IMG/VR virus record: IMGVR_UViG_3300027413_000002 | Length of the DNA stretch: 64,000 nt | Source: a virus | Reading direction: 5' to 3' (one strand) | In this document: piece by piece, positions 1 through 64,000 of the stretch | How positions within the stretch are numbered: position 1 is the first letter of the stretch | How the letters are laid out: each line of letters begins with the position of its first letter | Position numbers and translations under genes: made by a program | Notes under the pieces: model-generated | Databases searched by the model: none | Seen by the model: only the letters and a program-made list of their open reading frames with translations | Told to the model about the DNA's origin: nothing

Positions 1-258
1 GACCTTCACAGTTGAGCTTCCAGAAGTTACTTTCTGACTTCCAGCACTACCATGTGGAACACAACTCCCCGATACCAGTATAGTATGGTCTGTAAGTATA
101 CTACCAACAACTGCAGCAGGACTTCCCTGAATGGTAACACCTGCAGCAAGTAAAGTGTTGTCTGCCAAGTAAAATTCTGCTGAATCATCAATTGCTACTG
201 ATGTTTCACAACCATGTGCATTTGTTGTGAGATCCCCTAAGTGTGCTGCTGCTGGCAT
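1..258 (-). CDS. PAAR-repeat spike tip protein (gp5.4-like), runs off window
   Basis: Translated by hand from ATG at 258: MPAAAHLGDLTTNAHGC...GSPAAVVG...PH; PAA repeats and His/Cys ligands; TAATG overlap with gp25 stop. Confidence 0.8.
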   Translation of the reverse strand, partial: MPAAAHLGDLTTNAHGCETSVAIDDSAEFYLADNTLLAAGVTIQGSPAAVVGSILTDHTILVSGSCVPHGSAGSQKVTSGSSTVKV

Positions 259-659
259 TATCTTAATCTCTCGAGTATATTTGTGTACACTTGCGGTTCT
301 TTTATCCCAACAACAAAAAATTCTACTCGTATCTCATACTGATTGAGATCAAAGTTTGGTTCGCAGATAACATCAATGACTTTAACCCTCCGCTCATAAT
401 TTTCTAATGTTGTCTCTATTTCTTTCTGCATGATACTAGAGACAAAATAGTCCATGGGTTCAAACAAAAGATCGGAAACCCCAGAACCATAATTTGGATT
501 GAATGGCTTTTCACCTTTCTTAGTGAGCAACACATTCTTTATCGCCTGTTTTACTGCATTGACGTCGAATTTTTTACCAACGTCTTTCGTCAGTGCATTC
601 GGAGCGAATGACATATCAATGTCTTTATAAATTCTTTTCGGTGTGTTGTTGATAGCCAT
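258..659 (-). CDS. gp25: baseplate wedge subunit gp25
   Basis: YKDIDMSF, AVKQAIKNVLLTKKGEKPFNPNYGS, LENYERRV motifs typical of gp25. Confidence 0.93.
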   Translation of the reverse strand: MAINNTPKRIYKDIDMSFAPNALTKDVGKKFDVNAVKQAIKNVLLTKKGEKPFNPNYGSGVSDLLFEPMDYFVSSIMQKEIETTLENYERRVKVIDVICEPNFDLNQYEIRVEFFVVGIKEPQVYTNILERLR

Positions 660-663
660 ACGT

Positions 664-671
664 TATTTATA
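664..671 (-). promoter_or_regulatory. T4-type late promoter TATAAATA (gp25)
   Basis: Exact TATAAATA 4 nt upstream of gp25 ATG. Confidence 0.75.
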
Positions 672-675
672 ACCC

Positions 676-1311
676 CTATTGTGCTAAAAAGTCAGATGAC
701 ATATCATTATGAATATCATCCCAGCTTTTTGGCTTTTCCTCTTCAGAAGGAGTATCAAACCCGTCCGTAAACTCCTCTTTCACCTCATTGAATCTCTTGA
801 TAAACGGTGAAGCAATTTTAGCAATCGGATTGGTTGGTCTCTCTATAGTGCCAGTGAGTGGTTTACCAAGTTCTACCAATTCACCGTATCTTGATTGGAT
901 GTTTGGGATAATCTCACAAAGTTTGTCAATATCATCTCCCAATCCATTCAGAGCATCCAAAAGTTCCTCTGGATCGCCTATATCAATATCTGAATACTTA
1001 TCAGCCATCCCAGATACGAGTTCAGCTGATTCTATTGTATCACCGACAAGCTGATTACCTTTATCGATGAAGTCTTGGAACTCTTGTGGCAATGAAGGTA
1101 TTGCTGCTTCAGCCAAAGCAAATGGGTCGTCAAGCAATTCCTTCATCTTCTTCAGGTCTTGTGCAACCTGAACGCCCATTGTGATTTCTGTATATCCAGG
1201 AATACTAGCAATACGTTTCGGAAGTGATGCAACTGACAACTCTACAGTATCGACAACACCATTGATGCCATCTACAAGATCAGTAAGTGCTTGGGGTGCT
1301 CCACAGCTCAT
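676..1311 (-). CDS. hypothetical protein in baseplate cluster
   Basis: 211-aa ORF with SD (AGGAGAG) between gp5 and gp25. Confidence 0.7.
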   Translation of the reverse strand: MSCGAPQALTDLVDGINGVVDTVELSVASLPKRIASIPGYTEITMGVQVAQDLKKMKELLDDPFALAEAAIPSLPQEFQDFIDKGNQLVGDTIESAELVSGMADKYSDIDIGDPEELLDALNGLGDDIDKLCEIIPNIQSRYGELVELGKPLTGTIERPTNPIAKIASPFIKRFNEVKEEFTDGFDTPSEEEKPKSWDDIHNDMSSDFLAQ

Positions 1312-1333
1312 TTATCTCTCCTAATTAATCGGG

Positions 1334-2827
1334 TCATGGGGTTATTGGGTCATTCAAACCGATAGATGTACCAGCGATTGAGACCGTGGACGAAGCACCA
1401 ATTGCTACTGTACCAGTTGCCGCAACCGTATATGCAGCAGTAGTGAATGTTGTTGCAGCATGATTATATGTTGCAGCTGCAGAAGTCGTAGCCATCACAC
1501 CAATTGTAGTGATGGTCAACAAACCACCAGTGTCAATATTGGTGTTAAGTAGGGAAGCAATATTCGTCTGCCCTGCTGATGTACTGATTGCAGAGGTCGA
1601 ACCTGCAGCCAAGTCAATATTACCCAGAGTTGTAACAGCAAAACCTTGCTGATTTGGTATAACACCAACAATGAATTGAGTCTTACCTTTACTCGTAACA
1701 GTGTTTTTACCGCCAATGTGTGATGTTGCATTATTTGCAACCGTGACTGCTTGTGCGCCTTTGACAAGAGTCACATCAGAACCTGCTGGGATCTGACCAA
1801 TGAACGGAATGGTGATTGGTGGTGCTGAGGTTGCACAGTTGATGACTGTATATCTACTACCACTAATATTAATTTTCTGATCGCTGATGACATCAAGCAT
1901 ATCGTTACCCTGCACTTTGGTATAACGACCGCCTCGAATAGTTGAGTAAATGCTTCCAGCATAATCTTCAACAACATCGCCTTTGTCTACTTTAATATTC
2001 ACATTACCGCGAGTCACATTAATTGTAAGGTCGCCTTCAACGTGTAGTGTTTTATTTCCGTAAACAATCTCAAAATCATCACCAACAATCTTTTGGACGC
2101 GAGACCCATCTGGTTGAAACTCTACAAACGAGCCAGACTTGTGATAGGTATGAATTCTCTCAGATCCAGGAGTATCGTCAAACTCTTGGACGTGCCCAGA
2201 TTCATATTCGTGGACGTTGTTGTATGGGTATTGAGACTTCGATTCTTCAGAACCTTGTGGGTGTGGCTCGCTCCAAGTCTCTGGCTTTATTTCAGGAAAT
2301 GCAGCATTCTCTCCATCGATCGGGCTGGGTTGAGCAAATGGTTGTTCTGTTACTCGCATTGCTCGCTTGGCTGCAAGAGATATATGTTTCTCAGAAGTAA
2401 CACCGCCTCGTGCAAGCCTCGAAAGGGATGGCTCTCCCACATAATTTCTACCCTTGTCTTGATCACGAAGACCATTGAGGGGATATGTAGCAGATGGGTC
2501 TTGGAATCCAGATTCTCCATTTCCCTTAACCGTGTCAACACCGCCAAGAGAACCCATGATTATTGGTAGCTGAGTTTCATTGCTGTCAGTGAAGAAACCA
2601 ACAACAGTCGACCCAGCAACAAGACCGATATTTGTTCCACCTATACCTGAGATTGCAGCAGAGGAAGTCGGTTGTACGCACATCGCCCAAGGAAGATCCT
2701 CAGTCGCAAGAGAAGATTTATCTTCTGTGTGATACCCGAGGATTCGAACTCTATATCGACCGATCTTCTCAGGGTCATTGACGTCTTCTACTGTGCCGAC
2801 CCACCATGTAAATTCACCGTAAATCAT
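1334..2827 (-). CDS. gp5: baseplate central spike gp5 (OB-fold + beta-helix, no lysozyme domain evident)
   Basis: WWVGTVEDVNDPEKIGRYRVRILGYH, LPWA, YPYNNVHEYESGHVQEFDDTPGSERIHTYHKSG, VxG repeats. Confidence 0.92.
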   Translation of the reverse strand: MIYGEFTWWVGTVEDVNDPEKIGRYRVRILGYHTEDKSSLATEDLPWAMCVQPTSSAAISGIGGTNIGLVAGSTVVGFFTDSNETQLPIIMGSLGGVDTVKGNGESGFQDPSATYPLNGLRDQDKGRNYVGEPSLSRLARGGVTSEKHISLAAKRAMRVTEQPFAQPSPIDGENAAFPEIKPETWSEPHPQGSEESKSQYPYNNVHEYESGHVQEFDDTPGSERIHTYHKSGSFVEFQPDGSRVQKIVGDDFEIVYGNKTLHVEGDLTINVTRGNVNIKVDKGDVVEDYAGSIYSTIRGGRYTKVQGNDMLDVISDQKINISGSRYTVINCATSAPPITIPFIGQIPAGSDVTLVKGAQAVTVANNATSHIGGKNTVTSKGKTQFIVGVIPNQQGFAVTTLGNIDLAAGSTSAISTSAGQTNIASLLNTNIDTGGLLTITTIGVMATTSAAATYNHAATTFTTAAYTVAATGTVAIGASSTVSIAGTSIGLNDPITP

Positions 2828-4191
2828 TAAAAGTCTCCCAAACTATCTTTCATAATAGAAAGAGTCATGCTATGTTGTCCATTGGCAATATCGTGGCGAA
2901 TACCCGTGATCAGAAAAATACCAGACATATACGGATCTTCAAGTTCTTCGCGATCAACTCGCTCGTTACCCTTTTCTGTAGTTTTTGGGTATATCAATCT
3001 GAGCAACATACCAGTTTCGATATCAGTCTTTCCTGGAACTGTAATCTCCATCACTTGCTGATTAAACTCTGCATCACCGTATCTTCTAATCAGTGTGTTT
3101 CTTATCTGATCAACACCTCTGTGGAAGTTACTACCGAACGGAGAAGTTGCCATTGGTGAAAAAGTTCTGTTTGCTGCTGGATTACCGAGCATATTCTCTG
3201 GAATTGGATTCACATTTGAAATTGTCTCGAAATCTTTGAAAGTCTCTTTAAGATATCTTCTATCTTCAGCAGCAAACTGCTCAGATTCTGGTCGAGCGTC
3301 GAACTTCATAATCGCCAAACGCTTGGTCGTGAAATCGTATGAGACTATAGAACTTGCAGTGTATCCATCGTTTTGTGCTTTGATATTATCCTTGAATGTA
3401 GGAAAGTATATGCTCTCAACTTGATTGAACCGACTGCCTATGAATGGAGAAATGTAATTGTAATTTCCAGATCTAATGTCTTCGGTTATCTCAGCTGTTT
3501 GACTTTGTTGAACATTGTACTCATCATAAACAACCCGAGCCTCTTTTTGTTTCTTCACGAGGTGTTCAGGTGATGTAAAATGAAACCCACCAACTGTTTC
3601 ATAAAACTTAAAATTTGATTTGGAAGATTCTGCACCAACAGTTTTAGACGCCAAGTGATTCAGACACTTAAAAGGAGACCAGAAGTTTGCGATAAACTCA
3701 TAGTTTTGTGATGTGTGTGGTCTATCCTGAATAGTAATCTTGGTTTTACCAACTGGTGTTTCTGCTGCAACCTGCTCAAAAATCTTTTCTGCTATATCGT
3801 CAGTAGATCCAACAAACTTTGAGGTCAATCTAACAAATGTGTCCGTGTATGCCTCAGCAGACATACATTTAAGGGTGTAGATCTGCTCTCGGTCATTATT
3901 TAATACTCTATTTTTTATACCATAAACAACGAATGCCATCTGTATAGACGTATCAAATGTAGGCGTTCTGAATTTTAGTTTCACAGTTTCTTGACCGAGC
4001 AATGGAGCACCTGTAATCATTCCATTGGCATCAACGATGGTAACATCTGCAACCATTCCATTGAGATCCATGTTCTCATAGATAATTGCTTCAACCATGA
4101 AGTTTTTAATACTGAATGCCTGACCATCAGAAGTGACAAGGTCTGCCTCTTCAATCAGAACGGATCCAGGTTGCTTTAAAATCTCACTCAT
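2827..4191 (-). CDS. baseplate hub protein (gp27-like)
   Basis: Position between gp53 and gp5; IYENMD...ADVTIVD, PLLGQE, ITVPG, SGIFLITGIRH motifs of hub proteins. Confidence 0.65.
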   Translation of the reverse strand: MSEILKQPGSVLIEEADLVTSDGQAFSIKNFMVEAIIYENMDLNGMVADVTIVDANGMITGAPLLGQETVKLKFRTPTFDTSIQMAFVVYGIKNRVLNNDREQIYTLKCMSAEAYTDTFVRLTSKFVGSTDDIAEKIFEQVAAETPVGKTKITIQDRPHTSQNYEFIANFWSPFKCLNHLASKTVGAESSKSNFKFYETVGGFHFTSPEHLVKKQKEARVVYDEYNVQQSQTAEITEDIRSGNYNYISPFIGSRFNQVESIYFPTFKDNIKAQNDGYTASSIVSYDFTTKRLAIMKFDARPESEQFAAEDRRYLKETFKDFETISNVNPIPENMLGNPAANRTFSPMATSPFGSNFHRGVDQIRNTLIRRYGDAEFNQQVMEITVPGKTDIETGMLLRLIYPKTTEKGNERVDREELEDPYMSGIFLITGIRHDIANGQHSMTLSIMKDSLGDF

Positions 4192-4687
4192 TTACTAACC
4201 GCTTGAATTCTGAAATGAAGTCTTGAATAAATCTGGGATCTATCACTTTGATGTTTTGTCTCAAGTCGTTTTCAAATTCTTCGTGTTGGAGGTGACTGAC
4301 CTCGGAGATTTCCCCGCTTGCCAACTTTGCTGCATCATATTCTACACATACAAGGTTGTTGTCTTTAGTGATGAAATGGTGTACATTACCGCTATTGTTT
4401 GCTCCATACTTATCATCGACAAGTTTAGCTAATTGATCTGGGCTGTAATACCAATCATTGTATGGATCGATTATATCATTCACCAACAAGACAGTCCAAT
4501 ATAGTTTTGGGTCATCATATAATATGTCAGCAACATCTTCTGGTCTTTGTCCCGCTTCTATTGTGAATGCTGTCAAAAGCAATTCGTTTTTAGCGATCTC
4601 TTGTATTTTAATTTTTCTGAAAATGTCAGTTGCAACAACAATCTTATCATCGATGACATATCCAATTTTTGGGAAATGTTTAAACAT
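4184..4687 (-). CDS. gp53: baseplate wedge subunit gp53
   Basis: MFKHFPKIGY, RPEDVADILYDDPKLYWTVLLVNDIIDPYNDW. Confidence 0.9.
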   Translation of the reverse strand: MFKHFPKIGYVIDDKIVVATDIFRKIKIQEIAKNELLLTAFTIEAGQRPEDVADILYDDPKLYWTVLLVNDIIDPYNDWYYSPDQLAKLVDDKYGANNSGNVHHFITKDNNLVCVEYDAAKLASGEISEVSHLQHEEFENDLRQNIKVIDPRFIQDFISEFKRLVNE

Positions 4688-5823
4688 TAATAACCTTCCT
4701 CAATTCTTGATCTCGTCAAGAGTTCAGTCTCTCTGAACGCCATACTCATAGTTATCTCCGACGGTGCGCCACGCGCATCTTTGAATGTAGTAAATGTTCC
4801 ACCGCTTCCGTAGTCGATGGAAAGATCTGTCAAGAAGCAAGGGGCGATCTTATTCAAGTATGAGTTTTCTCTGTTTTTGTAAACATACTCGATCTTAAAC
4901 TCAGAGGGGAACGTGAAGAACAAACCGCCTAAATCTTTTTCGGGATGCATGTGTGCTTTGAATAGGTTGATGATATTCATAACATCAGAAAGTTCTTTCT
5001 CATTTCTCGGAGCGAACTTATACTGAAATGCAAAACTTCTGAATCCCATCGTTTGGAAGATTTGCTCTTTATATGGGTTTGTTATAGTTCTGGTAGAAGC
5101 CCGTATAGCACCACCAACATTCAATTCTCCAAGACCAATTGCCTTTGGAATGTCAGAGGTGTTTGCCATCTTCCTTGCGATCACACTACCTGCACCAGAC
5201 TCAGCAGCTGCAGCTGCAGCACCAGCGAAATCACCCGCTGAGAGTTTTGACATCATACTGCCCCCAGTTTTGCCTATTCCAAGTTCATCAGCCATGCCGC
5301 CACCCATAATAGTGCCAAGATCTTCTACGTTAAACTCGGCTCCATATTTCGCTTGGGGGGAGTTGGGAATATAAAGAGAAATGGCAGAATCAATTTTCTG
5401 GGTGGTTCTTGTTTGCATCGCACCTGCCTTGGAAAACAACGCAGAAGCTGCAAGAGCACCACCACCAGCACCTGCTGCAACAGCCGCTGCCCCGCCTTTA
5501 GCTGCAGCCACAGCAGTACCAACAGCAGTACCGAATCCAACAGCAGCGACCTTACCCAAGAAAGACTGTCTGTCATTCTCTAATTTTACCTTCTCGCCTG
5601 CAGACTTATCACCTTCGTTGTCAAGTTTCTCGGTCGCCTCTTGCCTAGATTTTACTTCTGCCGCGCTTTCTGTCTTAAAAATGAAGAAGTTAATCGCATG
5701 AGGTTGTTCATCCGAACCAATGTTGGATGGATAGCGATACAATTTGGTGCGTTGCTTTTTCTTCTTTTTCTCGGTAGCAGCATCAGTTGATTTAGGAGTT
5801 TCGCTTGTGTCGCCTTCTTTCAT
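4687..5823 (-). CDS. gp48: baseplate tail-tube cap gp48
   Basis: LYRYP, ISLYIP, NPYKEQIFQTMGFRSFAFQYKFAPRNEKE, FRETELLTR. Confidence 0.88.
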   Translation of the reverse strand: MKEGDTSETPKSTDAATEKKKKKQRTKLYRYPSNIGSDEQPHAINFFIFKTESAAEVKSRQEATEKLDNEGDKSAGEKVKLENDRQSFLGKVAAVGFGTAVGTAVAAAKGGAAAVAAGAGGGALAASALFSKAGAMQTRTTQKIDSAISLYIPNSPQAKYGAEFNVEDLGTIMGGGMADELGIGKTGGSMMSKLSAGDFAGAAAAAAESGAGSVIARKMANTSDIPKAIGLGELNVGGAIRASTRTITNPYKEQIFQTMGFRSFAFQYKFAPRNEKELSDVMNIINLFKAHMHPEKDLGGLFFTFPSEFKIEYVYKNRENSYLNKIAPCFLTDLSIDYGSGGTFTTFKDARGAPSEITMSMAFRETELLTRSRIEEGY

Positions 5824-5853
5824 GAAAGGAGTCCTTTTGCCATTCTGCTTCTC

Positions 5854-5885
5854 TATAAATAGTGTTATTATTTTTCTTATTTATA
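5854..5885. promoter_or_regulatory. pair of oppositely oriented late promoters (+5854-5861 for gp4; -5878-5885 for gp48)
   Basis: TATAAATA on each strand in the divergent gp48/gp4 intergenic region. Confidence 0.7.
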
Positions 5886-6329
5886 ATGCCATATTCAAAG
5901 AACTTACATCAGGGTCGCTTTAAACCCACTAATCCTAAAAAATATTGCGGAGATGTGTCCAATATTATTTATAGGTCTTCATATGAGCTAAAATTTATGA
6001 AGTGGTGTGATATAAACTCCAATATTGTTGAGTGGGGTTCAGAAGAGATCGTCATACCATACAAGTCCCCCATTGATAACAGAGTGCATAGATATTACCC
6101 AGATTTCTATATGAAACTCAACAACAAGAAATACCTCATAGAAATAAAGCCATCGCGGTATACCCAAGAGCCAAAAATTCCCAAGAGAAAAACAAAAAGG
6201 TTCATTGAGGAAGTCAAACAATACGGAACAAACCTCGCTAAGTGGCAAAGTGCTACTGAGTTCTGTATTGACAATGGATGGGAATTCAAGATTATTACAG
6301 AAAAGGAATTGGGCATTTCGTATAAATAA
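5886..6329 (+). CDS. gp4: head completion nuclease gp4
   Basis: GRFKPTNPKKYCGD, YRSSYELKFMKWCD, WGSEEIVIPY, RYYPDF, IEIKP; start moved to ATG 5886. Confidence 0.92.
   Translation: MPYSKNLHQGRFKPTNPKKYCGDVSNIIYRSSYELKFMKWCDINSNIVEWGSEEIVIPYKSPIDNRVHRYYPDFYMKLNNKKYLIEIKPSRYTQEPKIPKRKTKRFIEEVKQYGTNLAKWQSATEFCIDNGWEFKIITEKELGISYK
6321..6328 (+). promoter_or_regulatory. late promoter TATAAATA (gp2)
   Basis: Exact motif 5 nt before ATG 6334. Confidence 0.75.
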
Positions 6330-6333
6330 GGGT

Positions 6334-6900
6334 ATGGCTAATCCTTTTGAACAAATCAGAGCAAACTCGAACGACCAGCGTAAATCTATGGACTGGTATC
6401 AGAGGCAAGTACGGCAGTTGGCATCAAATGTTAACTCACCTGCAGCAGCCATGCGCTCAAAAATGTTTGAAGTATCTGGCGATATAGAAATAGGGAGCAT
6501 GTATCTCTATAGGTACGACCCAAAACACAAAAAGACACTTCCATATTATGACACCTTCCCATTGGTTCTTCCATTCGAACCTACAAAGGGAGGATTCTAC
6601 GGTTTAAATCTCCACTACCTGCCATTTATGCTGAGAGCAAAACTTCTTGGAGAATTGATTCAAACATCAAACGACAAGACAATTGGTCCAGATACAAAAA
6701 TGAGATACAATTGGCAGTTGCTCAAGAGTATTGGCAACGAGGTTAAACCTTGTGTGAAACGATATTTGTCAAATCACGTTGTAACCCAATATTATAAAGT
6801 AAACCCACAAGATTGGCAGTCAACTATATTTCTTCCGATCGACAATTTTGTTGGTGCAACAAAGAATAAAGTATTCACAGATTCAAGGGCAATGCTATAA
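6334..6900 (+). CDS. gp2: DNA end protector gp2
   Basis: YDPKHKKTLPYYDTFPLV, FYGLNLHYLP, PCVKRYL. Confidence 0.92.
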   Translation: MANPFEQIRANSNDQRKSMDWYQRQVRQLASNVNSPAAAMRSKMFEVSGDIEIGSMYLYRYDPKHKKTLPYYDTFPLVLPFEPTKGGFYGLNLHYLPFMLRAKLLGELIQTSNDKTIGPDTKMRYNWQLLKSIGNEVKPCVKRYLSNHVVTQYYKVNPQDWQSTIFLPIDNFVGATKNKVFTDSRAML

Positions 6901-7529
6901 TGGCTAATTTCAGTTTAAATGATTTTCTAGGAAAAATACGGCAGGATGACCTTGCTCGTGCCGCCAGATTTGAAGTTGTGATCACAACTCCTGGAAAGTC
7001 AAAAAATGCAAGAAGCGTATCACTGCTTTGTGAAGAAGCAGCGATCCCTGGATTAATTTCTACATTCACGCCCACCAAGATCGGTAACTGGACTGAGTAT
7101 CGCGTACATGGTGTTGAGTTCTTTGGTGACAACGCGACATTTGGTTTTTACGTTGACACTCAATGGGGTGTGAGGGAGTTTTTTGAAGACTGGATCGCAA
7201 CTGCCCAAGTAGACCCTATATCAAAAGAGGTTGGGTTCTATGAAGATTACACTGCTGATGTCGAGATATATACGTTGGATCGTGGAGACAACAGGACAGG
7301 AAAGTGGTGTCTCAAAGACGCATTCCCGAGACTGATAAACTTAACACCGTTGGGGCAAGCAACTGATTCTCCTGCAAGAGTCTCGGTGACATTTGCGTAT
7401 AAGTACTGGACTTCAGATACGATTGAAGAAGGATTCCGTGATGGCGGTGGTCGTCTCGGCAATGTTAAAAGATTTGTTAATATGTTTAAAAATGGCGGTA
7501 AAGGGTTTAAAGACCTGTTTGACTTTTAA
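6900..7529 (+). CDS. gp54: tail tube initiator gp54 (gp19-like fold)
   Basis: LARAARFEV, LLCEEAAIPG, REFFEDW, DAFP, VTFAYKYW; position before gp26. Confidence 0.75.
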   Translation: MANFSLNDFLGKIRQDDLARAARFEVVITTPGKSKNARSVSLLCEEAAIPGLISTFTPTKIGNWTEYRVHGVEFFGDNATFGFYVDTQWGVREFFEDWIATAQVDPISKEVGFYEDYTADVEIYTLDRGDNRTGKWCLKDAFPRLINLTPLGQATDSPARVSVTFAYKYWTSDTIEEGFRDGGGRLGNVKRFVNMFKNGGKGFKDLFDF

Positions 7530-7542
7530 GGAGTAATTAGTA

Positions 7543-8241
7543 ATGGCACTACCACAAATTGATGTGCAAACATTTGATGTGAATATATCATCGATGGGAA
7601 AGAAAGTAAAATTTAGACCTTTCCTTGTTAAAGAAGAAAAACTATTGGTTATGGCAGGAGAGTCTACGGACAGTTCTGATATGATCCACACAGTACAACA
7701 GATCATCACGAACTGTTCGCTGGGTAAAGTTGATGGATCTAAATTACCAATCTTTGATTTACAGAAAGTATTTTTGGAAATCAGAGGCATGTCTGTCTCC
7801 AATATCATCAACTTGATTGCAAAGTGTGGTGAATGTGGGATTGATAACGATGTTGAATTTGACCTTGAAAAAGTAAAGATTACAAAGAACAAAGGTCATA
7901 AGAAACAGATCAAGCTGACAGACTCAATGATAATTGAGATGGATTACCCAAAGGTTACAGATATTGAAAAACTGATGGGTGAGTCGATAGAAGAAATATA
8001 TAAAGTCACGGCAAATTGTATCAAGACAATATATAATGATGAAGAAGTGATTGAGTTCCAAGAAAGTCCTCTCGAGGAAAGAATGGATTTCATCGAACAG
8101 TTCTCAGTGAAACAATTTGCACTGATCAGAGAATTTTACGAAAGTATGCCACAATTATTACATGCAATTGATTTTACTTGTAAGGCATGCAAAAAGGACA
8201 ATACACTTGTTATTGACGGCTACGAAAATTTTTTCGTCTAA
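7543..8241 (+). CDS. gp26: baseplate hub assembly protein gp26
   Basis: MALPQI, KFRPFLVKEEKLL, FLEIRGMSV, two CxxC motifs, C-terminal G..NFF. Confidence 0.9.
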   Translation: MALPQIDVQTFDVNISSMGKKVKFRPFLVKEEKLLVMAGESTDSSDMIHTVQQIITNCSLGKVDGSKLPIFDLQKVFLEIRGMSVSNIINLIAKCGECGIDNDVEFDLEKVKITKNKGHKKQIKLTDSMIIEMDYPKVTDIEKLMGESIEEIYKVTANCIKTIYNDEEVIEFQESPLEERMDFIEQFSVKQFALIREFYESMPQLLHAIDFTCKACKKDNTLVIDGYENFFV

Positions 8242-8411
8242 GCCTCTCTCATGAGACCTTGCAGAATTTGTTCAAGACGAACTTTTTATTAATGCAAGAA
8301 CACCATTACTCTCTCACGGAAATAGAGGCAATGGTTCCTTGGGAGAGGGAAGTCTACGTTGCTATGCTTGTTGAACATCTAAAGAAGAAGGCTGAAGCCT
8401 CAAAGAGATAA
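8229..8411 (+). CDS. gp51: gp51 baseplate assembly chaperone (ATG at 8292, or reached by -1 frameshift from gp26)
   Basis: Not in ORF track; -1 frame reads FFRLSLSHETLQNLFKTNFLLMQEHHYSLTEIEAMVPWEREVYVAMLVEHLKKKAEASKR*. Confidence 0.85.
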   Translation, partial: FFRLSLSHETLQNLFKTNFLLMQEHHYSLTEIEAMVPWEREVYVAMLVEHLKKKAEASKR

Positions 8412-8415
8412 AAAA

Positions 8416-9849
8416 ATGGCAGAAGAAATTAGACCTAATCTAAAACAATCTACTGGGGACAATGTGATTGGATTCCCAGATCTGTTCAAAGGCAGTTCTG
8501 GGACACCTCTAGAACAGACGCCTCTACAACTGTCAGCAAAAGGTTCTTCTGGTGGAGAGGGTGGTGGTTCTTCTCCAACAGATTCTAAAGTAGTTTCGAT
8601 GTTTGGAGAATTACAAGCAGCATCAGAACTTTCTGTGGAGGAATTAGCCAAACAAACAGAACTTCTAGACCAGATTGAACAAAATACTAAATCAATGCCA
8701 ACAGCTGGTGGTCAACAAGCACCAAGCGAAGCTGATATCAAGAATCAATTAGATCCAGAAGAAGGCATCAGTGAAGAACAAGGCGAGAAGATTGTCGAAA
8801 AATTAGACGAACTCTCTAATCCAAAAAGCAGCTTGATAGCATTCGCTGCAGCTGCAGCAGCAGCAAACTTACCAGACCTAATAGATAAAATTAAAGAAGG
8901 GTTTAACAGTCTTTCTACTGCACAACAGGTTGGGCTCGCTGCAGTAGGAACTACATTAGCAGTAGGAACTGCAGCTATTGCCAAAAGTGTTTTAGGTGCT
9001 CCTAAAAAGTTACTTGGTGGCAAAGACCCCAAGCCAACACCAAAAACAAAAGCAACTAAGACGACCGCATCAGCAAAGGCTGAACCAAAACCAAAGAAAA
9101 CAACACCAAAAGCAAAAGCAAACCCGAAGAAATCTGTTGCAAAAACAGTAGCAAAGGGTGCTGCTAAACAACTTGGAAAAGGAGCTGCAAAGGTAGCAGC
9201 GGTCGCGGCTTCTGGTCCAGCAGCACCTATCGTCGCTGGTGTCTTAGCAGCTGCAACAGTATACGAATTGGGAACAGCAGCACTCAGTGCAGCAGGGTAT
9301 GACGAAGAAGTTGAAGCATTTGAAACTGGCGCAATGAATATGGTCGGTATCGAAACTGATGAACAAGAACTCGAAAAAGATAATGCAAAGATGGCATTGA
9401 ACAAAAAGAAGATGGACGCTCTGGTTCAGAAGATTGATGCTTCCGACTTATCAGAAGAAGAAAAAACCTCGCAAAAGGCACAGCTGTCTACAGCATTGGA
9501 AAATAGCGGTGACGTAGATACGTTTGGTGACCGAGAAGCGAGAATGGCTGATAGAACATTTGCTAAATTCGAGAAGAAATATGGCGCGACAGATCTGGAA
9601 GCACCAACGGCTTCTGCTCCAGAAAGTGCTGCAGCAATCGAAGCACAAACAACAGAAGCAAAAGCAGCAGAAGCAGCAGCAATGGCTCCACAAGTCAACG
9701 TAGCACCTGCCGCTGCTCCGAATGTGAATGTCCCACCATCACCAGCACCAAATGTAAGTGTCACTGCAGTCATGCCAAGAACAGCTATGCCGTCAGATCC
9801 ATCGGCGATTGGTATTCAGGCAAGGTCTCCCAAACTTATTGTGACATAA
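8416..9849 (+). CDS. candidate tape-measure/hub protein (gp29-like)
   Basis: 477-aa Ala/Lys-rich helical protein with hydrophobic stretches right after gp26/gp51; call is positional. Confidence 0.5.
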   Translation: MAEEIRPNLKQSTGDNVIGFPDLFKGSSGTPLEQTPLQLSAKGSSGGEGGGSSPTDSKVVSMFGELQAASELSVEELAKQTELLDQIEQNTKSMPTAGGQQAPSEADIKNQLDPEEGISEEQGEKIVEKLDELSNPKSSLIAFAAAAAAANLPDLIDKIKEGFNSLSTAQQVGLAAVGTTLAVGTAAIAKSVLGAPKKLLGGKDPKPTPKTKATKTTASAKAEPKPKKTTPKAKANPKKSVAKTVAKGAAKQLGKGAAKVAAVAASGPAAPIVAGVLAAATVYELGTAALSAAGYDEEVEAFETGAMNMVGIETDEQELEKDNAKMALNKKKMDALVQKIDASDLSEEEKTSQKAQLSTALENSGDVDTFGDREARMADRTFAKFEKKYGATDLEAPTASAPESAAAIEAQTTEAKAAEAAAMAPQVNVAPAAAPNVNVPPSPAPNVSVTAVMPRTAMPSDPSAIGIQARSPKLIVT

Positions 9850-9874
9850 AAAAAGGGACTCCGAAGAGTCCCTT
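9848..9874 (-). terminator. rho-independent terminator (TTCG loop) between convergent units
   Basis: AAGGGACTC-CGAA-GAGTCCCTT with an A-run giving a U-tail on the minus strand. Confidence 0.85.
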
Positions 9875-9927
9875 ATAACCGCATTGCATTTAGGCACGAG
9901 CGGTTTGTCCCAAGGTAGTGGGATTCT

Positions 9928-10839
9928 TTAGTCGTCTTCAGCCAACTTAGCAAAGTAAGACAAAGTGTCATCCTCGCTTTCATCAACATTAGACGCTACC
10001 GATACTGATGGTTTTGATTCCATGTAAAGTTGGTCTTCAACATCACCAGTTTGTTCAGCGACTTTCTCAGCAGTGGTAACTTTCGCTCCACCAGTAAGAA
10101 CCATGTTCAGCTTCTGCTTCAACTCATCATAAGTCTTGAAGTTTTTAGGGTCAACAATCTCAGCTAGTGATTCTTGTTTCGCCCAGATACCTTCAATGTC
10201 TGCATCTTCAGGTGCGATAGGAGTTGGAGTAGATTCAAACTCAGACTTATCATAGTTACGATAGCCATCAACCTGTCGCGCCTTCAATTTAAAGTTTACA
10301 CCTTCCCAGAAATCAAAAGGATTTACTGGAGTCTCATCTTCAAACTGAGGTTGCATAACGTCTTTGATTTTGTCAAAGATTTTCTTACCGAACTTGTAAA
10401 GCATAACCTGTCCCTCGTTTTGAGGATTAGCAGGATCCTTTACAACAAGAACATTAGCATAGTAAGAGAGGCGACGCTTCTGCTTACGAGCCAGATCTTT
10501 GTTGGCATCCGTGCCGCTGTTCCACAACTCGCTGTTGAGTTCTGATACAGGGTCTTGTTGGTTCAGAGTAGTGAGTGAATTTTCGATGTACCACTTACCA
10601 GTTGGACCTTGGAAGCCATGGTTGAACATACGAACCCATGGTAATTCCTCGCCCTGTGGCGCAGGCAAAAAACGAAGAACGGCATAACCATTACCAGCGG
10701 AATCTACTTTCAGCTTCCACTCGTTTCCGTCATCTTTTTTGTAGTTGTTTTGGGGGGCATCAATTTTTTCGACTTCTTTCATTAGGTTATCGAAAGAGCC
10801 TCTTGCTTTACGCAAGTCAGATAGTGAATTAAACGACAT
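9928..10839 (-). CDS. gp32: single-stranded DNA-binding protein gp32
   Basis: GNGYAVLRFLPAP, HGFQGPTGKWYIENSLTTL, FDFWEGVNFKLK, NYDKSEF, LSYFAKLA. Confidence 0.97.
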   Translation of the reverse strand: MSFNSLSDLRKARGSFDNLMKEVEKIDAPQNNYKKDDGNEWKLKVDSAGNGYAVLRFLPAPQGEELPWVRMFNHGFQGPTGKWYIENSLTTLNQQDPVSELNSELWNSGTDANKDLARKQKRRLSYYANVLVVKDPANPQNEGQVMLYKFGKKIFDKIKDVMQPQFEDETPVNPFDFWEGVNFKLKARQVDGYRNYDKSEFESTPTPIAPEDADIEGIWAKQESLAEIVDPKNFKTYDELKQKLNMVLTGGAKVTTAEKVAEQTGDVEDQLYMESKPSVSVASNVDESEDDTLSYFAKLAEDD

Positions 10840-10910
10840 ATGTATCTCCTGTGTATACGTTGTATTTGCGTTGTATGATTTGTCCTATATCAGCGGACGA
10901 GTTATTTATA
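10840..10910 (-). promoter_or_regulatory. gp32 late promoter and putative autoregulatory leader
   Basis: TATAAATA 10903-10910, GTCC/GGAC hairpin, ATACAACG repeats, AGGAG SD. Confidence 0.55.
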
Positions 10911-11474
10911 AAGATTCTCACCTACATTCCTCATCTTGTCTGTTAATTTGACAAACGGTCGATATTTCTTAACGAGTAAATTGATACTCTCTAAGAAGAT
11001 ATCATCACTATTATCGCTCATTTTAAACAATTTGTCAAGCAAAACTAGCGTCTCAATTGATATTTTTTTACCAAGATATAGACGATAGACCAATGCGTGA
11101 TGACCTTGATCAGCGATAAATGGATCGGGGATGGATTCTTTTTCCATCTCCAGTTTTATCAATTCGATGTCTTGTTCGAACTGATAATCTCTTCTTGCCT
11201 TGCGTGTCTTCCATTCTTTATATACTTCGGAAGCGTGTGAGTCAAACATCCCGCCCCACTTATCTCCAGAAACAAAGTTGGCGACCAACAAGTCAATGAT
11301 TTCTTTTTTCTTATAGTCCCTTGCAAGTTTACGCATTGCAATAATATCTTTCCTTTTCAGGAATGCTTTCTGACTCGCCTTCACAGCACCACGTGTTTTT
11401 GTGATGTCATACTTCTCAGTCGTGAAGTGGAGTTTGAGAGCAAGATACAACTTGTAAACCTCAAATGGATCCAT
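10902..11474 (-). CDS. gp59: helicase loader gp59
   Basis: FEVYKLYLALKLHFTTEKYDI, FLKRKD, ISIETLVLLD; adjacent to gp32. Confidence 0.88.
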   Translation of the reverse strand: MDPFEVYKLYLALKLHFTTEKYDITKTRGAVKASQKAFLKRKDIIAMRKLARDYKKKEIIDLLVANFVSGDKWGGMFDSHASEVYKEWKTRKARRDYQFEQDIELIKLEMEKESIPDPFIADQGHHALVYRLYLGKKISIETLVLLDKLFKMSDNSDDIFLESINLLVKKYRPFVKLTDKMRNVGENLYK

Positions 11475-11770
11475 TACAGAGGCAACTTCCCAGACTTCTC
11501 AAACTTCAGAAGGTTGAGTTCTGATGCCTCCACTTTAATCTTATCTTTCAAAGATGTTGTAAGCAGTTTCTTTACGGATTCAATCTCCATCGTATTCTTC
11601 TCACAGAAGGCAACAATAGTATCAATGTATCCAGAACCAGTCCGCACTGCTTCTTTCTCGATGTGTTGAGAGAAGTCCGAGGAACTTTTAAACTGCTTGG
11701 TGATTAAGTATTGATCTGTGACTTGGGATGCATCCGTCGTCATATCATTATCAACTACTACTTTCGGCAT
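11474..11770 (-). CDS. gp33: late transcription coactivator gp33
   Basis: FSQHIE, YIDTIVAFCEKN, LKDKIKVEASELNLL, KLPL; start at MPKV 11770. Confidence 0.88.
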   Translation of the reverse strand: MPKVVVDNDMTTDASQVTDQYLITKQFKSSSDFSQHIEKEAVRTGSGYIDTIVAFCEKNTMEIESVKKLLTTSLKDKIKVEASELNLLKFEKSGKLPL

Positions 11771-12596
11771 TGTGTAGTCTCCCTTTCCAATCTCTAATAT
11801 ATTCAATGACATCATGGCTCCGTTTAATATAGGGTTCATTACAAATAGTATGTTCAGCTTCACCTTTACGGTCAAACTCATAGACAACAGGGTGATTAAA
11901 TGCCTCTGCTATCTGATTAATTGTGTATGGATGGTTAGATCCGAAATGTGCTTCTCTCATTTTCTTTCCAGCAACAACAAGATTACACACTCCCATCGCG
12001 ACATCCTCTACATGAGTAAAATCTCTCGACTTCTTTCCTGTTCCAAAGACTCGCAGACTATCGCCTTTAAGGATTTGATTCTTAAATGCTCTGATCACAG
12101 TACTGTGTTCTCCATAGTCTGCTTCCCTTGGACCATATACATTATAAAAGAACATGAGGTGAAAGTCAAGGGAATAATGCAAATTATAAAAATGTAATAC
12201 TTCTTCGCACATCGCCTTACCAAACGTATAAGCATTTGCATATGCGTCGCTAAAATTGACGCTTGAAGACTGAGCAAAGTATAGAGGACATTGGAATCTG
12301 GTTGCCCATTCACACACAGCAACTGTCGGACTCACATTGTTCAGAATAGATTCTGCTGGGTGATCAAATGATGCTCTGACACGTGGCGTATTCGCAAGAT
12401 GAATTATTGCATCACAGGGTGGTGGTGTCACGTCACACACGTTCTCGAAAATATAGCTGACATTAGAATGGTGAGATACATACCTACCATTTCTTCTATC
12501 ATCGATTACTGTTATTCTGTAATCTCCTTCTGCCAGTAGATCGACTACATGACTTCCAATGAATCCACATCCACCTGTAACTACAATATGCATCAT
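11751..12596 (-). CDS. NAD-dependent nucleotide-sugar epimerase/dehydratase
   Basis: VTGGCGFIGSH, YxxxK (YTFGK), FYNVYGP, RDFTHVED. Confidence 0.9.
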   Translation of the reverse strand: MMHIVVTGGCGFIGSHVVDLLAEGDYRITVIDDRRNGRYVSHHSNVSYIFENVCDVTPPPCDAIIHLANTPRVRASFDHPAESILNNVSPTVAVCEWATRFQCPLYFAQSSSVNFSDAYANAYTFGKAMCEEVLHFYNLHYSLDFHLMFFYNVYGPREADYGEHSTVIRAFKNQILKGDSLRVFGTGKKSRDFTHVEDVAMGVCNLVVAGKKMREAHFGSNHPYTINQIAEAFNHPVVYEFDRKGEAEHTICNEPYIKRSHDVIEYIRDWKGRLHNAESSS

Positions 12597-13108
12597 TAGT
12601 TCCTCGGCTTATAAAATATATGTGCGTCAATCTTGGCTGTAATTGTCATGCTCTTATTCCAGTCAGGATCGACATAATCAGCGTGATAAAATAATGCACC
12701 GTCAGTCACATCAAACTTAGACTGCATTGCTTGCTCGGCTAGGATATAGATTTGAATATATCTACTCATATTCTTGATATCATCGCTCTTGCCGTCACAA
12801 TACCAAGAGAATTGACAACGATGTCGATATGGGATATATCTACCAGTCGACTCAACATAATAGTGTGGTGATTCATACACAACCTCACATATAGTGCTCG
12901 GAAATGCGTTAGACCTTTCGCGATTAATTGTAACATTAGCGACCGCCAGCATACCAGCAGTTGATTCGTTTCTTGCTTCGTGGTAGATATTCTGTGCCAA
13001 ACAGGTAGTTTGTATATCCATCTTTGATCCAAGAAGTTTTGTCGTTTCTTCCATTGGATTGGAAGAAATTGCTATCAGGATCGCAAGTAATGGGTCAAGA
13101 AATTTCAT
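12596..13108 (-). CDS. SleB/Hydrolase_2-family cell wall hydrolase
   Basis: CLAQNIYHEARNE, AVANVTINR, CQFSWYCDG, TDGALFYHADYV.P.W, HIFY. Confidence 0.9.
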   Translation of the reverse strand: MKFLDPLLAILIAISSNPMEETTKLLGSKMDIQTTCLAQNIYHEARNESTAGMLAVANVTINRERSNAFPSTICEVVYESPHYYVESTGRYIPYRHRCQFSWYCDGKSDDIKNMSRYIQIYILAEQAMQSKFDVTDGALFYHADYVDPDWNKSMTITAKIDAHIFYKPRN

Positions 13109-13123
13109 AATATAACCTAAAAA

Positions 13124-13711
13124 TTAGAACTTAACGACTACGCTTGTTCCCAAGAAATCGTCAGTCTTGTTGCCATCGCCATCTGTGTTGTATTCGTAAA
13201 ATACACCAACACTCAAAGCATCAGACAATGCATAATCTATTCCAAAATCATTTTGTGATTCATAGAACTCACCATCACTATACACGTCACTATCAATAGC
13301 AAACTTTGGTTTCAAGTCAATGTAAGCACTTAATTTGTCTGTGAGTTGATAATCTGCTGCAATAATTGGTTGCAGGTTTACAAAGTCATCCTTTGCATTT
13401 GACTCGTATGTTTTAATTTCAGTTCGAGGTTTCAGATAGAAATTACCAACTAGATCAATTTTCGGTGCAGTCAATCTATAACGATTCTCTACAGTTCCAC
13501 CACTATCTGTCCAACGATACGTGTAACCCCAACCTGCAAGTTTAGTGTCAAGTTGAACCATGTTATAATCAACGCCAGCAGTATATTTACGGAAAGTGAT
13601 AGATGAGTTTCCTGTTGTAAACTGAATATTGTTTTCGATGTAATCTTCAACGGCATGAGCAGGGGAAATAGAAAATGCGACTGCTGCAGCACCAAGAATC
13701 AATTTGTTCAT
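13124..13711 (-). CDS. outer-membrane beta-barrel protein (porin-like)
   Basis: Signal peptide ending AHA, alternating amphipathic strands, C-terminal Phe (VVVKF). Confidence 0.7.
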   Translation of the reverse strand: MNKLILGAAAVAFSISPAHAVEDYIENNIQFTTGNSSITFRKYTAGVDYNMVQLDTKLAGWGYTYRWTDSGGTVENRYRLTAPKIDLVGNFYLKPRTEIKTYESNAKDDFVNLQPIIAADYQLTDKLSAYIDLKPKFAIDSDVYSDGEFYESQNDFGIDYALSDALSVGVFYEYNTDGDGNKTDDFLGTSVVVKF

Positions 13712-13748
13712 ATGGATTAGTTTCCTAAAAGAGATATATTAAAATAAT

Positions 13749-14035
13749 GGGGACTTCTGTTGCTAGGCGTCCCCTGACCCCGAGAAATTATGCTGCTAGA
13801 GCAAAACCCTCATACGCGAAATTATCGTTTGCGTTTACTTTAGTTTCTTACGATTAAGGTTGCTTGCACACCTGTTCTCCACTTACCGAATCATCCCCTG
13901 TCGAACCTATTCACCCCCATCAAAAACACACTCTTCAACTTGTAACCAACCTGATCTTCCAGAATGTGTTTTTGGTGGAGGTGGCGGGAATCGCACCCGC
14001 GTCCAGAGCAACTTTAAGTTTGCTTCATCGAACCA
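13749..14035 (-). ncRNA. ssrA: circularly permuted two-piece tmRNA
   Basis: Acceptor piece ends GCGGGTGCGATTCCCGCCACCTCCACCA (CCA at 13973); 54-nt intervening segment; coding piece starts GGGGGTGAA at 13918; G3:U70 pair; tag ANDNFAYEGFALAA* at 13832-13788. Confidence 0.93.
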
Positions 14036-14037
14036 GT

Positions 14038-14071
14038 TATTTATAATACATCAAATGAGGTAAAATGTCAA
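14038..14071 (-). promoter_or_regulatory. overlapping sigma70-type (TTGACA-17-TATTAT) and late (TATAAATA) promoters for tmRNA
   Basis: TTGACA 14071-14066, TATTAT 14048-14043, TATAAATA 14045-14038. Confidence 0.7.
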
Positions 14072-15102
14072 GCACATTTACCACAAGTTAGTTTACAAAT
14101 ATCAAACTGCCAATCTTTTGAAATAGTATCTAACATACCAGTTTCATATATTTCTTTCGGGGTGTATTTTTCGAGACTATTGAAGTCTTCCGAATAACCC
14201 TTATCCAAATAGAAAGTTTTCGTGAAGCTGTCGTGTTTGTTGAAACGCCTCGACAGTTCGACAGAATGTGACATATGACAGCACGACCATAGTCTTTTAT
14301 CAGCCGATATGTAAATCTGATGAAAAAAATTAGAGTTACCAATAGAAGCATAGCAATATACTCCTCGATCCGAAGTGATTATATTAGGGGATTCCCAAAA
14401 CGACATTTCTTTAGGATTGCGTTCTAGATTATGGTATTCAAGTTTATCGGTAGTTGTAAGACCACTTGTTGTAGAAGCTGATGCTGGTTCTAATTCGTAA
14501 TCACCGTCCAAAATAAGCAGGTTTTTGTTACCAAACCTATCCGAAAATCTTGGTAAAAACCTCTTAAATCCATAATCTTTGGCAAGTTTAGATGCCTGTT
14601 CCTCTTCGTTCTCATTATGCTTGAACAGCGTCATAACCCAGTTAGCTGAACCGCCTGCATCTATATATGCTCTTGCGTTCCTTATCACAGTTTCGTATCT
14701 CGTGTTTCTTCGGTATTTACTGTGTGAATCATTATTTACGCCATCTATAGCAAAATCCACACGTACATTAGGACGAGTCCCCAACCATTTCCAGAAATCA
14801 ACGCTGAGACCACCACCATTTGTATTAATGGTGATATGTCTTCCCCCCAAAGCAAATATAAACTCTTTTGGGTGTGTGTGCATTACAATATCACCAAAGT
14901 TTCCGTTTACAAGAATACTCACTACTCTTGACATCCATTCATCTTCTAGCAATTTTTTAATATCTTTGGCTGACCATTCTGTAATTTCTAGCGTGGGGTC
15001 TGTGTTCATCGTTGTGTCATGCGTCCTTGTGCATTGAGGACACCTTGCATTGCAAGCTGTGGTAGGCTCTAGATGAATCGACATTGGAAGATGTGAACTC
15101 AT
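14068..15102 (-). CDS. radical SAM protein
   Basis: CNARCPQC, GNFGD, TNGG, FAIDG, C-terminal Cys cluster (SCC...CKLTC). Confidence 0.88.
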   Translation of the reverse strand: MSSHLPMSIHLEPTTACNARCPQCTRTHDTTMNTDPTLEITEWSAKDIKKLLEDEWMSRVVSILVNGNFGDIVMHTHPKEFIFALGGRHITINTNGGGLSVDFWKWLGTRPNVRVDFAIDGVNNDSHSKYRRNTRYETVIRNARAYIDAGGSANWVMTLFKHNENEEEQASKLAKDYGFKRFLPRFSDRFGNKNLLILDGDYELEPASASTTSGLTTTDKLEYHNLERNPKEMSFWESPNIITSDRGVYCYASIGNSNFFHQIYISADKRLWSCCHMSHSVELSRRFNKHDSFTKTFYLDKGYSEDFNSLEKYTPKEIYETGMLDTISKDWQFDICKLTCGKCA

Positions 15103-15108
15103 TTTTAT

Positions 15109-16098
15109 TTACCGTAAATCAAAATCAGTTCCAAGCATATGATCTACCTTTGCATCTGGATCATTGCTCCAAACAAGAACTTCTGGATTATCGTATAAGA
15201 AGTCGCAAGACTTACAATAGTCTGGATAGTCTCCAGTTCTATGACCTTCGCGCAGTTTTTCATACTCCTCGCCAAACCAGATATCTTCTAGACTTAACTC
15301 GTCTGCATGCCCGAGAACAGACTTGGATTCATTGGGTTGCCCCATAGTCTGACAACAAGGTGTAACAGCACCACGATGACCATCATTACCACCAGACCGA
15401 ATCGTAATCTCATTACTGAATGGTCGTCCACAGGTTCTAACATTCTCTGTTTCTCTACCATATTCAGGATCGTAATTGCCGCTCCAGTTGTGCATCTTCC
15501 AGATATAACCAGTGATTCCCATCTTGTTGATAACATTATCCTGATAGAGTTTCACCTCTTCCGCCATCTTATCGTTATCTAAAATTAGATGATATGTGGA
15601 TAGTTCGCAGTCGCTTCCGACTTCTTCAATGTATTGTTTTGCCTCTTGAATACGACCCATCAGATCTTCAAATGTATGTCCTGATTTATTATACATCCAC
15701 TTGTTGTATGTGTCGTGATTATAACCAATGCAGCTGAATCGGATAAACTTAATTCCTGCCATGACGCAGTTCTTTAACAGTTCTCCTGTAAGTTTACTAC
15801 CATTGGTATAAATGAAGCTGTCAAACCCATAATCAGTACAAAGCTGAACATATTTGTATAGATCTTTTGCCATCGTTGGTTCGCCTGAACCCTCGAGGTT
15901 GATGATTGGTTTACCTTTGAGTTGCTTCAGGATATCTTCAAAAAGATCCAGAGACATCTTTCGAGTCCAGTCTTTGCCTCGACCAACGGTCTGGGGGCAC
16001 ATATCGCATTTGAAGTTACAGCCACCGAATACCTCGATGACTGCTCGACCCATCTCAGGTAATGAATTGGATTTGGTGTTTTGAAAGGATTGATTCAT
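15109..16098 (-). CDS. radical SAM/SPASM-twitch protein
   Basis: CNFKCDMC, GSGEP, YTNG, TCGRPF...VTPCC...CKSC. Confidence 0.9.
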   Translation of the reverse strand: MNQSFQNTKSNSLPEMGRAVIEVFGGCNFKCDMCPQTVGRGKDWTRKMSLDLFEDILKQLKGKPIINLEGSGEPTMAKDLYKYVQLCTDYGFDSFIYTNGSKLTGELLKNCVMAGIKFIRFSCIGYNHDTYNKWMYNKSGHTFEDLMGRIQEAKQYIEEVGSDCELSTYHLILDNDKMAEEVKLYQDNVINKMGITGYIWKMHNWSGNYDPEYGRETENVRTCGRPFSNEITIRSGGNDGHRGAVTPCCQTMGQPNESKSVLGHADELSLEDIWFGEEYEKLREGHRTGDYPDYCKSCDFLYDNPEVLVWSNDPDAKVDHMLGTDFDLR

Positions 16099-16870
16099 TA
16101 TATAACTCAAAAAATGGCAGAAGCATATAGGCTCGAAGTTTAGATTCGTCACTTCCGTCCGTTGTAATATTCATCGGTGCGTTGCCGAGAGGAGATACTG
16201 TCTCGCCATTGACGCTTATGTGGTATTTATGTAGAATCTCGAGTAACCTTTCACAAGGTTCTTTACAATGCTCATTATTCTGACCAGATTCGAACAAACA
16301 ATGGGGTATCACTGTTCCTTTCTCAGCGACCCAGTTGATCATATAATCCGCTTGTAAGATATCCTTCGTCCATTTATCGAACTTATCTTTCTTCACGAAT
16401 AGTTCTTTAAATGAAATTCGTTTACCGCCAGTGTTGAATGTGAGAAACTCGACTCTATCGTCTTCAGAACAAAACATCTTCAAGACTTTTTGGCGACCGC
16501 CTCCTGGATGGATGACCCATCTGTCATTTTCTTCTAATGGAAACCAAAAAAGACCCATTGGGTATTTGTAACCCACAGTGAAATAAACTCGCGTCAACCA
16601 AGCAAGTTTTAATGGAATTTCAAAATGTTCTGGAAAGTTATGTGTATCACACCCAATAAGTTTATTAGAATAAAATGAGTTTGATTTACAGGCATAATTA
16701 ATAAACCAATGCTCAAATGAGGTGATTAATTCTGCAACATTGCAATCGAAAGAAACGTCTTTAACTGCAAAGTTTGAAAGACCCCATTTCTCAGATGGAT
16801 CTTTAAACTTTAGCCAGTCTTCCCATGTAAAATTTGGGAGTGTTCGTAAACTATTCTGAGACATTCTCAC
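16055..16870 (-). CDS. hypothetical protein
   Basis: 271-aa ORF overlapping neighbours in the operon. Confidence 0.65.
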   Translation of the reverse strand: MRMSQNSLRTLPNFTWEDWLKFKDPSEKWGLSNFAVKDVSFDCNVAELITSFEHWFINYACKSNSFYSNKLIGCDTHNFPEHFEIPLKLAWLTRVYFTVGYKYPMGLFWFPLEENDRWVIHPGGGRQKVLKMFCSEDDRVEFLTFNTGGKRISFKELFVKKDKFDKWTKDILQADYMINWVAEKGTVIPHCLFESGQNNEHCKEPCERLLEILHKYHISVNGETVSPLGNAPMNITTDGSDESKLRAYMLLPFFELYNESILSKHQIQFIT

Positions 16871-17516
16871 CCTCCCAAGTATCTCTTGCAGACAATAACA
16901 ACTCTACATAGTTGTCTCGTTTCTCAATGAATACTTGGGGATCGTCGCCCTCAACAGCAACCATAATTACACTCTGATCAATAGGGATACCAGTTCTTTC
17001 TTCATACATAACTGCATATGCTGCAGCCTGTGCAAAGTAACTGCCAATCCAGTCTTTTCGTTTTGGTTTAGCGGAGGTCTTGAAATCAATGATAGACAGC
17101 TTACCTTCATACTCAGCAATGCAATCAACTCGCCCTGCTAGTCGTAAATGGTCGCTGTATAGCGCGATCTCTTGACCGTGGATATTATCTATACGGTCTA
17201 ACAGAGGTCTGAAATTCATGAACATCTCCTTATCGAGTAAGGACATATTCGCCATATCAATGTCTTTGTTGTTCAGTATATCCTCGCACAATAAGTGTAT
17301 CTTTGTGCCTCGAGTAGACGCTTGACGACTTACACGGTTGGCGACTTCTTCACCAACGCGATCCTTCCATTTCTGGATAGAATCTCGGGATAGAACATTA
17401 AGGACAGTTGTAACGGAAGGGTATGCCGCACCAGAGTCAGTGAAATAACGTCTACTGCCATCTGGCGCGGTCTTGTCTTGAGCGAAATCAGCGATTTCTT
17501 TTACATGATTAAACAT
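16851..17516 (-). CDS. PD-(D/E)XK exonuclease (Cas4-like, T4-like marine phage type)
   Basis: YPSVTTVL, RGTKIH, AGRVDCIAEY, IIDFKTS, Q..AYA.MYEE. Confidence 0.9.
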   Translation of the reverse strand: MFNHVKEIADFAQDKTAPDGSRRYFTDSGAAYPSVTTVLNVLSRDSIQKWKDRVGEEVANRVSRQASTRGTKIHLLCEDILNNKDIDMANMSLLDKEMFMNFRPLLDRIDNIHGQEIALYSDHLRLAGRVDCIAEYEGKLSIIDFKTSAKPKRKDWIGSYFAQAAAYAVMYEERTGIPIDQSVIMVAVEGDDPQVFIEKRDNYVELLLSARDTWEGENVSE

Positions 17517-17817
17517 TACGTTTCTTTCTTGGTTTGAAACCAAGGGTTTCCATTGCTTCTAGTGGGCTAGTGTTATTGACCAACTCAACGTACTGTTCAA
17601 CTGTACAGTTCTTAACTAGGTAATTCATCCACGACTTCCATGGCTTAGAACCATACTTGAAACGAGCGATGAAAGTGCGTTCTGGCATACCGTACCAGCT
17701 TGGGTGACAGTTAGGAGATACTTGCTCCATAGTGCGTGAACCTTCAAACGCACCCTGATACATCAAGTACATACCGTCCCAGCTAAAAAGGTCTTTATCA
17801 AATCTAGTCATAATCAC
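17509..17817 (-). CDS. hypothetical early protein with its own promoter
   Basis: ORF with GAGAGAG leader and upstream sigma70 promoter. Confidence 0.7.
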   Translation of the reverse strand: MIMTRFDKDLFSWDGMYLMYQGAFEGSRTMEQVSPNCHPSWYGMPERTFIARFKYGSKPWKSWMNYLVKNCTVEQYVELVNNTSPLEAMETLGFKPRKKRNV

Positions 17818-17842
17818 TCTCTCTTCTCTATTTTGTACACCT

Positions 17843-17870
17843 ATTATACATCATCAGAGATAAAAGTCAA
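17843..17870 (-). promoter_or_regulatory. early promoter TTGACT-16-TATAAT
   Basis: Consensus -35/-10 boxes; member of repeated family. Confidence 0.8.
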
Positions 17871-17905
17871 CAACTATTTTTGTCTAAGAGAGAGTTTTTT
17901 ATAAC
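17862..17905. repeat. 44-bp direct repeat, copy 1 (copy 2 at 43958-44001)
   Basis: AAAAGTCAACAACTATTTTTGTCTAAGAGAGAGTTTTTTATAAC identical at both sites. Confidence 0.9.
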
Positions 17906-17913
17906 CTTTTTGA

Positions 17914-18669
17914 CTAAGCGGAATACTGCTCCTCGTACTTCTCCCGAGCAATGATATACTCTTTGACGATCTCGCTTCTGACGATGTCGTCTGGTGTGAA
18001 TTCAAAGGTCTTGAAGGAGGGCATAAGGTCGGCAATCACCATAAACTTCTTCAGTCCAGAGAGGTCTGACCTCTTTGCATAAAGGTCGGACTGCTTGAAG
18101 TCCCCTGCAAAGACTACTTTACTCCGCTGACCGATACGAGTCATGATTGAGTTGAGTTCCATATCGTTCATATTTTGGCACTCATCGACAATAATAATAG
18201 CATCATCGAGTGTAATACCGCGAACAAATGACGTGATCATCCAGTCAATCTTACTTGATTCCTGTAGACGCTCAAATGCCTGTTGCTTGTCTGGGAAGAA
18301 CTCTTGACACATGTCAATATATGGACGCATGTATACTTCTGTCTTCTCCATCTCATTTCCTGGAAGGTGACCGATATCTCGAGATGCAACTGCTGAACGA
18401 CAAATGACAACCTTATTGAATGGGTTGCCTTTATCTAGAACTTCTTCTAGTGCTTTATATAATGCTATGAAGGTTTTACCTGTTCCAGCGGATCCGTGAA
18501 GGAGCATACAGGTGGAGGAGGAATATGCCTCGAAGAAAGATTTTTGTGTCGGTGTTAGTGGGTCGAATACATCTAAATCGCTTATTCTTGGTTGGAGTCT
18601 ATTATTTCCTTTTTTGAAAGATTGCTTGTCATCCTGAATCAATTGTAGACTTGGTTGTTTTTTCGACAT
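17914..18669 (-). CDS. phoH: PhoH-family ATPase
   Basis: GSAGTGKTFIA, IGHLPG, SFVRGITLD, IVDECQN, GDFKQSD, DIVRS. Confidence 0.95.
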   Translation of the reverse strand: MSKKQPSLQLIQDDKQSFKKGNNRLQPRISDLDVFDPLTPTQKSFFEAYSSSTCMLLHGSAGTGKTFIALYKALEEVLDKGNPFNKVVICRSAVASRDIGHLPGNEMEKTEVYMRPYIDMCQEFFPDKQQAFERLQESSKIDWMITSFVRGITLDDAIIIVDECQNMNDMELNSIMTRIGQRSKVVFAGDFKQSDLYAKRSDLSGLKKFMVIADLMPSFKTFEFTPDDIVRSEIVKEYIIAREKYEEQYSA

Positions 18670-18701
18670 TTATAGACCTTGTGGTTAGAGTTGAAGTTTT
18701 A

Positions 18702-19004
18702 TTATGATGATGCTCCCTTAATCGAGGGAGTCACGTCTGTCACATTCCTCATTATATAGTTGATGATAGTCTTTGCATCGTTAGATAACAAAAAGCTGTT
18801 GTTTGCCGCCTTCATACAGTCTAATGTATAATGGGGATCAGCAGATCTTAATTCTTTTTGGGTAAAAGGTTTTTCGCGGTTTCCAAAGATATTGAGGCAG
18901 AACAGAACCATTTCTACTTCTTCTTCGGTGTACAGTTTGATGGCGACCCCCAGAGGTGTCGACCTCCGATACTGTTTAGGAAAGTTTATTATCTTAGCAC
19001 TCAT
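18702..19004 (-). CDS. hypothetical protein
   Basis: 100-aa ORF in operon (KIINFP N-terminus). Confidence 0.65.
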   Translation of the reverse strand: MSAKIINFPKQYRRSTPLGVAIKLYTEEEVEMVLFCLNIFGNREKPFTQKELRSADPHYTLDCMKAANNSFLLSNDAKTIINYIMRNVTDVTPSIKGASS

Positions 19005-19017
19005 CGTTTTTATTTAT

Positions 19018-20454
19018 TTAAGATACGACCTTCACACCGTATCTTTTTTGAAATAAATCAGCATCTTTTCGACTATTTACCATCGGCTCGCCCTTAATAT
19101 TCAATGACGTATTCATCAACATAGGTGTTCCAGTATGTTTTTTGTATTGTGTAAGTAACCTATAAAGACCAGCATGCTGTTCTCTTGTGACAGTTTGTAC
19201 GCGACTGGTTCCATCTTTATGGACGATGGCAGGATATTTCTCGGGATCCTTCGCCTTTACGATAAATTGCATGTAAGGACTTTCAAAGTCCTTTTCAACA
19301 CAAAAATATTTATGAACATCCTCTTGACGAATGACTGGAGCGAATGGTCTGAACTCTTGGCGTTGTTTTATTTTATTGACAAGGTCTTGCATTTCCTTAC
19401 CTGTTGGGTTAGCAAGAAGACTTCTATTACCAAGTGCCCTTGGACCAAACTCAGCGCGACCGTTTGCAACACCAACAATATTGTTCTCCAATAATTCAGA
19501 GAGTGCTTCCTTGACTGGATATCTACCCTTTATTTCTTCCCCGAGGTATGGCGTTTTCCAATTCAACATCTGCCTCTCACCTGCAGCGATTGCTCCAATA
19601 GAACTTCCAGCATCTCCTGGATTTGGCATCACCCAAATATTCTTGAAGAACTTACTAATGTGTCTATTCGCAAGACAATTTAAAGCACAACCGCCCATAA
19701 GAACTAGATTATCTGATTTGGCGAGAGTTTCAGTGAGGCTTAGAAGTTTGATGAATTCTTGTTCGTAAACTCTTTGTGCAGATGCAGCTAAATCAAAATG
19801 ATCAGCTTGGGGGAAAGAGTTTCTACATCCACGATGAAAGTTAAACCCCGAACTGAGCATTGCGCTCATCTCTTCAACATGCCTTGGCTCTCCATACGCT
19901 GACATACCCATGAGGATATACTCGTCCTCGTTTGCTTTGAGTTGAACGCGATCCGTTATTGCTGAGTAGAAGAGTCCGAGGGATTGTGGGTAAACCCGTT
20001 TGCAAAGTTTTTTCCTGCTAATCTTACCGCTTTCATCAGTTGAATATAATGATATAGAAGTAGTGGTGAACTCACCAATAGCATCAATAACAAGAACGGC
20101 AGCTGAATCGAATTTAGAAGTAGCGAACCCAGCCGCTGCATGACTTTCGTGATGGTTTCCATACTTAATTTCTCCTTGTATACCATACTCACTCAGATAT
20201 TTACGAGGATTCATCCATTTGTTTGGTTGTCCTGCTTTATATTTTCTGAGTGCTTTTTTATATGGGTCTTCATACCAATGAATGATATCAGGTTTCCCAT
20301 ATGATAATGCTTGCTCTATCATTTCTTGATTGAGGTGTGCATCATTCTTCTTCCTGCTATATCTCTCGGTGTGACTAGCAAAAAGAATTTCATTATCTTT
20401 AACTACAGCAAGAGACCCATCATGAGTCCCTGCTGCAACGCCCCACTTAATCAT
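19018..20454 (-). CDS. carbamoyltransferase (NodU/CmcH family)
   Basis: HDGS, ERYSRKKND, HHESHAA, EFGPRALGNRSLLA, FRPFAP, HKDGTSRVQTV, NTSLN. Confidence 0.95.
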   Translation of the reverse strand: MIKWGVAAGTHDGSLAVVKDNEILFASHTERYSRKKNDAHLNQEMIEQALSYGKPDIIHWYEDPYKKALRKYKAGQPNKWMNPRKYLSEYGIQGEIKYGNHHESHAAAGFATSKFDSAAVLVIDAIGEFTTTSISLYSTDESGKISRKKLCKRVYPQSLGLFYSAITDRVQLKANEDEYILMGMSAYGEPRHVEEMSAMLSSGFNFHRGCRNSFPQADHFDLAASAQRVYEQEFIKLLSLTETLAKSDNLVLMGGCALNCLANRHISKFFKNIWVMPNPGDAGSSIGAIAAGERQMLNWKTPYLGEEIKGRYPVKEALSELLENNIVGVANGRAEFGPRALGNRSLLANPTGKEMQDLVNKIKQRQEFRPFAPVIRQEDVHKYFCVEKDFESPYMQFIVKAKDPEKYPAIVHKDGTSRVQTVTREQHAGLYRLLTQYKKHTGTPMLMNTSLNIKGEPMVNSRKDADLFQKRYGVKVVS

Positions 20455-20551
20455 AGATGAATGGATCCTTCTCCCGAAGTTCCTTCAAGCGTTTTTTAAA
20501 TGCGCGTTTTGCTCTCCATTCAGCATATTTTGTTTTAATCCATCCAACCAT
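20447..20551 (-). CDS. small basic protein upstream of carbamoyltransferase
   Basis: Hand-translated MVGWIKTKYAEWRAKRAFKKRLKELREKDPFIYD*; overlaps both neighbours. Confidence 0.7.
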   Translation of the reverse strand: MVGWIKTKYAEWRAKRAFKKRLKELREKDPFIYD

Positions 20552-21269
20552 TTTTCTCAAAATCCTCCTTTATTGTGTTCGACCACAGTTTAAAAACATC
20601 CCCATTGGGATGCAATCTATCCCTCGCCCTGTCTTCGTCGTTGTTTATCCACGCAAGAGTTTTACCCGAATCATCTATTTGTCTGGGAACATAATCCAGA
20701 TATCTCTTTATATTTAGCTGACGCATGGTGTTCATAATCTGTTTGTTTTGAAACAAATAATTATCATCTTTGATCCAGAATCTAGTATATGCCTGATTCT
20801 GTGCCCATGCACCCTCGTGCTGCACCCCCGTGTTTCCAATTTCAGGGTTAGAAAATTTCACATATCTATCTGGAGTGCTCCATTGAACCACAACCGCATA
20901 CGGGGTTACATTTTTTATGAGGTTTGCTGCGTTATATAACATAAACATATTTGATGACCCAGCAACACCAAGATTAATTACTGGTCTGCCGAGTTGCTTC
21001 TGAAGATGAGAAGATACTGTCATTTCTTGAGTCACACCAACACCCATCGTGCAAGAATCTCCAATAATTACAACAGAGTTTTTCCAGTCTATTGTATCCC
21101 ACTCATTTGTTCTGTAACCATCAGAATTAAGGTCATATGTTATTCTGACATCATGCCATTTCTCTCTCCAAGCACTGCATAATTTAGCATCTTCCCAATT
21201 CTCTGGGTTATCGGTCGCCATCCATTCAGGACTATTAAAATATGTTAAATTATTCCCCCTGATTAACAT
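20535..21269 (-). CDS. SGNH/GDSL-like protein
   Basis: YDLNSDGYR, GDSCTMG, NLGVAGSS, RDRLHP. Confidence 0.7.
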   Translation of the reverse strand: MLIRGNNLTYFNSPEWMATDNPENWEDAKLCSAWREKWHDVRITYDLNSDGYRTNEWDTIDWKNSVVIIGDSCTMGVGVTQEMTVSSHLQKQLGRPVINLGVAGSSNMFMLYNAANLIKNVTPYAVVVQWSTPDRYVKFSNPEIGNTGVQHEGAWAQNQAYTRFWIKDDNYLFQNKQIMNTMRQLNIKRYLDYVPRQIDDSGKTLAWINNDEDRARDRLHPNGDVFKLWSNTIKEDFEKNGWMD

Positions 21270-22119
21270 AACCCCTCCCACGTATTTCATCTGCCAACAC
21301 ATCAGAAAGAAACATGTGTCCTGTATTAGAAGGATGACCGCACGGTGTGATCAGACCTTCTGCAAAACCTTCTTTTTTATATCTATTGAAATATTCAAAC
21401 CCATAGATGGGTTGCAACTGATCTTCTTCTAAACCTGACTCTTGTTCTCTAACAAGAAGTTCCATTATTGTTCTGTTACCTCTAGGTCGGCAAAACAGAT
21501 CCCAATCGACAATATCTTTTAGATATTTTTTACTTTCTACAAAAATCCTGTCAGAAATAGACTGTTCATCGATCGCCAGATCAAATGCAGAGACAAGCAA
21601 AAGTTTTGCATTATTCACTTTACACCAGTTCTGAACTTCAGCAATATTTAATAAGCAATCAATTGCCTCCTGTTGAACACTGTTTCCAAACTCAGCATAT
21701 CCTTGCCAAAGTTTATTACCACTCATTTCTGGGAATATTGGTGTAAAATGATCTCGACTAATACCCGCATCTTTTACGACAAAATCAAATCTAGACATGC
21801 CACTCAAACAAAACACAACAATCTTATCAGAATCTGCATCTATCTTATTCATATACAGTTCTTTTGCAGCAGACCTGTTTCCCTTGCCAGACGAACCAAG
21901 GTTTATGGGAGTATACCCTATCTTTGTGGCAACGTGTGTGACCCAACTGTTAAGATTCTCTTCATCAATAATCCCAGGAATCTTGGTATCATGGTGATAA
22001 ACTCTGTCTCCATATTTTGCATAGAACTTTCGAGAAACCGAACCCTGTCCCTGCGTGAAACTATCACCAATTCCAATTAAATATTTACTCACCGAAATAC
22101 TCCTTATAATATTTCTCAA
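21250..22119 (-). CDS. SGNH/GDSL-like protein
   Basis: GDSFTQG, NLGSSGKGN, GHPS..GH. Confidence 0.7.
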   Translation of the reverse strand: MRNIIRSISVSKYLIGIGDSFTQGQGSVSRKFYAKYGDRVYHHDTKIPGIIDEENLNSWVTHVATKIGYTPINLGSSGKGNRSAAKELYMNKIDADSDKIVVFCLSGMSRFDFVVKDAGISRDHFTPIFPEMSGNKLWQGYAEFGNSVQQEAIDCLLNIAEVQNWCKVNNAKLLLVSAFDLAIDEQSISDRIFVESKKYLKDIVDWDLFCRPRGNRTIMELLVREQESGLEEDQLQPIYGFEYFNRYKKEGFAEGLITPCGHPSNTGHMFLSDVLADEIRGRGYVNQGE

Positions 22120-23263
22120 GTTCTACGTGTGCAACGTCAGGTTTTGATGAATTCTCTACGAGCGTATTGAAGTTGTGTTCTAGTACAGGGCGCATAGATT
22201 CATACCAAGATACCTTATCCTCAATAGAATGAATATATTTTAGAGTTTCAATGATTGCATCCATCCGCTCTGTATCGTCAAGAGTATCATACGATTCATC
22301 AAAGTAATCCGAGAATGTTTTATACCCTCGCCCCCTTAGTATTTCTAACTCACCCCTTCCTCCGAGAACAATGAATGGGTGATAACAAGCGATTGGTTTG
22401 AATACCTTTTCGCTCGTGAACGTAGATAATTCTCTTTCATAATACTGAGGTTCACTCACGACAGTAACAAATGATTTGAGAGCATAGTCATTGTGAATTC
22501 TACCCATGTAGAATTGCCAGTCTTTATCATGCTTTTCTCCAAGAATATAATGATCCCTCGAAGGGAAGCTGCACAAACCCTTGTCTAGAATATCAGCTTC
22601 TATCATCTTATCGAAAAACTTTTCGCGATGCAATCTTGGTCTTTTTTGTGGACAATTAAACGTCCAAACTTGATGCATATTCTTGACGCCAGTTCTTTTC
22701 TTGAGTGTCTTATATTCTATATTCTCATCTACTGTCGAAACTTGACTGTGTTGACGAATGGTGTTGACATATTCCTCAAACAAAGCATATGGCAAGCACT
22801 TAATTCTAGCAAAAACAGATCTATTGTTCGCCCATTCTTCGTATTGAGAATCTACCAACATATTACCCGTAATATAAACAATTGCTTGAGGAGGAATACT
22901 CAATCTACGACATTCATCGTGAAAAAACGAAAATAGCCATTCTTCATGATACCCCTCCAAAGAAAAGTCAATAAGAAACATGGCAGTTCCATCTCTGAGT
23001 TTTGCTAGATAATTTTCAGAAAGATAATCAAAGATAGATTTACCAGAAAGACCGAATCCTTTCGCCCAGTTATCAATCGCCCCATTAACACCAACAGAAA
23101 TCAAATAATTATAGTTGTCGTGCGTAATCAAATCAGATGGAAGCATCATCCGACACATAGTGTTTATCATTGGGCTTACTTGAAATCTTCCGCGACCATC
23201 AAGAATGTCGTCACAATCTATGAAATTTTCTCGAGTGGAAAAATCTTCAAACATAAAATTCAT
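22085..23263 (-). CDS. conserved marine-phage protein, possible glycosyltransferase
   Basis: C-terminal VVSE...SEKVFKPI..HPFIV...GYKTF..FDESYD block; GT call tentative. Confidence 0.5.
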   Translation of the reverse strand: MNFMFEDFSTRENFIDCDDILDGRGRFQVSPMINTMCRMMLPSDLITHDNYNYLISVGVNGAIDNWAKGFGLSGKSIFDYLSENYLAKLRDGTAMFLIDFSLEGYHEEWLFSFFHDECRRLSIPPQAIVYITGNMLVDSQYEEWANNRSVFARIKCLPYALFEEYVNTIRQHSQVSTVDENIEYKTLKKRTGVKNMHQVWTFNCPQKRPRLHREKFFDKMIEADILDKGLCSFPSRDHYILGEKHDKDWQFYMGRIHNDYALKSFVTVVSEPQYYERELSTFTSEKVFKPIACYHPFIVLGGRGELEILRGRGYKTFSDYFDESYDTLDDTERMDAIIETLKYIHSIEDKVSWYESMRPVLEHNFNTLVENSSKPDVAHVELEKYYKEYFGE

Positions 23264-23264
23264 A

Positions 23265-24281
23265 CTACATCAACCTATCTTTCCACGTGGTGGGAGTCTT
23301 GTCGTTCACGATTTCTAATTTATAAGCATAATCAAATGCCTTTGGTCCAACCTCTACAATATAGTCGACAGTCTTCTTGACTGCTTCTGGTAACGAGGTT
23401 GATGTTTTATAATCTAACAGCCTTCTTGCCTTTGTACTACTACAGAGAGCAAACTTAACTTCTTGAGGTCTTTTATCTTTGTATATGTATTCGCCTTCAA
23501 ACTTGCATTTTTCAGCAACGAGATCTGCCAACTCATTAATGGTAACAGCCCCTTCATCTGGTCCAATATTTATTACTTCATTCACAACATCATCATCGAG
23601 TGCCATCTTTGTCAGGCAAGAGACGCAATCAGCAACGTATGAGAAACATCGTTTCTGCTCACCGTCTCCATAAATGATCGCAGGTTTACCCTGTAGATTT
23701 CTATTTGCCATAATACTCACAACATTGCGGTATGGGTCATCAAACCTCTGACGCTCACCGATAATGTTATGGGGGACTGCTATGTTATATTCCATTCCAT
23801 GGACATCTGCAAGGCACTTCAACGTATCTTCTGCAGCAACCTTCGCGATACCATAAGGATCGACTGGCATCGGTTTCATATCTTCTTTAAACGGATTTAA
23901 TGTCCCAGATTGTTTACCATACCGAGCCATACTACTACAGAACACAAACCGCTTCACGTTGTTTGCAATACTTGCGCTGATCACTGAAACACTTGCTTCA
24001 TAGATGTTACGAGTAATAAACGATGGGCTGAACACAGAGAATCCCTCGTGCGCAGTTGCAGCACAATGAACAACAATATCAATATCTTCGTGTGACATCA
24101 TGTCACTCATTAAGATCTGATCTCGGCAGTCAGCCTGATAAAATTTTACGTCGCGGTGTAGATTACAGCGGAATCCACCAATAAGATTATCCACCCCGAC
24201 CACATCGTGACCAAGATGAATAAATTTATCAGCTAGATGACTCCCCAGAAATCCTGCTACACCTGTTATAAAAATCTTCAT
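23265..24281 (-). CDS. NAD-dependent nucleotide-sugar epimerase/dehydratase
   Basis: ITGVAGFLGSH, SSMARYG, PYGIAK, GDGEQKRCFSYV. Confidence 0.92.
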   Translation of the reverse strand: MKIFITGVAGFLGSHLADKFIHLGHDVVGVDNLIGGFRCNLHRDVKFYQADCRDQILMSDMMSHEDIDIVVHCAATAHEGFSVFSPSFITRNIYEASVSVISASIANNVKRFVFCSSMARYGKQSGTLNPFKEDMKPMPVDPYGIAKVAAEDTLKCLADVHGMEYNIAVPHNIIGERQRFDDPYRNVVSIMANRNLQGKPAIIYGDGEQKRCFSYVADCVSCLTKMALDDDVVNEVINIGPDEGAVTINELADLVAEKCKFEGEYIYKDKRPQEVKFALCSSTKARRLLDYKTSTSLPEAVKKTVDYIVEVGPKAFDYAYKLEIVNDKTPTTWKDRLM

Positions 24282-25626
24282 ATTCGGGGAATGTCTCCAA
24301 GAAATTTGTTTTACGTCTTCGATCGTGCTCGTTAAACCAATTGTAGAAATCTTTTCGTCCTTCGTTCAATTTTTCTTCACCATAATCACTGGTAGCCATA
24401 TAATCGTGGACTCGTCTGAACTTCTCAAACTCAATCGTCTGGAACATAGTCGGGTCTGCATCATCAACATTTTCTTCAATGAAGTCAAGGCACTCTTTCA
24501 TATAAGGCATGAATTCATCTTTCGGTAGAATGTTCATATCATAATGCAAAGGTTCTTTGAGGTATGGTGTGTCGAATCTGATTGTTCTCATTGACGTGCT
24601 GTCTGGAACGATAATTCCTTCGTATTGTTTACGCCACTCTAGAATCTTAACCAATAAAGATTTGAACGTGGAAACAGTCAATGCATTAAATGTAATCATA
24701 AGATTGATTGGCGTCTTCGCTGTGTTGGCATAATAATGGAAGTTCCTCTCCCATAAATCCAGCTTCAATCCTGTCCTTATATACTCCGCTCTTTCATTCC
24801 AACAGTCAATACTCGTGTACAACGCAAAACTCTTAACAGCATTTTTCTCTCTGATCAGGTTCACATTTGCAGCAAGATTATCAACAAACTTCTCTTTCAC
24901 GCCCAGATTTGTATTTATGTTTAACTCGAGGTGTGGTTGTGGGTTTCGGTGCAATTCCTCGAACAACCTCCATGTAGACTTATGCATCAGAGGTTCGCCA
25001 CCAGTCAACCGCAAGATACTCAGAGTCTTGACAACTTCTGGATACCACTTCCACCATGCTTCAACATATGGGTTTTCGTGTTCTTCATATGCTTTAAACC
25101 AATCAATATCCAATCGGTGATTCTTAACCATATCATATGGTCCAAACTTCTTAATCTCTGACATAAATCGAGAGGAAGAATTAGGATGACAATATCCGCA
25201 TTTAAAGTTACACTCATTGCTGAATGCTAATTCGATGTAATCTGGGTTAACATCAAACTTCCAGTCTGACGCGATGATGTCATTGAGTCTTTCTGGTCTA
25301 TATAGAGATGCGGATCTGATCACGCGGTCAGAGATATAATCCTCACCCATATCCTCGACGTTCCAACAATAATTACACCCAACACACTTCTCTCCATCGA
25401 GCATCTGTTTACGTTCTTCTTTTTTGTGGGGTGTGTTGTGCAATTGACTTGGATTTTCCGCTAGACCTTCCAACGGGATCTTATGTGGTGCTGGGTGATA
25501 GCACGAGTGAGTCATACCAGTCTGCAGATAGATGGTTGTGTGATACCATTTAGCAAAACAAAATGTCGGGCTAACCATATCATCCATTGCATCGCGCAAC
25601 AGCAACGCTTTATCTAAATCACTCAT
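24229..25626 (-). CDS. radical SAM protein with N-terminal twitch-like Cys domain
   Basis: FCFAKW..HSCYH..CNYCW; CNFKCGYC; TGGEPL; NTNL. Confidence 0.9.
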   Translation of the reverse strand: MSDLDKALLLRDAMDDMVSPTFCFAKWYHTTIYLQTGMTHSCYHPAPHKIPLEGLAENPSQLHNTPHKKEERKQMLDGEKCVGCNYCWNVEDMGEDYISDRVIRSASLYRPERLNDIIASDWKFDVNPDYIELAFSNECNFKCGYCHPNSSSRFMSEIKKFGPYDMVKNHRLDIDWFKAYEEHENPYVEAWWKWYPEVVKTLSILRLTGGEPLMHKSTWRLFEELHRNPQPHLELNINTNLGVKEKFVDNLAANVNLIREKNAVKSFALYTSIDCWNERAEYIRTGLKLDLWERNFHYYANTAKTPINLMITFNALTVSTFKSLLVKILEWRKQYEGIIVPDSTSMRTIRFDTPYLKEPLHYDMNILPKDEFMPYMKECLDFIEENVDDADPTMFQTIEFEKFRRVHDYMATSDYGEEKLNEGRKDFYNWFNEHDRRRKTNFLETFPEYEDFYNRCSRISGESSS

Positions 25627-25648
25627 GTAACCTGTTCCCTGTGTTTAA

Positions 25649-26284
25649 TCATTTTATACCAACGGTCATAAAGCGTGTGAACTGTTTACCTTCTGGTCCA
25701 TCGCATTTGAATTCAAACTCATTCAGACTGCCTTCACAATGGTTCATTCTCTTGAAATCTTCCATGTCGACCGAACATCTAATATGCTCTGGGTCTTCAA
25801 AAAAGTTATTTCCTTGAAGCAGGTAGAATGTCCCTGATGGAATTTTATCCCACCAACCATCATATGTGTCTTGATTGACGTGTTCCGTGATGGTGTTTAT
25901 AACCGTGTTGGGTGGAATATTCCAAGAATACTCCCAATCAGCCATGTCAGCAGTGTATGGTAAAATATGGTTTGAGTCTGGATACAAGTCGCTAATCACC
26001 CAATCACAAATAGGGTCTATATCAATAGACAAGATAATATTTGCAATGAGGTTGTCCGAGTCTTCAATTAATTTTGCAAGGAGACCATACCATCCACCAA
26101 AAATGTAAACATTTCCTAACATCTCCCGATCTTCTAATAGAGATATAATGTTTTGTTTGCTTGTTAGCTGGCTCTCCCAGAAACAGTCCATAAACCGTTC
26201 AGCGAGATCAGGGTGGAAGCGGATGAACTTCATCCAGCGGGAAAGGGTTTCAGGTTTTATTTCCAAAGTGGGTCTCATAATCAT
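25649..26284 (-). CDS. class I SAM-dependent methyltransferase-like protein
   Basis: IFGGWYGLLA, SIDIDP, VINTITEH. Confidence 0.75.
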   Translation of the reverse strand: MIMRPTLEIKPETLSRWMKFIRFHPDLAERFMDCFWESQLTSKQNIISLLEDREMLGNVYIFGGWYGLLAKLIEDSDNLIANIILSIDIDPICDWVISDLYPDSNHILPYTADMADWEYSWNIPPNTVINTITEHVNQDTYDGWWDKIPSGTFYLLQGNNFFEDPEHIRCSVDMEDFKRMNHCEGSLNEFEFKCDGPEGKQFTRFMTVGIK

Positions 26285-26320
26285 TTATACGTTATTTATG
26301 CTTGGAAAATAGCATTAAAT

Positions 26321-26359
26321 TATAAATAGGATGATACTATATTGCGCGTCAAAAGTCAA
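26321..26359. promoter_or_regulatory. divergent control region: + late promoter (26321-26328) for csg/cyclase operon; - TTGACT-17-TATCAT (26359-26331)
   Basis: Both motifs read directly. Confidence 0.7.
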
Positions 26360-26389
26360 GCACTATGGTGTCAAAAAGAGAGAGATAAA

Positions 26390-26671
26390 ATGACTGAAGT
26401 ATTTAACCTCATAAGTGAGTTGGGGTTCCCAATCGCGTCTGCGATTATTGGTGGCTTCTTCATGTTCCTTACGCTCAAATATATTATGTCTGGTGTCATT
26501 GACCAAGTGAAGAGTATGCACGGAATCGTGAGTGCCCTTGATAATCGCATCAAAACGATGAACCATGATATAATTCGTCTTGATACAACAATGTGTGTCG
26601 TACTGGGGATAAGACCCGACTTGAATCGTATATCGAGAGCAGACGGTAAGACGGATGCGCGGAGAGACTAA
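26390..26671 (+). CDS. small membrane protein (GFPI motif, paralog of 27153)
   Basis: ELGFPIA + one TM helix + coiled coil with DIIRL; GAGAGAG leader. Confidence 0.75.
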   Translation: MTEVFNLISELGFPIASAIIGGFFMFLTLKYIMSGVIDQVKSMHGIVSALDNRIKTMNHDIIRLDTTMCVVLGIRPDLNRISRADGKTDARRD

Positions 26672-26674
26672 ACT

Positions 26675-27151
26675 ATGATCGACCCAGTATCAGCAGTAAT
26701 GACAGCAACAGCTGCATTCAATGGAATAAAGAGGATAGTAGAAGCGGGACAAAACGTAGAACAAACATTCGCACAGATCGGCAAGTGGTATGGTGCGGTG
26801 TCAGACTTCAACGAAGCAAAGAGACAAATGGAAAATCCCCCGCTGTTTAAAAAATTGGTTGCGACCATGTCTGTTGAAGAAGAGGCAATTAATGTCTATA
26901 TTCAAGAGAAGAAAATAAAAGAGCAGGAATCTCAGTTGAGAGAATTATTGCTCTATGCATATGGTCCAGCTGCATATACAGAACTAACTCAATTGAGAAG
27001 AAAGATAAAAGAAGACCGAGAAAGAACAATCTACGCGCAAGAAAGAAAACGTAGAGCATTTGCATGGAACAGCATAGGTTGGTTGTCGGTTTCTCTTATG
27101 GGATATGGGTTATATTTGATGGTAGCAGCAATGATTTCGATGGCTCCCTAA
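26675..27151 (+). CDS. coiled-coil protein with C-terminal TM helix
   Basis: MIDPVSA N-terminus, charged helical core, hydrophobic tail. Confidence 0.7.
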   Translation: MIDPVSAVMTATAAFNGIKRIVEAGQNVEQTFAQIGKWYGAVSDFNEAKRQMENPPLFKKLVATMSVEEEAINVYIQEKKIKEQESQLRELLLYAYGPAAYTELTQLRRKIKEDRERTIYAQERKRRAFAWNSIGWLSVSLMGYGLYLMVAAMISMAP

Positions 27152-27152
27152 T

Positions 27153-27410
27153 ATGGATATTGTTACAGCCATAAAGGATTTCGGATTCCCCATAGTTGCT
27201 GCTGTCGGCATGCTGTATATGATATACTATGTTTGGAGAACGATAACAGAACAGATTGAGTCAAATTTAAGCGATGCACAAACAACCCTGATTGGGCTGA
27301 TTGATAGAGTTAGGATGTTGGATAATGACATCATAAGATTGCAACAGAAACTTGACACGGCAATCGAAGTGAAAGGATTGAAAGATGAAGACAACAAGAA
27401 ACGGAAGTGA
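27153..27410 (+). CDS. small membrane protein (GFPI motif)
   Basis: DFGFPIVA + TM + DNDIIRL. Confidence 0.75.
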   Translation: MDIVTAIKDFGFPIVAAVGMLYMIYYVWRTITEQIESNLSDAQTTLIGLIDRVRMLDNDIIRLQQKLDTAIEVKGLKDEDNKKRK

Positions 27411-27930
27411 ACAGCGAGCGTGGCGAATGATGCGAAAATCAGTAGGCGTCCGAGTTTGGGCATTGAGTGATTTGATTCAAGCATTCGTTCTTGGCGTTGG
27501 GTTTGCTTTGATGTTTTCATTAATATCTGACCTCGCATATGGTGCGCCAATAGAACATAAATTTAAGTCGCCATCATTTAGTGGCATCAATCAGAGTTCT
27601 CACTATTTGACAATTGAAAATCAAGAGACAAGTCGTAAAGATGCTCTGAAGCAAGAAATTGAAGACTTGCAAAAACAACTAGATCGGGATGCAGAGAATA
27701 CAACGCTCGCAAAGTTTATAAGAAATGTAGAGAGTCGGATTTACTCTACACTTTCCAGACAACTGGTTGAAGGTATGTTTGGTGAGAATCCGAGTAATGA
27801 AGGATCCTTCGATATTGAAGGAACAGGGATAACATACGTCAAAGATGGCGATATTGTGGAGTTGACCATAACAGATGAGAACGGTAAAGTTACTGTCATC
27901 ACTATTCCTATTGGGGATTTTGGGATCTAG
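27385..27930 (+). CDS. csgF: curli assembly component CsgF-like
   Basis: Hydrophobic signal, then HKFKSPSFSG...LTIENQE (cf. CsgF FQFRNPNFGG); C-terminal TITDENG..TVITIP; next to csgG; start uncertain. Confidence 0.82.
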   Translation: MKTTRNGSEQRAWRMMRKSVGVRVWALSDLIQAFVLGVGFALMFSLISDLAYGAPIEHKFKSPSFSGINQSSHYLTIENQETSRKDALKQEIEDLQKQLDRDAENTTLAKFIRNVESRIYSTLSRQLVEGMFGENPSNEGSFDIEGTGITYVKDGDIVELTITDENGKVTVITIPIGDFGI

Positions 27931-28696
27931 TATATCTGGATGTACCACGGTTGGCAGCAACTGGGAGATTCCTACAGAAAAAGAAGCAACTGTTCAGGTG
28001 ACATTACTCGAACAGAAACTGATAGATGTACCACCTCCAATAAGAAGACCCTCTGTGGCTTTGTATAGATTCACAGATCAGACGGGACAGAAAAAACAAA
28101 ACGCGAATGGTGGAACATCATTCAGCACTGCGGTTACTCAGGCTCCAGATGTATATCTGATCAGAGCACTGAAGAGAGCGGCTGGCGGTAAGTTCTTCCA
28201 AGTCATTGATCGTTCTATTTTAGATGACCTCACCAAAGAGAGGCAACTGATAAGACAGACAAGGCAGAGTTATAATGGAGAAGGTGCAAAGAAATTACCC
28301 GCGCTTACATTTGCAGGAATGCTTGTAACAGGTGGTATAGTTGGTTATGACCATGCTATGGATTCTGGTGGTGCTGGTGCAAGATATCTCGGTATCGGAA
28401 CTAGCAGAGAATTTAGTCGAGACACAGTGACTATCAATATACGTTTGGTGAGTGTCGCGACAGGGGAGGTATTACTCGAGGTAATATCAAGCAAAACAAT
28501 ACTATCGACTGCTTATGGTGGAGATGTATTTAAATTTATAGAGAAAGGCACTGAACTTGTCGAAATAGAGTCTGGTGTCGCTTCAAATGAGAGCGTATCT
28601 ATTGCCACGCAAAGAGCAATTGAAACAGGTGTTCTGGAAGTCATCGAAAGAGGAAACTCTCTCGGATTCTGGACATACAACGGGAGTAACAAATGA
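27875..28696 (+). CDS. csgG: curli secretion channel lipoprotein CsgG
   Basis: Lipobox ISGC; VALYRFTDQTGQ, FSTAVTQ, LTKERQLIR, GGAGARYLGIG, DTVTINIRLVSVATGEVL. Confidence 0.92.
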   Translation: MRTVKLLSSLFLLGILGSSISGCTTVGSNWEIPTEKEATVQVTLLEQKLIDVPPPIRRPSVALYRFTDQTGQKKQNANGGTSFSTAVTQAPDVYLIRALKRAAGGKFFQVIDRSILDDLTKERQLIRQTRQSYNGEGAKKLPALTFAGMLVTGGIVGYDHAMDSGGAGARYLGIGTSREFSRDTVTINIRLVSVATGEVLLEVISSKTILSTAYGGDVFKFIEKGTELVEIESGVASNESVSIATQRAIETGVLEVIERGNSLGFWTYNGSNK

Positions 28697-29427
28697 ACAC
28701 GTTACAAAAAAGACTATTTGTGATGCTGTTCCTACTAAACGCAGGGACATCGCCTTTGTTGGCTGATAATGCGATCTACATTGATCAAATTGGATCAGGT
28801 GTAGATATTGATATTACTCAAGACGGTAGTGGTAACAAAGTTGGCGGGAGTGCCGACGATGACACTAAAATGATAGTGAGTGGTGACAACATCACCATGA
28901 GCATCGATGCGGTCGGGTCAAGTAATTCCATCATCGGTAACATAGTTGGAGAAGGTAGCACCATCGACTTTGATATAGTCGGTAGCACCAACTCAATTGA
29001 CTTTAATATTGATCCAACAAATACATATGGAGCCACTGATGGCGATTACACGCTGAATATATCTGGCGGTGACAACGACCTTGAATTGAACATCGGCACA
29101 GAAGATGCTGCAAGCAACGGTACATTTGATTGGATTGTTGATGGCGACTTCAACACAGCAACAATTAATATAGATGTTGGCAGCTTTAATAACACTGTTG
29201 ACTGGGTTGGTGATAACAACACCATAACGTATGATGCAGATGGTTATGATGGACACACGTTAAATGTGTTGGGTGATGGTAACTACTGGAACCTGACAGT
29301 CGATCAACAATCAACTCTGCAAGTAGATGAATTGGAGATAGAACTTGATGGTGATGGAACGTCTCATACGCCTGCAACGATTTGCATTAGCCAGTCTGAT
29401 TCTGGTACTGCCACAGGTTGCCAATAG
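28693..29427 (+). CDS. secreted curlin-like beta-solenoid repeat protein
   Basis: Signal peptide; DNAIYIDQIG; ~22-aa repeats with GxxN (QDGSGN, VGSSN, VGSTN, GGDN, DGDFN, VGDNN, GDGN); C-terminal Cys pair. Confidence 0.72.
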   Translation: MNTLQKRLFVMLFLLNAGTSPLLADNAIYIDQIGSGVDIDITQDGSGNKVGGSADDDTKMIVSGDNITMSIDAVGSSNSIIGNIVGEGSTIDFDIVGSTNSIDFNIDPTNTYGATDGDYTLNISGGDNDLELNIGTEDAASNGTFDWIVDGDFNTATINIDVGSFNNTVDWVGDNNTITYDADGYDGHTLNVLGDGNYWNLTVDQQSTLQVDELEIELDGDGTSHTPATICISQSDSGTATGCQ

Positions 29428-30463
29428 TAGTGATGTTGGGCTGGTCGACCGAGCAGTTGGTTGGCGTCAAATTGTCAGAGCAGAAAAAGAATTAGAACCA
29501 GCAAAAGGTTCTGATGTTATATCGAAAGACGATCTTCGCACAGGGGACGGTCGTATGCAAGTGAAGTTTGTAGATGAAAGCAAACTTCGCATGACTGAAC
29601 ACACACGCATTGTGATAGATAATGTTGTATTCGATAAAGACCCTAGTAAGTCAGATCTGGCTATGACCTTTGCCCAAGGGACTGCTCGGTTTATTACAGG
29701 TTCCTTGGGTACAATCGAAAAAGAAAATATCAGACTCAGAACACCAACTGCATCTATCGGTATTCGCGGAACAGACTTTACAGTGACTGTCGATGAGTTC
29801 GGTCGGACTCTAGTCATCCTCCTTCCAGATATGAATGGAATATCATCGGGAGAGATTATTGTTGCAACGATGACAGGAGAAGTCAGACTCAATAAGCCAT
29901 TTGAATCTACAACAACCTCTGTTGGAGAACTACCGCCAACAAACCCAGCAATTTTAGACCTCTCCCTTGACATGCTAAACAATATAATGATTATCAATCC
30001 ACCCACAGAAAGAATGTCTGTTGATGAATTTTACAGTACAACAGAAGCAGATAAAAACATAAACCCACTCGACATTGACTTCTTAGACGAAGCACTCCTA
30101 GAAGACGAGGAACTCGAAAGGGATTATCTTGAATACACCGAACTCGACATAAATTTCCTTGACGTTGATCTCCTAGAGAATCTTCTGGACTCATACTCAG
30201 ATTTAGATGCTGAACTACTCAGAGAAGAACAACAAACAGGAGACGTTGACATAGAAGGTACATCCGAGGGTTTCGATACCGTCACACAGGTTGTAACAAT
30301 AGTCGACGGTGAGAAGGTAAATGTAAGGAGAGAAGTTTCATCTATTGTAAACATATCTGTAGATTCTAGCGCGGAAACAGAAATAGTCATCGAGCAAGAC
30401 GGTAAGATGTTAGATCCAATCGTCATAAACGGAACAACCAACACAATAAATATAACACAATGA
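29345..30463 (+). CDS. FecR-domain periplasmic protein with acidic linker
   Basis: DDLRTGDGRMQVKFVDES, GTARF, RTPTASIGIRGTDF; LDxxFLD-rich linker. Confidence 0.87.
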   Translation: MMVMERLIRLQRFALASLILVLPQVANSSDVGLVDRAVGWRQIVRAEKELEPAKGSDVISKDDLRTGDGRMQVKFVDESKLRMTEHTRIVIDNVVFDKDPSKSDLAMTFAQGTARFITGSLGTIEKENIRLRTPTASIGIRGTDFTVTVDEFGRTLVILLPDMNGISSGEIIVATMTGEVRLNKPFESTTTSVGELPPTNPAILDLSLDMLNNIMIINPPTERMSVDEFYSTTEADKNINPLDIDFLDEALLEDEELERDYLEYTELDINFLDVDLLENLLDSYSDLDAELLREEQQTGDVDIEGTSEGFDTVTQVVTIVDGEKVNVRREVSSIVNISVDSSAETEIVIEQDGKMLDPIVINGTTNTINITQ

Positions 30464-32283
30464 AGATGTGGCATGTCATAATAACTGTCGCGGTGTTAGT
30501 CGCGGTCAGACTCGTAGATCCTTTTCTGTTAGAAAGCTCTCGTTTGAGCTATTTCGATTTCTTGCAGCGAGGACAGGATGTCATCACATCAGAACAAATT
30601 GTCCTAGTTGATATTGATGAGCAGACTCTCGAGAAGTTTGGACAATACCCGATCCCAAGAAGCACGATGGCTGATGAGGTTTATAAACTCGGCAACTCTA
30701 TCATCGCATTCAACATATTGTTCTCAGAACCAGACCGTTTGGGTGGAGACGATGACTTTGGTGATGTATTATTTGAGAAGAATGCTCTCGTAGCCATCGC
30801 TCCTTCACAAAAGACCAACACCGAGTATCGCCCGAAAGGAACTGGATACGCGACATTTGGCGACCGTGGGGCAGAGGAGATACGCCCAGAACTATCGGGG
30901 ATGCTATTTGCCCGACCAGAGATTATGGACGCTGTGGTGGGATATGGAACAATCTCATCAACGCCAGACGCTGATGGAATCACGCGAAGGATACCTCTCC
31001 TCGAGAACTTTGAAGGTAAACTATACCCTGCACTCGCGCTCGATATCCTCAGAGTTGCAGCTGGAGACGTGTCATATCAAATCAAGACTGATGATCTCGG
31101 AATAAGGTTTGTTCGCGTTCCAAAGTTTGATGTGATCAAAACAGATGACATGGGTAACGTGAATATTGCCTTCTGGAACGAGTTTCCAAGAACGTCATTC
31201 ACAAACATATACAACATACCTGAAGGAAGTATCGCGATCGTCGGTGCAACCTTCGAAGGATCCAGTCTAATCTCCACCCCAGTCGGTGCAATGTACCCAC
31301 ATGATGTGCAAGCCAACCTTTTGAAGACTATGATTGATGGGGTGACGATTTCCAGACTGCCAGAGTTTAAAATTTATGAAATCGCGCTGACTATCATCGG
31401 GTCTTTGCTTGTAATCTTCATGCTGAGTAAGATTTCAATCCTGATCAGCGGTGTTGGCTTCGGAATTTTAGTATGTTTTGCAGTTTTTGGTGCAAATTAT
31501 GCCTTTGAGACGCATTTTTTACTGTTCGACCCGATTTTTGGCGTGTTGACGCTGGTTTTAGTGTTTGCACACGGCAGTTTTGTTCAATTTTACACAAACT
31601 TCAAGCAAAAACAGATGATCAAGGGTCAGTTCGGTACATATTTGTCGCCAGATATGGTTGAGATGCTTGCAAACGACCCATCTCTGATGAAACTGGGTGG
31701 CGAGCGCAAAGAAATGACCTTCTTGTTCATGGATATCTGTGGATTCACCCCGATATCTGAGCATTACAAGAACAATAACGATCCTGAAGGTTTGGTCGTA
31801 TTAATTAATGACTATTTGAACCAAATGACCAATATAATTTTGGAAAATGGCGGCACGATCGATAAATACATGGGCGATTGTATCATGGCATTCTGGAATG
31901 CTCCACTACCTTGTGAGAACCATGCCGAGATGGCAGTCAAATCCGCTATCCAAATAGAGAAAAAAACAGATGAACTTAGAAGACGATATTGTGAACAGGG
32001 TCTACCCCCCATCAATGTTGGTACTGGTATCAATACAGGTGATTGCATTGTTGGTAATATGGGCAGTGAGTCACGTTTCGACTATTCTGTCATTGGAGAC
32101 GCAGTTAATCTCGCAGCCAGACTCGAAGCAACAGCTGCAAGAGGAGACTATCTTGATTACAAGACCATCTACTCAAGCAACACAATGGAGCAACTTAAAA
32201 CTACCGCATCGAGATCAATAGGTAAGATTAAGGTGAAAGGTAAAGAAGAAGAAATAGAAATCTACACACCTGAGTATAAATAG
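30460..32283 (+). CDS. CHASE2-domain class III adenylate cyclase
   Basis: IVLVDIDE..L..FGQYP.PR, DADGITRRIPL, three TM helices, FMDICGFT, TIDKYMGDCIMAFWNAP, DYSVIGDAVNLAARLE. Confidence 0.95.
   Translation: MKMWHVIITVAVLVAVRLVDPFLLESSRLSYFDFLQRGQDVITSEQIVLVDIDEQTLEKFGQYPIPRSTMADEVYKLGNSIIAFNILFSEPDRLGGDDDFGDVLFEKNALVAIAPSQKTNTEYRPKGTGYATFGDRGAEEIRPELSGMLFARPEIMDAVVGYGTISSTPDADGITRRIPLLENFEGKLYPALALDILRVAAGDVSYQIKTDDLGIRFVRVPKFDVIKTDDMGNVNIAFWNEFPRTSFTNIYNIPEGSIAIVGATFEGSSLISTPVGAMYPHDVQANLLKTMIDGVTISRLPEFKIYEIALTIIGSLLVIFMLSKISILISGVGFGILVCFAVFGANYAFETHFLLFDPIFGVLTLVLVFAHGSFVQFYTNFKQKQMIKGQFGTYLSPDMVEMLANDPSLMKLGGERKEMTFLFMDICGFTPISEHYKNNNDPEGLVVLINDYLNQMTNIILENGGTIDKYMGDCIMAFWNAPLPCENHAEMAVKSAIQIEKKTDELRRRYCEQGLPPINVGTGINTGDCIVGNMGSESRFDYSVIGDAVNLAARLEATAARGDYLDYKTIYSSNTMEQLKTTASRSIGKIKVKGKEEEIEIYTPEYK
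32275..32282 (+). promoter_or_regulatory. late promoter TATAAATA
   Basis: 5 nt before ATG 32288. Confidence 0.7.
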
Positions 32284-32287
32284 AGGT

Positions 32288-33346
32288 ATGGCGAAGTTTA
32301 ACCGAGGAGATGTCTCGGAAGGAATATTGGCTGCAGCAATCACTGCTAGATTCCTATCGAAGACAAAGAGAATCAATGACACCGATGTCACATCTGTGAT
32401 ACGGAAACTTGCGCGTCCAGCAAATATGGGTTCGAAGGGTCTGACCTCTACATCTTACTTCACCTCCGCGAACGAAAATCCAAAGATTAACGATGAAGTC
32501 TGTTGTGTCATTAACTTGGCAGAGATCAATATGCAGGCTTTGACCGACCTCAAGATCTACCAACAGAAAGAAATAAGAGATATTGTAACAGCCAGTGCTG
32601 CATTTGCAAACGGAATGTATGTAATGCAGTGGGCAGACTTAATGTATACCAACAACCAGAAAAACAAGATCGAAGTCTTATCTGAAGGGTTGATGGATCA
32701 AACTGGAACAAAGGTAGATCTCAAGATACGAATAGACGACAAACCTTGTTCTATTGGTATCTCTCTGAAATATGGAGACGTGAAGCAATTCGGTCAGGTT
32801 GGTGGCTCTAGTTTTAAGAGTATGAAGAGTTTGTTCGAACCTCTTGGTGTAAAATTCAGCACAGATTTCGAGAACAAGTATACCGACAAAATATCTAAAA
32901 GAGAGATAGCTGACGGTCTAACAATGGCGTATTCCGAAGCAGTGACACAAATGAACAAAAAGCAACAAAAGGTTCTGTTGAAATCTCTGGCTGACTTTAT
33001 GAAATATCATGCCACGCTGAATGAAGATGAGGTTGCCCTTGTCCAGCTGAATCGATCTGAAGCAGGTGTATACGATTTTGGTAAACTAGAACAAAAGCTG
33101 ATGGGTCAAGAAGTCGAACTAGAACTGACTGACGGTATAACTGAGAAATTGGCTGGATATGCTGGGAGCAATAAGATCCCGAAGATAAATTTCCGAATCA
33201 AAAGAAACAATGAAATCCTGTTCACCATCAGATTGAAACTTGAAGGTAACAGGATAAATTCAAAGGGCAAGAGATTACCGCTTGTCGTCAGAAACTACAT
33301 TGAAAAAGGCAAGGCAACAACCCAGTTGTTGATGGAAACAAGTTAA
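32288..33346 (+). CDS. hypothetical protein, possible PD-(D/E)XK nuclease
   Basis: GDVSEG, TKVDL...ISLK pattern. Confidence 0.55.
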   Translation: MAKFNRGDVSEGILAAAITARFLSKTKRINDTDVTSVIRKLARPANMGSKGLTSTSYFTSANENPKINDEVCCVINLAEINMQALTDLKIYQQKEIRDIVTASAAFANGMYVMQWADLMYTNNQKNKIEVLSEGLMDQTGTKVDLKIRIDDKPCSIGISLKYGDVKQFGQVGGSSFKSMKSLFEPLGVKFSTDFENKYTDKISKREIADGLTMAYSEAVTQMNKKQQKVLLKSLADFMKYHATLNEDEVALVQLNRSEAGVYDFGKLEQKLMGQEVELELTDGITEKLAGYAGSNKIPKINFRIKRNNEILFTIRLKLEGNRINSKGKRLPLVVRNYIEKGKATTQLLMETS

Positions 33347-33717
33347 TTTCGAGTAAACTTCTGTTTCTCTCGCTTCATCCTAGCAAGTAACATCTTTCGC
33401 TGAGAATACCATTGATTCTTAGAACCATACTCGCATCGTAACCACAAGATCTTTCGATTTACTAGGAATGTTGGTAGGTGAAATGCATTGCCCCAATGTA
33501 AAGCAATGTATGGGACTCGGTATGAACGATATCCACTAATGAGTCCAAATGAAATGAATGGCAACTTAATGCCTCTGAATCTTGAAACGCGATAGAAAGA
33601 GTTTACATACCATCCCTGCTCTATCCAATTCTTACGCACAATGTGACATGGGTGAAACTCGTTGAAGTCTCCTCCCTTGGGATAATGTGTGCTTTTGAAG
33701 TAGTAATGTTTCTCCAT
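33343..33717 (-). CDS. hypothetical protein
   Basis: ORF from MEKHYY. Confidence 0.55.
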   Translation of the reverse strand: MEKHYYFKSTHYPKGGDFNEFHPCHIVRKNWIEQGWYVNSFYRVSRFRGIKLPFISFGLISGYRSYRVPYIALHWGNAFHLPTFLVNRKILWLRCEYGSKNQWYSQRKMLLARMKREKQKFTRN

Positions 33718-33721
33718 AGAA

Positions 33722-33750
33722 GTTGGGGAGCCGAAGCCCCCCTTCCCCAA
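33722..33750 (-). terminator. GC-rich hairpin after HTH gene
   Basis: TTGGGGA...TCCCCAA inverted repeat with TTCG loop; weak U-tail. Confidence 0.45.
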
Positions 33751-33751
33751 A

Positions 33752-34021
33752 TTACTGCGCTAGAGCAGCATAACCAGCAGCGATAACTGCTTTGGTTGGT
33801 TGACCCAAACGATAGAAGTCAGACTTCGCTCGTCCACGTGAACCTTTGCGACCTTCGTTCAGATGGATCGCATATCCCTTACGACGAAGCGCATATACCA
33901 CATTGTGTGGGTTAGCAACACCGAAACGTGAAGAGATCTGTGAAGCGGTAAGAGTATCACCGCTCATGAATGTCGCTAGAGCGCGATCTTGTGCAGTTGT
34001 AGTTTTCATAGTTTTCTCCAT
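33752..34021 (-). CDS. small winged-helix DNA-binding protein
   Basis: LTASQISSRFGVANP..VVYALRRKGY...YRLGQP. Confidence 0.7.
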   Translation of the reverse strand: MEKTMKTTTAQDRALATFMSGDTLTASQISSRFGVANPHNVVYALRRKGYAIHLNEGRKGSRGRAKSDFYRLGQPTKAVIAAGYAALAQ

Positions 34022-34095
34022 AATAAAAATTTAAACAACATTTAGGTTTTAACGTCTTCCGACGATCAGCCACCTCGGCTAATTCAGTATGGTTC

Positions 34096-34524
34096 TTATT
34101 CTGCTGCTTCCTCGATCTCTATCTCATTCCAGATAAAGACCTCAAGGTCATCAGGTTCGAACCCAAATTCTTCAAGGATGGAACTTGTGAAGTCATCACC
34201 CTCTTCATATTTCTCTTGGATGGTTTCTTCGTTTTCATGGTCACCGTAGAACTCAATATCCTCAGAGACACCATCCCAACAATCACCCAATTCCCATTCG
34301 TCAAAACAAGGCTCGAATGCCTCACCATCTTTCTGTTCAAGAGAATCCTTTAAATCCTGAACCTCTTCTTCGTTTTGCGGTGTGACGAATATAGAACCAC
34401 CGCGCCATAGAGTGCGGACTCCAATAAACTTATTGGTGTCATAGTTTCGAAATGATTCTAACTCCTCGAAAGACTTCTTCCACTTTGGTGATACTTGATA
34501 GCGTGTTCCAATTTTAATGTCCAC
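34096..34524 (-). CDS. hypothetical acidic protein
   Basis: ORF with coupled overlap. Confidence 0.65.
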   Translation of the reverse strand: MDIKIGTRYQVSPKWKKSFEELESFRNYDTNKFIGVRTLWRGGSIFVTPQNEEEVQDLKDSLEQKDGEAFEPCFDEWELGDCWDGVSEDIEFYGDHENEETIQEKYEEGDDFTSSILEEFGFEPDDLEVFIWNEIEIEEAAE

Positions 34525-34819
34525 TTATATACTCCAATAGTCCAATAGCCAAAATTACGCTGATAACAGCATTCAAAATAATGAGAGCACGGTCGTGCCA
34601 AGCGATGGCAACATATGTCCACCCAGCAGTACCAACAATACTGAAAATTAAATCCATGAAGTGAAATCCTGCTGATCGACAAACGACCGCACTGATGATC
34701 ATCGTAGTAGCAAACCACTTAACATACCAATCCAATGTATGTTTTGGAGTAGCAGACTTGAATATTCTGTTCGAGTTTTCTAACTCTTCTTTGGTTACAC
34801 TAGGGTCTACTTTAGACAT
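34514..34819 (-). CDS. small membrane protein
   Basis: Three hydrophobic segments; WHDRALIILN. Confidence 0.7.
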   Translation of the reverse strand: MSKVDPSVTKEELENSNRIFKSATPKHTLDWYVKWFATTMIISAVVCRSAGFHFMDLIFSIVGTAGWTYVAIAWHDRALIILNAVISVILAIGLLEYISGH

Positions 34820-35252
34820 TTAACAGTGCCTCTTTCATAATCTCTTCTTCACGAGCGTATGCATCGATCTCCCAAGGTTGATCGTTATACGGTGTATTCG
34901 TGAAGGTCTCACCTTCCCAGATGACGACATTAACTAAGGTCTGAGCGTCACCAGTCTGCAGCAGTTGCAATCCGACATTTTCTAGGCGACCAGTAATAAT
35001 CTGTTGAGCGTGAATAAGTTCGTGAGCAATGTTCCGCATAATATCTTCTTCTGGGAGTGCCTCTCCCTGAACGTGGGTCGCAATCTCAACATCGATCTCA
35101 TCAGTGTCGCCATAACAATACCCACCAGCGTCACCATCACACTTCTTCTTGAATTCAATAGTAACTTCGGTAAGGGAATCTTGTATGCCCAAAACAGACC
35201 CACAAGCGTGGATATAATCGGAATAATTCGTTTCGTCAGTGGTATAAATCAT
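34812..35252 (-). CDS. HExxH zinc metallopeptidase-like protein
   Basis: GYC, IAHELIHAQQ, PWEIDAY. Confidence 0.75.
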   Translation of the reverse strand: MIYTTDETNYSDYIHACGSVLGIQDSLTEVTIEFKKKCDGDAGGYCYGDTDEIDVEIATHVQGEALPEEDIMRNIAHELIHAQQIITGRLENVGLQLLQTGDAQTLVNVVIWEGETFTNTPYNDQPWEIDAYAREEEIMKEALLNV

Positions 35253-35279
35253 AACAATCTCTCTCTCAACTACACAACC

Positions 35280-35307
35280 ATTATACTACAACAGATGGAG
35301 AAGTCAA
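35280..35307 (-). promoter_or_regulatory. early promoter TTGACT-16-TATAAT
   Basis: Consensus boxes followed by GAGAGAGAG leader. Confidence 0.8.
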
Positions 35308-35314
35308 GCACTAA

Positions 35315-35899
35315 TTACAAATAAATCCAATTAATTTCTGGGTACATATCAATGACTTTCATGCGTTGTTCTTCCCACTCAGCTAATCTATACCCATCAT
35401 CGTCCATAAGGTGCTGGTTGTGTAGGTGAACAAAGTCTCCCATGCCTGCGAGATATATCGTCTTGAATCCTTTCTCGGCAGCATCCCACATCGCCATAGT
35501 ACCTGACGCCATGGGGAATGGAAGACTCTCGAACGACACATTAGATACCTCGTCTTTTGCATCGAGATAAGTATACACGCACTGTTCGCCTTCACCGCTG
35601 ATCACACAACCATTGTTCGTATACTCATTGACATCTGGATTTGCATAAGCATCCAATCCTAGCATGCTCACAGCTATCTCGCTGGGGATGTGTTTCCAAT
35701 CGAGGAATAAACAGTTTCCCTTGTAGTTCCGATAGATGCCATGTTGTGCCAGAGGGTCAGTCGAGACAATCCACTCAAACGGGATACTCTCCTTATATGC
35801 TAGATTACACCCATATATGGATGACTTTCCAATAAATACGGATAAATCTAGTTGTTCTCTAGATGCCCCATTTCCTAAAATTAAAGCCGAATCAAACAT
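35315..35899 (-). CDS. hypothetical protein (Maf/DUF115-like Rossmann motif)
   Basis: LILGNGASR, YGCN, SGTMA, IYLAG. Confidence 0.6.
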   Translation of the reverse strand: MFDSALILGNGASREQLDLSVFIGKSSIYGCNLAYKESIPFEWIVSTDPLAQHGIYRNYKGNCLFLDWKHIPSEIAVSMLGLDAYANPDVNEYTNNGCVISGEGEQCVYTYLDAKDEVSNVSFESLPFPMASGTMAMWDAAEKGFKTIYLAGMGDFVHLHNQHLMDDDGYRLAEWEEQRMKVIDMYPEINWIYL

Positions 35900-35948
35900 A
35901 TAATATCCTAATCCTTATAAATATAATTATACACTGGAGACCCCATCA

Positions 35949-36413
35949 ATGCCAAGTTACATACAAAAAAGAACACCGCTCACTGCAGTCACTGCAGACC
36001 ATACTATGGTCATATCAGGTGAAGCTACCTCAGAAGAAGCATGGGAGGCGATCAAACTCAAGTTTCCAACATTCAGTGGTGCACGACACTCCGAAGAACA
36101 TGTCAAGTATTCAAGACAATTCCTTGAAACAATCGCTATAAACAATCAACGCATAGACAACGACGAAGCAGAGATCTTTAACAAAGTTGCAGAGATTGGT
36201 ATCTGGTTATATATTGAAAACTGCATTCACGACGAAGTTACTCGGATAGTTTCTTGGGACATCGTTGAGTATTTCAGAGATCAAACTGCTTTAACTACTG
36301 CTGAAACTTGGTTGAAATCATCAAACGTGTTCAACAATCACGCAGAAAGAGCAAACCCCTCGATATACACTGCTGTAGATTTCCACAGACCATACAGAGA
36401 GCCAGAAGGCTAA
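35949..36413 (+). CDS. hypothetical late protein
   Basis: TATAAATA at 35916-35923 and GGAG SD upstream. Confidence 0.7.
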   Translation: MPSYIQKRTPLTAVTADHTMVISGEATSEEAWEAIKLKFPTFSGARHSEEHVKYSRQFLETIAINNQRIDNDEAEIFNKVAEIGIWLYIENCIHDEVTRIVSWDIVEYFRDQTALTTAETWLKSSNVFNNHAERANPSIYTAVDFHRPYREPEG

Positions 36414-36631
36414 CTTGATATCTGGCTCATACTCTTTGTAGTGTAACCCTGATCAGCACAGAAGTAATCCAACCACTGGACTGCAGCATCGAAGTCTGGG
36501 TCTTCTAATTCTTCACCAGTCTCTCTCTGTGCTGTGTTCAAGATACCATATATATCGACATCTTCTGCCATGTCCTGTTGCAGAACCACGGTCTCTGCAA
36601 ATCCGCATACTCTATCAAATCGATTGTTCAT
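36410..36631 (-). CDS. hypothetical protein
   Basis: MNNRFD start with GAGG SD. Confidence 0.6.
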   Translation of the reverse strand: MNNRFDRVCGFAETVVLQQDMAEDVDIYGILNTAQRETGEELEDPDFDAAVQWLDYFCADQGYTTKSMSQISS

Positions 36632-36638
36632 AAAAACC

Positions 36639-36824
36639 TCAACTATTGTAAATACCAAATGTAAGAATTGCATCTCCATACTTATGTAGGGAGGATTGAA
36701 AGTCCTCATCGCGCATATAGTATGAAGTGACAACCTCTTCTGTTGACTTGCCAGTCTGGCTGTCTATCACATAATGCTCGATGAACCACTTAAAATTGTT
36801 CTTGGGGTCAGGAAACGGTTTCAT
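36639..36824 (-). CDS. hypothetical protein
   Basis: ATGA overlap with upstream gene. Confidence 0.55.
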   Translation of the reverse strand: MKPFPDPKNNFKWFIEHYVIDSQTGKSTEEVVTSYYMRDEDFQSSLHKYGDAILTFGIYNS

Positions 36825-37321
36825 ATCAGACGCTCACCGTGTGTCGTGATTTCGGTCATAGAAAGAGAAGCACCCAAACGAGGATCCTTATTCTTACTAC
36901 CATTCAACATACGGTCATATGCTCGCTTCAGCTTCGGTGTCAGGAGTTTCAATACATCCTCACCAGACAGCTTCCACAACTCGACCACCTTACCACCCTC
37001 ATACCGAGCATGATAATGATTCTTGTATTTGGCGATCTTCTGGTTGCGCAGGTAGTTTAACTGCTTGCGCCAAGTCGGTTGAACCGAGATCGCATTGTAT
37101 GTCGCGTTGATACGAGGAGCAATGGTAGACTTGTATTCACAACCACCGTCTTCATCGTAACCATCCGCGCCAGACAGAGTATCGCTCACCTTGTGACCGA
37201 GTAACCCAGCCATATGAATCTCCTTGGAACGAGCATAGGAGAAGGGATCGCCCCAACCATTCTCTTCACAAAGGTCAAACATCTCTTCATACAGCTTACG
37301 GAATTTTGCTTCATTAGTCAT
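36821..37321 (-). CDS. hypothetical early protein, possible restriction-fold nuclease
   Basis: RSKE...GADG...EYKS pattern; own promoter. Confidence 0.55.
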   Translation of the reverse strand: MTNEAKFRKLYEEMFDLCEENGWGDPFSYARSKEIHMAGLLGHKVSDTLSGADGYDEDGGCEYKSTIAPRINATYNAISVQPTWRKQLNYLRNQKIAKYKNHYHARYEGGKVVELWKLSGEDVLKLLTPKLKRAYDRMLNGSKNKDPRLGASLSMTEITTHGERLI

Positions 37322-37350
37322 ATCTATTTCCTCTCTCAGAATATACAACC

Positions 37351-37378
37351 ATTGTACTACATCGAGCACAAAAGTCAA
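37351..37378 (-). promoter_or_regulatory. early promoter TTGACT-16-TACAAT
   Basis: Near-consensus boxes. Confidence 0.75.
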
Positions 37379-37381
37379 GCG

Positions 37382-37810
37382 TTAAATGATGCCCTCGTCA
37401 AATACTCTCTGGGCATAGATCTCTTGAAGTTTGAATGCCTCTTTCTCCCATGGCATCCTCTCGTATGCAGTACCGTATCCATAGACGGTCTGTTTCCAGC
37501 GTATCTTTCGAGCACATGCCTTGCGATCAAAGAAGTCCACCATCTCTTTCTTAACAAACTGCTTCACGTGAATCAACTCGTGACAGATTGTCTTAACGAA
37601 CTCCTGCATCTTCAGTCGACTGTCCACCTTCACAACAAACAGACGATCTTCTAACTCATTACAAGAACCATCTAAGCCATCCAGCTTCTCTAGCTGTAAC
37701 ATCACATCGACCTTTCGATACTCAGGTAGAGTCTGTTTCAACATAAAAGAAGCGACAGCAGAAGCCATCTCTCTTTGCCATGCCTTACCACCAGTAACAG
37801 ATACCATCAT
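37382..37810 (-). CDS. HExxH zinc metallopeptidase-like protein
   Basis: ICHELIHVKQ, PWEKEAF. Confidence 0.75.
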   Translation of the reverse strand: MMVSVTGGKAWQREMASAVASFMLKQTLPEYRKVDVMLQLEKLDGLDGSCNELEDRLFVVKVDSRLKMQEFVKTICHELIHVKQFVKKEMVDFFDRKACARKIRWKQTVYGYGTAYERMPWEKEAFKLQEIYAQRVFDEGII

Positions 37811-38535
37811 GCTTCTATCCTTCTTTTGAATAATTGAGATACTTTCCGATTCCAGACATCACCATTATGAGAACCATCTCTGCTGGTGAAATCAAACTCG
37901 GGAAGATCGCTCTGTCGGAGTAGAATAAGTTCTTTCTCTCTACACGCTTCTTCTATCTGGACAACACATTTCTGTTCGATCTCTTGATTCTTTTCATCGT
38001 CAAAGAGATCCAACTCAGGATACTCTTTAAAGAGAAGCTGGATTCTTTCCCAGTGATTCTCTTCCAAATGTCCTGCAATAACATCTTTGTACATGAGAGT
38101 AGCAAGCTGCTTTAGATTCCAGTTCTGAATGTGCGTGTACGTCTCTGTCTGAGGATTGTAGATCTCTCGTCTGGCACTCTCGGGGAGAATGATGAAGACT
38201 GTCTTGGCAGGTAGAAGTGGAATCCACGCTGTCACCAGTCTCGCCACGGTTTGTGGACTGCAACCAGATACACCAAAGTTTGCTGCATTGAGTAGAAATG
38301 GCCAAGTCAAATGATTCTCCAACTCATAGCCAAATGTATGTGAGCAACCGAACGCAACTCGTTCAGCTTTTGCGTGGATAATCTCTCCCTCGCGAAATCC
38401 ATAGCTGTCACAGTTATAGACTATGTGACGATGTTGATTCCCTTGCAACTGCAGCATTGCCGAGACCATCGGATTTAATGTCCTCAAACACACATCCGTG
38501 TTCTGCATATAACCATGGGCATAACGCTCCATCAT
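37807..38535 (-). CDS. SGNH/GDSL-like protein
   Basis: YNCDSYGFR, GCSHTFG, NFGVSGCS, RDGSH. Confidence 0.68.
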   Translation of the reverse strand: MMERYAHGYMQNTDVCLRTLNPMVSAMLQLQGNQHRHIVYNCDSYGFREGEIIHAKAERVAFGCSHTFGYELENHLTWPFLLNAANFGVSGCSPQTVARLVTAWIPLLPAKTVFIILPESARREIYNPQTETYTHIQNWNLKQLATLMYKDVIAGHLEENHWERIQLLFKEYPELDLFDDEKNQEIEQKCVVQIEEACREKELILLRQSDLPEFDFTSRDGSHNGDVWNRKVSQLFKRRIEA

Positions 38536-38852
38536 CGTCCAATGTCCTTAATGCTAGACTTGCCAATTACCTGATACGCACCCTTATTATACGCAGGAGC
38601 AACGGTAAAGTTCTTACTCTCCTCCACTTTCCACGAAGTGTCTGCACTCGCAGAACTGCCGATGCCCATTCCCCCAGAGGGATACTTAGAGCGATGCGAC
38701 TCCGCTTCAGCACGACGAGCGATCTCGTCCTCCGACAATCGCATCGGTTTAAACTCTTTCTTACTCGCACGAACAGCAGGAGCAGTCTTGGCGCGAACCT
38801 TGCGCTTGCGTCCGTGCATGTCGTATCGCAAAGATCCAGAGTAATTCATCAT
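38532..38852 (-). CDS. conserved hypothetical phage protein
   Basis: TVAPAYNKGAYQVI motif. Confidence 0.7.
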   Translation of the reverse strand: MMNYSGSLRYDMHGRKRKVRAKTAPAVRASKKEFKPMRLSEDEIARRAEAESHRSKYPSGGMGIGSSASADTSWKVEESKNFTVAPAYNKGAYQVIGKSSIKDIGR

Positions 38853-39226
38853 GCCGCGACTCCCATCGAAGCCAACTCACAGAAGCCAGCAGGCTCAACC
38901 ATGAAGAACTTTCCCTCACGCTCGATGATGTCACCAACACTCAGTGAATGTAGGTCACGCAATTTGTAGTACGAACCATCAGGGCGATATCCCTCGATCC
39001 AACCAAACTCAGAGACGCGCTCCTCATCTTCTGGAGACCAGCGATTCATAATGTGAAAGCAATCTTCTAAATCAGTGGTATCAACAACACACACCTTAGA
39101 GAAATACTCAGTGAAGTAAGAATAATCCCAAGACTGCGAACCGAAGCAGGTAATCTCTCGATAAGCATTCATCATCTCGGGGGAAGGAGTCTCTCGGTCG
39201 AGTTTAAACTGATATACAGTAATCAT
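38849..39226 (-). CDS. hypothetical protein (YodL-like SLSVGDI motif)
   Basis: LEDCF..MN, HSLSVGDII, V.P.GF. Confidence 0.6.
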   Translation of the reverse strand: MITVYQFKLDRETPSPEMMNAYREITCFGSQSWDYSYFTEYFSKVCVVDTTDLEDCFHIMNRWSPEDEERVSEFGWIEGYRPDGSYYKLRDLHSLSVGDIIEREGKFFMVEPAGFCELASMGVAA

Positions 39227-39366
39227 TACACAGCACCTCGAACCATATCAGACACTGGCTTATGATCAGTCAGATCCCAGAGATACTGGGGAAGTAGTGA
39301 ATAAGACTTCAGTGGAGCAATCCACGACACGCCATCAGTGAAACGAACATAGTATAAAGGATTCAT
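39226..39366 (-). CDS. small early protein
   Basis: Hand-translated MNPLYYVRFTDGVSW...RGAV*; GAGAGAG leader, TAATG coupling. Confidence 0.6.
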   Translation of the reverse strand: MNPLYYVRFTDGVSWIAPLKSYSLLPQYLWDLTDHKPVSDMVRGAV

Positions 39367-39398
39367 ATTTCTCTCTCTCAACTCTTTAATGTACAGCT

Positions 39399-39426
39399 AT
39401 TATAGCACATTGGAGATAAATGTCAA
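39399..39426 (-). promoter_or_regulatory. early promoter TTGACA-16-TATAAT
   Basis: Perfect consensus boxes. Confidence 0.85.
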
Positions 39427-39804
39427 CAACTATTTTTGTATAACGACACACTCTCTTAGACAATTAAGTAATGCACGATGTCAGGAGTGCAGAACATACG
39501 AGGATACAGACGAGATAGGTGGGGTCGAATATCACAAAGAATAGATTCCACATACCACTAAACAGTGCGAAGACACACCACAGCCCGAGCAGATACCCAC
39601 TCATTATCATCGTTATAGTAAGGAATTCTAGCATCGGACTCTCGCCCTCCTCGTATTCTCGCGAAAAAAATTTCTAGGACGAATCTCCATAAGTCCGTGG
39701 TATATACCCTTGTAAGAGACGCCATATACTCGAGCCTCTCAAGTTCTGGACGCTTGTGTGGGGTGGGGGGAGGAGGAAAGGAAACTCGAACTCCCCCCGA
39801 GAAG

Positions 39805-40002
39805 CTAGACGGTCTCGACGATACGACCCTTGTCGATCCAGACCAGCTCCTCAAACTTCTCGTCAAACGTATAGCCACCCATCTGGAACCCAGTCTCGTG
39901 CAGCTCCGTCTTGACGAACTTCACAGCTTCCTTGGCAGTCTCGAACGAGTACCACTCCTTGGCAGCTGCACCATAATTACTTAAACGAACTTCATATGTC
40001 AT
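39805..40002 (-). CDS. small early protein
   Basis: GGAGAGAG SD. Confidence 0.65.
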   Translation of the reverse strand: MTYEVRLSNYGAAAKEWYSFETAKEAVKFVKTELHETGFQMGGYTFDEKFEELVWIDKGRIVETV

Positions 40003-40014
40003 CAGTCTCTCTCC

Positions 40015-40329
40015 TTAGTACTGGTTGGCTTCAGCGTGGTGGATAGCGTCAGAGGCAGGAGCATCCGCATAGTAGGTCTCTTCCCACTTGTCAGCAGTAG
40101 GAGCAGCACGTTCCTCTTGCTCACGAACCTCTTCAGCATATGCTTCCATCTGCTCATTCTCCGAGCGATATTCCTCAATGTACTTCTCGATGGGAGCAGG
40201 TACGACATAATCATCAGACAGTCGCAGTTTGTTATTGGCAGGGTCAGCGTCAACGAATACGATCTCATCAACACGCAACCAATGCGACTCATTAGTCAGT
40301 CGAACGTAGTCACCTTCAAATATAATCAT
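40015..40329 (-). CDS. small early protein
   Basis: GGAG SD, TAATG coupling. Confidence 0.65.
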   Translation of the reverse strand: MIIFEGDYVRLTNESHWLRVDEIVFVDADPANNKLRLSDDYVVPAPIEKYIEEYRSENEQMEAYAEEVREQEERAAPTADKWEETYYADAPASDAIHHAEANQY

Positions 40330-40472
40330 TACACAGTCTCCTTATAATCAACCCAAGTCTCACTCATAAAGGTGCGACCCATAGACATTCTCCAAGAAAG
40401 AGCAGCAGGAGCACTCTCGAAAGTCATAGCATTTACAGCTTCATCATTAGACATATATCGGATAACGTACAT
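40329..40472 (-). CDS. small early protein
   Basis: Hand-translated MYVIRYMSNDEAV...KETV*; GAGAGAG leader. Confidence 0.6.
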   Translation of the reverse strand: MYVIRYMSNDEAVNAMTFESAPAALSWRMSMGRTFMSETWVDYKETV

Positions 40473-40506
40473 ATTTTTCTCTCTCTCTTCTCGATTCAAT
40501 ACAACC

Positions 40507-40620
40507 ATTATACTACAGAGAGGATTAAAGTCAACACTTTTTTTGCTCTAAACCAATCTTTTTTTGTCTCTCTCTTTAGGGACGACACCCTATTATACAG
40601 GTGCTGGCAGAGGAAGTCAA
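40507..40620 (-). promoter_or_regulatory. tandem early promoters (40534-40507, 16-bp spacer; 40620-40592, 17-bp spacer)
   Basis: Two TTGACT...TATAAT sets. Confidence 0.78.
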
Positions 40621-40686
40621 GCATTGATGCCGACTGCGGCACTATAGTTTTGGCGGGAGGTGGAGGTTTGTGTCTGCAGTTAGTCC

Positions 40687-40715
40687 TTGACACGGGAGGG
40701 ATAATGTGCTATACT
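40687..40715 (+). promoter_or_regulatory. + strand sigma70 promoter TTGACA-17-TATACT with extended -10
   Basis: Read directly; no convincing ORF downstream. Confidence 0.7.
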
Positions 40716-40789
40716 AGAGAGAACGGCTCTCTCGCGGATGTTCTCGAGGCGAGGGGGACTCTCCACGGGCATTTTCCCGCAAATTAGGA

Positions 40790-41035
40790 TCAGCGAGATT
40801 TGCTGGGTACGAGAGATTCCGAGTCCATGCATAGAACTCTGCCTACGTCTTTCCCCTTGCTATCTCTTATTCCTATCTCTCCATCCACCATACCATACGA
40901 GAATTTACTCCTCCCACACTTGGCTTCTATACTATACCCAGAGAAAGAGATATTCTTTACCTTCTTGTCTTGGAGCATTTCTTTATAGAGAGTGGAGAGA
41001 GAATCATAGCGTTTCTTCTTCGGAATATAATGCAT
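40790..41035 (-). CDS. hypothetical protein
   Basis: MHYIPKK start coupled (TGATG) to upstream ORF. Confidence 0.5.
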   Translation of the reverse strand: MHYIPKKKRYDSLSTLYKEMLQDKKVKNISFSGYSIEAKCGRSKFSYGMVDGEIGIRDSKGKDVGRVLCMDSESLVPSKSR

Positions 41036-41217
41036 CAGGGGAATAGTGCTCTTGTCCAGTGAGTGGAGGCAGAGACTTCCTTGTCTCTTGTGGGTTTGGC
41101 ACAATTACCGCATATTATGCCTTCTCTTTCGTGATACCACACTCCTCTACCATTGTCTTTAATGTGACGATTGCAGATTGTGCAGGAAAGAGATCTTTGT
41201 TTAGAGGAGTTTTTCAT
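41035..41217 (-). CDS. small zinc-finger protein
   Basis: CTIC...CGNC. Confidence 0.5.
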   Translation of the reverse strand: MKNSSKQRSLSCTICNRHIKDNGRGVWYHEREGIICGNCAKPTRDKEVSASTHWTRALFP

Positions 41218-41742
41218 TCAATCTTTCAGGTGGAGAGATAAACTTTGACCGAGACAGCTTTAAATCATCTATTGCTACTGCACCGAATAACCATATTACT
41301 ACGAGAGACCAACCAATTATTGTAGGCATCATTTACTTTTCTTTGTATCCTTTGTTGATTATGGCATTATTGCCGAGATTATTTATGGTTGGAAGCGGAA
41401 AAACACGCATTACTTATGTTTCTCTTGTTTATTCCTCTCGCGGATTGGCATATGCTGCGCGAATCTTGTACCAGTTTCCCGTTGCAATTTGTCCCTCACA
41501 GTACATTTCATAGTAATGCCAGAGCAGACTTGTGCCGTGACTGGGGTTATTCGTCATCTTGGCTCTCGTACCATGTGGCAATCACAGCCATTATTCCTAC
41601 CAGCAGACACATCCACAGCAGATCTTCTAACATCTCAATCATACCATCACCATGCTGTACATGGGGTGGACTGCAGTGGAGTCCAAGTGTTTTAAAAAGA
41701 ACAGTGCCAGTGGTGTGCACATCATTATAAAGAGTAGATTCT

Positions 41743-41931
41743 TCATTGTTTTATCTCTCGGAACTTCCTTCTCGACTTGGAGAAGGTTTTAAGTGGATTG
41801 GTGAATGTCTTCAACTCACCGCTCTTGCCCTGATATGCCACCAGATGTCCAGCGTCATTCACGTGATAGATGCCATTGAAGACAGGATGTTTTGCGCTTG
41901 ACCAGTCAGTGGTCTCTTGTAGAATCTTCAT
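41743..41931 (-). CDS. small early protein
   Basis: ATGA overlap; FSKSRRKF tail. Confidence 0.65.
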   Translation of the reverse strand: MKILQETTDWSSAKHPVFNGIYHVNDAGHLVAYQGKSGELKTFTNPLKTFSKSRRKFREIKQ

Positions 41932-42272
41932 ATATCGAGTTTCTCCAGAGCGGAGTAAATGCGAGGTTCAAGATCATCATACTCCTCAGAGTCTGCCAGC
42001 AGATTACCCATCTCAATCAGAAGGTCTGCGAGATCCATCGCATCGTTGTTTATCAGTTCCTCGACAGTCACAAGGTATGCAGTGTCTTGGTGATCAGTCA
42101 CCTCGAAGCGTTTGCGAGTGCTTTGGAAGTCACCCCATTTGCTGAGATGTAACTCAATTGGACCAACATATTTTAGCTTGGGATTCAGACCAGATGGATA
42201 TCCAGTGCTTCCCGCTCGCTTTTGCACCAACGCATGGTGTATTTGATCAGCAATGTAATCACAGTAAATCAT
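41928..42272 (-). CDS. hypothetical early protein
   Basis: MIYCDYIA start with GGAGAG SD. Confidence 0.65.
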   Translation of the reverse strand: MIYCDYIADQIHHALVQKRAGSTGYPSGLNPKLKYVGPIELHLSKWGDFQSTRKRFEVTDHQDTAYLVTVEELINNDAMDLADLLIEMGNLLADSEEYDDLEPRIYSALEKLDI

Positions 42273-42552
42273 ACTCTCTCCAATTCTTAATGAACCACTT
42301 TTCGATGACAGGAGTTCCGTCAGCATTCTCATCAACAGCAACATACGCAACAGTCTTCAGGACATGCGCATAACGATAAGGATTACCGATCTTGTCTCCG
42401 ACCCAAACCTTATGAGGAAATTGCTCAGCGAACTCAACCTCATAGTCATCGTTCACAGAGAACTCAAACAGATTATCGTGATCTTTCTCACGGAAGCATC
42501 CGACAATCGTATCGTCAGCGTCTTTATAGGTCGAACTAGGGGCATAAGCCAT
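42259..42552 (-). CDS. hypothetical early protein
   Basis: MAYAPS start with GGAG SD; promoter TTGACT-16-TATAAT at 42609-42582. Confidence 0.7.
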   Translation of the reverse strand: MAYAPSSTYKDADDTIVGCFREKDHDNLFEFSVNDDYEVEFAEQFPHKVWVGDKIGNPYRYAHVLKTVAYVAVDENADGTPVIEKWFIKNWREYDLL

Positions 42553-42605
42553 AACAATCTCCACTCTCAATTTAGAATACAATTATACTACAGGAGAGAC
42601 AAAAG

Positions 42606-42992
42606 TCAAGCGATTTTTTGCGTGACTTTGTAATCAGTTTGCTCACCATTGGGCATCATCACCCAAGAGGCACGAGCGGTCTCAGCGATCCAGACACCGT
42701 AGAAGTTACGAGTGCAGTACACAACATAATCCTGCTCCCACTCCTCGCCAGCCATCTGCGAGTCTTCGATCTCACGAGCACCGAGGGAATACTCCTCATA
42801 ATACTCATCACCACTCTCGATGAGGTCGAGCAACTCGACATAGGGTTGACATACACCTGCCCAGAGGTCTACGTTCTCAACAACATAGGTGGTTCCACCC
42901 TTGAATTTCCAGTGTTGAGGACATTCACCCTGACCATCCCAGTCATGAGCACCATAGTTCTCTTTCACTTGAGTATCGATAACTAATTTCAT
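42606..42992 (-). CDS. conserved hypothetical phage protein
   Basis: ENYGAHDWDG.GECPQ.WKFKGG motif. Confidence 0.75.
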   Translation of the reverse strand: MKLVIDTQVKENYGAHDWDGQGECPQHWKFKGGTTYVVENVDLWAGVCQPYVELLDLIESGDEYYEEYSLGAREIEDSQMAGEEWEQDYVVYCTRNFYGVWIAETARASWVMMPNGEQTDYKVTQKIA

Positions 42993-43159
42993 GCGGCAAC
43001 TCCATCAATCAACATTGAAAGTTCATTCAGACGATCAGTGATTCTTACATACTCACTGTTATAATACGTCTCGTTGTAACACTCTTTTGCTTCGATCAGC
43101 ATAGCCAGATCGTTGAACAGAATGCCTTCCTCAGACTTCAGACTAGATAAATCAAACAT
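42989..43159 (-). CDS. small early protein
   Basis: Hand-translated MFDLSSLKSEEG...GVAA*; coupled on both sides. Confidence 0.6.
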   Translation of the reverse strand: MFDLSSLKSEEGILFNDLAMLIEAKECYNETYYNSEYVRITDRLNELSMLIDGVAA

Positions 43160-43317
43160 TATGCTTCTCCTATGCTATCACGCATTGCCAGAGCGGCAAG
43201 AGCCAAACCAGTAGTGGCGAAGAACAAACAAGCAGCGATAGACATCGTTCCCTGCTCAAGACCACCAACCGATCCCATCAGTAAAAAACCACCAGTCAAA
43301 CCGTAAATCAGATTCAT
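43159..43317 (-). CDS. small two-TM membrane protein
   Basis: Hand-translated MNLIYGLTGGFLLMGSVGGLEQG...; promoter TTGACA-16-TATAAT at 43379-43352. Confidence 0.6.
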   Translation of the reverse strand: MNLIYGLTGGFLLMGSVGGLEQGTMSIAACLFFATTGLALAALAMRDSIGEA

Positions 43318-43420
43318 AACAACACTCACTCTTTATCAATTCAATACAAGTATTATACCGCAATGGAGATTAATGTCAACAACTATTTTTGTCTAAGCAA
43401 ACCTCTCTTAGAACCAAAAG

Positions 43421-43570
43421 TTATGATACATCCTTGTCATAAACATCAATGGTTCCCAGCTTTACGCCAGAGTTGACAAGCCGATCAACGAGCGCATCAG
43501 GGTCACGCACATCCCATTCGATGTGTCGCTTCCCATCAGCATCATACCATTCAACGCAAGTGACTTCCAT
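43421..43570 (-). CDS. small early protein
   Basis: Hand-translated MEVTCVEWYDADGK...DVS*; TAATG coupling. Confidence 0.55.
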   Translation of the reverse strand: MEVTCVEWYDADGKRHIEWDVRDPDALVDRLVNSGVKLGTIDVYDKDVS

Positions 43571-43908
43571 TATCCGATCATCCTTTGGTCACCCATGTAG
43601 TGTGGACCAGTCCACGCGACAGAGTACGCTTCAAAGATGTTACCACGAGCGTGGTTTCGAGTAGGAGCAGCCCAACTTGCTGCCTTCAGGATGTCTCCAC
43701 GCTTAAACTTCTTGTCATTGTCGACAGAGACGATGAAACCCCAGACAGAGTTTCCAGTTAGAATTTTGGTATATTTGCGACCCTCTTCAACAGTGACAGA
43801 AGAGTAGAACTGTTCGTTCATCTCTTTCTTGATATCATCGTCAGGAGCCATAAAGCGTGAGTAGTCAGCTTTGATTTTTTGGATCAGTGTTTCGATTTCG
43901 CTATTCAT
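43570..43908 (-). CDS. conserved hypothetical phage protein
   Basis: GRKYTKI, SVWGFI, GDILKAASWAAP..N.ARGNI, WTGP.Y. Confidence 0.75.
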   Translation of the reverse strand: MNSEIETLIQKIKADYSRFMAPDDDIKKEMNEQFYSSVTVEEGRKYTKILTGNSVWGFIVSVDNDKKFKRGDILKAASWAAPTRNHARGNIFEAYSVAWTGPHYMGDQRMIG

Positions 43909-43938
43909 ATTTCTCTCTCTCTTCTCAATTTATACTCT

Positions 43939-44001
43939 ATTATATCGCAGAGAGGACAAAAGTCAACAACTATTTTTGTCTAAGAGAGAGTTTTTTATAA
44001 C
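43939..44001 (-). promoter_or_regulatory. early promoter TTGACT-16-TATAAT plus 44-bp repeat copy 2 (43958-44001)
   Basis: Identical upstream block to 17862-17905; leader nearly identical to 55560-55622. Confidence 0.85.
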
Positions 44002-44019
44002 TTTTTTGTATATGCCGAG

Positions 44020-44289
44020 TTACTCGGTTTCACCGCACCAGTTACACTCTTCACCTTTACCGACACCCATTAAGGATGCCTCGGCAGTGCAGTAGTGTTC
44101 CCAAGTGAGATCCTCGCCTTCGCGTCCACGGTCTCTGTTACCATCCGCATTCAACTCAGTCATATCCTGTTGTTTGTGCTTCTGATTCTTATCGCCATAA
44201 ATGGCGTCCCAGTTATCGCTAAATCTTCGTGCGTCAGTTTTTCTTCTGCCGCTTCCCTTACCACCGTGCCAGCTACCCATTACATGCAT
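44020..44289 (-). CDS. hypothetical protein
   Basis: WHGGKGS.RR..NWD.I motif; C-terminal CNWC. Confidence 0.6.
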   Translation of the reverse strand: MHVMGSWHGGKGSGRRKTDARRFSDNWDAIYGDKNQKHKQQDMTELNADGNRDRGREGEDLTWEHYCTAEASLMGVGKGEECNWCGETE

Positions 44290-44828
44290 CCATCTATGAA
44301 TTCGATTATTTTACGAGTGTCTTCAGGTGTAGTGTGCTCAAACGATCGAATGTCTCCGTCATCAAACAGATTAGCACCAAACTCGTTCTTGATGTTTCTT
44401 AGCTTGGTGAACCGAGACTGAATGAATTGCTCGCTCTGGTCACTTCCGCGATCTATATAGCGTTGCTCTCGAATGTCGTCCGAGACAGTCAGTTCAATGA
44501 TAACCAGCTGATGTCCAGCTTGCTTTACTGCGTGGAAGAATGAGGTTGTGGTCAGTCGATCGCCTTCAAACAATACGACATCGGCAGGACTGCCCTGTAG
44601 ATATTCAATGGCTTTGGGTTGAACCGCCATCGAGAGACGATCCGTCCCAGAGAACACTTCACCCTCTTCATACTTACCCATGAGGAATACATTCTTCTTA
44701 GATGAAATGTAACCCTCAACCAGATCGACTGGTTTACAAAGAAACCACTCATCATCCTTCATAAATTCTTTAATGAGAGTCGACTTCCCAGATCCTGGGA
44801 CTCCGACAACTGCTATAACTGTAGACAT
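44280..44828 (-). CDS. P-loop nucleotide/DNA kinase
   Basis: Walker A GVPGSGKST; GTDRLSM; LFEGDRL; context with base-modification genes. Confidence 0.8.
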   Translation of the reverse strand: MSTVIAVVGVPGSGKSTLIKEFMKDDEWFLCKPVDLVEGYISSKKNVFLMGKYEEGEVFSGTDRLSMAVQPKAIEYLQGSPADVVLFEGDRLTTTSFFHAVKQAGHQLVIIELTVSDDIREQRYIDRGSDQSEQFIQSRFTKLRNIKNEFGANLFDDGDIRSFEHTTPEDTRKIIEFIDGCM

Positions 44829-45178
44829 GCTTTGTCCTCGTTGGTTGGTGCATCTTCAAGATCAAGTTCTATTCGAACAAGTTTATCGTATTTTTTAGTT
44901 CCATTTGCTGAAACTCTTTCGCCAGTGTCTGGGTCTGTGACTCGACAATCCCACGCTTCACGGCAGACTCGCCTCACTTCTTCAGTAGAGCCAGTGACAG
45001 GATAAAACGCATTTATTGGGTGCATTTGTTTGGTGATCTCGCAGTATTCCAGTTTGACTTCATCCTTAATATCCAACGCTTGCATCAGAGGATTATCTTT
45101 AGCAAACCGAACTCCGTCCAGAGTCCTGCCATATACAGCATTCGTCTTGTTGCTCCGAGTTTTGGTAGTTTTCGTCAT
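44813..45178 (-). CDS. hypothetical protein in modification operon
   Basis: ATGA overlap with upstream gene. Confidence 0.55.
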   Translation of the reverse strand: MTKTTKTRSNKTNAVYGRTLDGVRFAKDNPLMQALDIKDEVKLEYCEITKQMHPINAFYPVTGSTEEVRRVCREAWDCRVTDPDTGERVSANGTKKYDKLVRIELDLEDAPTNEDKACLQL

Positions 45179-46188
45179 AGTGGTAATACTCCCTCCACTG
45201 ATTGTTCATCATCATACATCATCTCCAACCGATCCAGCTTGCCTGTATTCAGGAATGACGCATACTTCTCTTTGATTATGCCTGTTTTATTTGATAAAGT
45301 CAAGTCCAAAGTTTCGTTTCTTGCTTGCCACAAGACCTCCCACTCGATACCAGACCAGCCATCTTGCTCGACTTTCAGTATCTCTTCAGCTTGTCTGTCC
45401 AGATAATATCCGAGGTATCGACCATGACTGGTGCGGAACAACTTCTTGAATGAACACAGACACGTCTCCATTGAGAAGTAATTGATGTCCTTCGCCAGTT
45501 CAGGATATTCAGAGTGCATTTCACTGATCAGTTCAGTACCCTGCGCTTCGAGATCCGCATACTCTCCAGCTGTCAGTTTGGTATTCACCTTGTCCTCCTG
45601 ACCGAGCGCATACAACCATCCGTTGCGGTGTGATCGAGATCCAGAGTAATCGCTGAACATCAGACTTGTTGGCTCGATCGGGACATCAGCGGTGTGCTTC
45701 AGCTGTTGCATATAGAACCATGTCGAGTAGCGTCCGAACTTATACAGACCATCCTTGAGAGCAGTCCAGAGATTATCGAAGTTCTGCTCTTCATTGTCGC
45801 CATAGTAAGATTCCAGCATCTGTCGTTGTGTACGCTTCTCTGTAAACTTTTCATACGAGGCGAACATATCAGCCAGATGTCCTTTACTCCACTTGGTGTC
45901 GGTCTGGTATCGGAGTCGCTTATAGTTCTCAGTGTTCCACGCATTCATCCGATCGAATGTAGCCAACTCGAAATCGGGGAACTCATTCATCAGAACCCAA
46001 GATGTCGGGAGGTAGTATGTGTTGCCGTACAACCAAGCAAACCAGAGTCGTTGCTCATCGTTATGCTCATACCGTGTATTGATGTAATTGGCGAGCCAGA
46101 TGGCAGGGTCGCAATCATTATATCTGACAGACCACGCATACCATCTCTTGAATGCCTCGCGTCTGTTTTTAGGTTCTCTATAATCCAC
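45175..46188 (-). CDS. amino acid:DNA transferase (aGPT-Pplase2-like, HhH glycosylase fold)
   Basis: DCDP, RLWFAWLYGNTY, KFGRYSTWFY, ETCLCSFKK, RYLGYYLDRQ. Confidence 0.78.
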   Translation of the reverse strand: MDYREPKNRREAFKRWYAWSVRYNDCDPAIWLANYINTRYEHNDEQRLWFAWLYGNTYYLPTSWVLMNEFPDFELATFDRMNAWNTENYKRLRYQTDTKWSKGHLADMFASYEKFTEKRTQRQMLESYYGDNEEQNFDNLWTALKDGLYKFGRYSTWFYMQQLKHTADVPIEPTSLMFSDYSGSRSHRNGWLYALGQEDKVNTKLTAGEYADLEAQGTELISEMHSEYPELAKDINYFSMETCLCSFKKLFRTSHGRYLGYYLDRQAEEILKVEQDGWSGIEWEVLWQARNETLDLTLSNKTGIIKEKYASFLNTGKLDRLEMMYDDEQSVEGVLPL

Positions 46189-46729
46189 GTGCTTCAGTCC
46201 AATAGTCTTTCACGCAACCACCCATGCCCTTTTTAGTGACTTCTTTTTGTGTGTATTCATCCCACTCCCAGACCAGATCACTGACGCTTGGTCCAGCGAT
46301 ACGTCCAATAGAGAGAAACGTGTCTGATGCTTGGATTCCCCAAGACTTGAAACCTACCCGTTCATATGCAGTAAGAGCAGGAGCATTGATTGATACTCGG
46401 AAGTGTTTGAGTTGTGCCATATATGCTCGATACACAGCGTCTTCACATAACTTACGGAACACACCCTTGCCTCTAGCGTCTGGTATTGTGACGATCCACT
46501 TCAGATTGGCGTAGTTCTTCATCATCTTCGTTGCGATGACTCCCAAGACTTTACCATCCTCGTAGAAAGCACGGATGCAGTCTTGACAGTTGTCGTCAAT
46601 GATACCACGTCTCATCTTCGAGAAGAATTTGTCAGTCGTTTTGTTTGCTTCACAAAACTCAGACCAGTCATCAAATGACAGGTTGGAGATCCCGTCCTGA
46701 ACCTGTTGATTCGACTCTGATTGATTCAT
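46178..46729 (-). CDS. GNAT acetyltransferase
   Basis: IVTIPDARGKGVFRKL acetyl-CoA motif; A..AYERVGF. Confidence 0.8.
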   Translation of the reverse strand: MNQSESNQQVQDGISNLSFDDWSEFCEANKTTDKFFSKMRRGIIDDNCQDCIRAFYEDGKVLGVIATKMMKNYANLKWIVTIPDARGKGVFRKLCEDAVYRAYMAQLKHFRVSINAPALTAYERVGFKSWGIQASDTFLSIGRIAGPSVSDLVWEWDEYTQKEVTKKGMGGCVKDYWTEARGL

Positions 46730-47315
46730 TAATGATTCCAGCACGTTTTGCAATATCCTTCGTTGATGTGATAATATAACCGTTGTCCACAGTAGTCTTG
46801 TACAATGGTCGCTTACCATTCCGATACAGGTTGATTTTCTTATCTGATGTAAGTTCTATGACAGATAGAGATGAGTCTCTCCAGATCTCGAGTGGATGAT
46901 ATCCTGCCTCAATCGTTCGATTTAGCAGTTCAGTATCGTTCTGTGTGGTCGTCTCATACCCATACAGCCTATCCCAGTTCTCTGGAAGTTCTTGTGTGAC
47001 CACGCCATTGTGAACGATTGATAGATCGTCACTGGTCTGTATGGGTTGATTGAATCGGAGGTCACTGGTTGAATATCGACAGTGACCAATAAGGTACAGG
47101 TTGCCATCCTCATTGAGCAATTGCTCCATCTTTGAGAGAGGAGAGAAGTCAGGAGCGGGGACAGCTTCAATGAGAGTGGCAACCTTACCGTTCTTTACAT
47201 ACGACAAACCTGTCGCGTGTAACCCTCGAATACGAGATTCAAGGAAAACATTCCGCACCAGTTCCAAGTCAGAAGAACTGGGGGAAGTTAATCGTGCGCC
47301 AATTACTGCGCACAT
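46671..47315 (-). CDS. class II glutamine amidotransferase (Ntn hydrolase), stand-alone
   Basis: N-terminal MCAVIG, RGLHATG, GHCRYST, NQP, VHNG, NDTE, RPL. Confidence 0.88.
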   Translation of the reverse strand: MCAVIGARLTSPSSSDLELVRNVFLESRIRGLHATGLSYVKNGKVATLIEAVPAPDFSPLSKMEQLLNEDGNLYLIGHCRYSTSDLRFNQPIQTSDDLSIVHNGVVTQELPENWDRLYGYETTTQNDTELLNRTIEAGYHPLEIWRDSSLSVIELTSDKKINLYRNGKRPLYKTTVDNGYIITSTKDIAKRAGIINESIRVESTGSGRDLQPVI

Positions 47316-48622
47316 CAGAACAAATCCGCGAGTGATGCCGTGCCAGCAGATGCTTGGGGATGATATTTGTCAAGCATCTCCTGTCCACCATGCTCTTGGA
47401 GGTAATCATACCATTCAGTGGCATCCCACATCTTGGTTGATACACCGTTCCAGAGAGGACGCCACTCGGGATGTTCTTCATTGAGTCGTCTGTAATCAAC
47501 ATACTGACGACGCAAAGTCTCGTAATCAAATGAACCCAACAGAGCCATCTTCTCACGAGCATAGGCGACGATCGAGATACGAATCGGATCGTCACCAATG
47601 ATTTCCGTATTACCGTGAATGCCTTCGTGATTGTTCACGAGCAGGAGATCTCCTGGATGCAACTCAACAGCAATGCGGAACTCAGGTAACACAAACAGAC
47701 AACCATCCCAACCTTTTTTACCATCTGGGGAGATGCAGCTGATATTAGAGAAACCCTCGGTGTAATCACCAGCGTCTCTGTGTGCAGCTGTGCGGAATGT
47801 ACGGTTGACTGTCAGTGTTGTGTATGGTGTATCAGGTACAACATACTTCGGGTCAATCGCGTCCGTAAATGCTTTCTGTTTCGCATATCGCTCGGGGAGT
47901 AACTCCTCGAACTGACGTGCCAGAGTCTGCAGATATGGATACGACTTTGCAAACAGTTCAGGATTCTTTTCGGTGTATGCTGTAGCGCGACCATATGGAA
48001 TCCGAGGATACCGATCGAACCAGCCAGCAATACCAGAATTCACTGTGTTTGCGTAGGAAGTGTCGGAGATATAGTTCTTGACCATATCTTTAGCTGCATC
48101 TTTGCGCTCTGAGGCAGACATAGGACGAACCGAGTCCAACCACCAGTCAAAGAATTCACTATACTCGACACCAGTTTTCTTGATTCGATCTCTGAGCCAA
48201 ACACGACCACGACCTGCCTCATCTGGCTTATGTCGAGCGATCGCATTTTCGATAGCATCAAAGTCTTCATCAAGAGATGAGTCAGGTGCAGTAAATATAG
48301 CGTCCAAGATATCCTCTTGAAGAGGTGTCACCCAGTCTCGCTTACCATTCTGCCCTGCTCGTGGTCCAGCTGCGAGTCCACGATTCTGTGTCTCGATTGC
48401 CGCTGGAGCCAATCCTTCAAATGCACCCTCTTGTTCAGCGGATGAAAACACACCCTTGCGGAACTTGAAGATTACATTGTGTTCACCGTTGCCCTCGTTG
48501 AATCTGTCGAGAGCATACAAATCTGTATCTGCTGTGATGATCTGGTCATAACTGGAATCATCCAGCCACTTACCAAGTTTATCGTCACAGTCTTGCTTTT
48601 CAATCGTTAATTCTTTTACCAT
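47315..48622 (-). CDS. TET/JBP-like 2OG-Fe(II) dioxygenase
   Basis: TTLTVNRTFRTAAHRDAGD (HxD), HEGIHGNT (distal H), RISIVAYARE. Confidence 0.85.
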   Translation of the reverse strand: MVKELTIEKQDCDDKLGKWLDDSSYDQIITADTDLYALDRFNEGNGEHNVIFKFRKGVFSSAEQEGAFEGLAPAAIETQNRGLAAGPRAGQNGKRDWVTPLQEDILDAIFTAPDSSLDEDFDAIENAIARHKPDEAGRGRVWLRDRIKKTGVEYSEFFDWWLDSVRPMSASERKDAAKDMVKNYISDTSYANTVNSGIAGWFDRYPRIPYGRATAYTEKNPELFAKSYPYLQTLARQFEELLPERYAKQKAFTDAIDPKYVVPDTPYTTLTVNRTFRTAAHRDAGDYTEGFSNISCISPDGKKGWDGCLFVLPEFRIAVELHPGDLLLVNNHEGIHGNTEIIGDDPIRISIVAYAREKMALLGSFDYETLRRQYVDYRRLNEEHPEWRPLWNGVSTKMWDATEWYDYLQEHGGQEMLDKYHPQASAGTASLADLF

Positions 48623-48637
48623 AATATATCATCCCGT

Positions 48638-48820
48638 TTAATTTAGTCCGATGAGTCCCCACCCGTGATTGGCTATTGCGTTGAGTATAATAAACCAACA
48701 TGTAGCCATATGAGTAATCCACCACACAGTACGGATAGCAGCAACAGTATTAGCTTGCTTATCTGTCTCGCCAACTTTTTCACCTAGACTTTTTGCCCAT
48801 ATTCTCCACCATTTATACAT
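48638..48820 (-). CDS. small membrane protein
   Basis: WRIWAKSLGEK motif; promoter-like TTGACA-17-TATAAT at 48847-48819 overlaps start. Confidence 0.55.
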   Translation of the reverse strand: MYKWWRIWAKSLGEKVGETDKQANTVAAIRTVWWITHMATCWFIILNAIANHGWGLIGLN

Positions 48821-48843
48821 TATACACCAGTCCCCTGTAAATG

Positions 48844-49230
48844 TCAAGCATTGTTTCTTTTTTCTCTCACATCTTTGACTGCTGCTTTGATCGCATCTTC
48901 TGCTAACACAGAACAATGAATCTTAACTGGGGGTAATGCCAGTTCTTCAGCAATCTGGGTGTTTTTGATCTGCTCGGCATCATCGATGCTTTTACCTTTG
49001 ACCCACTCAGTCAGCAATGAGCTGGAGGCAATAGCTGAACCACAGCCATAGGTTTTAAACTTGGCATCTTCAATAATGCCATCGTCGTTGACCTTGATTT
49101 GTAGACGCATTACATCACCACAGGCTGGTGCACCGACCATACCAGTTCCAACATTTTCTTCTTGTTCATCAAGTTTCCCGACATTGCGTGGATTCTCATA
49201 ATGATCGATTACTTTATCGCTGTATGCCAT
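48844..49230 (-). CDS. iscU: Fe-S cluster scaffold IscU
   Basis: YSDKVIDHYENPRNVG, GAPACGDVM, FKTYGCGSAIASSS, LPPVKIHCSVLAEDAI. Confidence 0.97.
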   Translation of the reverse strand: MAYSDKVIDHYENPRNVGKLDEQEENVGTGMVGAPACGDVMRLQIKVNDDGIIEDAKFKTYGCGSAIASSSLLTEWVKGKSIDDAEQIKNTQIAEELALPPVKIHCSVLAEDAIKAAVKDVREKRNNA

Positions 49231-50005
49231 CTCCCATCGCCTCGCTCAGAAGTTTTTTGTTGCGCACAACCTGATTGTAGTTGTAAGCGTTTCTTAAAAT
49301 AGACAAATCCACTCCTAGTTGACTTGCCGACTTCATAAAGGCACTGGTATCTTTCGGGAAGCAGTGCCCACCAAATCCTCGTTCTTCCGTCACAGTCATA
49401 TGGCTGTCACCAATACGTTCGTCACGGCTGACAAGATCCTTCACGTTATTATAATTTATACCTGCTTCTTCACAGAGATCGTAGATCTGATTGAAGAATG
49501 CAACCTTTGCAGCCAAGAAGCTGTTGACGGTATATTTCATCACTATGAGTTCTTTTGGATCGCGTCTGAACATCTCACAACCCTGCTTCCAGAATAGCGA
49601 TGCCCAGAACAGATCATCACCCCCACCAAAATACATTGACTCTCTGTTATTTATGTCCTCAAGCGCATGCTCTGCTCTCAGGAACTCAGGGCTGAATGTG
49701 ATTTCGTGGTCTGGATAGATCCCTTGGATATAATCCCATCCCTCGAGAGAGATAGTGCTTTTGATCAGGATAGGAATCCCAGCAGGACACTGATCAAGGA
49801 CATTAAACACATTGCTCATATCGCAATGACCATCCTTACTATCAGACATCGGTGTTGACACTGCGATAATCACAGCTTCTGGATTACCGATCTTATTCTT
49901 ATTGTGTGCTGGATCCACAATCGTTATGTCGTGCAACTTATGAACCGACAGAGCCATTTCGTGCGCTCGACCGACAAACCCATATCCAAAAATTGTTATC
50001 TTCAT
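49214..50005 (-). CDS. UDP-glucose/nucleotide-sugar dehydrogenase-like (short form)
   Basis: GYGFVG, IKSTI, FSPEFLR, K...NSFLA.KV.FFN, GFGGHCFPKD. Confidence 0.88.
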   Translation of the reverse strand: MKITIFGYGFVGRAHEMALSVHKLHDITIVDPAHNKNKIGNPEAVIIAVSTPMSDSKDGHCDMSNVFNVLDQCPAGIPILIKSTISLEGWDYIQGIYPDHEITFSPEFLRAEHALEDINNRESMYFGGGDDLFWASLFWKQGCEMFRRDPKELIVMKYTVNSFLAAKVAFFNQIYDLCEEAGINYNNVKDLVSRDERIGDSHMTVTEERGFGGHCFPKDTSAFMKSASQLGVDLSILRNAYNYNQVVRNKKLLSEAMGDGIQR

Positions 50006-50430
50006 TTGTATTGCTCCACGATTATATCATCACATTTGCTGAGGAACTTAATACCATCATCGCTTCGGAGGTGTGGTTTTTCCCAGACTACGCGCATAAT
50101 TCCTGCTTGGTAGATTAGTTTGGCGCAATCCATACAGGGTGCAGTGGTGCAGTATATCGTTGCGTCCATACAATTTTCTGATGACCTTGCGACCTTGGCG
50201 ATGGCATTCGTCTCAGCGTGCAACACTTCTGGTTTAGTGACTGGCATATTACCAAACTCGTCTGTGGTCTCACAGTTATTGTCCCAGCCAGAAGGCATGC
50301 CATTGTAACCGATCGAAATGATTCGGTTGTCCTTCACAATCACAGCACCAACCTGTAATCGTTTAGCGGTCGAGAGTTCCGAGTAAATCCTCGCAACCTT
50401 CATGTGTGCTTTATCCCATTTATTCATCAA
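50002..50430 (-). CDS. cd: dCMP deaminase
   Basis: VGAVIVKD, GYNG, LHAETNAI, PCMDC. Confidence 0.93.
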   Translation of the reverse strand: MMNKWDKAHMKVARIYSELSTAKRLQVGAVIVKDNRIISIGYNGMPSGWDNNCETTDEFGNMPVTKPEVLHAETNAIAKVARSSENCMDATIYCTTAPCMDCAKLIYQAGIMRVVWEKPHLRSDDGIKFLSKCDDIIVEQYK

Positions 50431-51061
50431 ATTCTCCTATCGATCCATAACTCAAAATCATATGGTATCTTGTTTCTTCGCTTGCGTTATACACATAATG
50501 GTCTCGGCAGGTGTCGACATTATATAATTTACCCTGTTCTAGATGATACACTTTCTGATTAGCGACATCTGACGCATCATACATAAAACAATACGGGTTT
50601 GTAACTACAGGATAGTGATACTTTCTAACACCATCTCTATGTAAAACCAATCCAGATTTTGGCTTCAACTCATTCAATGTAACCTTATGGAAGTCCACAC
50701 CAATCTTGTCTACTGCTTCTCTTACCTTTTGTGGAATTTCCTTGTTCCAATATTTGTAGTCGTCATCCATATAATTCAACAGACCTTTAGCATATGCCAC
50801 ATTGGTGAAGTGTTTGGTCATTCCTATCTCAAACACTTCTGGGTCATTGGCGTGTTTACCCGCAAACTCTTGCAATTGCTCTGGTGTCAAACTTATCTTT
50901 GGTGTATTCTCCTGCCAGTAGTTTGACTGCTCTGAGAATCTATTCTTCAGAAATATCTCAGCGCGACTAAACTCTTCAACAAAGGTAGATTGTTCTATTA
51001 TTATACTCAATTCGTCAACGATGTCAAGCACTAAATCTATTTCTTCTACCATATCGATCAT
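50420..51061 (-). CDS. 2OG-Fe(II) hydroxylase (Asp/Asn beta-hydroxylase-like)
   Basis: L.P.SGL..HRD, YHYPVVTN, H.VYN...RYH. Confidence 0.7.
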   Translation of the reverse strand: MIDMVEEIDLVLDIVDELSIIIEQSTFVEEFSRAEIFLKNRFSEQSNYWQENTPKISLTPEQLQEFAGKHANDPEVFEIGMTKHFTNVAYAKGLLNYMDDDYKYWNKEIPQKVREAVDKIGVDFHKVTLNELKPKSGLVLHRDGVRKYHYPVVTNPYCFMYDASDVANQKVYHLEQGKLYNVDTCRDHYVYNASEETRYHMILSYGSIGEFDE

Positions 51062-52377
51062 CTGTCTGCCCAGTCCTCGGCTTTCCAGCCCGAGCCTTTA
51101 TTTTCGTTTGGGTCAAATGGCAGGGGTTCTATTGAATCAAACCACTCAGCTGCCTCTTCGTCTAGAGACCAAATTAAATCTTGGAATTTTACATTCTCAC
51201 AGAAGTTGTCTCGATATAAAGTATAGCCCTTCATCTTTCTGATGATTTCTTCGTTGTCAAAGATGTGTGCCATCTTCTGCTTTTCATCACGATAGATTCG
51301 GAGGATATCCAACCCTCTCTCGAATCCTTCGTTCATATATTTTTTCAGAGATTCCTCCGCATTCGTGACAATGCGGTCGAAAATATGTTGAGGGAATAAT
51401 CTTATGTCCGCGAGACCGTGACCGCCTCCTGGATATTCTAGTGGTTCATTGACATAGATGTGATCATAAAACCTCACATCTTTATCGAAATACAGACGCT
51501 GATACTCCTCCATATTCATAATCATGGCAGAGGTATAGACAGCATTGACTTCGATTTCGAATCCGAGATCGTAATACTCGTTCCAAGTTTCCCAGCATTC
51601 ATCCCACTTCGCGCCATCGCGATTATATTCAAACACATCTCCCACGCCATCCATTGATGTTCTAAGTTCAATGTTTAATGGCTTTATCATCTCGGGAATA
51701 GACTTATTCTTCCACGTGTTGTGAGTGAGGTTGGTGTTATATTGTATTCGGATAGTCTTGACATAATCCGAGTACTCTGGGTCGTCTAGCAACTCAACAA
51801 GTTTGTCAGTAACTTTCCAGTGTACTGGCATCATCATCGGCTCGCCACCAGCCCAGTTTATCTTCTTACATCTTTTTTCCATAATAGATCGGATGATAGA
51901 ATCTGCTTGTGCTTGCTCATATGGTTTGTCCATATTATTTGGCCAATCAAAGCCATACATCTTCTTCTCGAGAGTCGCCCAAGTCGAACTGAGTACTGGT
52001 GTGCAAGTCTGGCATTGTAGATTACAGTGGACTGATTTATGTTCAAAATATTCTGGCTCGACATCCATCGAACCATCCTCGTTCACAAGGGGAATGAGTT
52101 CATCGACATTCCATTCTTGTAGTCCCTCTTGACGCAATGATTCAAGACCGTTGTCCTCCCGATAGTAACACACACCACACATGTCCAGCTTTTCTCCAGC
52201 CAGCATCCTGAGACGAATACTCTTCATCTCCTCGCTGTTCCACCACTCTTCATCAGTACGCTGTTTGTCTTGTGATACTCTGGGTGTTGATGAACAACAG
52301 AGTCTGCGTTCATTGCGCGTCCCTGTGTAGACGTGGTTCATAATATATGGACAGATTACATCAGACATCCCACTCAT
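51058..52377 (-). CDS. radical SAM protein with N-terminal twitch-like domain
   Basis: ICPY..RLCC..CGVCY; CNLQCQTC; AGGEP; NTNL; SMDG. Confidence 0.88.
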   Translation of the reverse strand: MSGMSDVICPYIMNHVYTGTRNERRLCCSSTPRVSQDKQRTDEEWWNSEEMKSIRLRMLAGEKLDMCGVCYYREDNGLESLRQEGLQEWNVDELIPLVNEDGSMDVEPEYFEHKSVHCNLQCQTCTPVLSSTWATLEKKMYGFDWPNNMDKPYEQAQADSIIRSIMEKRCKKINWAGGEPMMMPVHWKVTDKLVELLDDPEYSDYVKTIRIQYNTNLTHNTWKNKSIPEMIKPLNIELRTSMDGVGDVFEYNRDGAKWDECWETWNEYYDLGFEIEVNAVYTSAMIMNMEEYQRLYFDKDVRFYDHIYVNEPLEYPGGGHGLADIRLFPQHIFDRIVTNAEESLKKYMNEGFERGLDILRIYRDEKQKMAHIFDNEEIIRKMKGYTLYRDNFCENVKFQDLIWSLDEEAAEWFDSIEPLPFDPNENKGSGWKAEDWADR

Positions 52378-53143
52378 ACCCTGCCTTTTTCAATAGATTC
52401 ATTGTTATGTGAATATGTCTATTCGATCCATAGTGATGTAAATCTCTAGACAAGTCATGTTCTTGGAACAGAGAAAAATAATCATCACCATCACAAGGAT
52501 CGTGAATTAATGGTGTATTGAATTGATCACACACACTTTGCATGGCTCTCAACACTTTCTCTCTGTGTAGGATCCATTCATCTTCTATGGTGGGTAGTGG
52601 GAATGGCAACGACAATGTCCCATTAACAGTGTGGTGTTCATAACCCTCTGCTGGGGTGCACATAAACACGTGTGATGGCTTGATTTTCGGTAGCCAATAC
52701 AGCAGGACTCTGAATGCAGAATCTAGACTGCCATCGACAATCCCAAGATTATATGCTCTCACCTTCAGAGTTTGACTCAGACGAGTAGACCAAATTTTAC
52801 CCTCTGGCATACCGACACCGAATGTATTTGAATCACCGAGACATATTACACTGCGTTTCTTCGGTTCAGTCGGCATTTCCTCGCCTCTGAATCCATGAGA
52901 GTTTATTCTGTATGATAAATTGACCCAATCATTCATTCCCTTATCTTCGTGATTGTAGTCATATTTGTGACCGATGACACGGTCGCTGAGTTGTGGTGAA
53001 TGGTGGCTCCAACCATACTTTTCTAATTCGTAATAGTTGGTCTCACAGTTTTCTTTATACAGTTCCTCGGTGTCACCTGCGTAAAATGGGAGTTCATCAG
53101 GTGTGTGAACCTTCCCGTCTGATCTGCCCCATTCTTCTTTCAT
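52361..53143 (-). CDS. SGNH/GDSL-like protein
   Basis: YRINSHGFR, GDSNTFGVG, NLG..GS, RDLHH. Confidence 0.7.
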   Translation of the reverse strand: MKEEWGRSDGKVHTPDELPFYAGDTEELYKENCETNYYELEKYGWSHHSPQLSDRVIGHKYDYNHEDKGMNDWVNLSYRINSHGFRGEEMPTEPKKRSVICLGDSNTFGVGMPEGKIWSTRLSQTLKVRAYNLGIVDGSLDSAFRVLLYWLPKIKPSHVFMCTPAEGYEHHTVNGTLSLPFPLPTIEDEWILHREKVLRAMQSVCDQFNTPLIHDPCDGDDYFSLFQEHDLSRDLHHYGSNRHIHITMNLLKKAGYEWDV

Positions 53144-53146
53144 AAT

Positions 53147-53329
53147 CTATTCTTGCTCTTTGTCCTCGACCCACTTGTTAAATTGAGCAGAACCGACCTT
53201 ATCCTCAACCCATTCCAAAACTACTGCTGCTCCGATTGTGGCTCCTTTGCGTTCACCGAAGTAGTGGCCAACAAGATATGCGAGTCCAATACATGCCCAA
53301 GCGATAATAGTGTGTGTTAACGTATCCAT
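53147..53329 (-). CDS. small membrane protein
   Basis: N-terminal TM helix. Confidence 0.55.
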   Translation of the reverse strand: MDTLTHTIIAWACIGLAYLVGHYFGERKGATIGAAVVLEWVEDKVGSAQFNKWVEDKEQE

Positions 53330-54366
53330 TTGTTTTCCTTTATTTTACGAAACACTTGTTCAGCCGACTCCGTATAACTTACTTCTGTCGGGTGAACACC
53401 GTCTCGTGGCTGTCCTCTGGCGTACCACTCAGCTTTATCTTTCAAACCCTCAGTTCCAATAATAAGGGTTGATGCGATCATATTGGGATGAGTCTCATAC
53501 TTTTCTCTCAACTCAGCTGTAGCGTCTAACTTTGTGTACTCATCGTAACGCCACATAACAGCAATGTTTCTGGGATAATTTATCAATTTTCCAAGGTCAG
53601 CATCATATGCTTCTGTCATCATATCTATAACCGTTGAATCAAACTCTTTTGAGTCAAACTTGGCTCGGGTATGTTCATTATACCCACCAAGATCATACGA
53701 TTCTTTTACCTTCTTGAAGTGTGCTTTGAATATTCTTTTCCAGTTGTGATTACCGACCTGAATGGCATCTTCGAATTCAAGGCGTGTTACATCCCAAACC
53801 AAATGTGAAACTGTGCAAATTGGTTTCAGGATGTCAGACCAAGCATCTATAATACGCATCGATGATTTAGCACCACCATTATTGATACTCAGATTATATA
53901 CTGGCTTTCCAGTAATCTCCTGTAATTTATAACAAAATCCTTGCTCTTCGTTATGTCCTGTCGCAAATCCAGCACTGTTGCCAGTGACCAAAATACAATC
54001 TCCAATACCTTCGAGGTTATCGAGATCAGTCATATCTTTTTGTTCGCGATAACCATACTTGTTGAGTTTGTATTCAATTGGTTGAATTTGGTCATCGACC
54101 AACCATCCACTGTCGCGAAGATAATCTTCTCTTTCTGGGGTTACGAGACTACAAGAATCTGAGCCAAACCAAGCAAAGTTTGCATTCAATGCACTGGTCG
54201 GTGTTGACCTACCAAATGCATATGCCTCTGGTGGTAAATCGTACACAGGAGCGTGTTTTCCATATTGCATGCACGCCCTTGTTTGGCGATACATTTTGAT
54301 TACATCCTTGTCATCACGCCCAAGATTGATCATGACGGAGAACTTTCTCGGATAGTCTGTACCCAA
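53317..54366 (-). CDS. SGNH/GDSL-like protein
   Basis: YKLNKYGYR, GNSAGF, NLS..GG, RDGVHP. Confidence 0.62.
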   Translation of the reverse strand: MGTDYPRKFSVMINLGRDDKDVIKMYRQTRACMQYGKHAPVYDLPPEAYAFGRSTPTSALNANFAWFGSDSCSLVTPEREDYLRDSGWLVDDQIQPIEYKLNKYGYREQKDMTDLDNLEGIGDCILVTGNSAGFATGHNEEQGFCYKLQEITGKPVYNLSINNGGAKSSMRIIDAWSDILKPICTVSHLVWDVTRLEFEDAIQVGNHNWKRIFKAHFKKVKESYDLGGYNEHTRAKFDSKEFDSTVIDMMTEAYDADLGKLINYPRNIAVMWRYDEYTKLDATAELREKYETHPNMIASTLIIGTEGLKDKAEWYARGQPRDGVHPTEVSYTESAEQVFRKIKENKWIR

Positions 54367-54548
54367 GCATCTCGTGCCTGACTGCGCTCAAAGCAATCAT
54401 CGCGATACATATCTTTCAAGAAGTTTAGATTGTTCTCGATATATTCTTCAAGAGTGACTCTTGGGTCACCGAATGCATCACGTTCAACACAATTCTTATG
54501 CCACATGGTTGTTGCCCACTCTAGAAATTTAGTATCCTGTAACTTCAT
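54330..54548 (-). CDS. hypothetical protein
   Basis: Overlapping operon ORF. Confidence 0.6.
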   Translation of the reverse strand: MKLQDTKFLEWATTMWHKNCVERDAFGDPRVTLEEYIENNLNFLKDMYRDDCFERSQARDAWVQTIRESSPS

Positions 54549-55119
54549 GGTAGATTTCCTCCCAGTTTTTCATTGACTTAAACTCGCCCTTTGCTGTCAT
54601 ATTGTGTCCATGACGAACAAGTAAACTCTCAAACCCACAAGCTGCACCAACTTCTGCATTCTCAGGTTTGTCTTCAATCCAATAACAACCATTGTACGTC
54701 TCACTCAACTCACACAGAATCTCATCTTTGTCTGCGCCAGTATCAAGACAGATAACTTTCTCAAACGTGTTATCACCGAACAGCTTACTCAGGTTGCGCT
54801 CTCGAAGTTTCTGCGCATACGGATCCAGAGACAGACTTGTCACGGCAATGAATTTATATTTATGCTTCTCGTGCATCAACTTTATATAGTGTTGCGCATC
54901 ACGGAGAGGCGGCAGGAAACCGATCGAAGCAGAGGTATTAAACATGCGAACCATATGACGCGACACTGGCTTCTGGATGTTAAAACGGTTGTGGATACCA
55001 TACATCTTCTTATAATCTTTAACTGGAGTGTGTCCTTGGTTTACCATCCAAATGTCAAATGCCTCTTCCCAATCGAGGCACACTCCATCAACATCAGTAA
55101 GTATATACTTGTCCTTCAT
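54529..55119 (-). CDS. HAD-family 5'-nucleotidase-like (T4 30.2-like)
   Basis: ILTDVDGV, VTS, WIEDKPEN. Confidence 0.85.
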   Translation of the reverse strand: MKDKYILTDVDGVCLDWEEAFDIWMVNQGHTPVKDYKKMYGIHNRFNIQKPVSRHMVRMFNTSASIGFLPPLRDAQHYIKLMHEKHKYKFIAVTSLSLDPYAQKLRERNLSKLFGDNTFEKVICLDTGADKDEILCELSETYNGCYWIEDKPENAEVGAACGFESLLVRHGHNMTAKGEFKSMKNWEEIYHEVTGY

Positions 55120-55316
55120 TACAACTCCCATACACTGGAAAGGTCTTGTTGAATGACATGCCATTCAGCCATGGTAGTCTCGAGAGCGAAATCGCGCATC
55201 TCAGGACGATTGGCGAACTGCTCGTACACAGCATACTCAACGACTTTAGAAGTCTCGTTGTAGTTGCTTTCAGCAATTTCTTGACACTCATAAACAAATC
55301 GGCTCATCTTACTCAT
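55119..55316 (-). CDS. small early protein
   Basis: GGAG SD; promoter TTGACT-16-TATAAT at 55371-55344. Confidence 0.65.
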   Translation of the reverse strand: MSKMSRFVYECQEIAESNYNETSKVVEYAVYEQFANRPEMRDFALETTMAEWHVIQQDLSSVWEL

Positions 55317-55376
55317 AATCATTCTCCAACAAAATATACACTAATTATACTACAATCGAGGGGAAAGTCAAGCGTT

Positions 55377-55562
55377 TTATGCCTTTCCAGCAGCAACACG
55401 ATGACGAACCAGAGACAACTCTGTTCCTTCAAGACCCAGACGGATCTCGCGGACACGAGCCACGGCATCATCAATTACTTGCTCAATCGAGACATCACTG
55501 AATAGGACAGCAGAAGCCTTGGAGCCACTAGAAAATTCAACGGTTAGATCAGCTTTAAACAT
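55377..55562 (-). CDS. small early protein
   Basis: GAGAGAG leader; promoter TTGACT-16-TATAAT at 55622-55595. Confidence 0.65.
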   Translation of the reverse strand: MFKADLTVEFSSGSKASAVLFSDVSIEQVIDDAVARVREIRLGLEGTELSLVRHRVAAGKA

Positions 55563-55693
55563 ATTTCTCTCTCTTTTCTCTCAATTTATACTCTATTATA
55601 CCGCAGAGAGGACAGAAGTCAACACTTTTCTTGCTTTTTATACAATATAAATATACTGTAAATACAACAACTTATGAATTATTTGAGGTTATT

Positions 55694-56212
55694 ATGGCTA
55701 GAGCATCCCGATTTTTTGCGTTTCGAGCGCGGGATGAGTTCTGGATCGTTGATGAAAACACCCTCCAAGACGTCCCCAAACCCCGAGAACTGCTAATTAA
55801 ACTCTCCACAGTCGAGGCTGCGAGAGAATATGTGCTCACCCAAAACAAGACAGAGTTGCCTATAGTTGATAGGTGTCGAGATAGGACTGGCTGGCACACA
55901 CCAGAAGGTCGAGAGAGGATACGAAAAGCCAAAATAGGGGATAAACACCCCCATAAGGCTGGTCTTTCCGACGACCATAAGCGTAAAATTAAAGAAACAA
56001 TGACAGGTACTCGGGTTGGAGAGTTCAACCCCATGTATGGTCGCAGGCATTCCCCAGAAACAGTCGCCAAGATCCGTCAAAAAGCGTATGAAAGACCGAG
56101 GCGAAAGTGGTGTGTCGAACCAGATGGAAGCATGCACCTCATCCCAACCACCGATGACTTACCAGTTGGATGGCAGTGGGGAAGATATTTTGACCCGTAC
56201 AAACCTGTCTAG
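55694..56212 (+). CDS. NUMOD3-repeat DNA-binding protein (homing endonuclease-related, no nuclease domain evident)
   Basis: HTPEGRERIR, LSDDHKRKI, GEFNPMYGRRHSPETVAKI, GWQWGR; late promoter 55646-55653. Confidence 0.75.
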   Translation: MARASRFFAFRARDEFWIVDENTLQDVPKPRELLIKLSTVEAAREYVLTQNKTELPIVDRCRDRTGWHTPEGRERIRKAKIGDKHPHKAGLSDDHKRKIKETMTGTRVGEFNPMYGRRHSPETVAKIRQKAYERPRRKWCVEPDGSMHLIPTTDDLPVGWQWGRYFDPYKPV

Positions 56213-56884
56213 GATCTTGTCGTGCTGTTCTGGTCCAGGATGATATCCGTCTCTAGACTCTCCATACCACTCAAACGGGCTATGATCAGCGTAATGTAGA
56301 TTGGTATCTCTACAGATCCACTGAATGGCGTCCAGATTCTTTTGTTTTTGCACTGCAATCTGTGGTTCTGTCGAAATGTGCTCGAGAAAGAGTTTCTCCT
56401 TGAAATAACTTTCATCTGTGATTTCGTGACCGCCCATTTTCTGCACAATAATGTTGTGCCAGATCCCAGAAGACCATCCGACGCCATCTTCTCTAATAAA
56501 CTCTTGACGATTAGGTGCTGGTTCTAGGAGATAAACATTCTCTGGGTTAAGTTTTGGAACCCAATACCCAAGAATACGAGTGATTGTGTCCAGACCACAT
56601 GATGCTTGAGACAGGTTCACAAACTGGTCTTTGGTGTTGTGTTTGTATGCCCATCCGTCCTCTTGATTTAGACCAAATGCCAATGTAGTGCTATCGCCAA
56701 TGTATAGATCACATCCTTGTGCAGCGTCCTCCATTTCAAAATCCATACGGAATCCGTCTTGGTTGAAGCGATATCTAATTACTTCGCCTTCTTTGTCGAA
56801 TTTTGCACGATCTGGAGTGTCCATGATAAACCAGTCAACAGTTTGACCACAAACTTCTTGGTGATAATCAATCGGCTTTTGCAT
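56159..56884 (-). CDS. SGNH/GDSL-like protein
   Basis: YRFNQDGFR, GDSTTLAFG, NLS, RDGYHPG. Confidence 0.68.
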   Translation of the reverse strand: MQKPIDYHQEVCGQTVDWFIMDTPDRAKFDKEGEVIRYRFNQDGFRMDFEMEDAAQGCDLYIGDSTTLAFGLNQEDGWAYKHNTKDQFVNLSQASCGLDTITRILGYWVPKLNPENVYLLEPAPNRQEFIREDGVGWSSGIWHNIIVQKMGGHEITDESYFKEKLFLEHISTEPQIAVQKQKNLDAIQWICRDTNLHYADHSPFEWYGESRDGYHPGPEQHDKILDRFVRVKISSPLPSNW

Positions 56885-57365
56885 CTTTTTTCTTCCTTGA
56901 TTTTTTCTTCACTGGTTTATTGTATTCCTCGATACCGAGTGGCTTCATCAGCTTCTCGAGTTTCGGGTATAATTCCAGCAATTTGCCATCCTTGACACTT
57001 GTTAACAGATCTGCTTCATTGTAATGCAGACCCTCCAAGATTTGAACCCAATTCATCTCTTGCTTCCACGTCACAAGATTTCTGAGATTACTATTTGGAT
57101 CCAAAAACGTATTGATTCGACGCCATTCCATCTGGATCGTTGTATCACCCATTCCGTCTGGGATGTCTCTATCCAGCTTTACGTTCTCAGGCATTCCTTC
57201 AGGAAGACCCCACTCGATCTTCACCGCGCCAACACCTGCTCGTACGAGGGGAACGATTGTTTGGTTCGTTGCAGCCCATTCTTTGAGTCGACCGACTTGA
57301 CCATCTACAGTCGGGGCTTCGAATACATAATCAAACCCTTCGTTTACTTGTCTAAATTTTCTCAT
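56868..57365 (-). CDS. conserved T4-like marine phage protein
   Basis: W.LPEG, QILEGLH..EA.LL..VKDG.L...YP; follows rnh. Confidence 0.7.
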   Translation of the reverse strand: MRKFRQVNEGFDYVFEAPTVDGQVGRLKEWAATNQTIVPLVRAGVGAVKIEWGLPEGMPENVKLDRDIPDGMGDTTIQMEWRRINTFLDPNSNLRNLVTWKQEMNWVQILEGLHYNEADLLTSVKDGKLLELYPKLEKLMKPLGIEEYNKPVKKKSRKKKDAKAD

Positions 57366-57391
57366 AATTTCTCCATAAATCAGTATATATA

Positions 57392-58279
57392 CTAGAAGTC
57401 TTCAGCGACTTCCATCATATTTCTCAGACGATACTTGATAAAGTAATTCAACAAGTTCGCTCGGCTCTTACCCTTTTGTCTCTGATATTCGCCCACAATC
57501 TCGTCTTTAATTTCTTGCGGTGTCATCGAGAGGTCAACCAACTGTCGGTTGCGGACATATCCCGAAGCCATCTCACCAGATACAAACTCCTCTGGCTTCT
57601 GCTTCTTCCACTCAGCAAGTAATGCCTTGCGGATCGGCTTCTGTCGCTTTCCCTCTGTAACGAATGTGTCATCGTCACTCAGGATGTTGGGAACACCATC
57701 GCCCTTGTCGCCAGAGATAATATGCTCCATCAACACTTCTTCTGGTGTACCATCCAACTTCACCCACTTCTTCTTGATAGGCGAGAACTGCTGAACATTC
57801 GAGAACTTTTGCAGTTGCTGGAAGTCATGGTCGCCTGAAAGAATAAGGAATGGCTCTGGCTCGGCAAACATAGGATGATCAGTCATATCATTCTCTTGAC
57901 TGTACTCAGCCAGTGCACCAATGACATCATCTGCCTCTGCGCCATCAATATCAAGGACAGGGTATGGAAGAAACTCGTCCAACTCACTGCGGATCTGATG
58001 TAACGCATCAAAGATAGAAGACCAATCGTGACCGCTAGAGTCTCGAGACTTCTTTCGTGATGCCTTATAGAACGGATAAACATCTCGACGCCAATAGTGT
58101 CGATTGTCACAGGCGATAACTACCTCGCCATATTCATTACCAAACCGCTTTCGATAGTTGCGAATCTGGTTCAGAATCATATGACGCAACAGGTCGAGGT
58201 TCATCTCGACATCTGGACGACCACGTGTTTCTGCCATATAGTTAGAGATGAATGTTTGGTTATAATCAATAACAATCAT
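57392..58279 (-). CDS. rnh: T4-type RNase H (5'-3' exonuclease)
   Basis: LLRHMILN, YWRR...YKASR, EADDVIG, SGDHDF.QL, GDKGDGVPNILS, RNRQLVDL. Confidence 0.95.
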   Translation of the reverse strand: MIVIDYNQTFISNYMAETRGRPDVEMNLDLLRHMILNQIRNYRKRFGNEYGEVVIACDNRHYWRRDVYPFYKASRKKSRDSSGHDWSSIFDALHQIRSELDEFLPYPVLDIDGAEADDVIGALAEYSQENDMTDHPMFAEPEPFLILSGDHDFQQLQKFSNVQQFSPIKKKWVKLDGTPEEVLMEHIISGDKGDGVPNILSDDDTFVTEGKRQKPIRKALLAEWKKQKPEEFVSGEMASGYVRNRQLVDLSMTPQEIKDEIVGEYQRQKGKSRANLLNYFIKYRLRNMMEVAEDF

Positions 58280-58782
58280 TCTTCATCCTCCTTTGGTTCA
58301 TAACCCCAAGTGTATCCGAGGTCTGGGTAAAATACGCCATGAGATCGTTTGGGTTCACCATCTGGATGATATGCCATCACCCGACTCGCCCATTGTATTC
58401 TCTTATCCATATTCTCACCGTAATAATTATCAACCCAATCTCCGTCTCGGAGATATCGGTTCATATTGCGGACATAACCTTCGATAGATTTCACTCTAGC
58501 AATCGCGCCTTTTACACCAGCACGCATGTTGGCTCGCTCGCTCTTGAGTTCTTCTGTATTAGATTTGATCCACTCTTTGACCTTGTTGTATGAAAGATAG
58601 TGATCGTCTTCTAACTCGAGCACTTCCTTACATACGTTCTTGGGTTGAGTGGGATTCGCTGCCTGCTTTGCGGCACGTGCTTTTGCCAAACGCTCGCCTG
58701 CAGCTTTCTTTTGCTCTTCTGTCATCGGCTTGCGTCTACGCTTGGGCTTCTGACGAACATAGGGGGTTGGTTCTTTTGCCAT
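58276..58782 (-). CDS. conserved hypothetical protein
   Basis: RKPMTEEQK..A.ERLAKAR; YLRDGDW; promoter TTGACA-17-TATACT at 58836-58808. Confidence 0.7.
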   Translation of the reverse strand: MAKEPTPYVRQKPKRRRKPMTEEQKKAAGERLAKARAAKQAANPTQPKNVCKEVLELEDDHYLSYNKVKEWIKSNTEELKSERANMRAGVKGAIARVKSIEGYVRNMNRYLRDGDWVDNYYGENMDKRIQWASRVMAYHPDGEPKRSHGVFYPDLGYTWGYEPKEDEE

Positions 58783-58839
58783 AATGGACTCCTTTAGTAA
58801 TACACTAAGTATATATCAGAGTATCCAGAATGTCAAGCA

Positions 58840-59130
58840 TTATCTTGCATCTTCTTCTTTAACCCATATCGGCAGTTCACCGCTGGGAGCAATATTCACC
58901 ATATCTCTAGTGAATTGACCGCTATGCACCATATACTCAAAAGTCTTAAACAGCTTCTGGAACCGAAGTTCAGCAATAGAGCGTAGACCTAGAAGTTGAT
59001 TTTGTAGGTTGTCACAATCCTTTGCCGATAAATCTAGATTGTCAGTATTGTGGAAGATCAAATCAATGTCTTCCACAATACCCCAAGCAGCCATAATTTC
59101 AGACTCTAGATCGAATCTATCTTTCTTCAT
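58840..59130 (-). CDS. hypothetical protein
   Basis: DRFDLE..IM..W motif; ATGA coupling. Confidence 0.65.
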   Translation of the reverse strand: MKKDRFDLESEIMAAWGIVEDIDLIFHNTDNLDLSAKDCDNLQNQLLGLRSIAELRFQKLFKTFEYMVHSGQFTRDMVNIAPSGELPIWVKEEDAR

Positions 59131-59360
59131 GCGACCTTCTTGATACGATCTACGATAATCGTGCGCCACGCAGTCTTGTCGACATCAAATACCACTAGGT
59201 GGCTCTCCGATGCTTTAGATGTACCGCCCTTGGTTTCGGGGACAACACTTTCCTGCAACGTGCAATTCATCACACGCTCTGTGCCGTCCAGTTTATCAAA
59301 GGTAATTTCAACCACTCGGTTGGATAGTTCATTCACAATATCAGTCATATTAATCTCCAT
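59127..59360 (-). CDS. SH3/WYL-like small protein
   Basis: ITFDKLDGTERVMNCTL, VFDVDK.AWR; promoter TTGACA-17-TAGAAT at 59416-59388. Confidence 0.75.
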   Translation of the reverse strand: MEINMTDIVNELSNRVVEITFDKLDGTERVMNCTLQESVVPETKGGTSKASESHLVVFDVDKTAWRTIIVDRIKKVA

Positions 59361-59412
59361 AATATATTTCCCGTTTAAAGTAATACCATTCTACCACAGA
59401 TCTCTATAGATG

Positions 59413-60390
59413 TCAAGCATCATTTTTCTTTTTATCAATCAACCATTGTAGATTAGACTTGATAGATTTTCTGTCAACGGGGTTTAGACTTTCACCAGCA
59501 CTGATTTTATCCATGGCATCTTCAAATGCTTCGTCAGTTTCTATAGGTTTGTCTTCTACCGTTTCTTCGGGCACATCATCCAAGTCTTCTACAAACTCTT
59601 CCATGGGTGTTTCGGTTGCAGTTTCATCCAGAGACATAAACTCGATGCGTTTACCTGTAGCCATATTCAACTGCATATTTGCCGCGATAACGAGTAGGAT
59701 AGCGAGAGGGTCGAATACCAGTACAAGCATAATGATTACAAACCGAACTGCTTCTTCCAAGTTTTGCCTGCCATCATCATAAAGCAGATCCGCAATATAT
59801 TTGATTGGACCAACCTCTACCTCGAATGCTCGAACCTCGGCAGACATCTCAGATCTCGTATCATATAGACCATCGTTCTCAGCTTCTGCTTTGTCGATGA
59901 TAGAACGCATAATCTCGCGCTCTTCTGCTTGCTCTTTGCGAGCATCCAGACCACGAGTAACATATCCGAGATCGGTGTAGCGATCTAGTGTTGCATCGAA
60001 ATTGTCGAGAGTGGTTTGAGCGCGAGAGATCGCCTTATCATTAGATGCGATACGGATGTCCAGTCTCTCGATCTTGGCTGTCGCGTCTCCGCTTTCCACG
60101 CCCTGATCAATATGCGCTTTAGATAGGAATCCGAAGATACCCATTGATGTGATGATTGATAGGATTGCGACCGCTGGGATGAAATATGCCTTCATAAAGA
60201 TATTGGCACGTTCCCAGTTTTGATATAACCATGATGCAGTAACCAATTTGGCGACTTCAAGGACGACACCCATCGCTAGGATAGACATTGCAGCTGCAGG
60301 AAAGATCGCCATAAGTCCGACGATCGAGAAATACCCAGCAACGGCTGACACACCCAGCGCGGATGCAAACAGTAATATTACATATCCCAT
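59413..60390 (-). CDS. membrane protein with coiled-coil domain
   Basis: N-terminal TMs (LEVAKLV.ASWL, TSMGIFGFLSKAH), EVGPIKYIA, VFDPLAI. Confidence 0.75.
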   Translation of the reverse strand: MGYVILLFASALGVSAVAGYFSIVGLMAIFPAAAMSILAMGVVLEVAKLVTASWLYQNWERANIFMKAYFIPAVAILSIITSMGIFGFLSKAHIDQGVESGDATAKIERLDIRIASNDKAISRAQTTLDNFDATLDRYTDLGYVTRGLDARKEQAEEREIMRSIIDKAEAENDGLYDTRSEMSAEVRAFEVEVGPIKYIADLLYDDGRQNLEEAVRFVIIMLVLVFDPLAILLVIAANMQLNMATGKRIEFMSLDETATETPMEEFVEDLDDVPEETVEDKPIETDEAFEDAMDKISAGESLNPVDRKSIKSNLQWLIDKKKNDA

Positions 60391-61010
60391 GCTCTATACC
60401 TCATTCCTGCAATCTTTTTGATGTTGATTTGTCTTGAATCAGCAAGTTTAGAACGAAACATTTCGGGTGTCAAAACTTCTTTCAGCTTCAACTGTTCATA
60501 AAATCTATATTCTTCATCCCACTGTTCTTTTGTGTAGTCATCTTTCGACCAATCTTCAAACATAAAATGGTATTCTGGAAATGCAGACAATTTTTGTTCT
60601 AGTGTGGAGTTTCTCAGTAAATAGTCTGATTCAGTTCCAACACGACTGTCTACATAATTTGATAAATCTTTGAAGTGAATAACATGACTGATTTGCTCGA
60701 TATTGATGTTATGAAGATATGGTCTGCCATGTTGTATCGAACTTAGCTGGCAAGAAGATCCAGATTCAGCACGTTCATACGGATCTCTCAAAACCAATAC
60801 GTTTGGGATCGGCTTCGCTGCATTTTTCATTTGTGCGAAAAGAGTTTCGTAATTGTTGAATTGATCGAACGAGACTTTGGGAGTATAGTTGTGTAAAAAG
60901 TCTATCTCATCTTCAACATGTTCGCCTATGATCTTTGTCGTGATGGAACGAGAACCCACTCTTCCGACCATTGCGACATTCATCATGTCAGTTCTAATCA
61001 CACATAACAT
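60378..61010 (-). CDS. hypothetical protein (sulfotransferase-like RDP motif)
   Basis: RVGSRSI, LRDPYERAES; function tentative. Confidence 0.5.
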   Translation of the reverse strand: MLCVIRTDMMNVAMVGRVGSRSITTKIIGEHVEDEIDFLHNYTPKVSFDQFNNYETLFAQMKNAAKPIPNVLVLRDPYERAESGSSCQLSSIQHGRPYLHNINIEQISHVIHFKDLSNYVDSRVGTESDYLLRNSTLEQKLSAFPEYHFMFEDWSKDDYTKEQWDEEYRFYEQLKLKEVLTPEMFRSKLADSRQINIKKIAGMRYRAWDM

Positions 61011-61341
61011 TACGCGGTTTCCACTCCAGTTCTACAAAGTCTGCTAATGGCTCTTTGTTCAATCGTATATTCAACATAGAGTTGAGACACTTTGGGTCGT
61101 GTCTCTGCTGCCATTGCAGAAGAAACTCTTGCATCTTCGCCCAAGATTTCTTCTCGAACTCAGCAATCGTTTCTTTCACTAATTCACCTTCGTATTGTAG
61201 CACATACCTAGACGAGCCATAATACTTTTCATACAGTTTCTGCGGTTTACCCGAATATCCTATGTAGTAATCGCCATTCGGAAAATATGTGCAGTAAACT
61301 CGGTGAACCTGTTTTTCTTTAGGTTTCCGTTTTTTAGCCAT
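60994..61341 (-). CDS. stand-alone GIY-YIG-like (Seg-type) endonuclease domain
   Basis: VYC...YYIG, YYGSS, E...LN pattern. Confidence 0.65.
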   Translation of the reverse strand: MAKKRKPKEKQVHRVYCTYFPNGDYYIGYSGKPQKLYEKYYGSSRYVLQYEGELVKETIAEFEKKSWAKMQEFLLQWQQRHDPKCLNSMLNIRLNKEPLADFVELEWKPRNVMCD

Positions 61342-61360
61342 ACACTATTTAGGAAGTGTA

Positions 61361-61789
61361 TTATAGCATCATATCCAGACGTTCGATTAGGATCTGTCGG
61401 TTCTTCAGGTGTTCCGCTTCGATGTCATTCTTTGATTGACCGTGATATTCAACCGCCAGATTATCACGAATCATAATCTCATTGACTGTCATCACATCAA
61501 CTTCTTCTGAATCCTCTGTAATAAACTCTCCGAGGATTCTTCCGAATTTACCCTTTCCGTCCATTCGAGTGCGGAGAGTGCATCGTTCCCCAAGTTTGTC
61601 TTTGAGGAACGATGCCGCCATTTTTCCGAAAACTTTTTCGATAGGATCTCGCGTCCGCGACTCAGGAGTATCAATACCGTACAGCCGAATACGCTGATTA
61701 GAAAGAATAACACCGAACCCAAGGTCAATATCGACATCCACAGTATCACCATCAACCACACGCCTAATTGTTGCAGAATATTCATACAT
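61361..61789 (-). CDS. thermonuclease (SNase-like)
   Basis: RVVDGDTVD.DIDLGF, RIRLYGIDTPESRT, GKFGRILG. Confidence 0.92.
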   Translation of the reverse strand: MYEYSATIRRVVDGDTVDVDIDLGFGVILSNQRIRLYGIDTPESRTRDPIEKVFGKMAASFLKDKLGERCTLRTRMDGKGKFGRILGEFITEDSEEVDVMTVNEIMIRDNLAVEYHGQSKNDIEAEHLKNRQILIERLDMML

Positions 61790-61946
61790 CGTACTCTTCT
61801 CCGTAGTCCAGTTCTAACTCGTCTTCAATATCGAGTTCGTCGCCACAGAAAGTGCAGTGAGTTACTGGATAAAAGTTTTTGTCCATCTCGTGCTCAACCC
61901 AAAATATGGCATCACACGAGGAACATTCGCATCTTTGCTTTACCAT
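61782..61946 (-). CDS. small zinc-ribbon protein
   Basis: Hand-translated MVKQRCECSSCDAIF...HCTFCGDEL...*. Confidence 0.7.
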   Translation of the reverse strand: MVKQRCECSSCDAIFWVEHEMDKNFYPVTHCTFCGDELDIEDELELDYGEEYDV

Positions 61947-62933
61947 TTATGCTGCTGACCCCCATACGTCACCCCAATCACCTTCAAGTGCGCCACGAGC
62001 ATAATCGGTGGCACGGTTCTCAAAGAAATTTGTATGAGTAGGTGCGTTGATCATTTCTTCTACCCATGGTAGTGGATTCTTCTTCACTTTGAAGATGCCC
62101 TTCATACCGAGACTGATCAGACGACGATCGCAAATGTAACGGATATACTTCTTCACTTCAGCAGAGGTGAGATCCTGCATTTCACCCATGGCAAATGCGA
62201 GGTCGATAAACTTGTCCTCGAGTTCTACCATTTTCTCAGCGATAGAATAAATCTTGCCTTTGAGGTCGTCATTCCAGATCTCGAGGTTCTCTTCGACATA
62301 CTGTCTAAACAGTTTAATCATTGACTCAGCATGCATAGTTTCGTCTACGATCGACCAAGTAACAATCTGACCCATGCCTTTCATCTTACCATGACGTGGG
62401 AAGTTCAGCAACATAATGAACGAGGAGAACAACTGCATACCTTCAGTGAATGCAGAGAACGCAGCAATGTTAGTCGCGACAGTTTTCTTATCCTGTGATG
62501 CGTTAGACATCTCCATGAAATATTCGTGTTTGTCCTTCATCGCTTCATACTCAAGGAACTCACTGTATGTTGACTCAGGCATGCCAAGAGTCTCGATCAG
62601 ATGAGAGTATGCTGCAACGTGTAATGCTTCACGTGCTGCAAATCCAGCAAGCATCATACGAACTTCAGGTTGTGGGAAGTGAGGAAGATAGTTGGTAACA
62701 TAACCACCAGCAACATCAATATCGCCCTGTGTGAAGAAACGAAAAATGTTTGTCAGGAAAGACTGCTCAGCCTCGTTTAGTTTATTCTTCCAATCTTTAA
62801 CGTCTTCAGCCATTGGTACTTCTGTGTGAAGCCAATGTGATTGCTCATGTTTGAGCCATGCTTCGTATGCCCAAGGATAGTTAAAAGGTTTGAAGTAGTC
62901 GCGCTCATCCTGTAGATTTAGTTTCTTAGCCAT
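61947..62933 (-). CDS. nrdB: class I ribonucleotide reductase beta subunit
   Basis: FKPFNYPWA, FFTQGD, REALH..AY, EGMQLFSSF, DETMH, NFFENRATDY. Confidence 0.96.
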   Translation of the reverse strand: MAKKLNLQDERDYFKPFNYPWAYEAWLKHEQSHWLHTEVPMAEDVKDWKNKLNEAEQSFLTNIFRFFTQGDIDVAGGYVTNYLPHFPQPEVRMMLAGFAAREALHVAAYSHLIETLGMPESTYSEFLEYEAMKDKHEYFMEMSNASQDKKTVATNIAAFSAFTEGMQLFSSFIMLLNFPRHGKMKGMGQIVTWSIVDETMHAESMIKLFRQYVEENLEIWNDDLKGKIYSIAEKMVELEDKFIDLAFAMGEMQDLTSAEVKKYIRYICDRRLISLGMKGIFKVKKNPLPWVEEMINAPTHTNFFENRATDYARGALEGDWGDVWGSAA

Positions 62934-63579
62934 TTTTCTTCCTAAAAAGTTTTAAATAATTGTTTATGTTTTCGTCTGTTCTATCCCAGATAGATTTCCA
63001 CTTGTCTGTTGTAATCTCATCAACTACTTCATAACCAACAGACCCCAGACAAGTAGTTAGGTCTTTTTGTGACAGATATAAATTTCTGTCAATTGGTTTT
63101 GTTATGCCAGAGTCAAGATATCTCATAAGAACTTCATTAGTGGGCTCTATGTTCTCAGACAAGCCAGTCTCAGAGAATTCAATATTCGTTATCAAAATGT
63201 ATTCTGGATCGTTAAAATTTACGATTTTTTCCAGAAGGTCAATCGGACTGTGTAGGTGATATAATAATCCACAACACAGAACAACATCATATTTTTCTCT
63301 ATGAAGTGCATAATAATCATTATACGGAAGATTATACACAGTTCTGTTTTCATCACTTAGAATTATATCTAACATTTCACAGCAAGTCAAGTCTGGTTCT
63401 ACGACCGTAAACTTCTTTGGATTGCGCAGATTAATGTATGAGGACATTGTCCCGTGTGCTGGTCCAAGTTCTAATACTTCTTTATCTTCGCATATCGAAA
63501 AAAACTTGCCATCAATATAACGAAGAATATTTACTATTGACTCATTATTAATATGAACCTCAAATGGATTATACCCCAA
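62926..63579 (-). CDS. class I SAM-dependent methyltransferase
   Basis: VLELGPAHG, VVEP, YDVVLCCGLLYHL. Confidence 0.85.
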   Translation of the reverse strand: MGYNPFEVHINNESIVNILRYIDGKFFSICEDKEVLELGPAHGTMSSYINLRNPKKFTVVEPDLTCCEMLDIILSDENRTVYNLPYNDYYALHREKYDVVLCCGLLYHLHSPIDLLEKIVNFNDPEYILITNIEFSETGLSENIEPTNEVLMRYLDSGITKPIDRNLYLSQKDLTTCLGSVGYEVVDEITTDKWKSIWDRTDENINNYLKLFRKKNG

Positions 63580-63781
63580 ATGTAGAGTCCCAATCGGTAA
63601 GTGATTGTGAAAGTTGCACTAATTCTGTATAGCCACCGATGTGCGTATCGCCTGCATAAATTTGAGGAACCTGACCAGTTGGTTGATATTCTTCTTCAAA
63701 TTCAATTTCCATACCATCTAAAAACTGTTTTGCTTGACTACAGAAAGAGCAGTCATCCCTTGAAAATATCTTGACTAACAT
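63569..63781 (-). CDS. glutaredoxin
   Basis: CSFC, VPQI, IGGY. Confidence 0.9.
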   Translation of the reverse strand: MLVKIFSRDDCSFCSQAKQFLDGMEIEFEEEYQPTGQVPQIYAGDTHIGGYTELVQLSQSLTDWDSTFGV

Positions 63782-64000
63782 TAGTTTGTTCCTTTATCTA
63801 ATTTGTTAATTTGTTTGAATGCCCATTCGCGCTCCTTGCACCAAGGGCAGTAACCACATCTTCCCTCATCGAGTTCAGTGCAGCTATGTGTGATATCCAT
63901 TATTTCTTCAGCAATACCCAAGTCAAATGCTATTTGGACAACTTCATCTTTTGTCATCTCAGCAAATGGTTGTGGAACCAAAGTTTCAAATGGAGTACCT
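63781..64000 (-). CDS. QueC-like protein, C-terminal part (start outside window)
   Basis: PF..MTK..VV, THSC...RCGYCPWCKER zinc motif. Confidence 0.65.
   Translation of the reverse strand, partial: GTPFETLVPQPFAEMTKDEVVQIAFDLGIAEEIMDITHSCTELDEGRCGYCPWCKEREWAFKQINKLDKGTN

Follow-up and report, generated by a model that had tools for sequence, protein, structure and literature searches.

Curli-type secretion genes in marine phages are already on record. The genes csgF and csgG were first noted in pelagiphages by Zaragoza-Solas et al. 2020 (PMC7029224), and Wittmers et al. 2022 (PMC9599517) described a pelagiphage viral T8SS (curli) region that also holds FecR and an adenylate cyclase; the novelty implied by the preliminary description of the present locus, which had drawn attention to this combination, was thus forestalled. 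Cellular counterparts of the individual parts are known as well, namely the canonical curli system of E. coli and Salmonella (csgBAC-csgDEFG), FecIRA/PupIRB cell-surface signalling with its anti-sigma FecR, and the CHASE2 cyclases CyaK, CyaD1 and CyaD2 of Sinorhizobium meliloti. The latter depend on NsrA, an outer-membrane protein, for sensing a protein signal from outside (PMC13001267, PMC7529298), a precedent that the preliminary description gives correctly. Furthermore, FecR-CHASE2 pairs occur in Alpha- and Betaproteobacteria, for instance smc02177 beside cyaD1, or LysM-FecR beside a CHASE2 histidine kinase (PMC13001267, PMC7529298, PMC5498481, PMC5192318).

The window, by which we mean the whole 64,000-nucleotide stretch of DNA analysed, from an uncultured virus, almost certainly carries an intact copy of the published pelagiphage cassette. 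As in that region, the virus is marine, T4-like and of host-less origin, and small membrane proteins, CsgF, CsgG, a curlin-like protein, FecR and the cyclase follow one another (Table 1) in an order that is identical in Pelagibacter phage HTVC008M (KC465899, 7181-13807), Methylophilales phage Melnitz (MZ577097, gp97-104) and at least 597 IMG/VR contigs. The block proteins share 35-49% identity with those of HTVC008M and Melnitz, whereas identity to uncultured relatives reaches 93%. In contrast to the published region, no second curlin-repeat gene separates FecR from the cyclase in the window's clade, a 158-aa insert separates the two small proteins (a clade-specific trait, seen among relatives only in L007, L012 and L019), and the block runs in the opposite direction to its neighbouring genes. 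Our reading of the genes differs too: whereas PMC9599517 annotates the small proteins as 'histidine kinase' and FecR as an iron regulator, and leaves CHASE2 unmentioned, we regard FecR and CHASE2 as a sensor pair of cellular type.

Table 1. Features of the T8SS block in the window, with the matches that identify them.
Feature	Position	Strand	Evidence
T4-type late promoter box TATAAATA	26321-26328	+	exact match, ahead of operon
Small bitopic membrane protein 1, 93 aa, phrog_18771	26390-26671	+	PHROG 7.2e-31
158-aa protein, C-terminal TM helix, tail-anchored	26675-27151	+	phrog_32327, 1.4e-6
Small bitopic membrane protein 2, 85 aa	27153-27410	+	phrog_18771, 7.7e-26
CsgF homologue	27385-27930	+	Pfam CsgF 2.6e-15
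CsgG outer-membrane lipoprotein, curli secretion channel	27875-28696	+	Pfam CsgG 1.6e-44
Secreted curlin-like beta-solenoid, 244 aa	28693-29427	+	AlphaFold2 pLDDT 83.4, all-beta solenoid
Exported FecR-fold protein	29345-30463	+	Pfam FecR 3.7e-11
Membrane CHASE2 class III adenylate cyclase	30460-32283	+	Pfam CHASE2 8.9e-33, Guanylate_cyc 9e-19

The + strand reading frames between 26390 and 32283 overlap or lie at most 4 nt apart, with minus-strand genes on either side, and the GC skew turns positive across 26-34 kb. Exact copies of the promoter box number 11 in the window against 2.2 expected, a count reached by 0/100 shuffles. Beyond the block, the following + strand gene (32288-33346) is preceded by a separate TATAAATA (32275-32282) and does not share the block's conservation. 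The late promoter, the compact operon, CsgF, CsgG with its lipobox, the secreted curlin-like solenoid, FecR and the cyclase with its catalytic motifs were all located where the preliminary description had placed them, but that gene list had left out the three genes that lead the operon. Contigs of four RNA libraries start at 26345-26387, shortly 3' of the promoter box, which is a weak hint only.

The first leading gene encodes an N-terminal TM helix (hydrophobic segment, residues 11-35) followed by a coiled coil; it matched no Pfam family and, weakly, a holin PHROG family (4e-4). The third encodes its paralogue, and in the insert between them the hydrophobic segment comprises residues 137-158. 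A small membrane protein lies upstream of CsgF at all phage loci with sufficient flank (61/61); among GenBank phages it was found in HTVC008M and Melnitz only, and the bacterial CsgG and CHASE2 loci inspected all lack it. The histidine kinase label of these proteins (PMC9599517) is not borne out, as 0/41 family members hit a histidine-kinase family in Pfam.

CsgF, which may in fact begin at an internal ATG near 27427, has a signal sequence followed by the conserved motif FKSPSFSG, the general form of which (F-x-[SN]-P-x-F-x-G) recurs in 114 of 115 phage CsgF proteins. CsgG aligns with the E. coli CsgG structure 3x2r across residues 19-268 (4.4e-39) and carries its lipobox, ISGC, at residues 20-23. 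The lipoprotein channel and the N-terminal motif of CsgF are thus shared with canonical curli, as is a secreted repeat protein with a Q-x-G-x-x-N pattern and a beta-solenoid fold. However, the block differs from both canonical and reduced alphaproteobacterial curli operons in that CsgE, CsgD and CsgC are missing among its genes; a search of five related phage records likewise yielded no csgE. The curlin-like protein, presumably the T8SS substrate, keeps an invariant Q-x-G/G-x-x-N pattern, and structural comparison of its confident model gave a curli subunit, Pontibacter CsgA 8c50, as the best VIA match (Z 18.3, 208 aligned, 21% identity, rmsd 8.7), with Z 11.1 for the E. coli CsgA fibril 8enq. 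It scores 15.1 bits against Pfam Curlin_rpt, below the cut-off of 20.7, and is the single curlin-like gene of the window's clade, which, unlike canonical curli, has no separate nucleator and major subunit.

The FecR protein consists of a signal peptide, a FecR domain (~28-200), an acidic disordered linker (~210-300) and a small C-terminal beta domain (~300-370), for which no informative structural match was obtained (Z ~3.5). In its model (pLDDT 75.6), the FecR domain resembles the PupR cell-surface signalling domain 6ovm (Z 15.2, rmsd 2.6, 137 aligned), and Foldseek returned 6ovk at 9.7e-5. Although this periplasmic fold is common to FecIRA/PupIRB, the phage domain directly follows the signal peptide, the protein has neither a cytoplasmic anti-sigma domain nor that type of membrane anchor, and genes for an ECF sigma factor or a TonB-dependent transducer are absent from the operon. 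The protein should not be read as an iron regulator. The FecR frame overlaps by 4 nt with that of the cyclase, which comprises a TM helix, a periplasmic CHASE2 domain (~22-320), a TM bundle and a catalytic domain (412-602), and in which hydrophobic segments were found. The cyclase is related to P. aeruginosa CyaB (3r5g, 1.3e-35) and looks catalytically competent, judging from all six class III catalytic residues: D425 (FMD), K469 (DKY), D473 (GD), S543, N550 and R554 (VNLAAR), positions conserved across 121 family sequences, with S or T at 543.

Around CsgG in phage loci we found CsgF in 67/67, the curlin-like gene in 69/69, FecR in 65/65 and the cyclase in 34/36 cases; this co-conservation of fecR and the cyclase with csgF and csgG is what the preliminary description had staked its proposal on beforehand. 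The counts support one conserved unit, and together with the single late promoter and the overlapping reading frames they argue for one functional unit. Two loci (L123, L139) lack the cyclase and keep FecR with the T8SS genes, which argues that FecR works with the pore or fibre. In bacteria, the two halves of the block lie apart. About 60 genuine CsgG loci have CsgF and curlin neighbours, and none has FecR, a cyclase or the small membrane proteins that the phage block adds; conversely, CsgG, CsgF and curlin-like genes are absent from all 38 alphaproteobacterial loci with a CHASE2 cyclase. A FecR reading frame, detected with a phage-derived profile, adjoins the cyclase at ~15 of these 38 loci; in 6 cases it lies immediately upstream in the same orientation, which is the phage arrangement. 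The cellular pairing is therefore frequent, not obligatory. Six of the FecR-adjacent loci also encode a Slam-family TPR/barrel protein (PF04575 in L286; homologues 1e-12 to 1e-29). The cellular FecR partners are far larger than the phage protein (262-1903 aa) and often adhesin-like, with cadherin-like, Big_9, VWA, Calx-beta, Laminin_G or RTX domains. This distribution suggests that curli pore and FecR/CHASE2 pair are of separate cellular origin, and the block looks like a FecR/CHASE2 envelope sensor in which the outer-membrane partner, a beta-barrel in cells (NsrA, or Slam-type in the loci seen), was swapped for the CsgG/CsgF channel.

A trans-envelope sensor that couples a surface structure to cAMP synthesis is therefore a reading that we put forward tentatively, at somewhat less than an even chance. 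The relay originally proposed is plausible, and a reasonable analogy, since FecR/CHASE2-cyclase pairs in bacteria are repeatedly accompanied by outer-membrane translocators and surface-type domains; the S. meliloti system has an inner-membrane CHASE2 sensor with a neighbouring FecR-domain gene, as the phage does, and a cAMP output that the phage cyclase is predicted to share. Against the sensor, simple fibre-making would account for the T8SS half with no signal passing via the pore. A curli-like amyloid might coat the infected cell, aggregating cells ('sibling capture') or blocking superinfecting phages (Zaragoza-Solas 2020; Wittmers 2022), while FecR and the cyclase only regulate or time the fibres and read nothing outside. 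The export parts are all intact, including a curlin-like subunit with signal peptide, which does not bear out the earlier wording 'rather than biofilm fibres'; moreover, a second paralogue in relatives exceeds the Curlin_rpt cut-off (32.5 bits in L061), the bacterial CsgG loci nearest to the phage ones are plain curli operons, and some phage variants keep T8SS and FecR without the cyclase (PMC9599517). We nevertheless consider fibre-making as the sole role rather unlikely, as Melnitz-infected cultures did not clump (Buchholz et al., PMC9004378), the clade's lone curlin-like gene offers no distinct nucleator and major subunit, the bacterial FecR/CHASE2 pair senses external or envelope cues and is not a curli regulator, and no transcription factor or cAMP receptor was found through which the cyclase could regulate a phage late operon that stands under a constitutive-type promoter.

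Two further readings draw on the absence of CsgE. According to Buchholz 2022, a CsgE-less CsgG/CsgF pore could act in a pinholin- or secretin-like manner, and with the two small membrane proteins would set the moment of permeabilisation and lysis, cAMP or ATP use being part of the timer. The late promoter and the small TM/coiled-coil proteins that always lead the operon, with their weak holin PHROG likeness (2e-4 to 4e-4), would suit such a role; yet that likeness is marginal, with no Pfam holin family matched, CsgG in the outer membrane is unable to depolarise the inner one, and the curlin-like protein, FecR and the cyclase, conserved as much as the pore, would have no role, which renders the timer improbable. 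We judge it highly improbable that an ungated CsgG lets in cofactors or macromolecules, an import idea raised in PMC7029224 and PMC9599517, or releases cyclase-made cAMP as a signal between infected cells: CsgF, the curlin-like substrate and FecR would be left unexplained, cAMP must still get across the inner membrane, and evidence for any transported compound is absent. An exported product would, however, suit the missing intracellular receptor. A cNMP_binding domain was found in none of three related phage records (63-86% complete), nor in one Pelagibacter MAG, and in only 2/61 Pelagibacter-family genomes, whereas the cells with NsrA/CHASE2 signalling carry the Crp-type receptor Clr. This weakens the earlier suggestion that the cAMP acts on host CRP regulons, and leaves the proposed sensor output without a known reader if the host, which is assumed and not established, is SAR11.

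Substrates of the T8SS are thought to be recognised via an N-terminal segment and to pass unfolded. Against a passage of FecR through the pore stand its folded N-terminal domain and the fact that hhalign detects no resemblance to the curlin-like protein (probability 0.8%). Under the sensor reading, the late-transcribed cassette would install two assemblies in the envelope of the infected cell: a curli-type channel of CsgG and CsgF with the curlin-like beta-solenoid as substrate, and a sensor pair of the exported FecR-fold protein and the inner-membrane cyclase. The curli pore would occupy the outer-membrane place that in cells belongs to a Slam-type translocator or to FecR-fused adhesin domains. 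We infer that the FecR domain remains periplasmic and touches the CHASE2 domain, and that its acidic linker and C-terminal domain may reach the CsgG/CsgF channel or the fibre, or even pass through. In that case, cAMP production late in infection would be switched by what the surface structure is doing, be it secretion, fibre engagement or contact.

The window forms part of the genome of an uncultured marine T4-like myovirus, whose nearest isolates are the Pelagibacter phage HTVC008M and the Methylophilales phage Melnitz (Kyanoviridae); similarity to both is only patchy at the DNA level, and the proteins of the block are 35-49 % identical. The block is a string of + strand genes, spaced by 1-3 nt or overlapping, which is set between minus-strand genes on both sides and coincides with a positive GC skew. 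An exact late promoter box TATAAATA lies ahead of it at 26321-26328 (11 boxes in the window against 2.2 expected by chance), in agreement with the preliminary description of an operon behind a T4 late promoter within a minus-strand region. A scan for terminators and sigma-70 promoters between 25.5 and 34 kb performed no better than on shuffled sequences. The gene following the cyclase encodes a protein with neither a Pfam match nor a PDB match by phmmer; since it possesses its own TATAAATA and no relative of the block has it, we place it outside the block. On the left flank, the minus strand at 19018-25626 carries auxiliary genes of the surface-sugar type (Nol-like carbamoyltransferase, nucleotide-sugar epimerase, radical SAM protein), a content that matches the hypervariable host-recognition island described for pelagimyophages.

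Genes of the phage block with its 3' neighbour, and bacterial loci combining a Slam-type protein, a FecR protein, and a CHASE2 cyclase
Feature	Record	Coordinates	Strand	Remark
Membrane/coiled-coil protein, 93 aa	window	26390-26671	+	
158-aa protein	window	26675-27151	+	C-terminal membrane helix
85-aa protein	window	27153-27410	+	paralogue of the 93-aa membrane/coiled-coil protein
CsgF	window	27385-27930	+	
CsgG	window	27875-28696	+	
Curlin-like protein, 244 aa	window	28693-29427	+	secreted repeat protein
FecR-domain protein	window	29345-30463	+	
CHASE2 adenylate cyclase	window	30460-32283	+	
352-aa protein, phrog_3560	window	32288-33346	+	own TATAAATA at 32275-32282, overlapping the cyclase gene end
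Slam-type + FecR + CHASE2 cyclase triad	L286	3516-9848		alphaproteobacterial genome
Slam-type + FecR + CHASE2 cyclase triad	L279	4384-9869		alphaproteobacterial genome
Slam-type + FecR + CHASE2 cyclase triad	L295	7629-12966		alphaproteobacterial genome
Slam-type + FecR + CHASE2 cyclase triad	L292	7807-17558		alphaproteobacterial genome
Slam-type + FecR + CHASE2 cyclase triad	L289	7750-12941		alphaproteobacterial genome
Slam-type + FecR + CHASE2 cyclase triad	L296	4698-9947		alphaproteobacterial genome

The occurrence of csgF and csgG in marine pelagimyophages is well documented (PMC7029224, PMC9004378, PMC9599517). HTVC008M already has both genes annotated; Zaragoza-Solas et al. 2020 (PMC7029224) and Buchholz et al. 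2022 (PMC9004378) discussed them, with no mention of FecR, the cyclase, or CHASE2 in either main text. Wittmers et al. 2022 (PMC9599517) described a "viral T8SS region" with the order HK - CsgF - CsgG - CsgA/B - FecR - second CsgA/B - AC, present in podo- and myoviral pelagiphages, of alphaproteobacterial affinities, absent from bacterial T8SS operons, globally abundant (~0.1 % of viral proteins in GOV2.0), and detected in metatranscriptomes. That paper assigns FecR to iron regulation, labels the small proteins as histidine kinase, and does not name CHASE2 once. The window conserves the published order and lacks the second curlin gene, a variant which the paper also reports. As the block was published in 2022, the object is known, and the window adds a further, slightly reduced member.

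The co-conservation of fecR and the cyclase with csgF/G in related phages, on which the preliminary description had staked its reading, was borne out. Starting from CsgG (profile search), FecR was present at 65/65 and the cyclase at 34/36 loci, together with CsgF (67/67), the curlin-like protein (69/69), and a small membrane protein (61/61). Starting from the cyclase, the order small protein - CsgF - CsgG - curlin-like protein - FecR is kept at all loci with enough upstream DNA. Of the 34 cyclase genes next to CsgG, 32 are co-oriented and two convergent, and at two loci FecR is present while the cyclase is missing. More distant relatives, including HTVC008M and Melnitz, possess an extra gene between FecR and the cyclase, which in some of them encodes a bona fide curlin-repeat protein (32.5 bits) and which the clade of the window lacks. 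A search of 50,697 GenBank phage records found the small protein in HTVC008M and Melnitz only, and likewise CsgG and the CHASE2 cyclase; at least 597 IMG/VR contigs carry the cassette, with thousands of matching protein clusters. The complete block also occurs on contigs of bacterial MAGs (L177-L188, L193, L196, L203, L207, L210, and L224; two of them 121 and 142 kb long) labelled as Maricaulis, Pelagibacter, Neomarinimicrobiota, Sphingobacteriales, Synechococcus, Planctomycetaceae, and others. These loci carry the phage-specific small proteins along with the whole block, and in all likelihood they stem from phage genomes that were binned with bacteria.

At an identity of at least 95 %, DNA of the operon was recovered from 19 marine metagenome studies and six RNA libraries. 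In four RNA libraries, contigs span the operon in full; they start at 26345-26387, just 3' of the late promoter, and agree with the published metatranscriptome detection (PMC9599517); such contigs cannot prove transcription, nor its strand, level, or ends, and DNA carry-over is possible. In all four libraries, the contig covering the first half of the operon ends at 29607-30086, inside the FecR gene, and the 3' part of FecR and the cyclase lie on separate contigs. No terminator-like site stands out there, and the break at ~29.6-30.1 kb may be an assembly effect.

With regard to the secretion half, CsgF and CsgG with its lipobox were recovered as previously described. CsgG (Pfam 1.6e-44; lipobox ISGC) aligns to E. 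coli CsgG (3x2r, residues 19-268, 4.4e-39). CsgF lies above the Pfam cut-off (2.6e-15), gave no hit with phmmer against the PDB, and displays after its signal sequence the motif FKSPSFSG, conserved in 114 of 115 phage CsgF proteins, which, judging from published E. coli structures, would be the CsgG-binding segment. The 244-aa protein is confidently predicted as an all-beta solenoid (pLDDT 83, pTM 0.79), the best match of which among 48,161 chains was the Pontibacter korlensis curli subunit CsgA (8c50, Z 18.3; 208 residues, 21 % identity, rmsd 8.7), with other beta-helices at Z 15-16 and the E. coli CsgA fibril at Z 11.1. CsgA was found by VIA-align only, and Foldseek against the PDB returned nothing at E <= 0.001. 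The family exhibits an invariant Q-x-G ... G-x-x-N pattern, and its profile reached E 0.065 against 8c50. The solenoid of the preliminary description stands as a predicted fold; its Pfam Curlin_rpt score (15.1 bits) falls below the cut-off of 20.7, which makes "curlin-like" the right word. Compared to the curli type VIII secretion system, the phage has the CsgG lipoprotein and CsgF with its N-terminal segment but not, as far as found, CsgE (PF10627): consistent with its earlier reported absence, no match was obtained among the operon ORFs or in five related phage records. Alphaproteobacterial curli operons without CsgE have been reported as well (PMC9599517).

According to its model, the FecR protein consists of a signal peptide, a FecR/PupR-fold domain (PupR 6ovm, Z 15.2; Foldseek 9.7e-5), a disordered acidic stretch of ~90 residues, and, at the C-terminus, a small beta domain, for which structural comparison gave no informative match and the ESM Atlas no usable one. 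The idea that this C-terminus is a curlin repeat was dropped, as hhalign found no relation between the FecR and curlin-like families (probability 0.8 %), and a Foldseek match to the adhesin "cell surface anchoring domain" 5ix9 falls on the FecR domain (residues 26-120, Z 7.2) instead of the C-terminal domain and is too weak. The anti-sigma FecR of the FecIRA system has an N-terminal cytoplasmic anti-sigma domain and a TM anchor and is partnered by an ECF sigma factor and a TonB-dependent transducer. In the modelled phage protein, by contrast, the signal peptide runs directly into the FecR domain, and the operon encodes neither a sigma factor nor a transducer. The small proteins (85-115 aa) combine one membrane helix with a coiled coil. 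Although they are labelled as histidine kinase (PMC9599517), a label that would call for HisKA/DHp and HATPase_c domains, none of 41 members matched any Pfam kinase family at E <= 0.1; weak PHROG holin matches (2e-4 to 4e-4) were all that was obtained, with no match to a Pfam holin family and no endolysin in the operon. We advise against reading FecR as an iron regulator or the small proteins as a histidine kinase.

In the cyclase, a membrane helix at the N-terminus is followed by a periplasmic CHASE2 domain, a membrane bundle, and finally a class III catalytic domain, whose closest match is P. aeruginosa CyaB (1.3e-35). Its catalytic residues are intact, as had been stated: the metal aspartates D425 and D473, the adenine-specifying K469, a Ser/Thr at 543 (S543 in the window), and the transition-state residues N550 and R554 are present, all six being conserved in 121 family members. 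By sequence, it shares with CHASE2 class III cyclases of the CyaK/CyaD type both the placement of CHASE2 between TM helices and the full catalytic residue set. The best 120 of 7939 matches in the homologue search were all viral relatives, at least 69 % identical. Overall, the parts of the block look functional. A complex prediction for the periplasmic CHASE2 domain (residues 22-320) and the mature FecR protein scored 0.00, which is evidence neither way.

The closest bacterial CsgG genes reside in ordinary curli operons (~60 loci, in Microvirga, Methylobacterium, Hyphomonas, Mesorhizobium, Tenacibaculum, and others) with CsgF and curlin-repeat neighbours, and no FecR or cyclase gene was found within 8 kb of them. 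A close CHASE2 cyclase (E <= 1e-40) occurs in 77 of 151 sampled Alphaproteobacteria. None of 38 bacterial CHASE2-cyclase loci contains CsgG, CsgF, or curlin-like genes; a FecR-domain gene lies directly beside the cyclase in any orientation at ~15 of them, and six of these show the phage arrangement, with FecR just upstream of the cyclase and co-oriented with it. In these bacterial FecR partners, an N-terminal FecR domain is followed by cadherin-like, Big_9, VWA, Calx-beta, Laminin_G, or RTX repeats, or by TPR. Furthermore, six loci encode a Slam-family TPR/outer-membrane protein of 437-497 aa (PF04575 in one, the others homologous over their full length at 1e-12 to 1e-29), and our literature search found neither a published link of Slam/DUF560 to FecR/CHASE2 nor a description of this triad. 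At one of them, L286, the end of the FecR protein weakly resembles the C-lobe of TbpB, a type of domain that Slam proteins export.

That CHASE2 cyclases act with an outer-membrane receptor in rhizobia is established for S. meliloti, where the sensing of a protein signal from outside requires the outer-membrane protein NsrA (PMC13001267, PMC7529298). A FecR-domain gene adjoins cyaD1 (PMC5498481), and a LysM-FecR gene adjoins a CHASE2 histidine kinase in Burkholderia (PMC5192318). The bacterial FecR partners with Slam-type proteins agree with NsrA, the one studied case. The phage FecR stop codon overlaps the cyclase start, and six of the 38 bacterial loci have the two genes in this arrangement; in contrast to NsrA-type sensors, the phage operon has no NsrA/Slam-type beta-barrel gene, CsgG/CsgF being its sole outer-membrane component. 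The cassette may work like an NsrA-type system without being a member of it as to the beta-barrel partner. Two further bacterial loci deserve mention. A 1213-aa FecR-TPR protein of Microvirga (L264) is similar to the published NsrA in length and position and shows no similarity to the Slam-type proteins; its link to NsrA is a lead. At one triad locus (L279:9950-11617, +), directly 3' of the CHASE2 cyclase, an NDH-2-like pyridine nucleotide-disulphide oxidoreductase is fused to cNMP_binding (1.1e-17), possibly as a direct, non-transcriptional cAMP effector.

How could these parts work together? The preliminary description had proposed a trans-envelope sensor, and gene content, co-conservation, and the bacterial FecR/CHASE2 pairing speak for it, while every protein contact is one that we infer. 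The cassette would join a curli secretion system in reduced form to an envelope sensor of the FecR/CHASE2 kind, both of them cellular modules; the sensor would have lost its own outer-membrane partner, with the curli pore in its place. Since FecR is kept beside the pore genes even where the cyclase is missing, it arguably works with the pore or the fibre, and its bacterial pairing argues that it works with CHASE2 as well. In the simplest reading, which we favour over its rivals without calling it probable, FecR bridges pore and CHASE2, and cAMP synthesis late in infection would follow the state of the surface structure. A plain fibre factory, serving either to aggregate cells or to exclude superinfecting phages (PMC7029224, PMC9599517), would account for the T8SS half, but it offers no regulatory route for a membrane sensor cyclase, and no clumping was seen for Melnitz (PMC9004378); we regard it as rather unlikely. 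Of lower probability is a pore for lysis timing (PMC9004378), which is compatible with the late promoter and with the weak holin resemblance of the small proteins but gives the curlin-like, FecR, and cyclase genes no role, and likewise an open import/export channel, which explains little of the gene content.

The bridging role of FecR can be worded more boldly, in a form that we consider improbable: the cassette would be a phage-installed sensor of contact or secretion state, in which FecR sits in an ungated CsgG/CsgF channel and signals through CHASE2 to cAMP. The channel would hold the FecR-fold protein inside it or let it thread through, much as Slam-type or type I translocators apparently hold FecR-headed adhesins in bacteria. 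Pulling, blocking, or loading of the surface fibre, triggered for instance by cell-cell contact or by adsorption of another virion, would be reported to the CHASE2 cyclase, and the cAMP thus made would adjust late infection through a receptor not recognised to date. If true, this would suggest a general FecR/CHASE2 logic in bacteria, in which an outer-membrane translocon is combined with a tethered FecR protein and a CHASE2 sensor.

The cAMP output is the weakest point of the sensor reading. An effect on host CRP regulons, as suggested before, found no support. NsrA-type sensors have a Crp/Clr-type cAMP receptor downstream, whereas cNMP_binding (PF00027) was not detected in three related phage records (63-86 % complete) or in one Pelagibacter MAG, and only two of 61 Pelagibacter-family genomes encode it. 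As the records are incomplete and the host of the phage is not known, the absence of a cAMP receptor is unproven. In small-genome Alphaproteobacteria (0.8-1.7 Mb, e.g. the sampled genome G122, which is also among the 61), proteins of ~730-760 aa contain the catalytic domain of a class III cyclase (E ~1e-42 to 1e-60); such hosts may use cAMP with an unrecognised receptor. The window also encodes, at 13697-14075 (-), a two-piece (permuted) tmRNA of alphaproteobacterial type with the tag peptide ANDNFAYEGFALAA and a TATAAATA box on the same strand at 14038-14045; a similar tmRNA has been described for Melnitz (PMC9004378). This permuted tmRNA hints at an alphaproteobacterial host for the phage.

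Taken together, the observation is confirmed and its interpretation partly supported. The cassette is among the most widespread accessory modules of marine phages and gives streamlined hosts an envelope machine that their own genomes do not encode. What emerges is no new object but a sharper question, in which FecR and the cyclase should be viewed as a CHASE2 envelope-sensor pair of cellular origin with its outer-membrane partner replaced by a curli pore. If the relay idea is true, it would represent the first phage-built trans-envelope second-messenger sensor and would help to explain CHASE2 domains. The value of the cassette lies above all in its role as a pointer, as it offers a testable hypothesis on FecR/CHASE2 sensors and their outer-membrane partners.

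Follow-up and report, generated by a model that had tools for sequence, protein, structure and literature searches.

Results

A six-gene cassette lies on the minus strand of a T4-like marine phage, at positions 44280–48622 of the window (the whole 64,000-nucleotide stretch of DNA that was analyzed). It encodes a 435-aa TET/JBP (5mYOX) Fe(II)/2-oxoglutarate dioxygenase (TET; 47315–48622; PF12851, Tet_JBP), a stand-alone 214-aa class II (Ntn) glutamine amidotransferase (GATase; 46671–47315; GATase_6), a GNAT N-acyltransferase of 183 aa after revision of its start (46178–46729; Acetyltransf_7 and Acetyltransf_1), a 337-aa amino acid:DNA transferase of aGPT-Pplase clade 2 with a GTG start (AADT; 45175–46188; PF18724 and phrog_3271), a 121-aa orphan (44813–45178) that is translationally coupled between AADT and kinase, and a 182-aa P-loop kinase of the 5hmU DNA kinase type (44280–44828; PF18751, Ploopntkinase3). 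Neighboring genes overlap or abut, with TGATG at the TET/GATase junction, ATGA at the AADT/orphan junction, and overlaps of 11–59 nt at the others. In a Pfam profile search, all five enzymes exceed the curated cut-offs at the coordinates given in a preliminary description of this DNA; this placement and the tight junctions bear out its picture of five enzymes and one ORF in a single overlapping operon. The six genes of that layout stand, but the GNAT start most likely lies at 46729 instead of 46819, because gene callers place it there in near-identical contigs, and the transcription unit probably includes two more small ORFs.

A putative sigma-70-type (T4 early-like) promoter, TTGACA-17-TATAAT, with 12/12 consensus matches, sits on the minus strand at 48847–48819, directly after the NifU stop and ~200 nt upstream of the TET start. 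The first gene behind it, to which the unit probably extends, is a 60-aa ORF (48638–48820, minus strand) with a hydrophobic C-terminal half. This ORF is kept directly upstream of TET in the close relatives L004–L010 and L019 (69–98% identity) and is absent from more distant cassettes, where the gp41 helicase precedes TET. At the other end, an 89-aa ORF (44020–44289, minus strand) overlaps the kinase stop, has a counterpart downstream of the kinase in L004–L008 (36–57% identical), and is probably co-transcribed with the cassette; the next promoter-like site downstream is at 43966–43939. Neither small ORF matched a family in the Pfam search.

The cassette is widespread. We compared 80 IMG/VR loci, 69 of which are long enough to reach AADT. 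TET is present in 78 of the 80, with GATase directly after it, and the order TET-GATase-[tailoring genes]-AADT-kinase holds in all 69 that reach AADT, an arrangement that is, for this reason, far beyond chance. The synteny with other phages on which the preliminary description depended is thus confirmed. The tailoring slot varies among the 69, being filled by GNAT (31 loci), amidoligase plus GNAT (30), or amidoligase plus a low-molecular-weight phosphatase (8); on a single contig, AADT follows GATase with no gene between. In every complete relative, the core genes end with the kinase. GATase, too, behaves as a core gene of the cassette, and since it does so in loci with varying tailoring genes, its partner must also be a core gene. 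This GATase family occurs in at least 563 IMG/VR stretches and about 2000 protein clusters, with 2070 homologues found.

The TET sequence matches PF12851 with 67.1 bits (cut-off, 34.9; E = 1.4e-18), which settles the profile check proposed earlier. Its iron triad (His281-x-Asp283 and His336) and 2-oxoglutarate-binding Arg348 are conserved in 25–32 of the aligned homologues. Structure comparison of an AF2 model (pLDDT 92.7) shows a TET-type double-stranded beta-helix fold: residues 1–373 superimpose on TET2 (9hxv_A) with Z = 21.1 (rmsd 3.3 over 258 residues), followed by CMD1 (Z = 18.5), CcTet (17.9), and NgTET1 (17.1), versus 13.6 or less for generic 2-oxoglutarate oxygenases. We considered whether the N terminus might be a fused ParB and rejected this idea, as structure comparison assigns it to the TET fold. 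From family and context, TET is predicted to oxidize thymine to 5hmU in DNA. Thymine is likely to be the substrate because the window encodes a dCMP deaminase, because an 86%-complete relative encodes ThyX and has no detected ThyA-fold enzyme (hydroxymethylase) or C5 methyltransferase, and because O'Toole et al. place TETs linked to GATase, kinase, and AADT among the T-dioxygenases (PMC13229309). The search for a ThyA-fold hydroxymethylase or C5 methyltransferase, run on this relative and ~50 ORFs of the window, found neither, supporting the earlier proposal that TET/JBP is the post-replicative source of the hydroxymethyl group.

The C-terminal tail of TET, ASLADLF, resembles the sliding clamp–binding tail of gp43 (DNA polymerase). 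A tail of the type (S/T)LE(D/E)(F/L/M)F ends TET in 77 of 78 related loci, and in L012 and L014 it is nearly identical to the C terminus of the DNA polymerase of the same contig. Similar tails occur on AADT and GNAT in many relatives and were not seen on their GATase, kinase, or gp41 helicase; among the 181 ORFs of the window, only TET has such an end.

AADT scores 67.3 bits against PF18724 (cut-off, 26.2; E = 2.2e-18), so the assignment of 45175–46188 survives its profile check, and it also matches phrog_3271 (4e-54). It is ~30% identical to clade 2 transferases of Ackermannviridae phages. Glu241 and Cys245 are invariant in eight sequences, which include the Ackermannviridae, Cr30, and Glutamicibacter phage enzymes, and correspond to the reported essential active-site Cys and neighboring Glu (PMC8989533). 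The kinase (PF18751, 58.4 bits; cut-off, 27; E = 9.2e-16) has an intact Walker A motif, GVPGSGKST, at residues 9–17. In its 183-aa form GNAT matches Acetyltransf_7 (31.9 bits; cut-off, 27; E = 1.8e-7) and Acetyltransf_1 (31.2 bits; cut-off, 20.7; E = 2.9e-7). The orphan, with a basic N terminus and three invariant cysteines (Cys46, Cys72, and Cys78), has no Pfam or PHROGs family and an unusable AF2 model (pLDDT 47.6). Its homologues form only five clusters, each occupying this slot in marine cassettes that are close relatives, and it is a lineage-specific accessory outside the core.

GATase matches GATase_6 with 37.3 bits (cut-off, 27; E = 3.3e-9) and begins Met-Cys, which puts the catalytic Cys2 directly after the initiator Met. 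Twenty homologues share an invariant HCRYSTSD block, a VHNGV motif, an Asn-Asp-x-Glu block, and a C-terminal DLQ; Cys2, Arg80, Asn103, Gly104, and Asp127 are likewise invariant, with roles in glutamine binding and the oxyanion hole that we take over from PurF and GlmS. The 214 residues comprise a glutaminase domain only and carry no fused acceptor (synthase) domain in cis. When longer forms were sought, just three turned up, whose C-terminal parts are GNAT or lack a family; the fusions to GNAT are rare (P0279 and P0281).

A complex of AADT with GATase was predicted with an ipSAE of 0.91 in three of three runs, versus 0.04 for the best control, with contact agreement of at least 93% and a partner pLDDT of at least 89. 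This value is a model confidence score obtained from unpaired alignments; in calibration, 58 of 80 solved complexes attained its mark, as did 2 of 110 mismatched pairs. Neither protein has a sequence relative in the PDB and, therefore, no comparable complex has been solved. The predicted contacts of GATase are made by residue 1, by YST within the RYSTSD loop, by the oxyanion-hole region at NG, and by the DLQ tail; the AADT catalytic residues 241–245 fall outside the listed interface. Conservation follows the partnership. In GATase-linked AADTs, the predicted interface residues are 88–96% identical, compared with 63–84% for the remainder of the protein, whereas in AADTs of phages without GATase the values are 23–27% and 28–29%. 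The AADT surface under the GATase active-site face and DLQ tail is thus conserved only where GATase is present. On this modeling, GATase is predicted to be the ammonia-donating subunit of AADT, and the interface conservation fits an obligate two-subunit enzyme better than two free enzymes acting in sequence. The preliminary description had offered two roles for GATase, feeding ammonia to the transferase or trimming a transferred amino acid; the predicted complex and its interface-specific conservation favor the former over the latter. The GATase-GNAT fusions and the frequent adjacency of GATase and amidoligase could point to other GATase partners.

Discussion

Lee et al. in 2021 (Fig. 2, sequences 22–25, and discussion; PMC8989533) and O'Toole et al. 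in 2026 (PMC13229309) have already published TET_JBP together with kinase, AADT, and amidotransferase, a combination that is common in viromes, so the initial claim of a new pathway was overstated. These papers assign GATase no role and name no final base.

We propose the following pathway, encoded by one early transcription unit, as the best explanation of the locus and, taken as a whole, judge its chances of being right or wrong to be about equal. As family and context suggest, TET would hydroxylate thymine to 5-hydroxymethyluracil in duplex phage DNA post-replicatively, with its C-terminal tail probably tethering it to the gp45 sliding clamp. The kinase, judged from its family, would convert 5hmU to 5-phosphomethyl-dU. 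In the step newly proposed here on in silico grounds, Cys245 and Glu241 of AADT would eliminate the phosphate to give an exocyclic C5 methylene, and the docked GATase would hydrolyze glutamine via its N-terminal Cys1, such that ammonia would be the nucleophile that yields 5-aminomethyl-dU directly. Ammonia in this role is consistent with published chemistry in which exogenous nucleophiles react with the methylene intermediate of AADT (PMC8989533). The variable tailoring genes suggest that the core product is a primary amine because these types, GNAT and amidoligase, are enzymes acting on an amine or carboxylate. GNAT, the predicted capping enzyme, would acylate the new amine, with acetyl-CoA as the simplest donor; the cap is probably acetyl, and the product would be 5-acetylaminomethyl-dU, the PaMx11 base, without the detour through glycine and an FAD lyase. 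The phage would presumably gain protection against host nucleases.

Stand-alone class II GATase folds that work as hydrolases are known, and AADT could instead transfer a free amino acid (such as Ser, Gly, Gln, or Glu) to 5-phosphomethyl-dU, leaving GATase to trim or deamidate the DNA-bound group as an EgtC- or YafJ-like Ntn amidohydrolase and GNAT to acetylate the alpha-amine. The nucleophiles of all characterized AADTs are amino acids or putrescine rather than ammonia (PMC8989533), and the closest characterized relatives of this AADT (~30% identity) belong to the ViI-type serine-transferase group, which weighs against the ammonia route. The predicted complex, however, buries the GATase active-site face on AADT, away from DNA; the full set of glutamine-binding motifs is invariant; and the contacting AADT surface is conserved only in GATase-linked AADTs. 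We regard free amino acid transfer as rather unlikely on balance. Amination by glutamine-derived ammonia could also be followed by a different cap, with GNAT drawing on aminoacyl-tRNA or another acyl-CoA to attach an aminoacyl or different acyl group and give a larger amide. Mom of phage Mu is a GNAT that modifies DNA from Gly-tRNA (PMC13219725), the GNAT slot is highly divergent (27% identity between the window and L006, with several relatives below the Pfam threshold), and the amidoligase added in half of the relatives makes amide-extended products plausible. Because the GNAT of the window is a single small domain above the cut-offs of acetyl-CoA-type Pfam models and gp48 of PaMx11, which acetylates 5-aminomethyl-dU, is a direct precedent (PMC8989533), we give this variant a slightly smaller chance than amino acid transfer.

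The remaining alternative departs at the first step. In clades A and B, the phage TETs are dioxygenases of 5mC, and kinase action on 5hmC was put forward as a possibility by Burke et al. (PMC8256090); some T-dioxygenases oxidize 5mC as well (PMC13229309). TET might then oxidize 5-methylcytosine to 5hmC, on which kinase, transferase, and GATase would build a hypermodified cytosine. With no C5 methyltransferase found in the 86%-complete relative or the scanned ORFs of the window, kinase and AADT families characterized on 5hmU only, and the T-dioxygenase placement cited above, we consider cytosine a very improbable target.

The thymidine pathway that we favor differs from its published counterparts in how TET might be brought to DNA. 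The GATase/kinase/AADT set has been tied to a ParB-dependent subclass of phage T-dioxygenases (PMC13229309; Lee et al., PMC8989533), and in Escherichia coli some ParB-less TETs of clade C1 showed no activity (PMC13229309 and PMC8256090). A ParB_N (PF02195) search of four related contigs, including the 86%-complete one, gave no match at E ≤ 0.1, and profiles found no ParB family member among ~50 ORFs of the window, although certain ParBs come to light only when structures are compared (PMC13229309). Tentatively, and with more doubt than confidence, we suggest that the gp45 clamp replaces ParB as the DNA-tracking activator of TET in T4-like phages, coupling hypermodification to clamps on new DNA. 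If true, this reading would explain the inactivity of ParB-less clade C1 enzymes in E. coli, and the GATase-AADT pair would be a clamp-borne DNA amidotransferase that uses glutamine.

Of the known systems, the metavirome 5mYOX clade C1 clusters (PMC8989533 and PMC13229309) are most readily compared with the cassette. In both, TET_JBP replaces a dUMP hydroxymethylase, 5hmU formation is post-replicative (predicted or shown), and P-loop kinase, AADT, and glutamine amidotransferase occur with no adjacent C5 methyltransferase; the clusters are tied to the ParB-dependent subclass, whereas the TET of the cassette carries the gp43-like clamp tail instead, and ParB_N matched nothing in the scanned ORFs of the window or the four related contigs. 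The PaMx11 pathway consists of glycine:DNA transferase gp46, FAD lyase gp47, acetyltransferase gp48, and 5hmU DNA kinase gp49 (PMC8989533). It shares with the cassette a kinase, a clade 2 AADT with essential Cys and Glu, a GNAT, and the predicted end product, but 5hmU is incorporated as hmdUTP in PaMx11 rather than made in DNA by TET, and the nitrogen comes from glycine rather than, as proposed here, the glutamine amide. A class II GATase stands in place of the FAD-dependent lyase, and Pfam detected no FAD oxidoreductase of the gp47 type among the operon ORFs. GATase also shares the N-terminal catalytic Cys and glutamine-site motifs with two-subunit MurT-GatD and with the class II Ntn enzymes PurF and GlmS. 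As predicted for GATase-AADT, two-subunit amidotransferases place the glutaminase face at the interface with the acceptor enzyme; here, in contrast, a base in polymeric DNA would serve as acceptor, and no relative of the partner has been solved. To our knowledge, class II enzymes all carry the synthase domain in cis, whereas the predicted partner in the cassette is a separate gene. The nearest GATase relatives in cultured phages (~29% identity) are in LUZ24/PaP3-like Pseudomonas phages, where they occur with amidoligase, ATP-grasp, and GGCT. LUZ24 gp19 is 510 aa long versus 214 aa for GATase, and its flanking 10 kb are annotated with RimK-like and UPF0131 genes and with no TET, AADT, or kinase; this set probably belongs to a separate system.

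Phage DNA hypermodifications blunt restriction and CRISPR defenses and are a source of DNA-labeling enzymes. What is new here is that a published gene association becomes a specific hypothesis about two proteins, for which the interface residues are named. If it is true, GATase-AADT would be the first case of an amidotransferase whose acceptor is shown to be a DNA base, providing a one-step route to 5-aminomethyl-dU in what is among the commonest uncharacterized thymidine-modification gene sets of environmental T4-like phages.

Organization of the operon

The window is from a T4-like myovirus that encodes gp5, gp32, PhoH, RNase H, and NrdB, and its relatives come from marine metagenomes. Six coupled ORFs with overlapping or abutting junctions run along the minus strand from 48622 to 44280. 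Pfam assigns five of the six above curated cut-offs, bearing out the preliminary description of an operon of five enzymes and one ORF of no family. These are a TET/JBP dioxygenase (TET, 47315-48622; Tet_JBP, 1.4e-18), a stand-alone class II glutamine amidotransferase (GATase, 46671-47315; GATase_6, 3.3e-9), a GNAT (46178-46819 as first called; about 3e-7), an amino acid:DNA transferase (AADT, 45175-46188), and a P-loop kinase (44280-44828; Ploopntkinase3, 9.2e-16). The assignment of the AADT, made earlier without profile searches, is upheld by a match to PF18724 at 2.2e-18. The sixth ORF, a 121-residue orphan (44813-45178), matches no Pfam or PHROGs family. The GNAT start should probably be moved to 46729 (183 residues), as gene callers place it there in contigs of 93% identity. 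A perfect TTGACA-17-TATAAT site (48847-48819, minus strand) is followed by a conserved 60-residue ORF and then by TET, and the kinase stop is overlapped by an 89-residue ORF; from these features, the transcription unit probably spans 48847-44020.

The catalytic residues of the cassette are in place. TET retains H281-x-D283, H336, and R348. The AADT retains the invariant E241/C245 pair, and mutation of the corresponding Cys and Glu kills M6 gp51 and ViI gp247 (PMC8989533). The GATase begins Met-Cys and, in an alignment with 20 homologues of 55-84% identity, keeps all of the blocks that a functional class II glutaminase should have. Walker A of the kinase is intact.

A conserved core with variable tailoring genes

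The preliminary description took the pathway to be new, a claim that does not stand. Lee et al. (2021) described contigs joining Tet/JBP to a kinase and a transferase, with adjoining amidotransferases and amidoligases of unknown function (PMC8989533), and O'Toole et al. (2026) reported a phage T-dioxygenase clade "consistently linked with" GATases, P-loop kinases, and AADTs (PMC13229309). The cassette is also abundant: GATase homologues fall into 2070 clusters at E <= 1e-3, and at least 563 stretches in IMG/VR are related through the GATase. Among the best 80 loci, a sample that is biased to close relatives and in which a few are the same contigs fetched again, TET was found in 78, and the order TET-GATase-[variable]-AADT-kinase holds in all 69 loci that reach the AADT, so the genes are syntenic in other phages. 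Distant cassettes (55-60% GATase identity) have the same layout and adjoin gp41, UvsX, and gp43.

The variable slot holds a GNAT in 31 loci, an amidoligase with a GNAT in 30, and an amidoligase with a low-molecular-weight (LMW) phosphatase in 8. The Amidoligase_2 gene that replaces or supplements the GNAT (for example at 6638-8752 of related locus L011 and 6608-8222 of L005, and also among L024-L102) is sometimes accompanied by an LMW phosphotyrosine-phosphatase-like gene and a 225-residue protein without assignment. From this variation, at least three distinct end products would be built on the one conserved core.

The slot between the AADT and kinase genes also varies. The 121-residue ORF has five homologue clusters, always in this slot and in close marine relatives, and its product has a basic N terminus and three invariant cysteines. 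It is not similar to the same-slot ORFs of loci L012 and L005, it has no match above chance in the ESM Atlas, and its AF2 model (pLDDT 47.6) gives no usable fold. Other relatives have nothing in the slot, or unrelated small ORFs, or, among close relatives, a TnsA-like endonuclease (L004, 3589-3966; L005, 9235-9615), the presence of which suggests that the slot is a hotspot of mobile or accessory genes. The orphan is an accessory rather than a core step.

The block immediately upstream of the cassette (48844-52377) encodes NifU (an Fe-S scaffold), a shortened UDP-glucose dehydrogenase-like protein (263 residues), a dCMP deaminase, an Asp/Arg-hydroxylase-like 2OG oxygenase, and a 439-residue radical SAM protein. 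NifU, the radical SAM protein, the hydroxylase-like protein, and the dehydrogenase-like protein were considered as members of the pathway and rejected as core parts, as the distant cassettes beside gp41, UvsX, and gp43 do without them. Because the genes of this block are kept beside the cassette only in close relatives, they are probably separate auxiliaries. Direct repeats of 62 nt (43907-43968 and 55563-55624; 89% identical, 11.66 kb apart) bracket an island in which the cassette lies together with NifU, a radical SAM protein, a dCMP deaminase, and further genes. Each repeat, read on the minus strand, carries a TTGACT/TATAAT promoter-like site and then a TATAAAT late-box-like element. Elsewhere in the window, 14068-16152 and 19018-25626 hold a pair of neighboring radical SAM genes, of which one has a SPASM domain, and a block that includes a carbamoyltransferase, an NAD-dependent epimerase/dehydratase, and a further radical SAM protein, and a plus-strand block (27875-32283) encodes CsgG, a FecR-domain protein, and a CHASE2-adenylate/guanylate cyclase.

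Source of the hydroxymethyl base

In its AF2 model (pLDDT 92.7), TET can be superposed along residues 1-373 on TET2 (Z 21.1), CMD1, CcTet, and NgTET1, with scores well above those for generic 2OG oxygenases. The 215 N-terminal residues that precede the Pfam match thus belong to the TET fold itself and are neither an extra domain nor a fused ParB. For a ParB beside TET, related contigs gave no PF02195 match. Blastn with the operon gave no nucleotide-level match to cultured phages. At the protein level, TET alone has relatives among them (DLP_6, C48C1, Cr30, and S-CBWM1), in neighborhoods that differ from the cassette: TAGT-type glycosyltransferases and UDP-galactopyranose mutase are found there, and Cr30 has an AADT without a GATase.

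The preliminary description proposed that TET makes the hydroxymethyl base in DNA, and the gene content of a relative agrees. Genes for thymidylate synthesis, C5 methylation, and ParB were sought in related viral contigs rather than in the genome of the window phage. An 86%-complete contig whose TET is 83% identical to that of the window has ThyX, and no ThyA-fold enzyme, C5 DNA methyltransferase, or ParB_N was found in it. Among about 50 scanned ORFs of the window there is a dCMP deaminase but no member of those families. With ThyX present in the relative and no ThyA-fold enzyme or C5 methyltransferase found there, it is therefore most likely that the phage makes ordinary dTTP and that TET oxidizes thymine in DNA, a substrate that agrees with the published clade assignment.

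A predicted GATase-AADT complex

The tailoring genes differ from locus to locus but the GATase gene stays, so the GATase should have a core enzyme as its partner. A complex of AADT and GATase, modeled from alignments of 21 and 20 sequences, scored an ipSAE of 0.91 in three runs compared with 0.00-0.04 for three controls, with contact agreement of at least 93% and partner pLDDT of at least 89. In the calibration of this tool, 58 of 80 solved complexes attained the mark, as did 2 of 110 mismatched pairs. No useful sequence relatives of the GATase, TET, or AADT were found in the PDB, which for the GATase and AADT makes recall of a solved complex unlikely. The predicted contacts on the GATase are residue 1, residues 28-33, the YST of the RYSTSD loop, residues 104-110 around the NG oxyanion hole, residues 167-170 and 184-187, and the conserved C-terminal DLQ tail; together, in the model, they are the active-site face of the glutaminase. 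Those on the AADT are residues 38-46, which take in the YEHNDEQ block at 39-45, and residues 67-80 and 279-285. Among GATase-linked AADTs, identity at the contact positions is 88-96%, compared with 63-84% over the remainder of the sequence. In AADTs of phages that have no GATase (Cr30, an Ackermannviridae phage, and a Glutamicibacter phage), the same positions are not better conserved (23-27% against a background of 28-29%). The GATase shows the same tendency, with conservation of 0.85 in its interface columns and 0.66 in the others.

The methylene intermediate of AADTs accepts outside nucleophiles (PMC8989533). Together with the predicted complex and the conservation of its interface, this makes a two-subunit, glutamine-dependent DNA amidotransferase the most economical reading, to which we give about an even chance. 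GATase and AADT together would aminate DNA at the expense of glutamine to give 5-aminomethyl-dU, the amine of which the GNAT would then cap. Such a cap has a precedent in Pseudomonas phage PaMx11, where gp48 acetylates the amine of 5-aminomethyl-dU. The PaMx11 pathway needs a FAD lyase, and the cassette has none. The main rival, in which the AADT transfers an amino acid in the ordinary way and the GATase trims it as an Ntn-hydrolase, seems to us rather unlikely. A further uncertainty concerns which acyl donor the GNAT uses: Gly-tRNA could take the place of acetyl-CoA, as Mom is a GNAT able to use Gly-tRNA on DNA. A word-limited search for longer forms of the GATase returned rare metagenomic proteins of 438-527 residues (P0279, P0281, and P0280), in which it is fused to a GNAT or, in one case, to an unassigned C-terminal part. 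The GATase-GNAT fusions could be genuine, or they could be frameshift artifacts of two overlapping genes. No GATase-AADT fusion was found, which is weak evidence given the word limit. Apart from its claim of novelty, the interpretation in the preliminary description is mechanistically reasonable and has gained support in silico.

A possible clamp-binding tail on DNA-acting enzymes

TET of the window ends in ASLADLF (47315-47340), the sole such end among 181 ORFs and the only clear tail within the cassette. In 77 of 78 related loci, TET ends in (S/T)LE(D/E)(F/L/M)F, in some cases followed by one more residue, G or A. The DNA polymerase carries a nearly identical end in related loci L012 (SSLEDFFG, with QSLEEFFG on TET) and L014 (ANLEEFFG, with STLDSFFG on TET). 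Tails of the form GLExF/W are found on many relatives' AADTs and PSLEEFL on some GNATs, and never on relatives' GATase, kinase, or gp41. This pattern suggests, as a reasonable idea, that the DNA-acting enzymes are tethered to the gp45 sliding clamp, and the tether may stand in place of the ParB activator that the lineage seems to lack. Overall, cassettes of this kind are abundant and already published, and the best features of this one, the possible amidotransferase formed by GATase and AADT and the possible clamp-binding tail, are not unique to this window.
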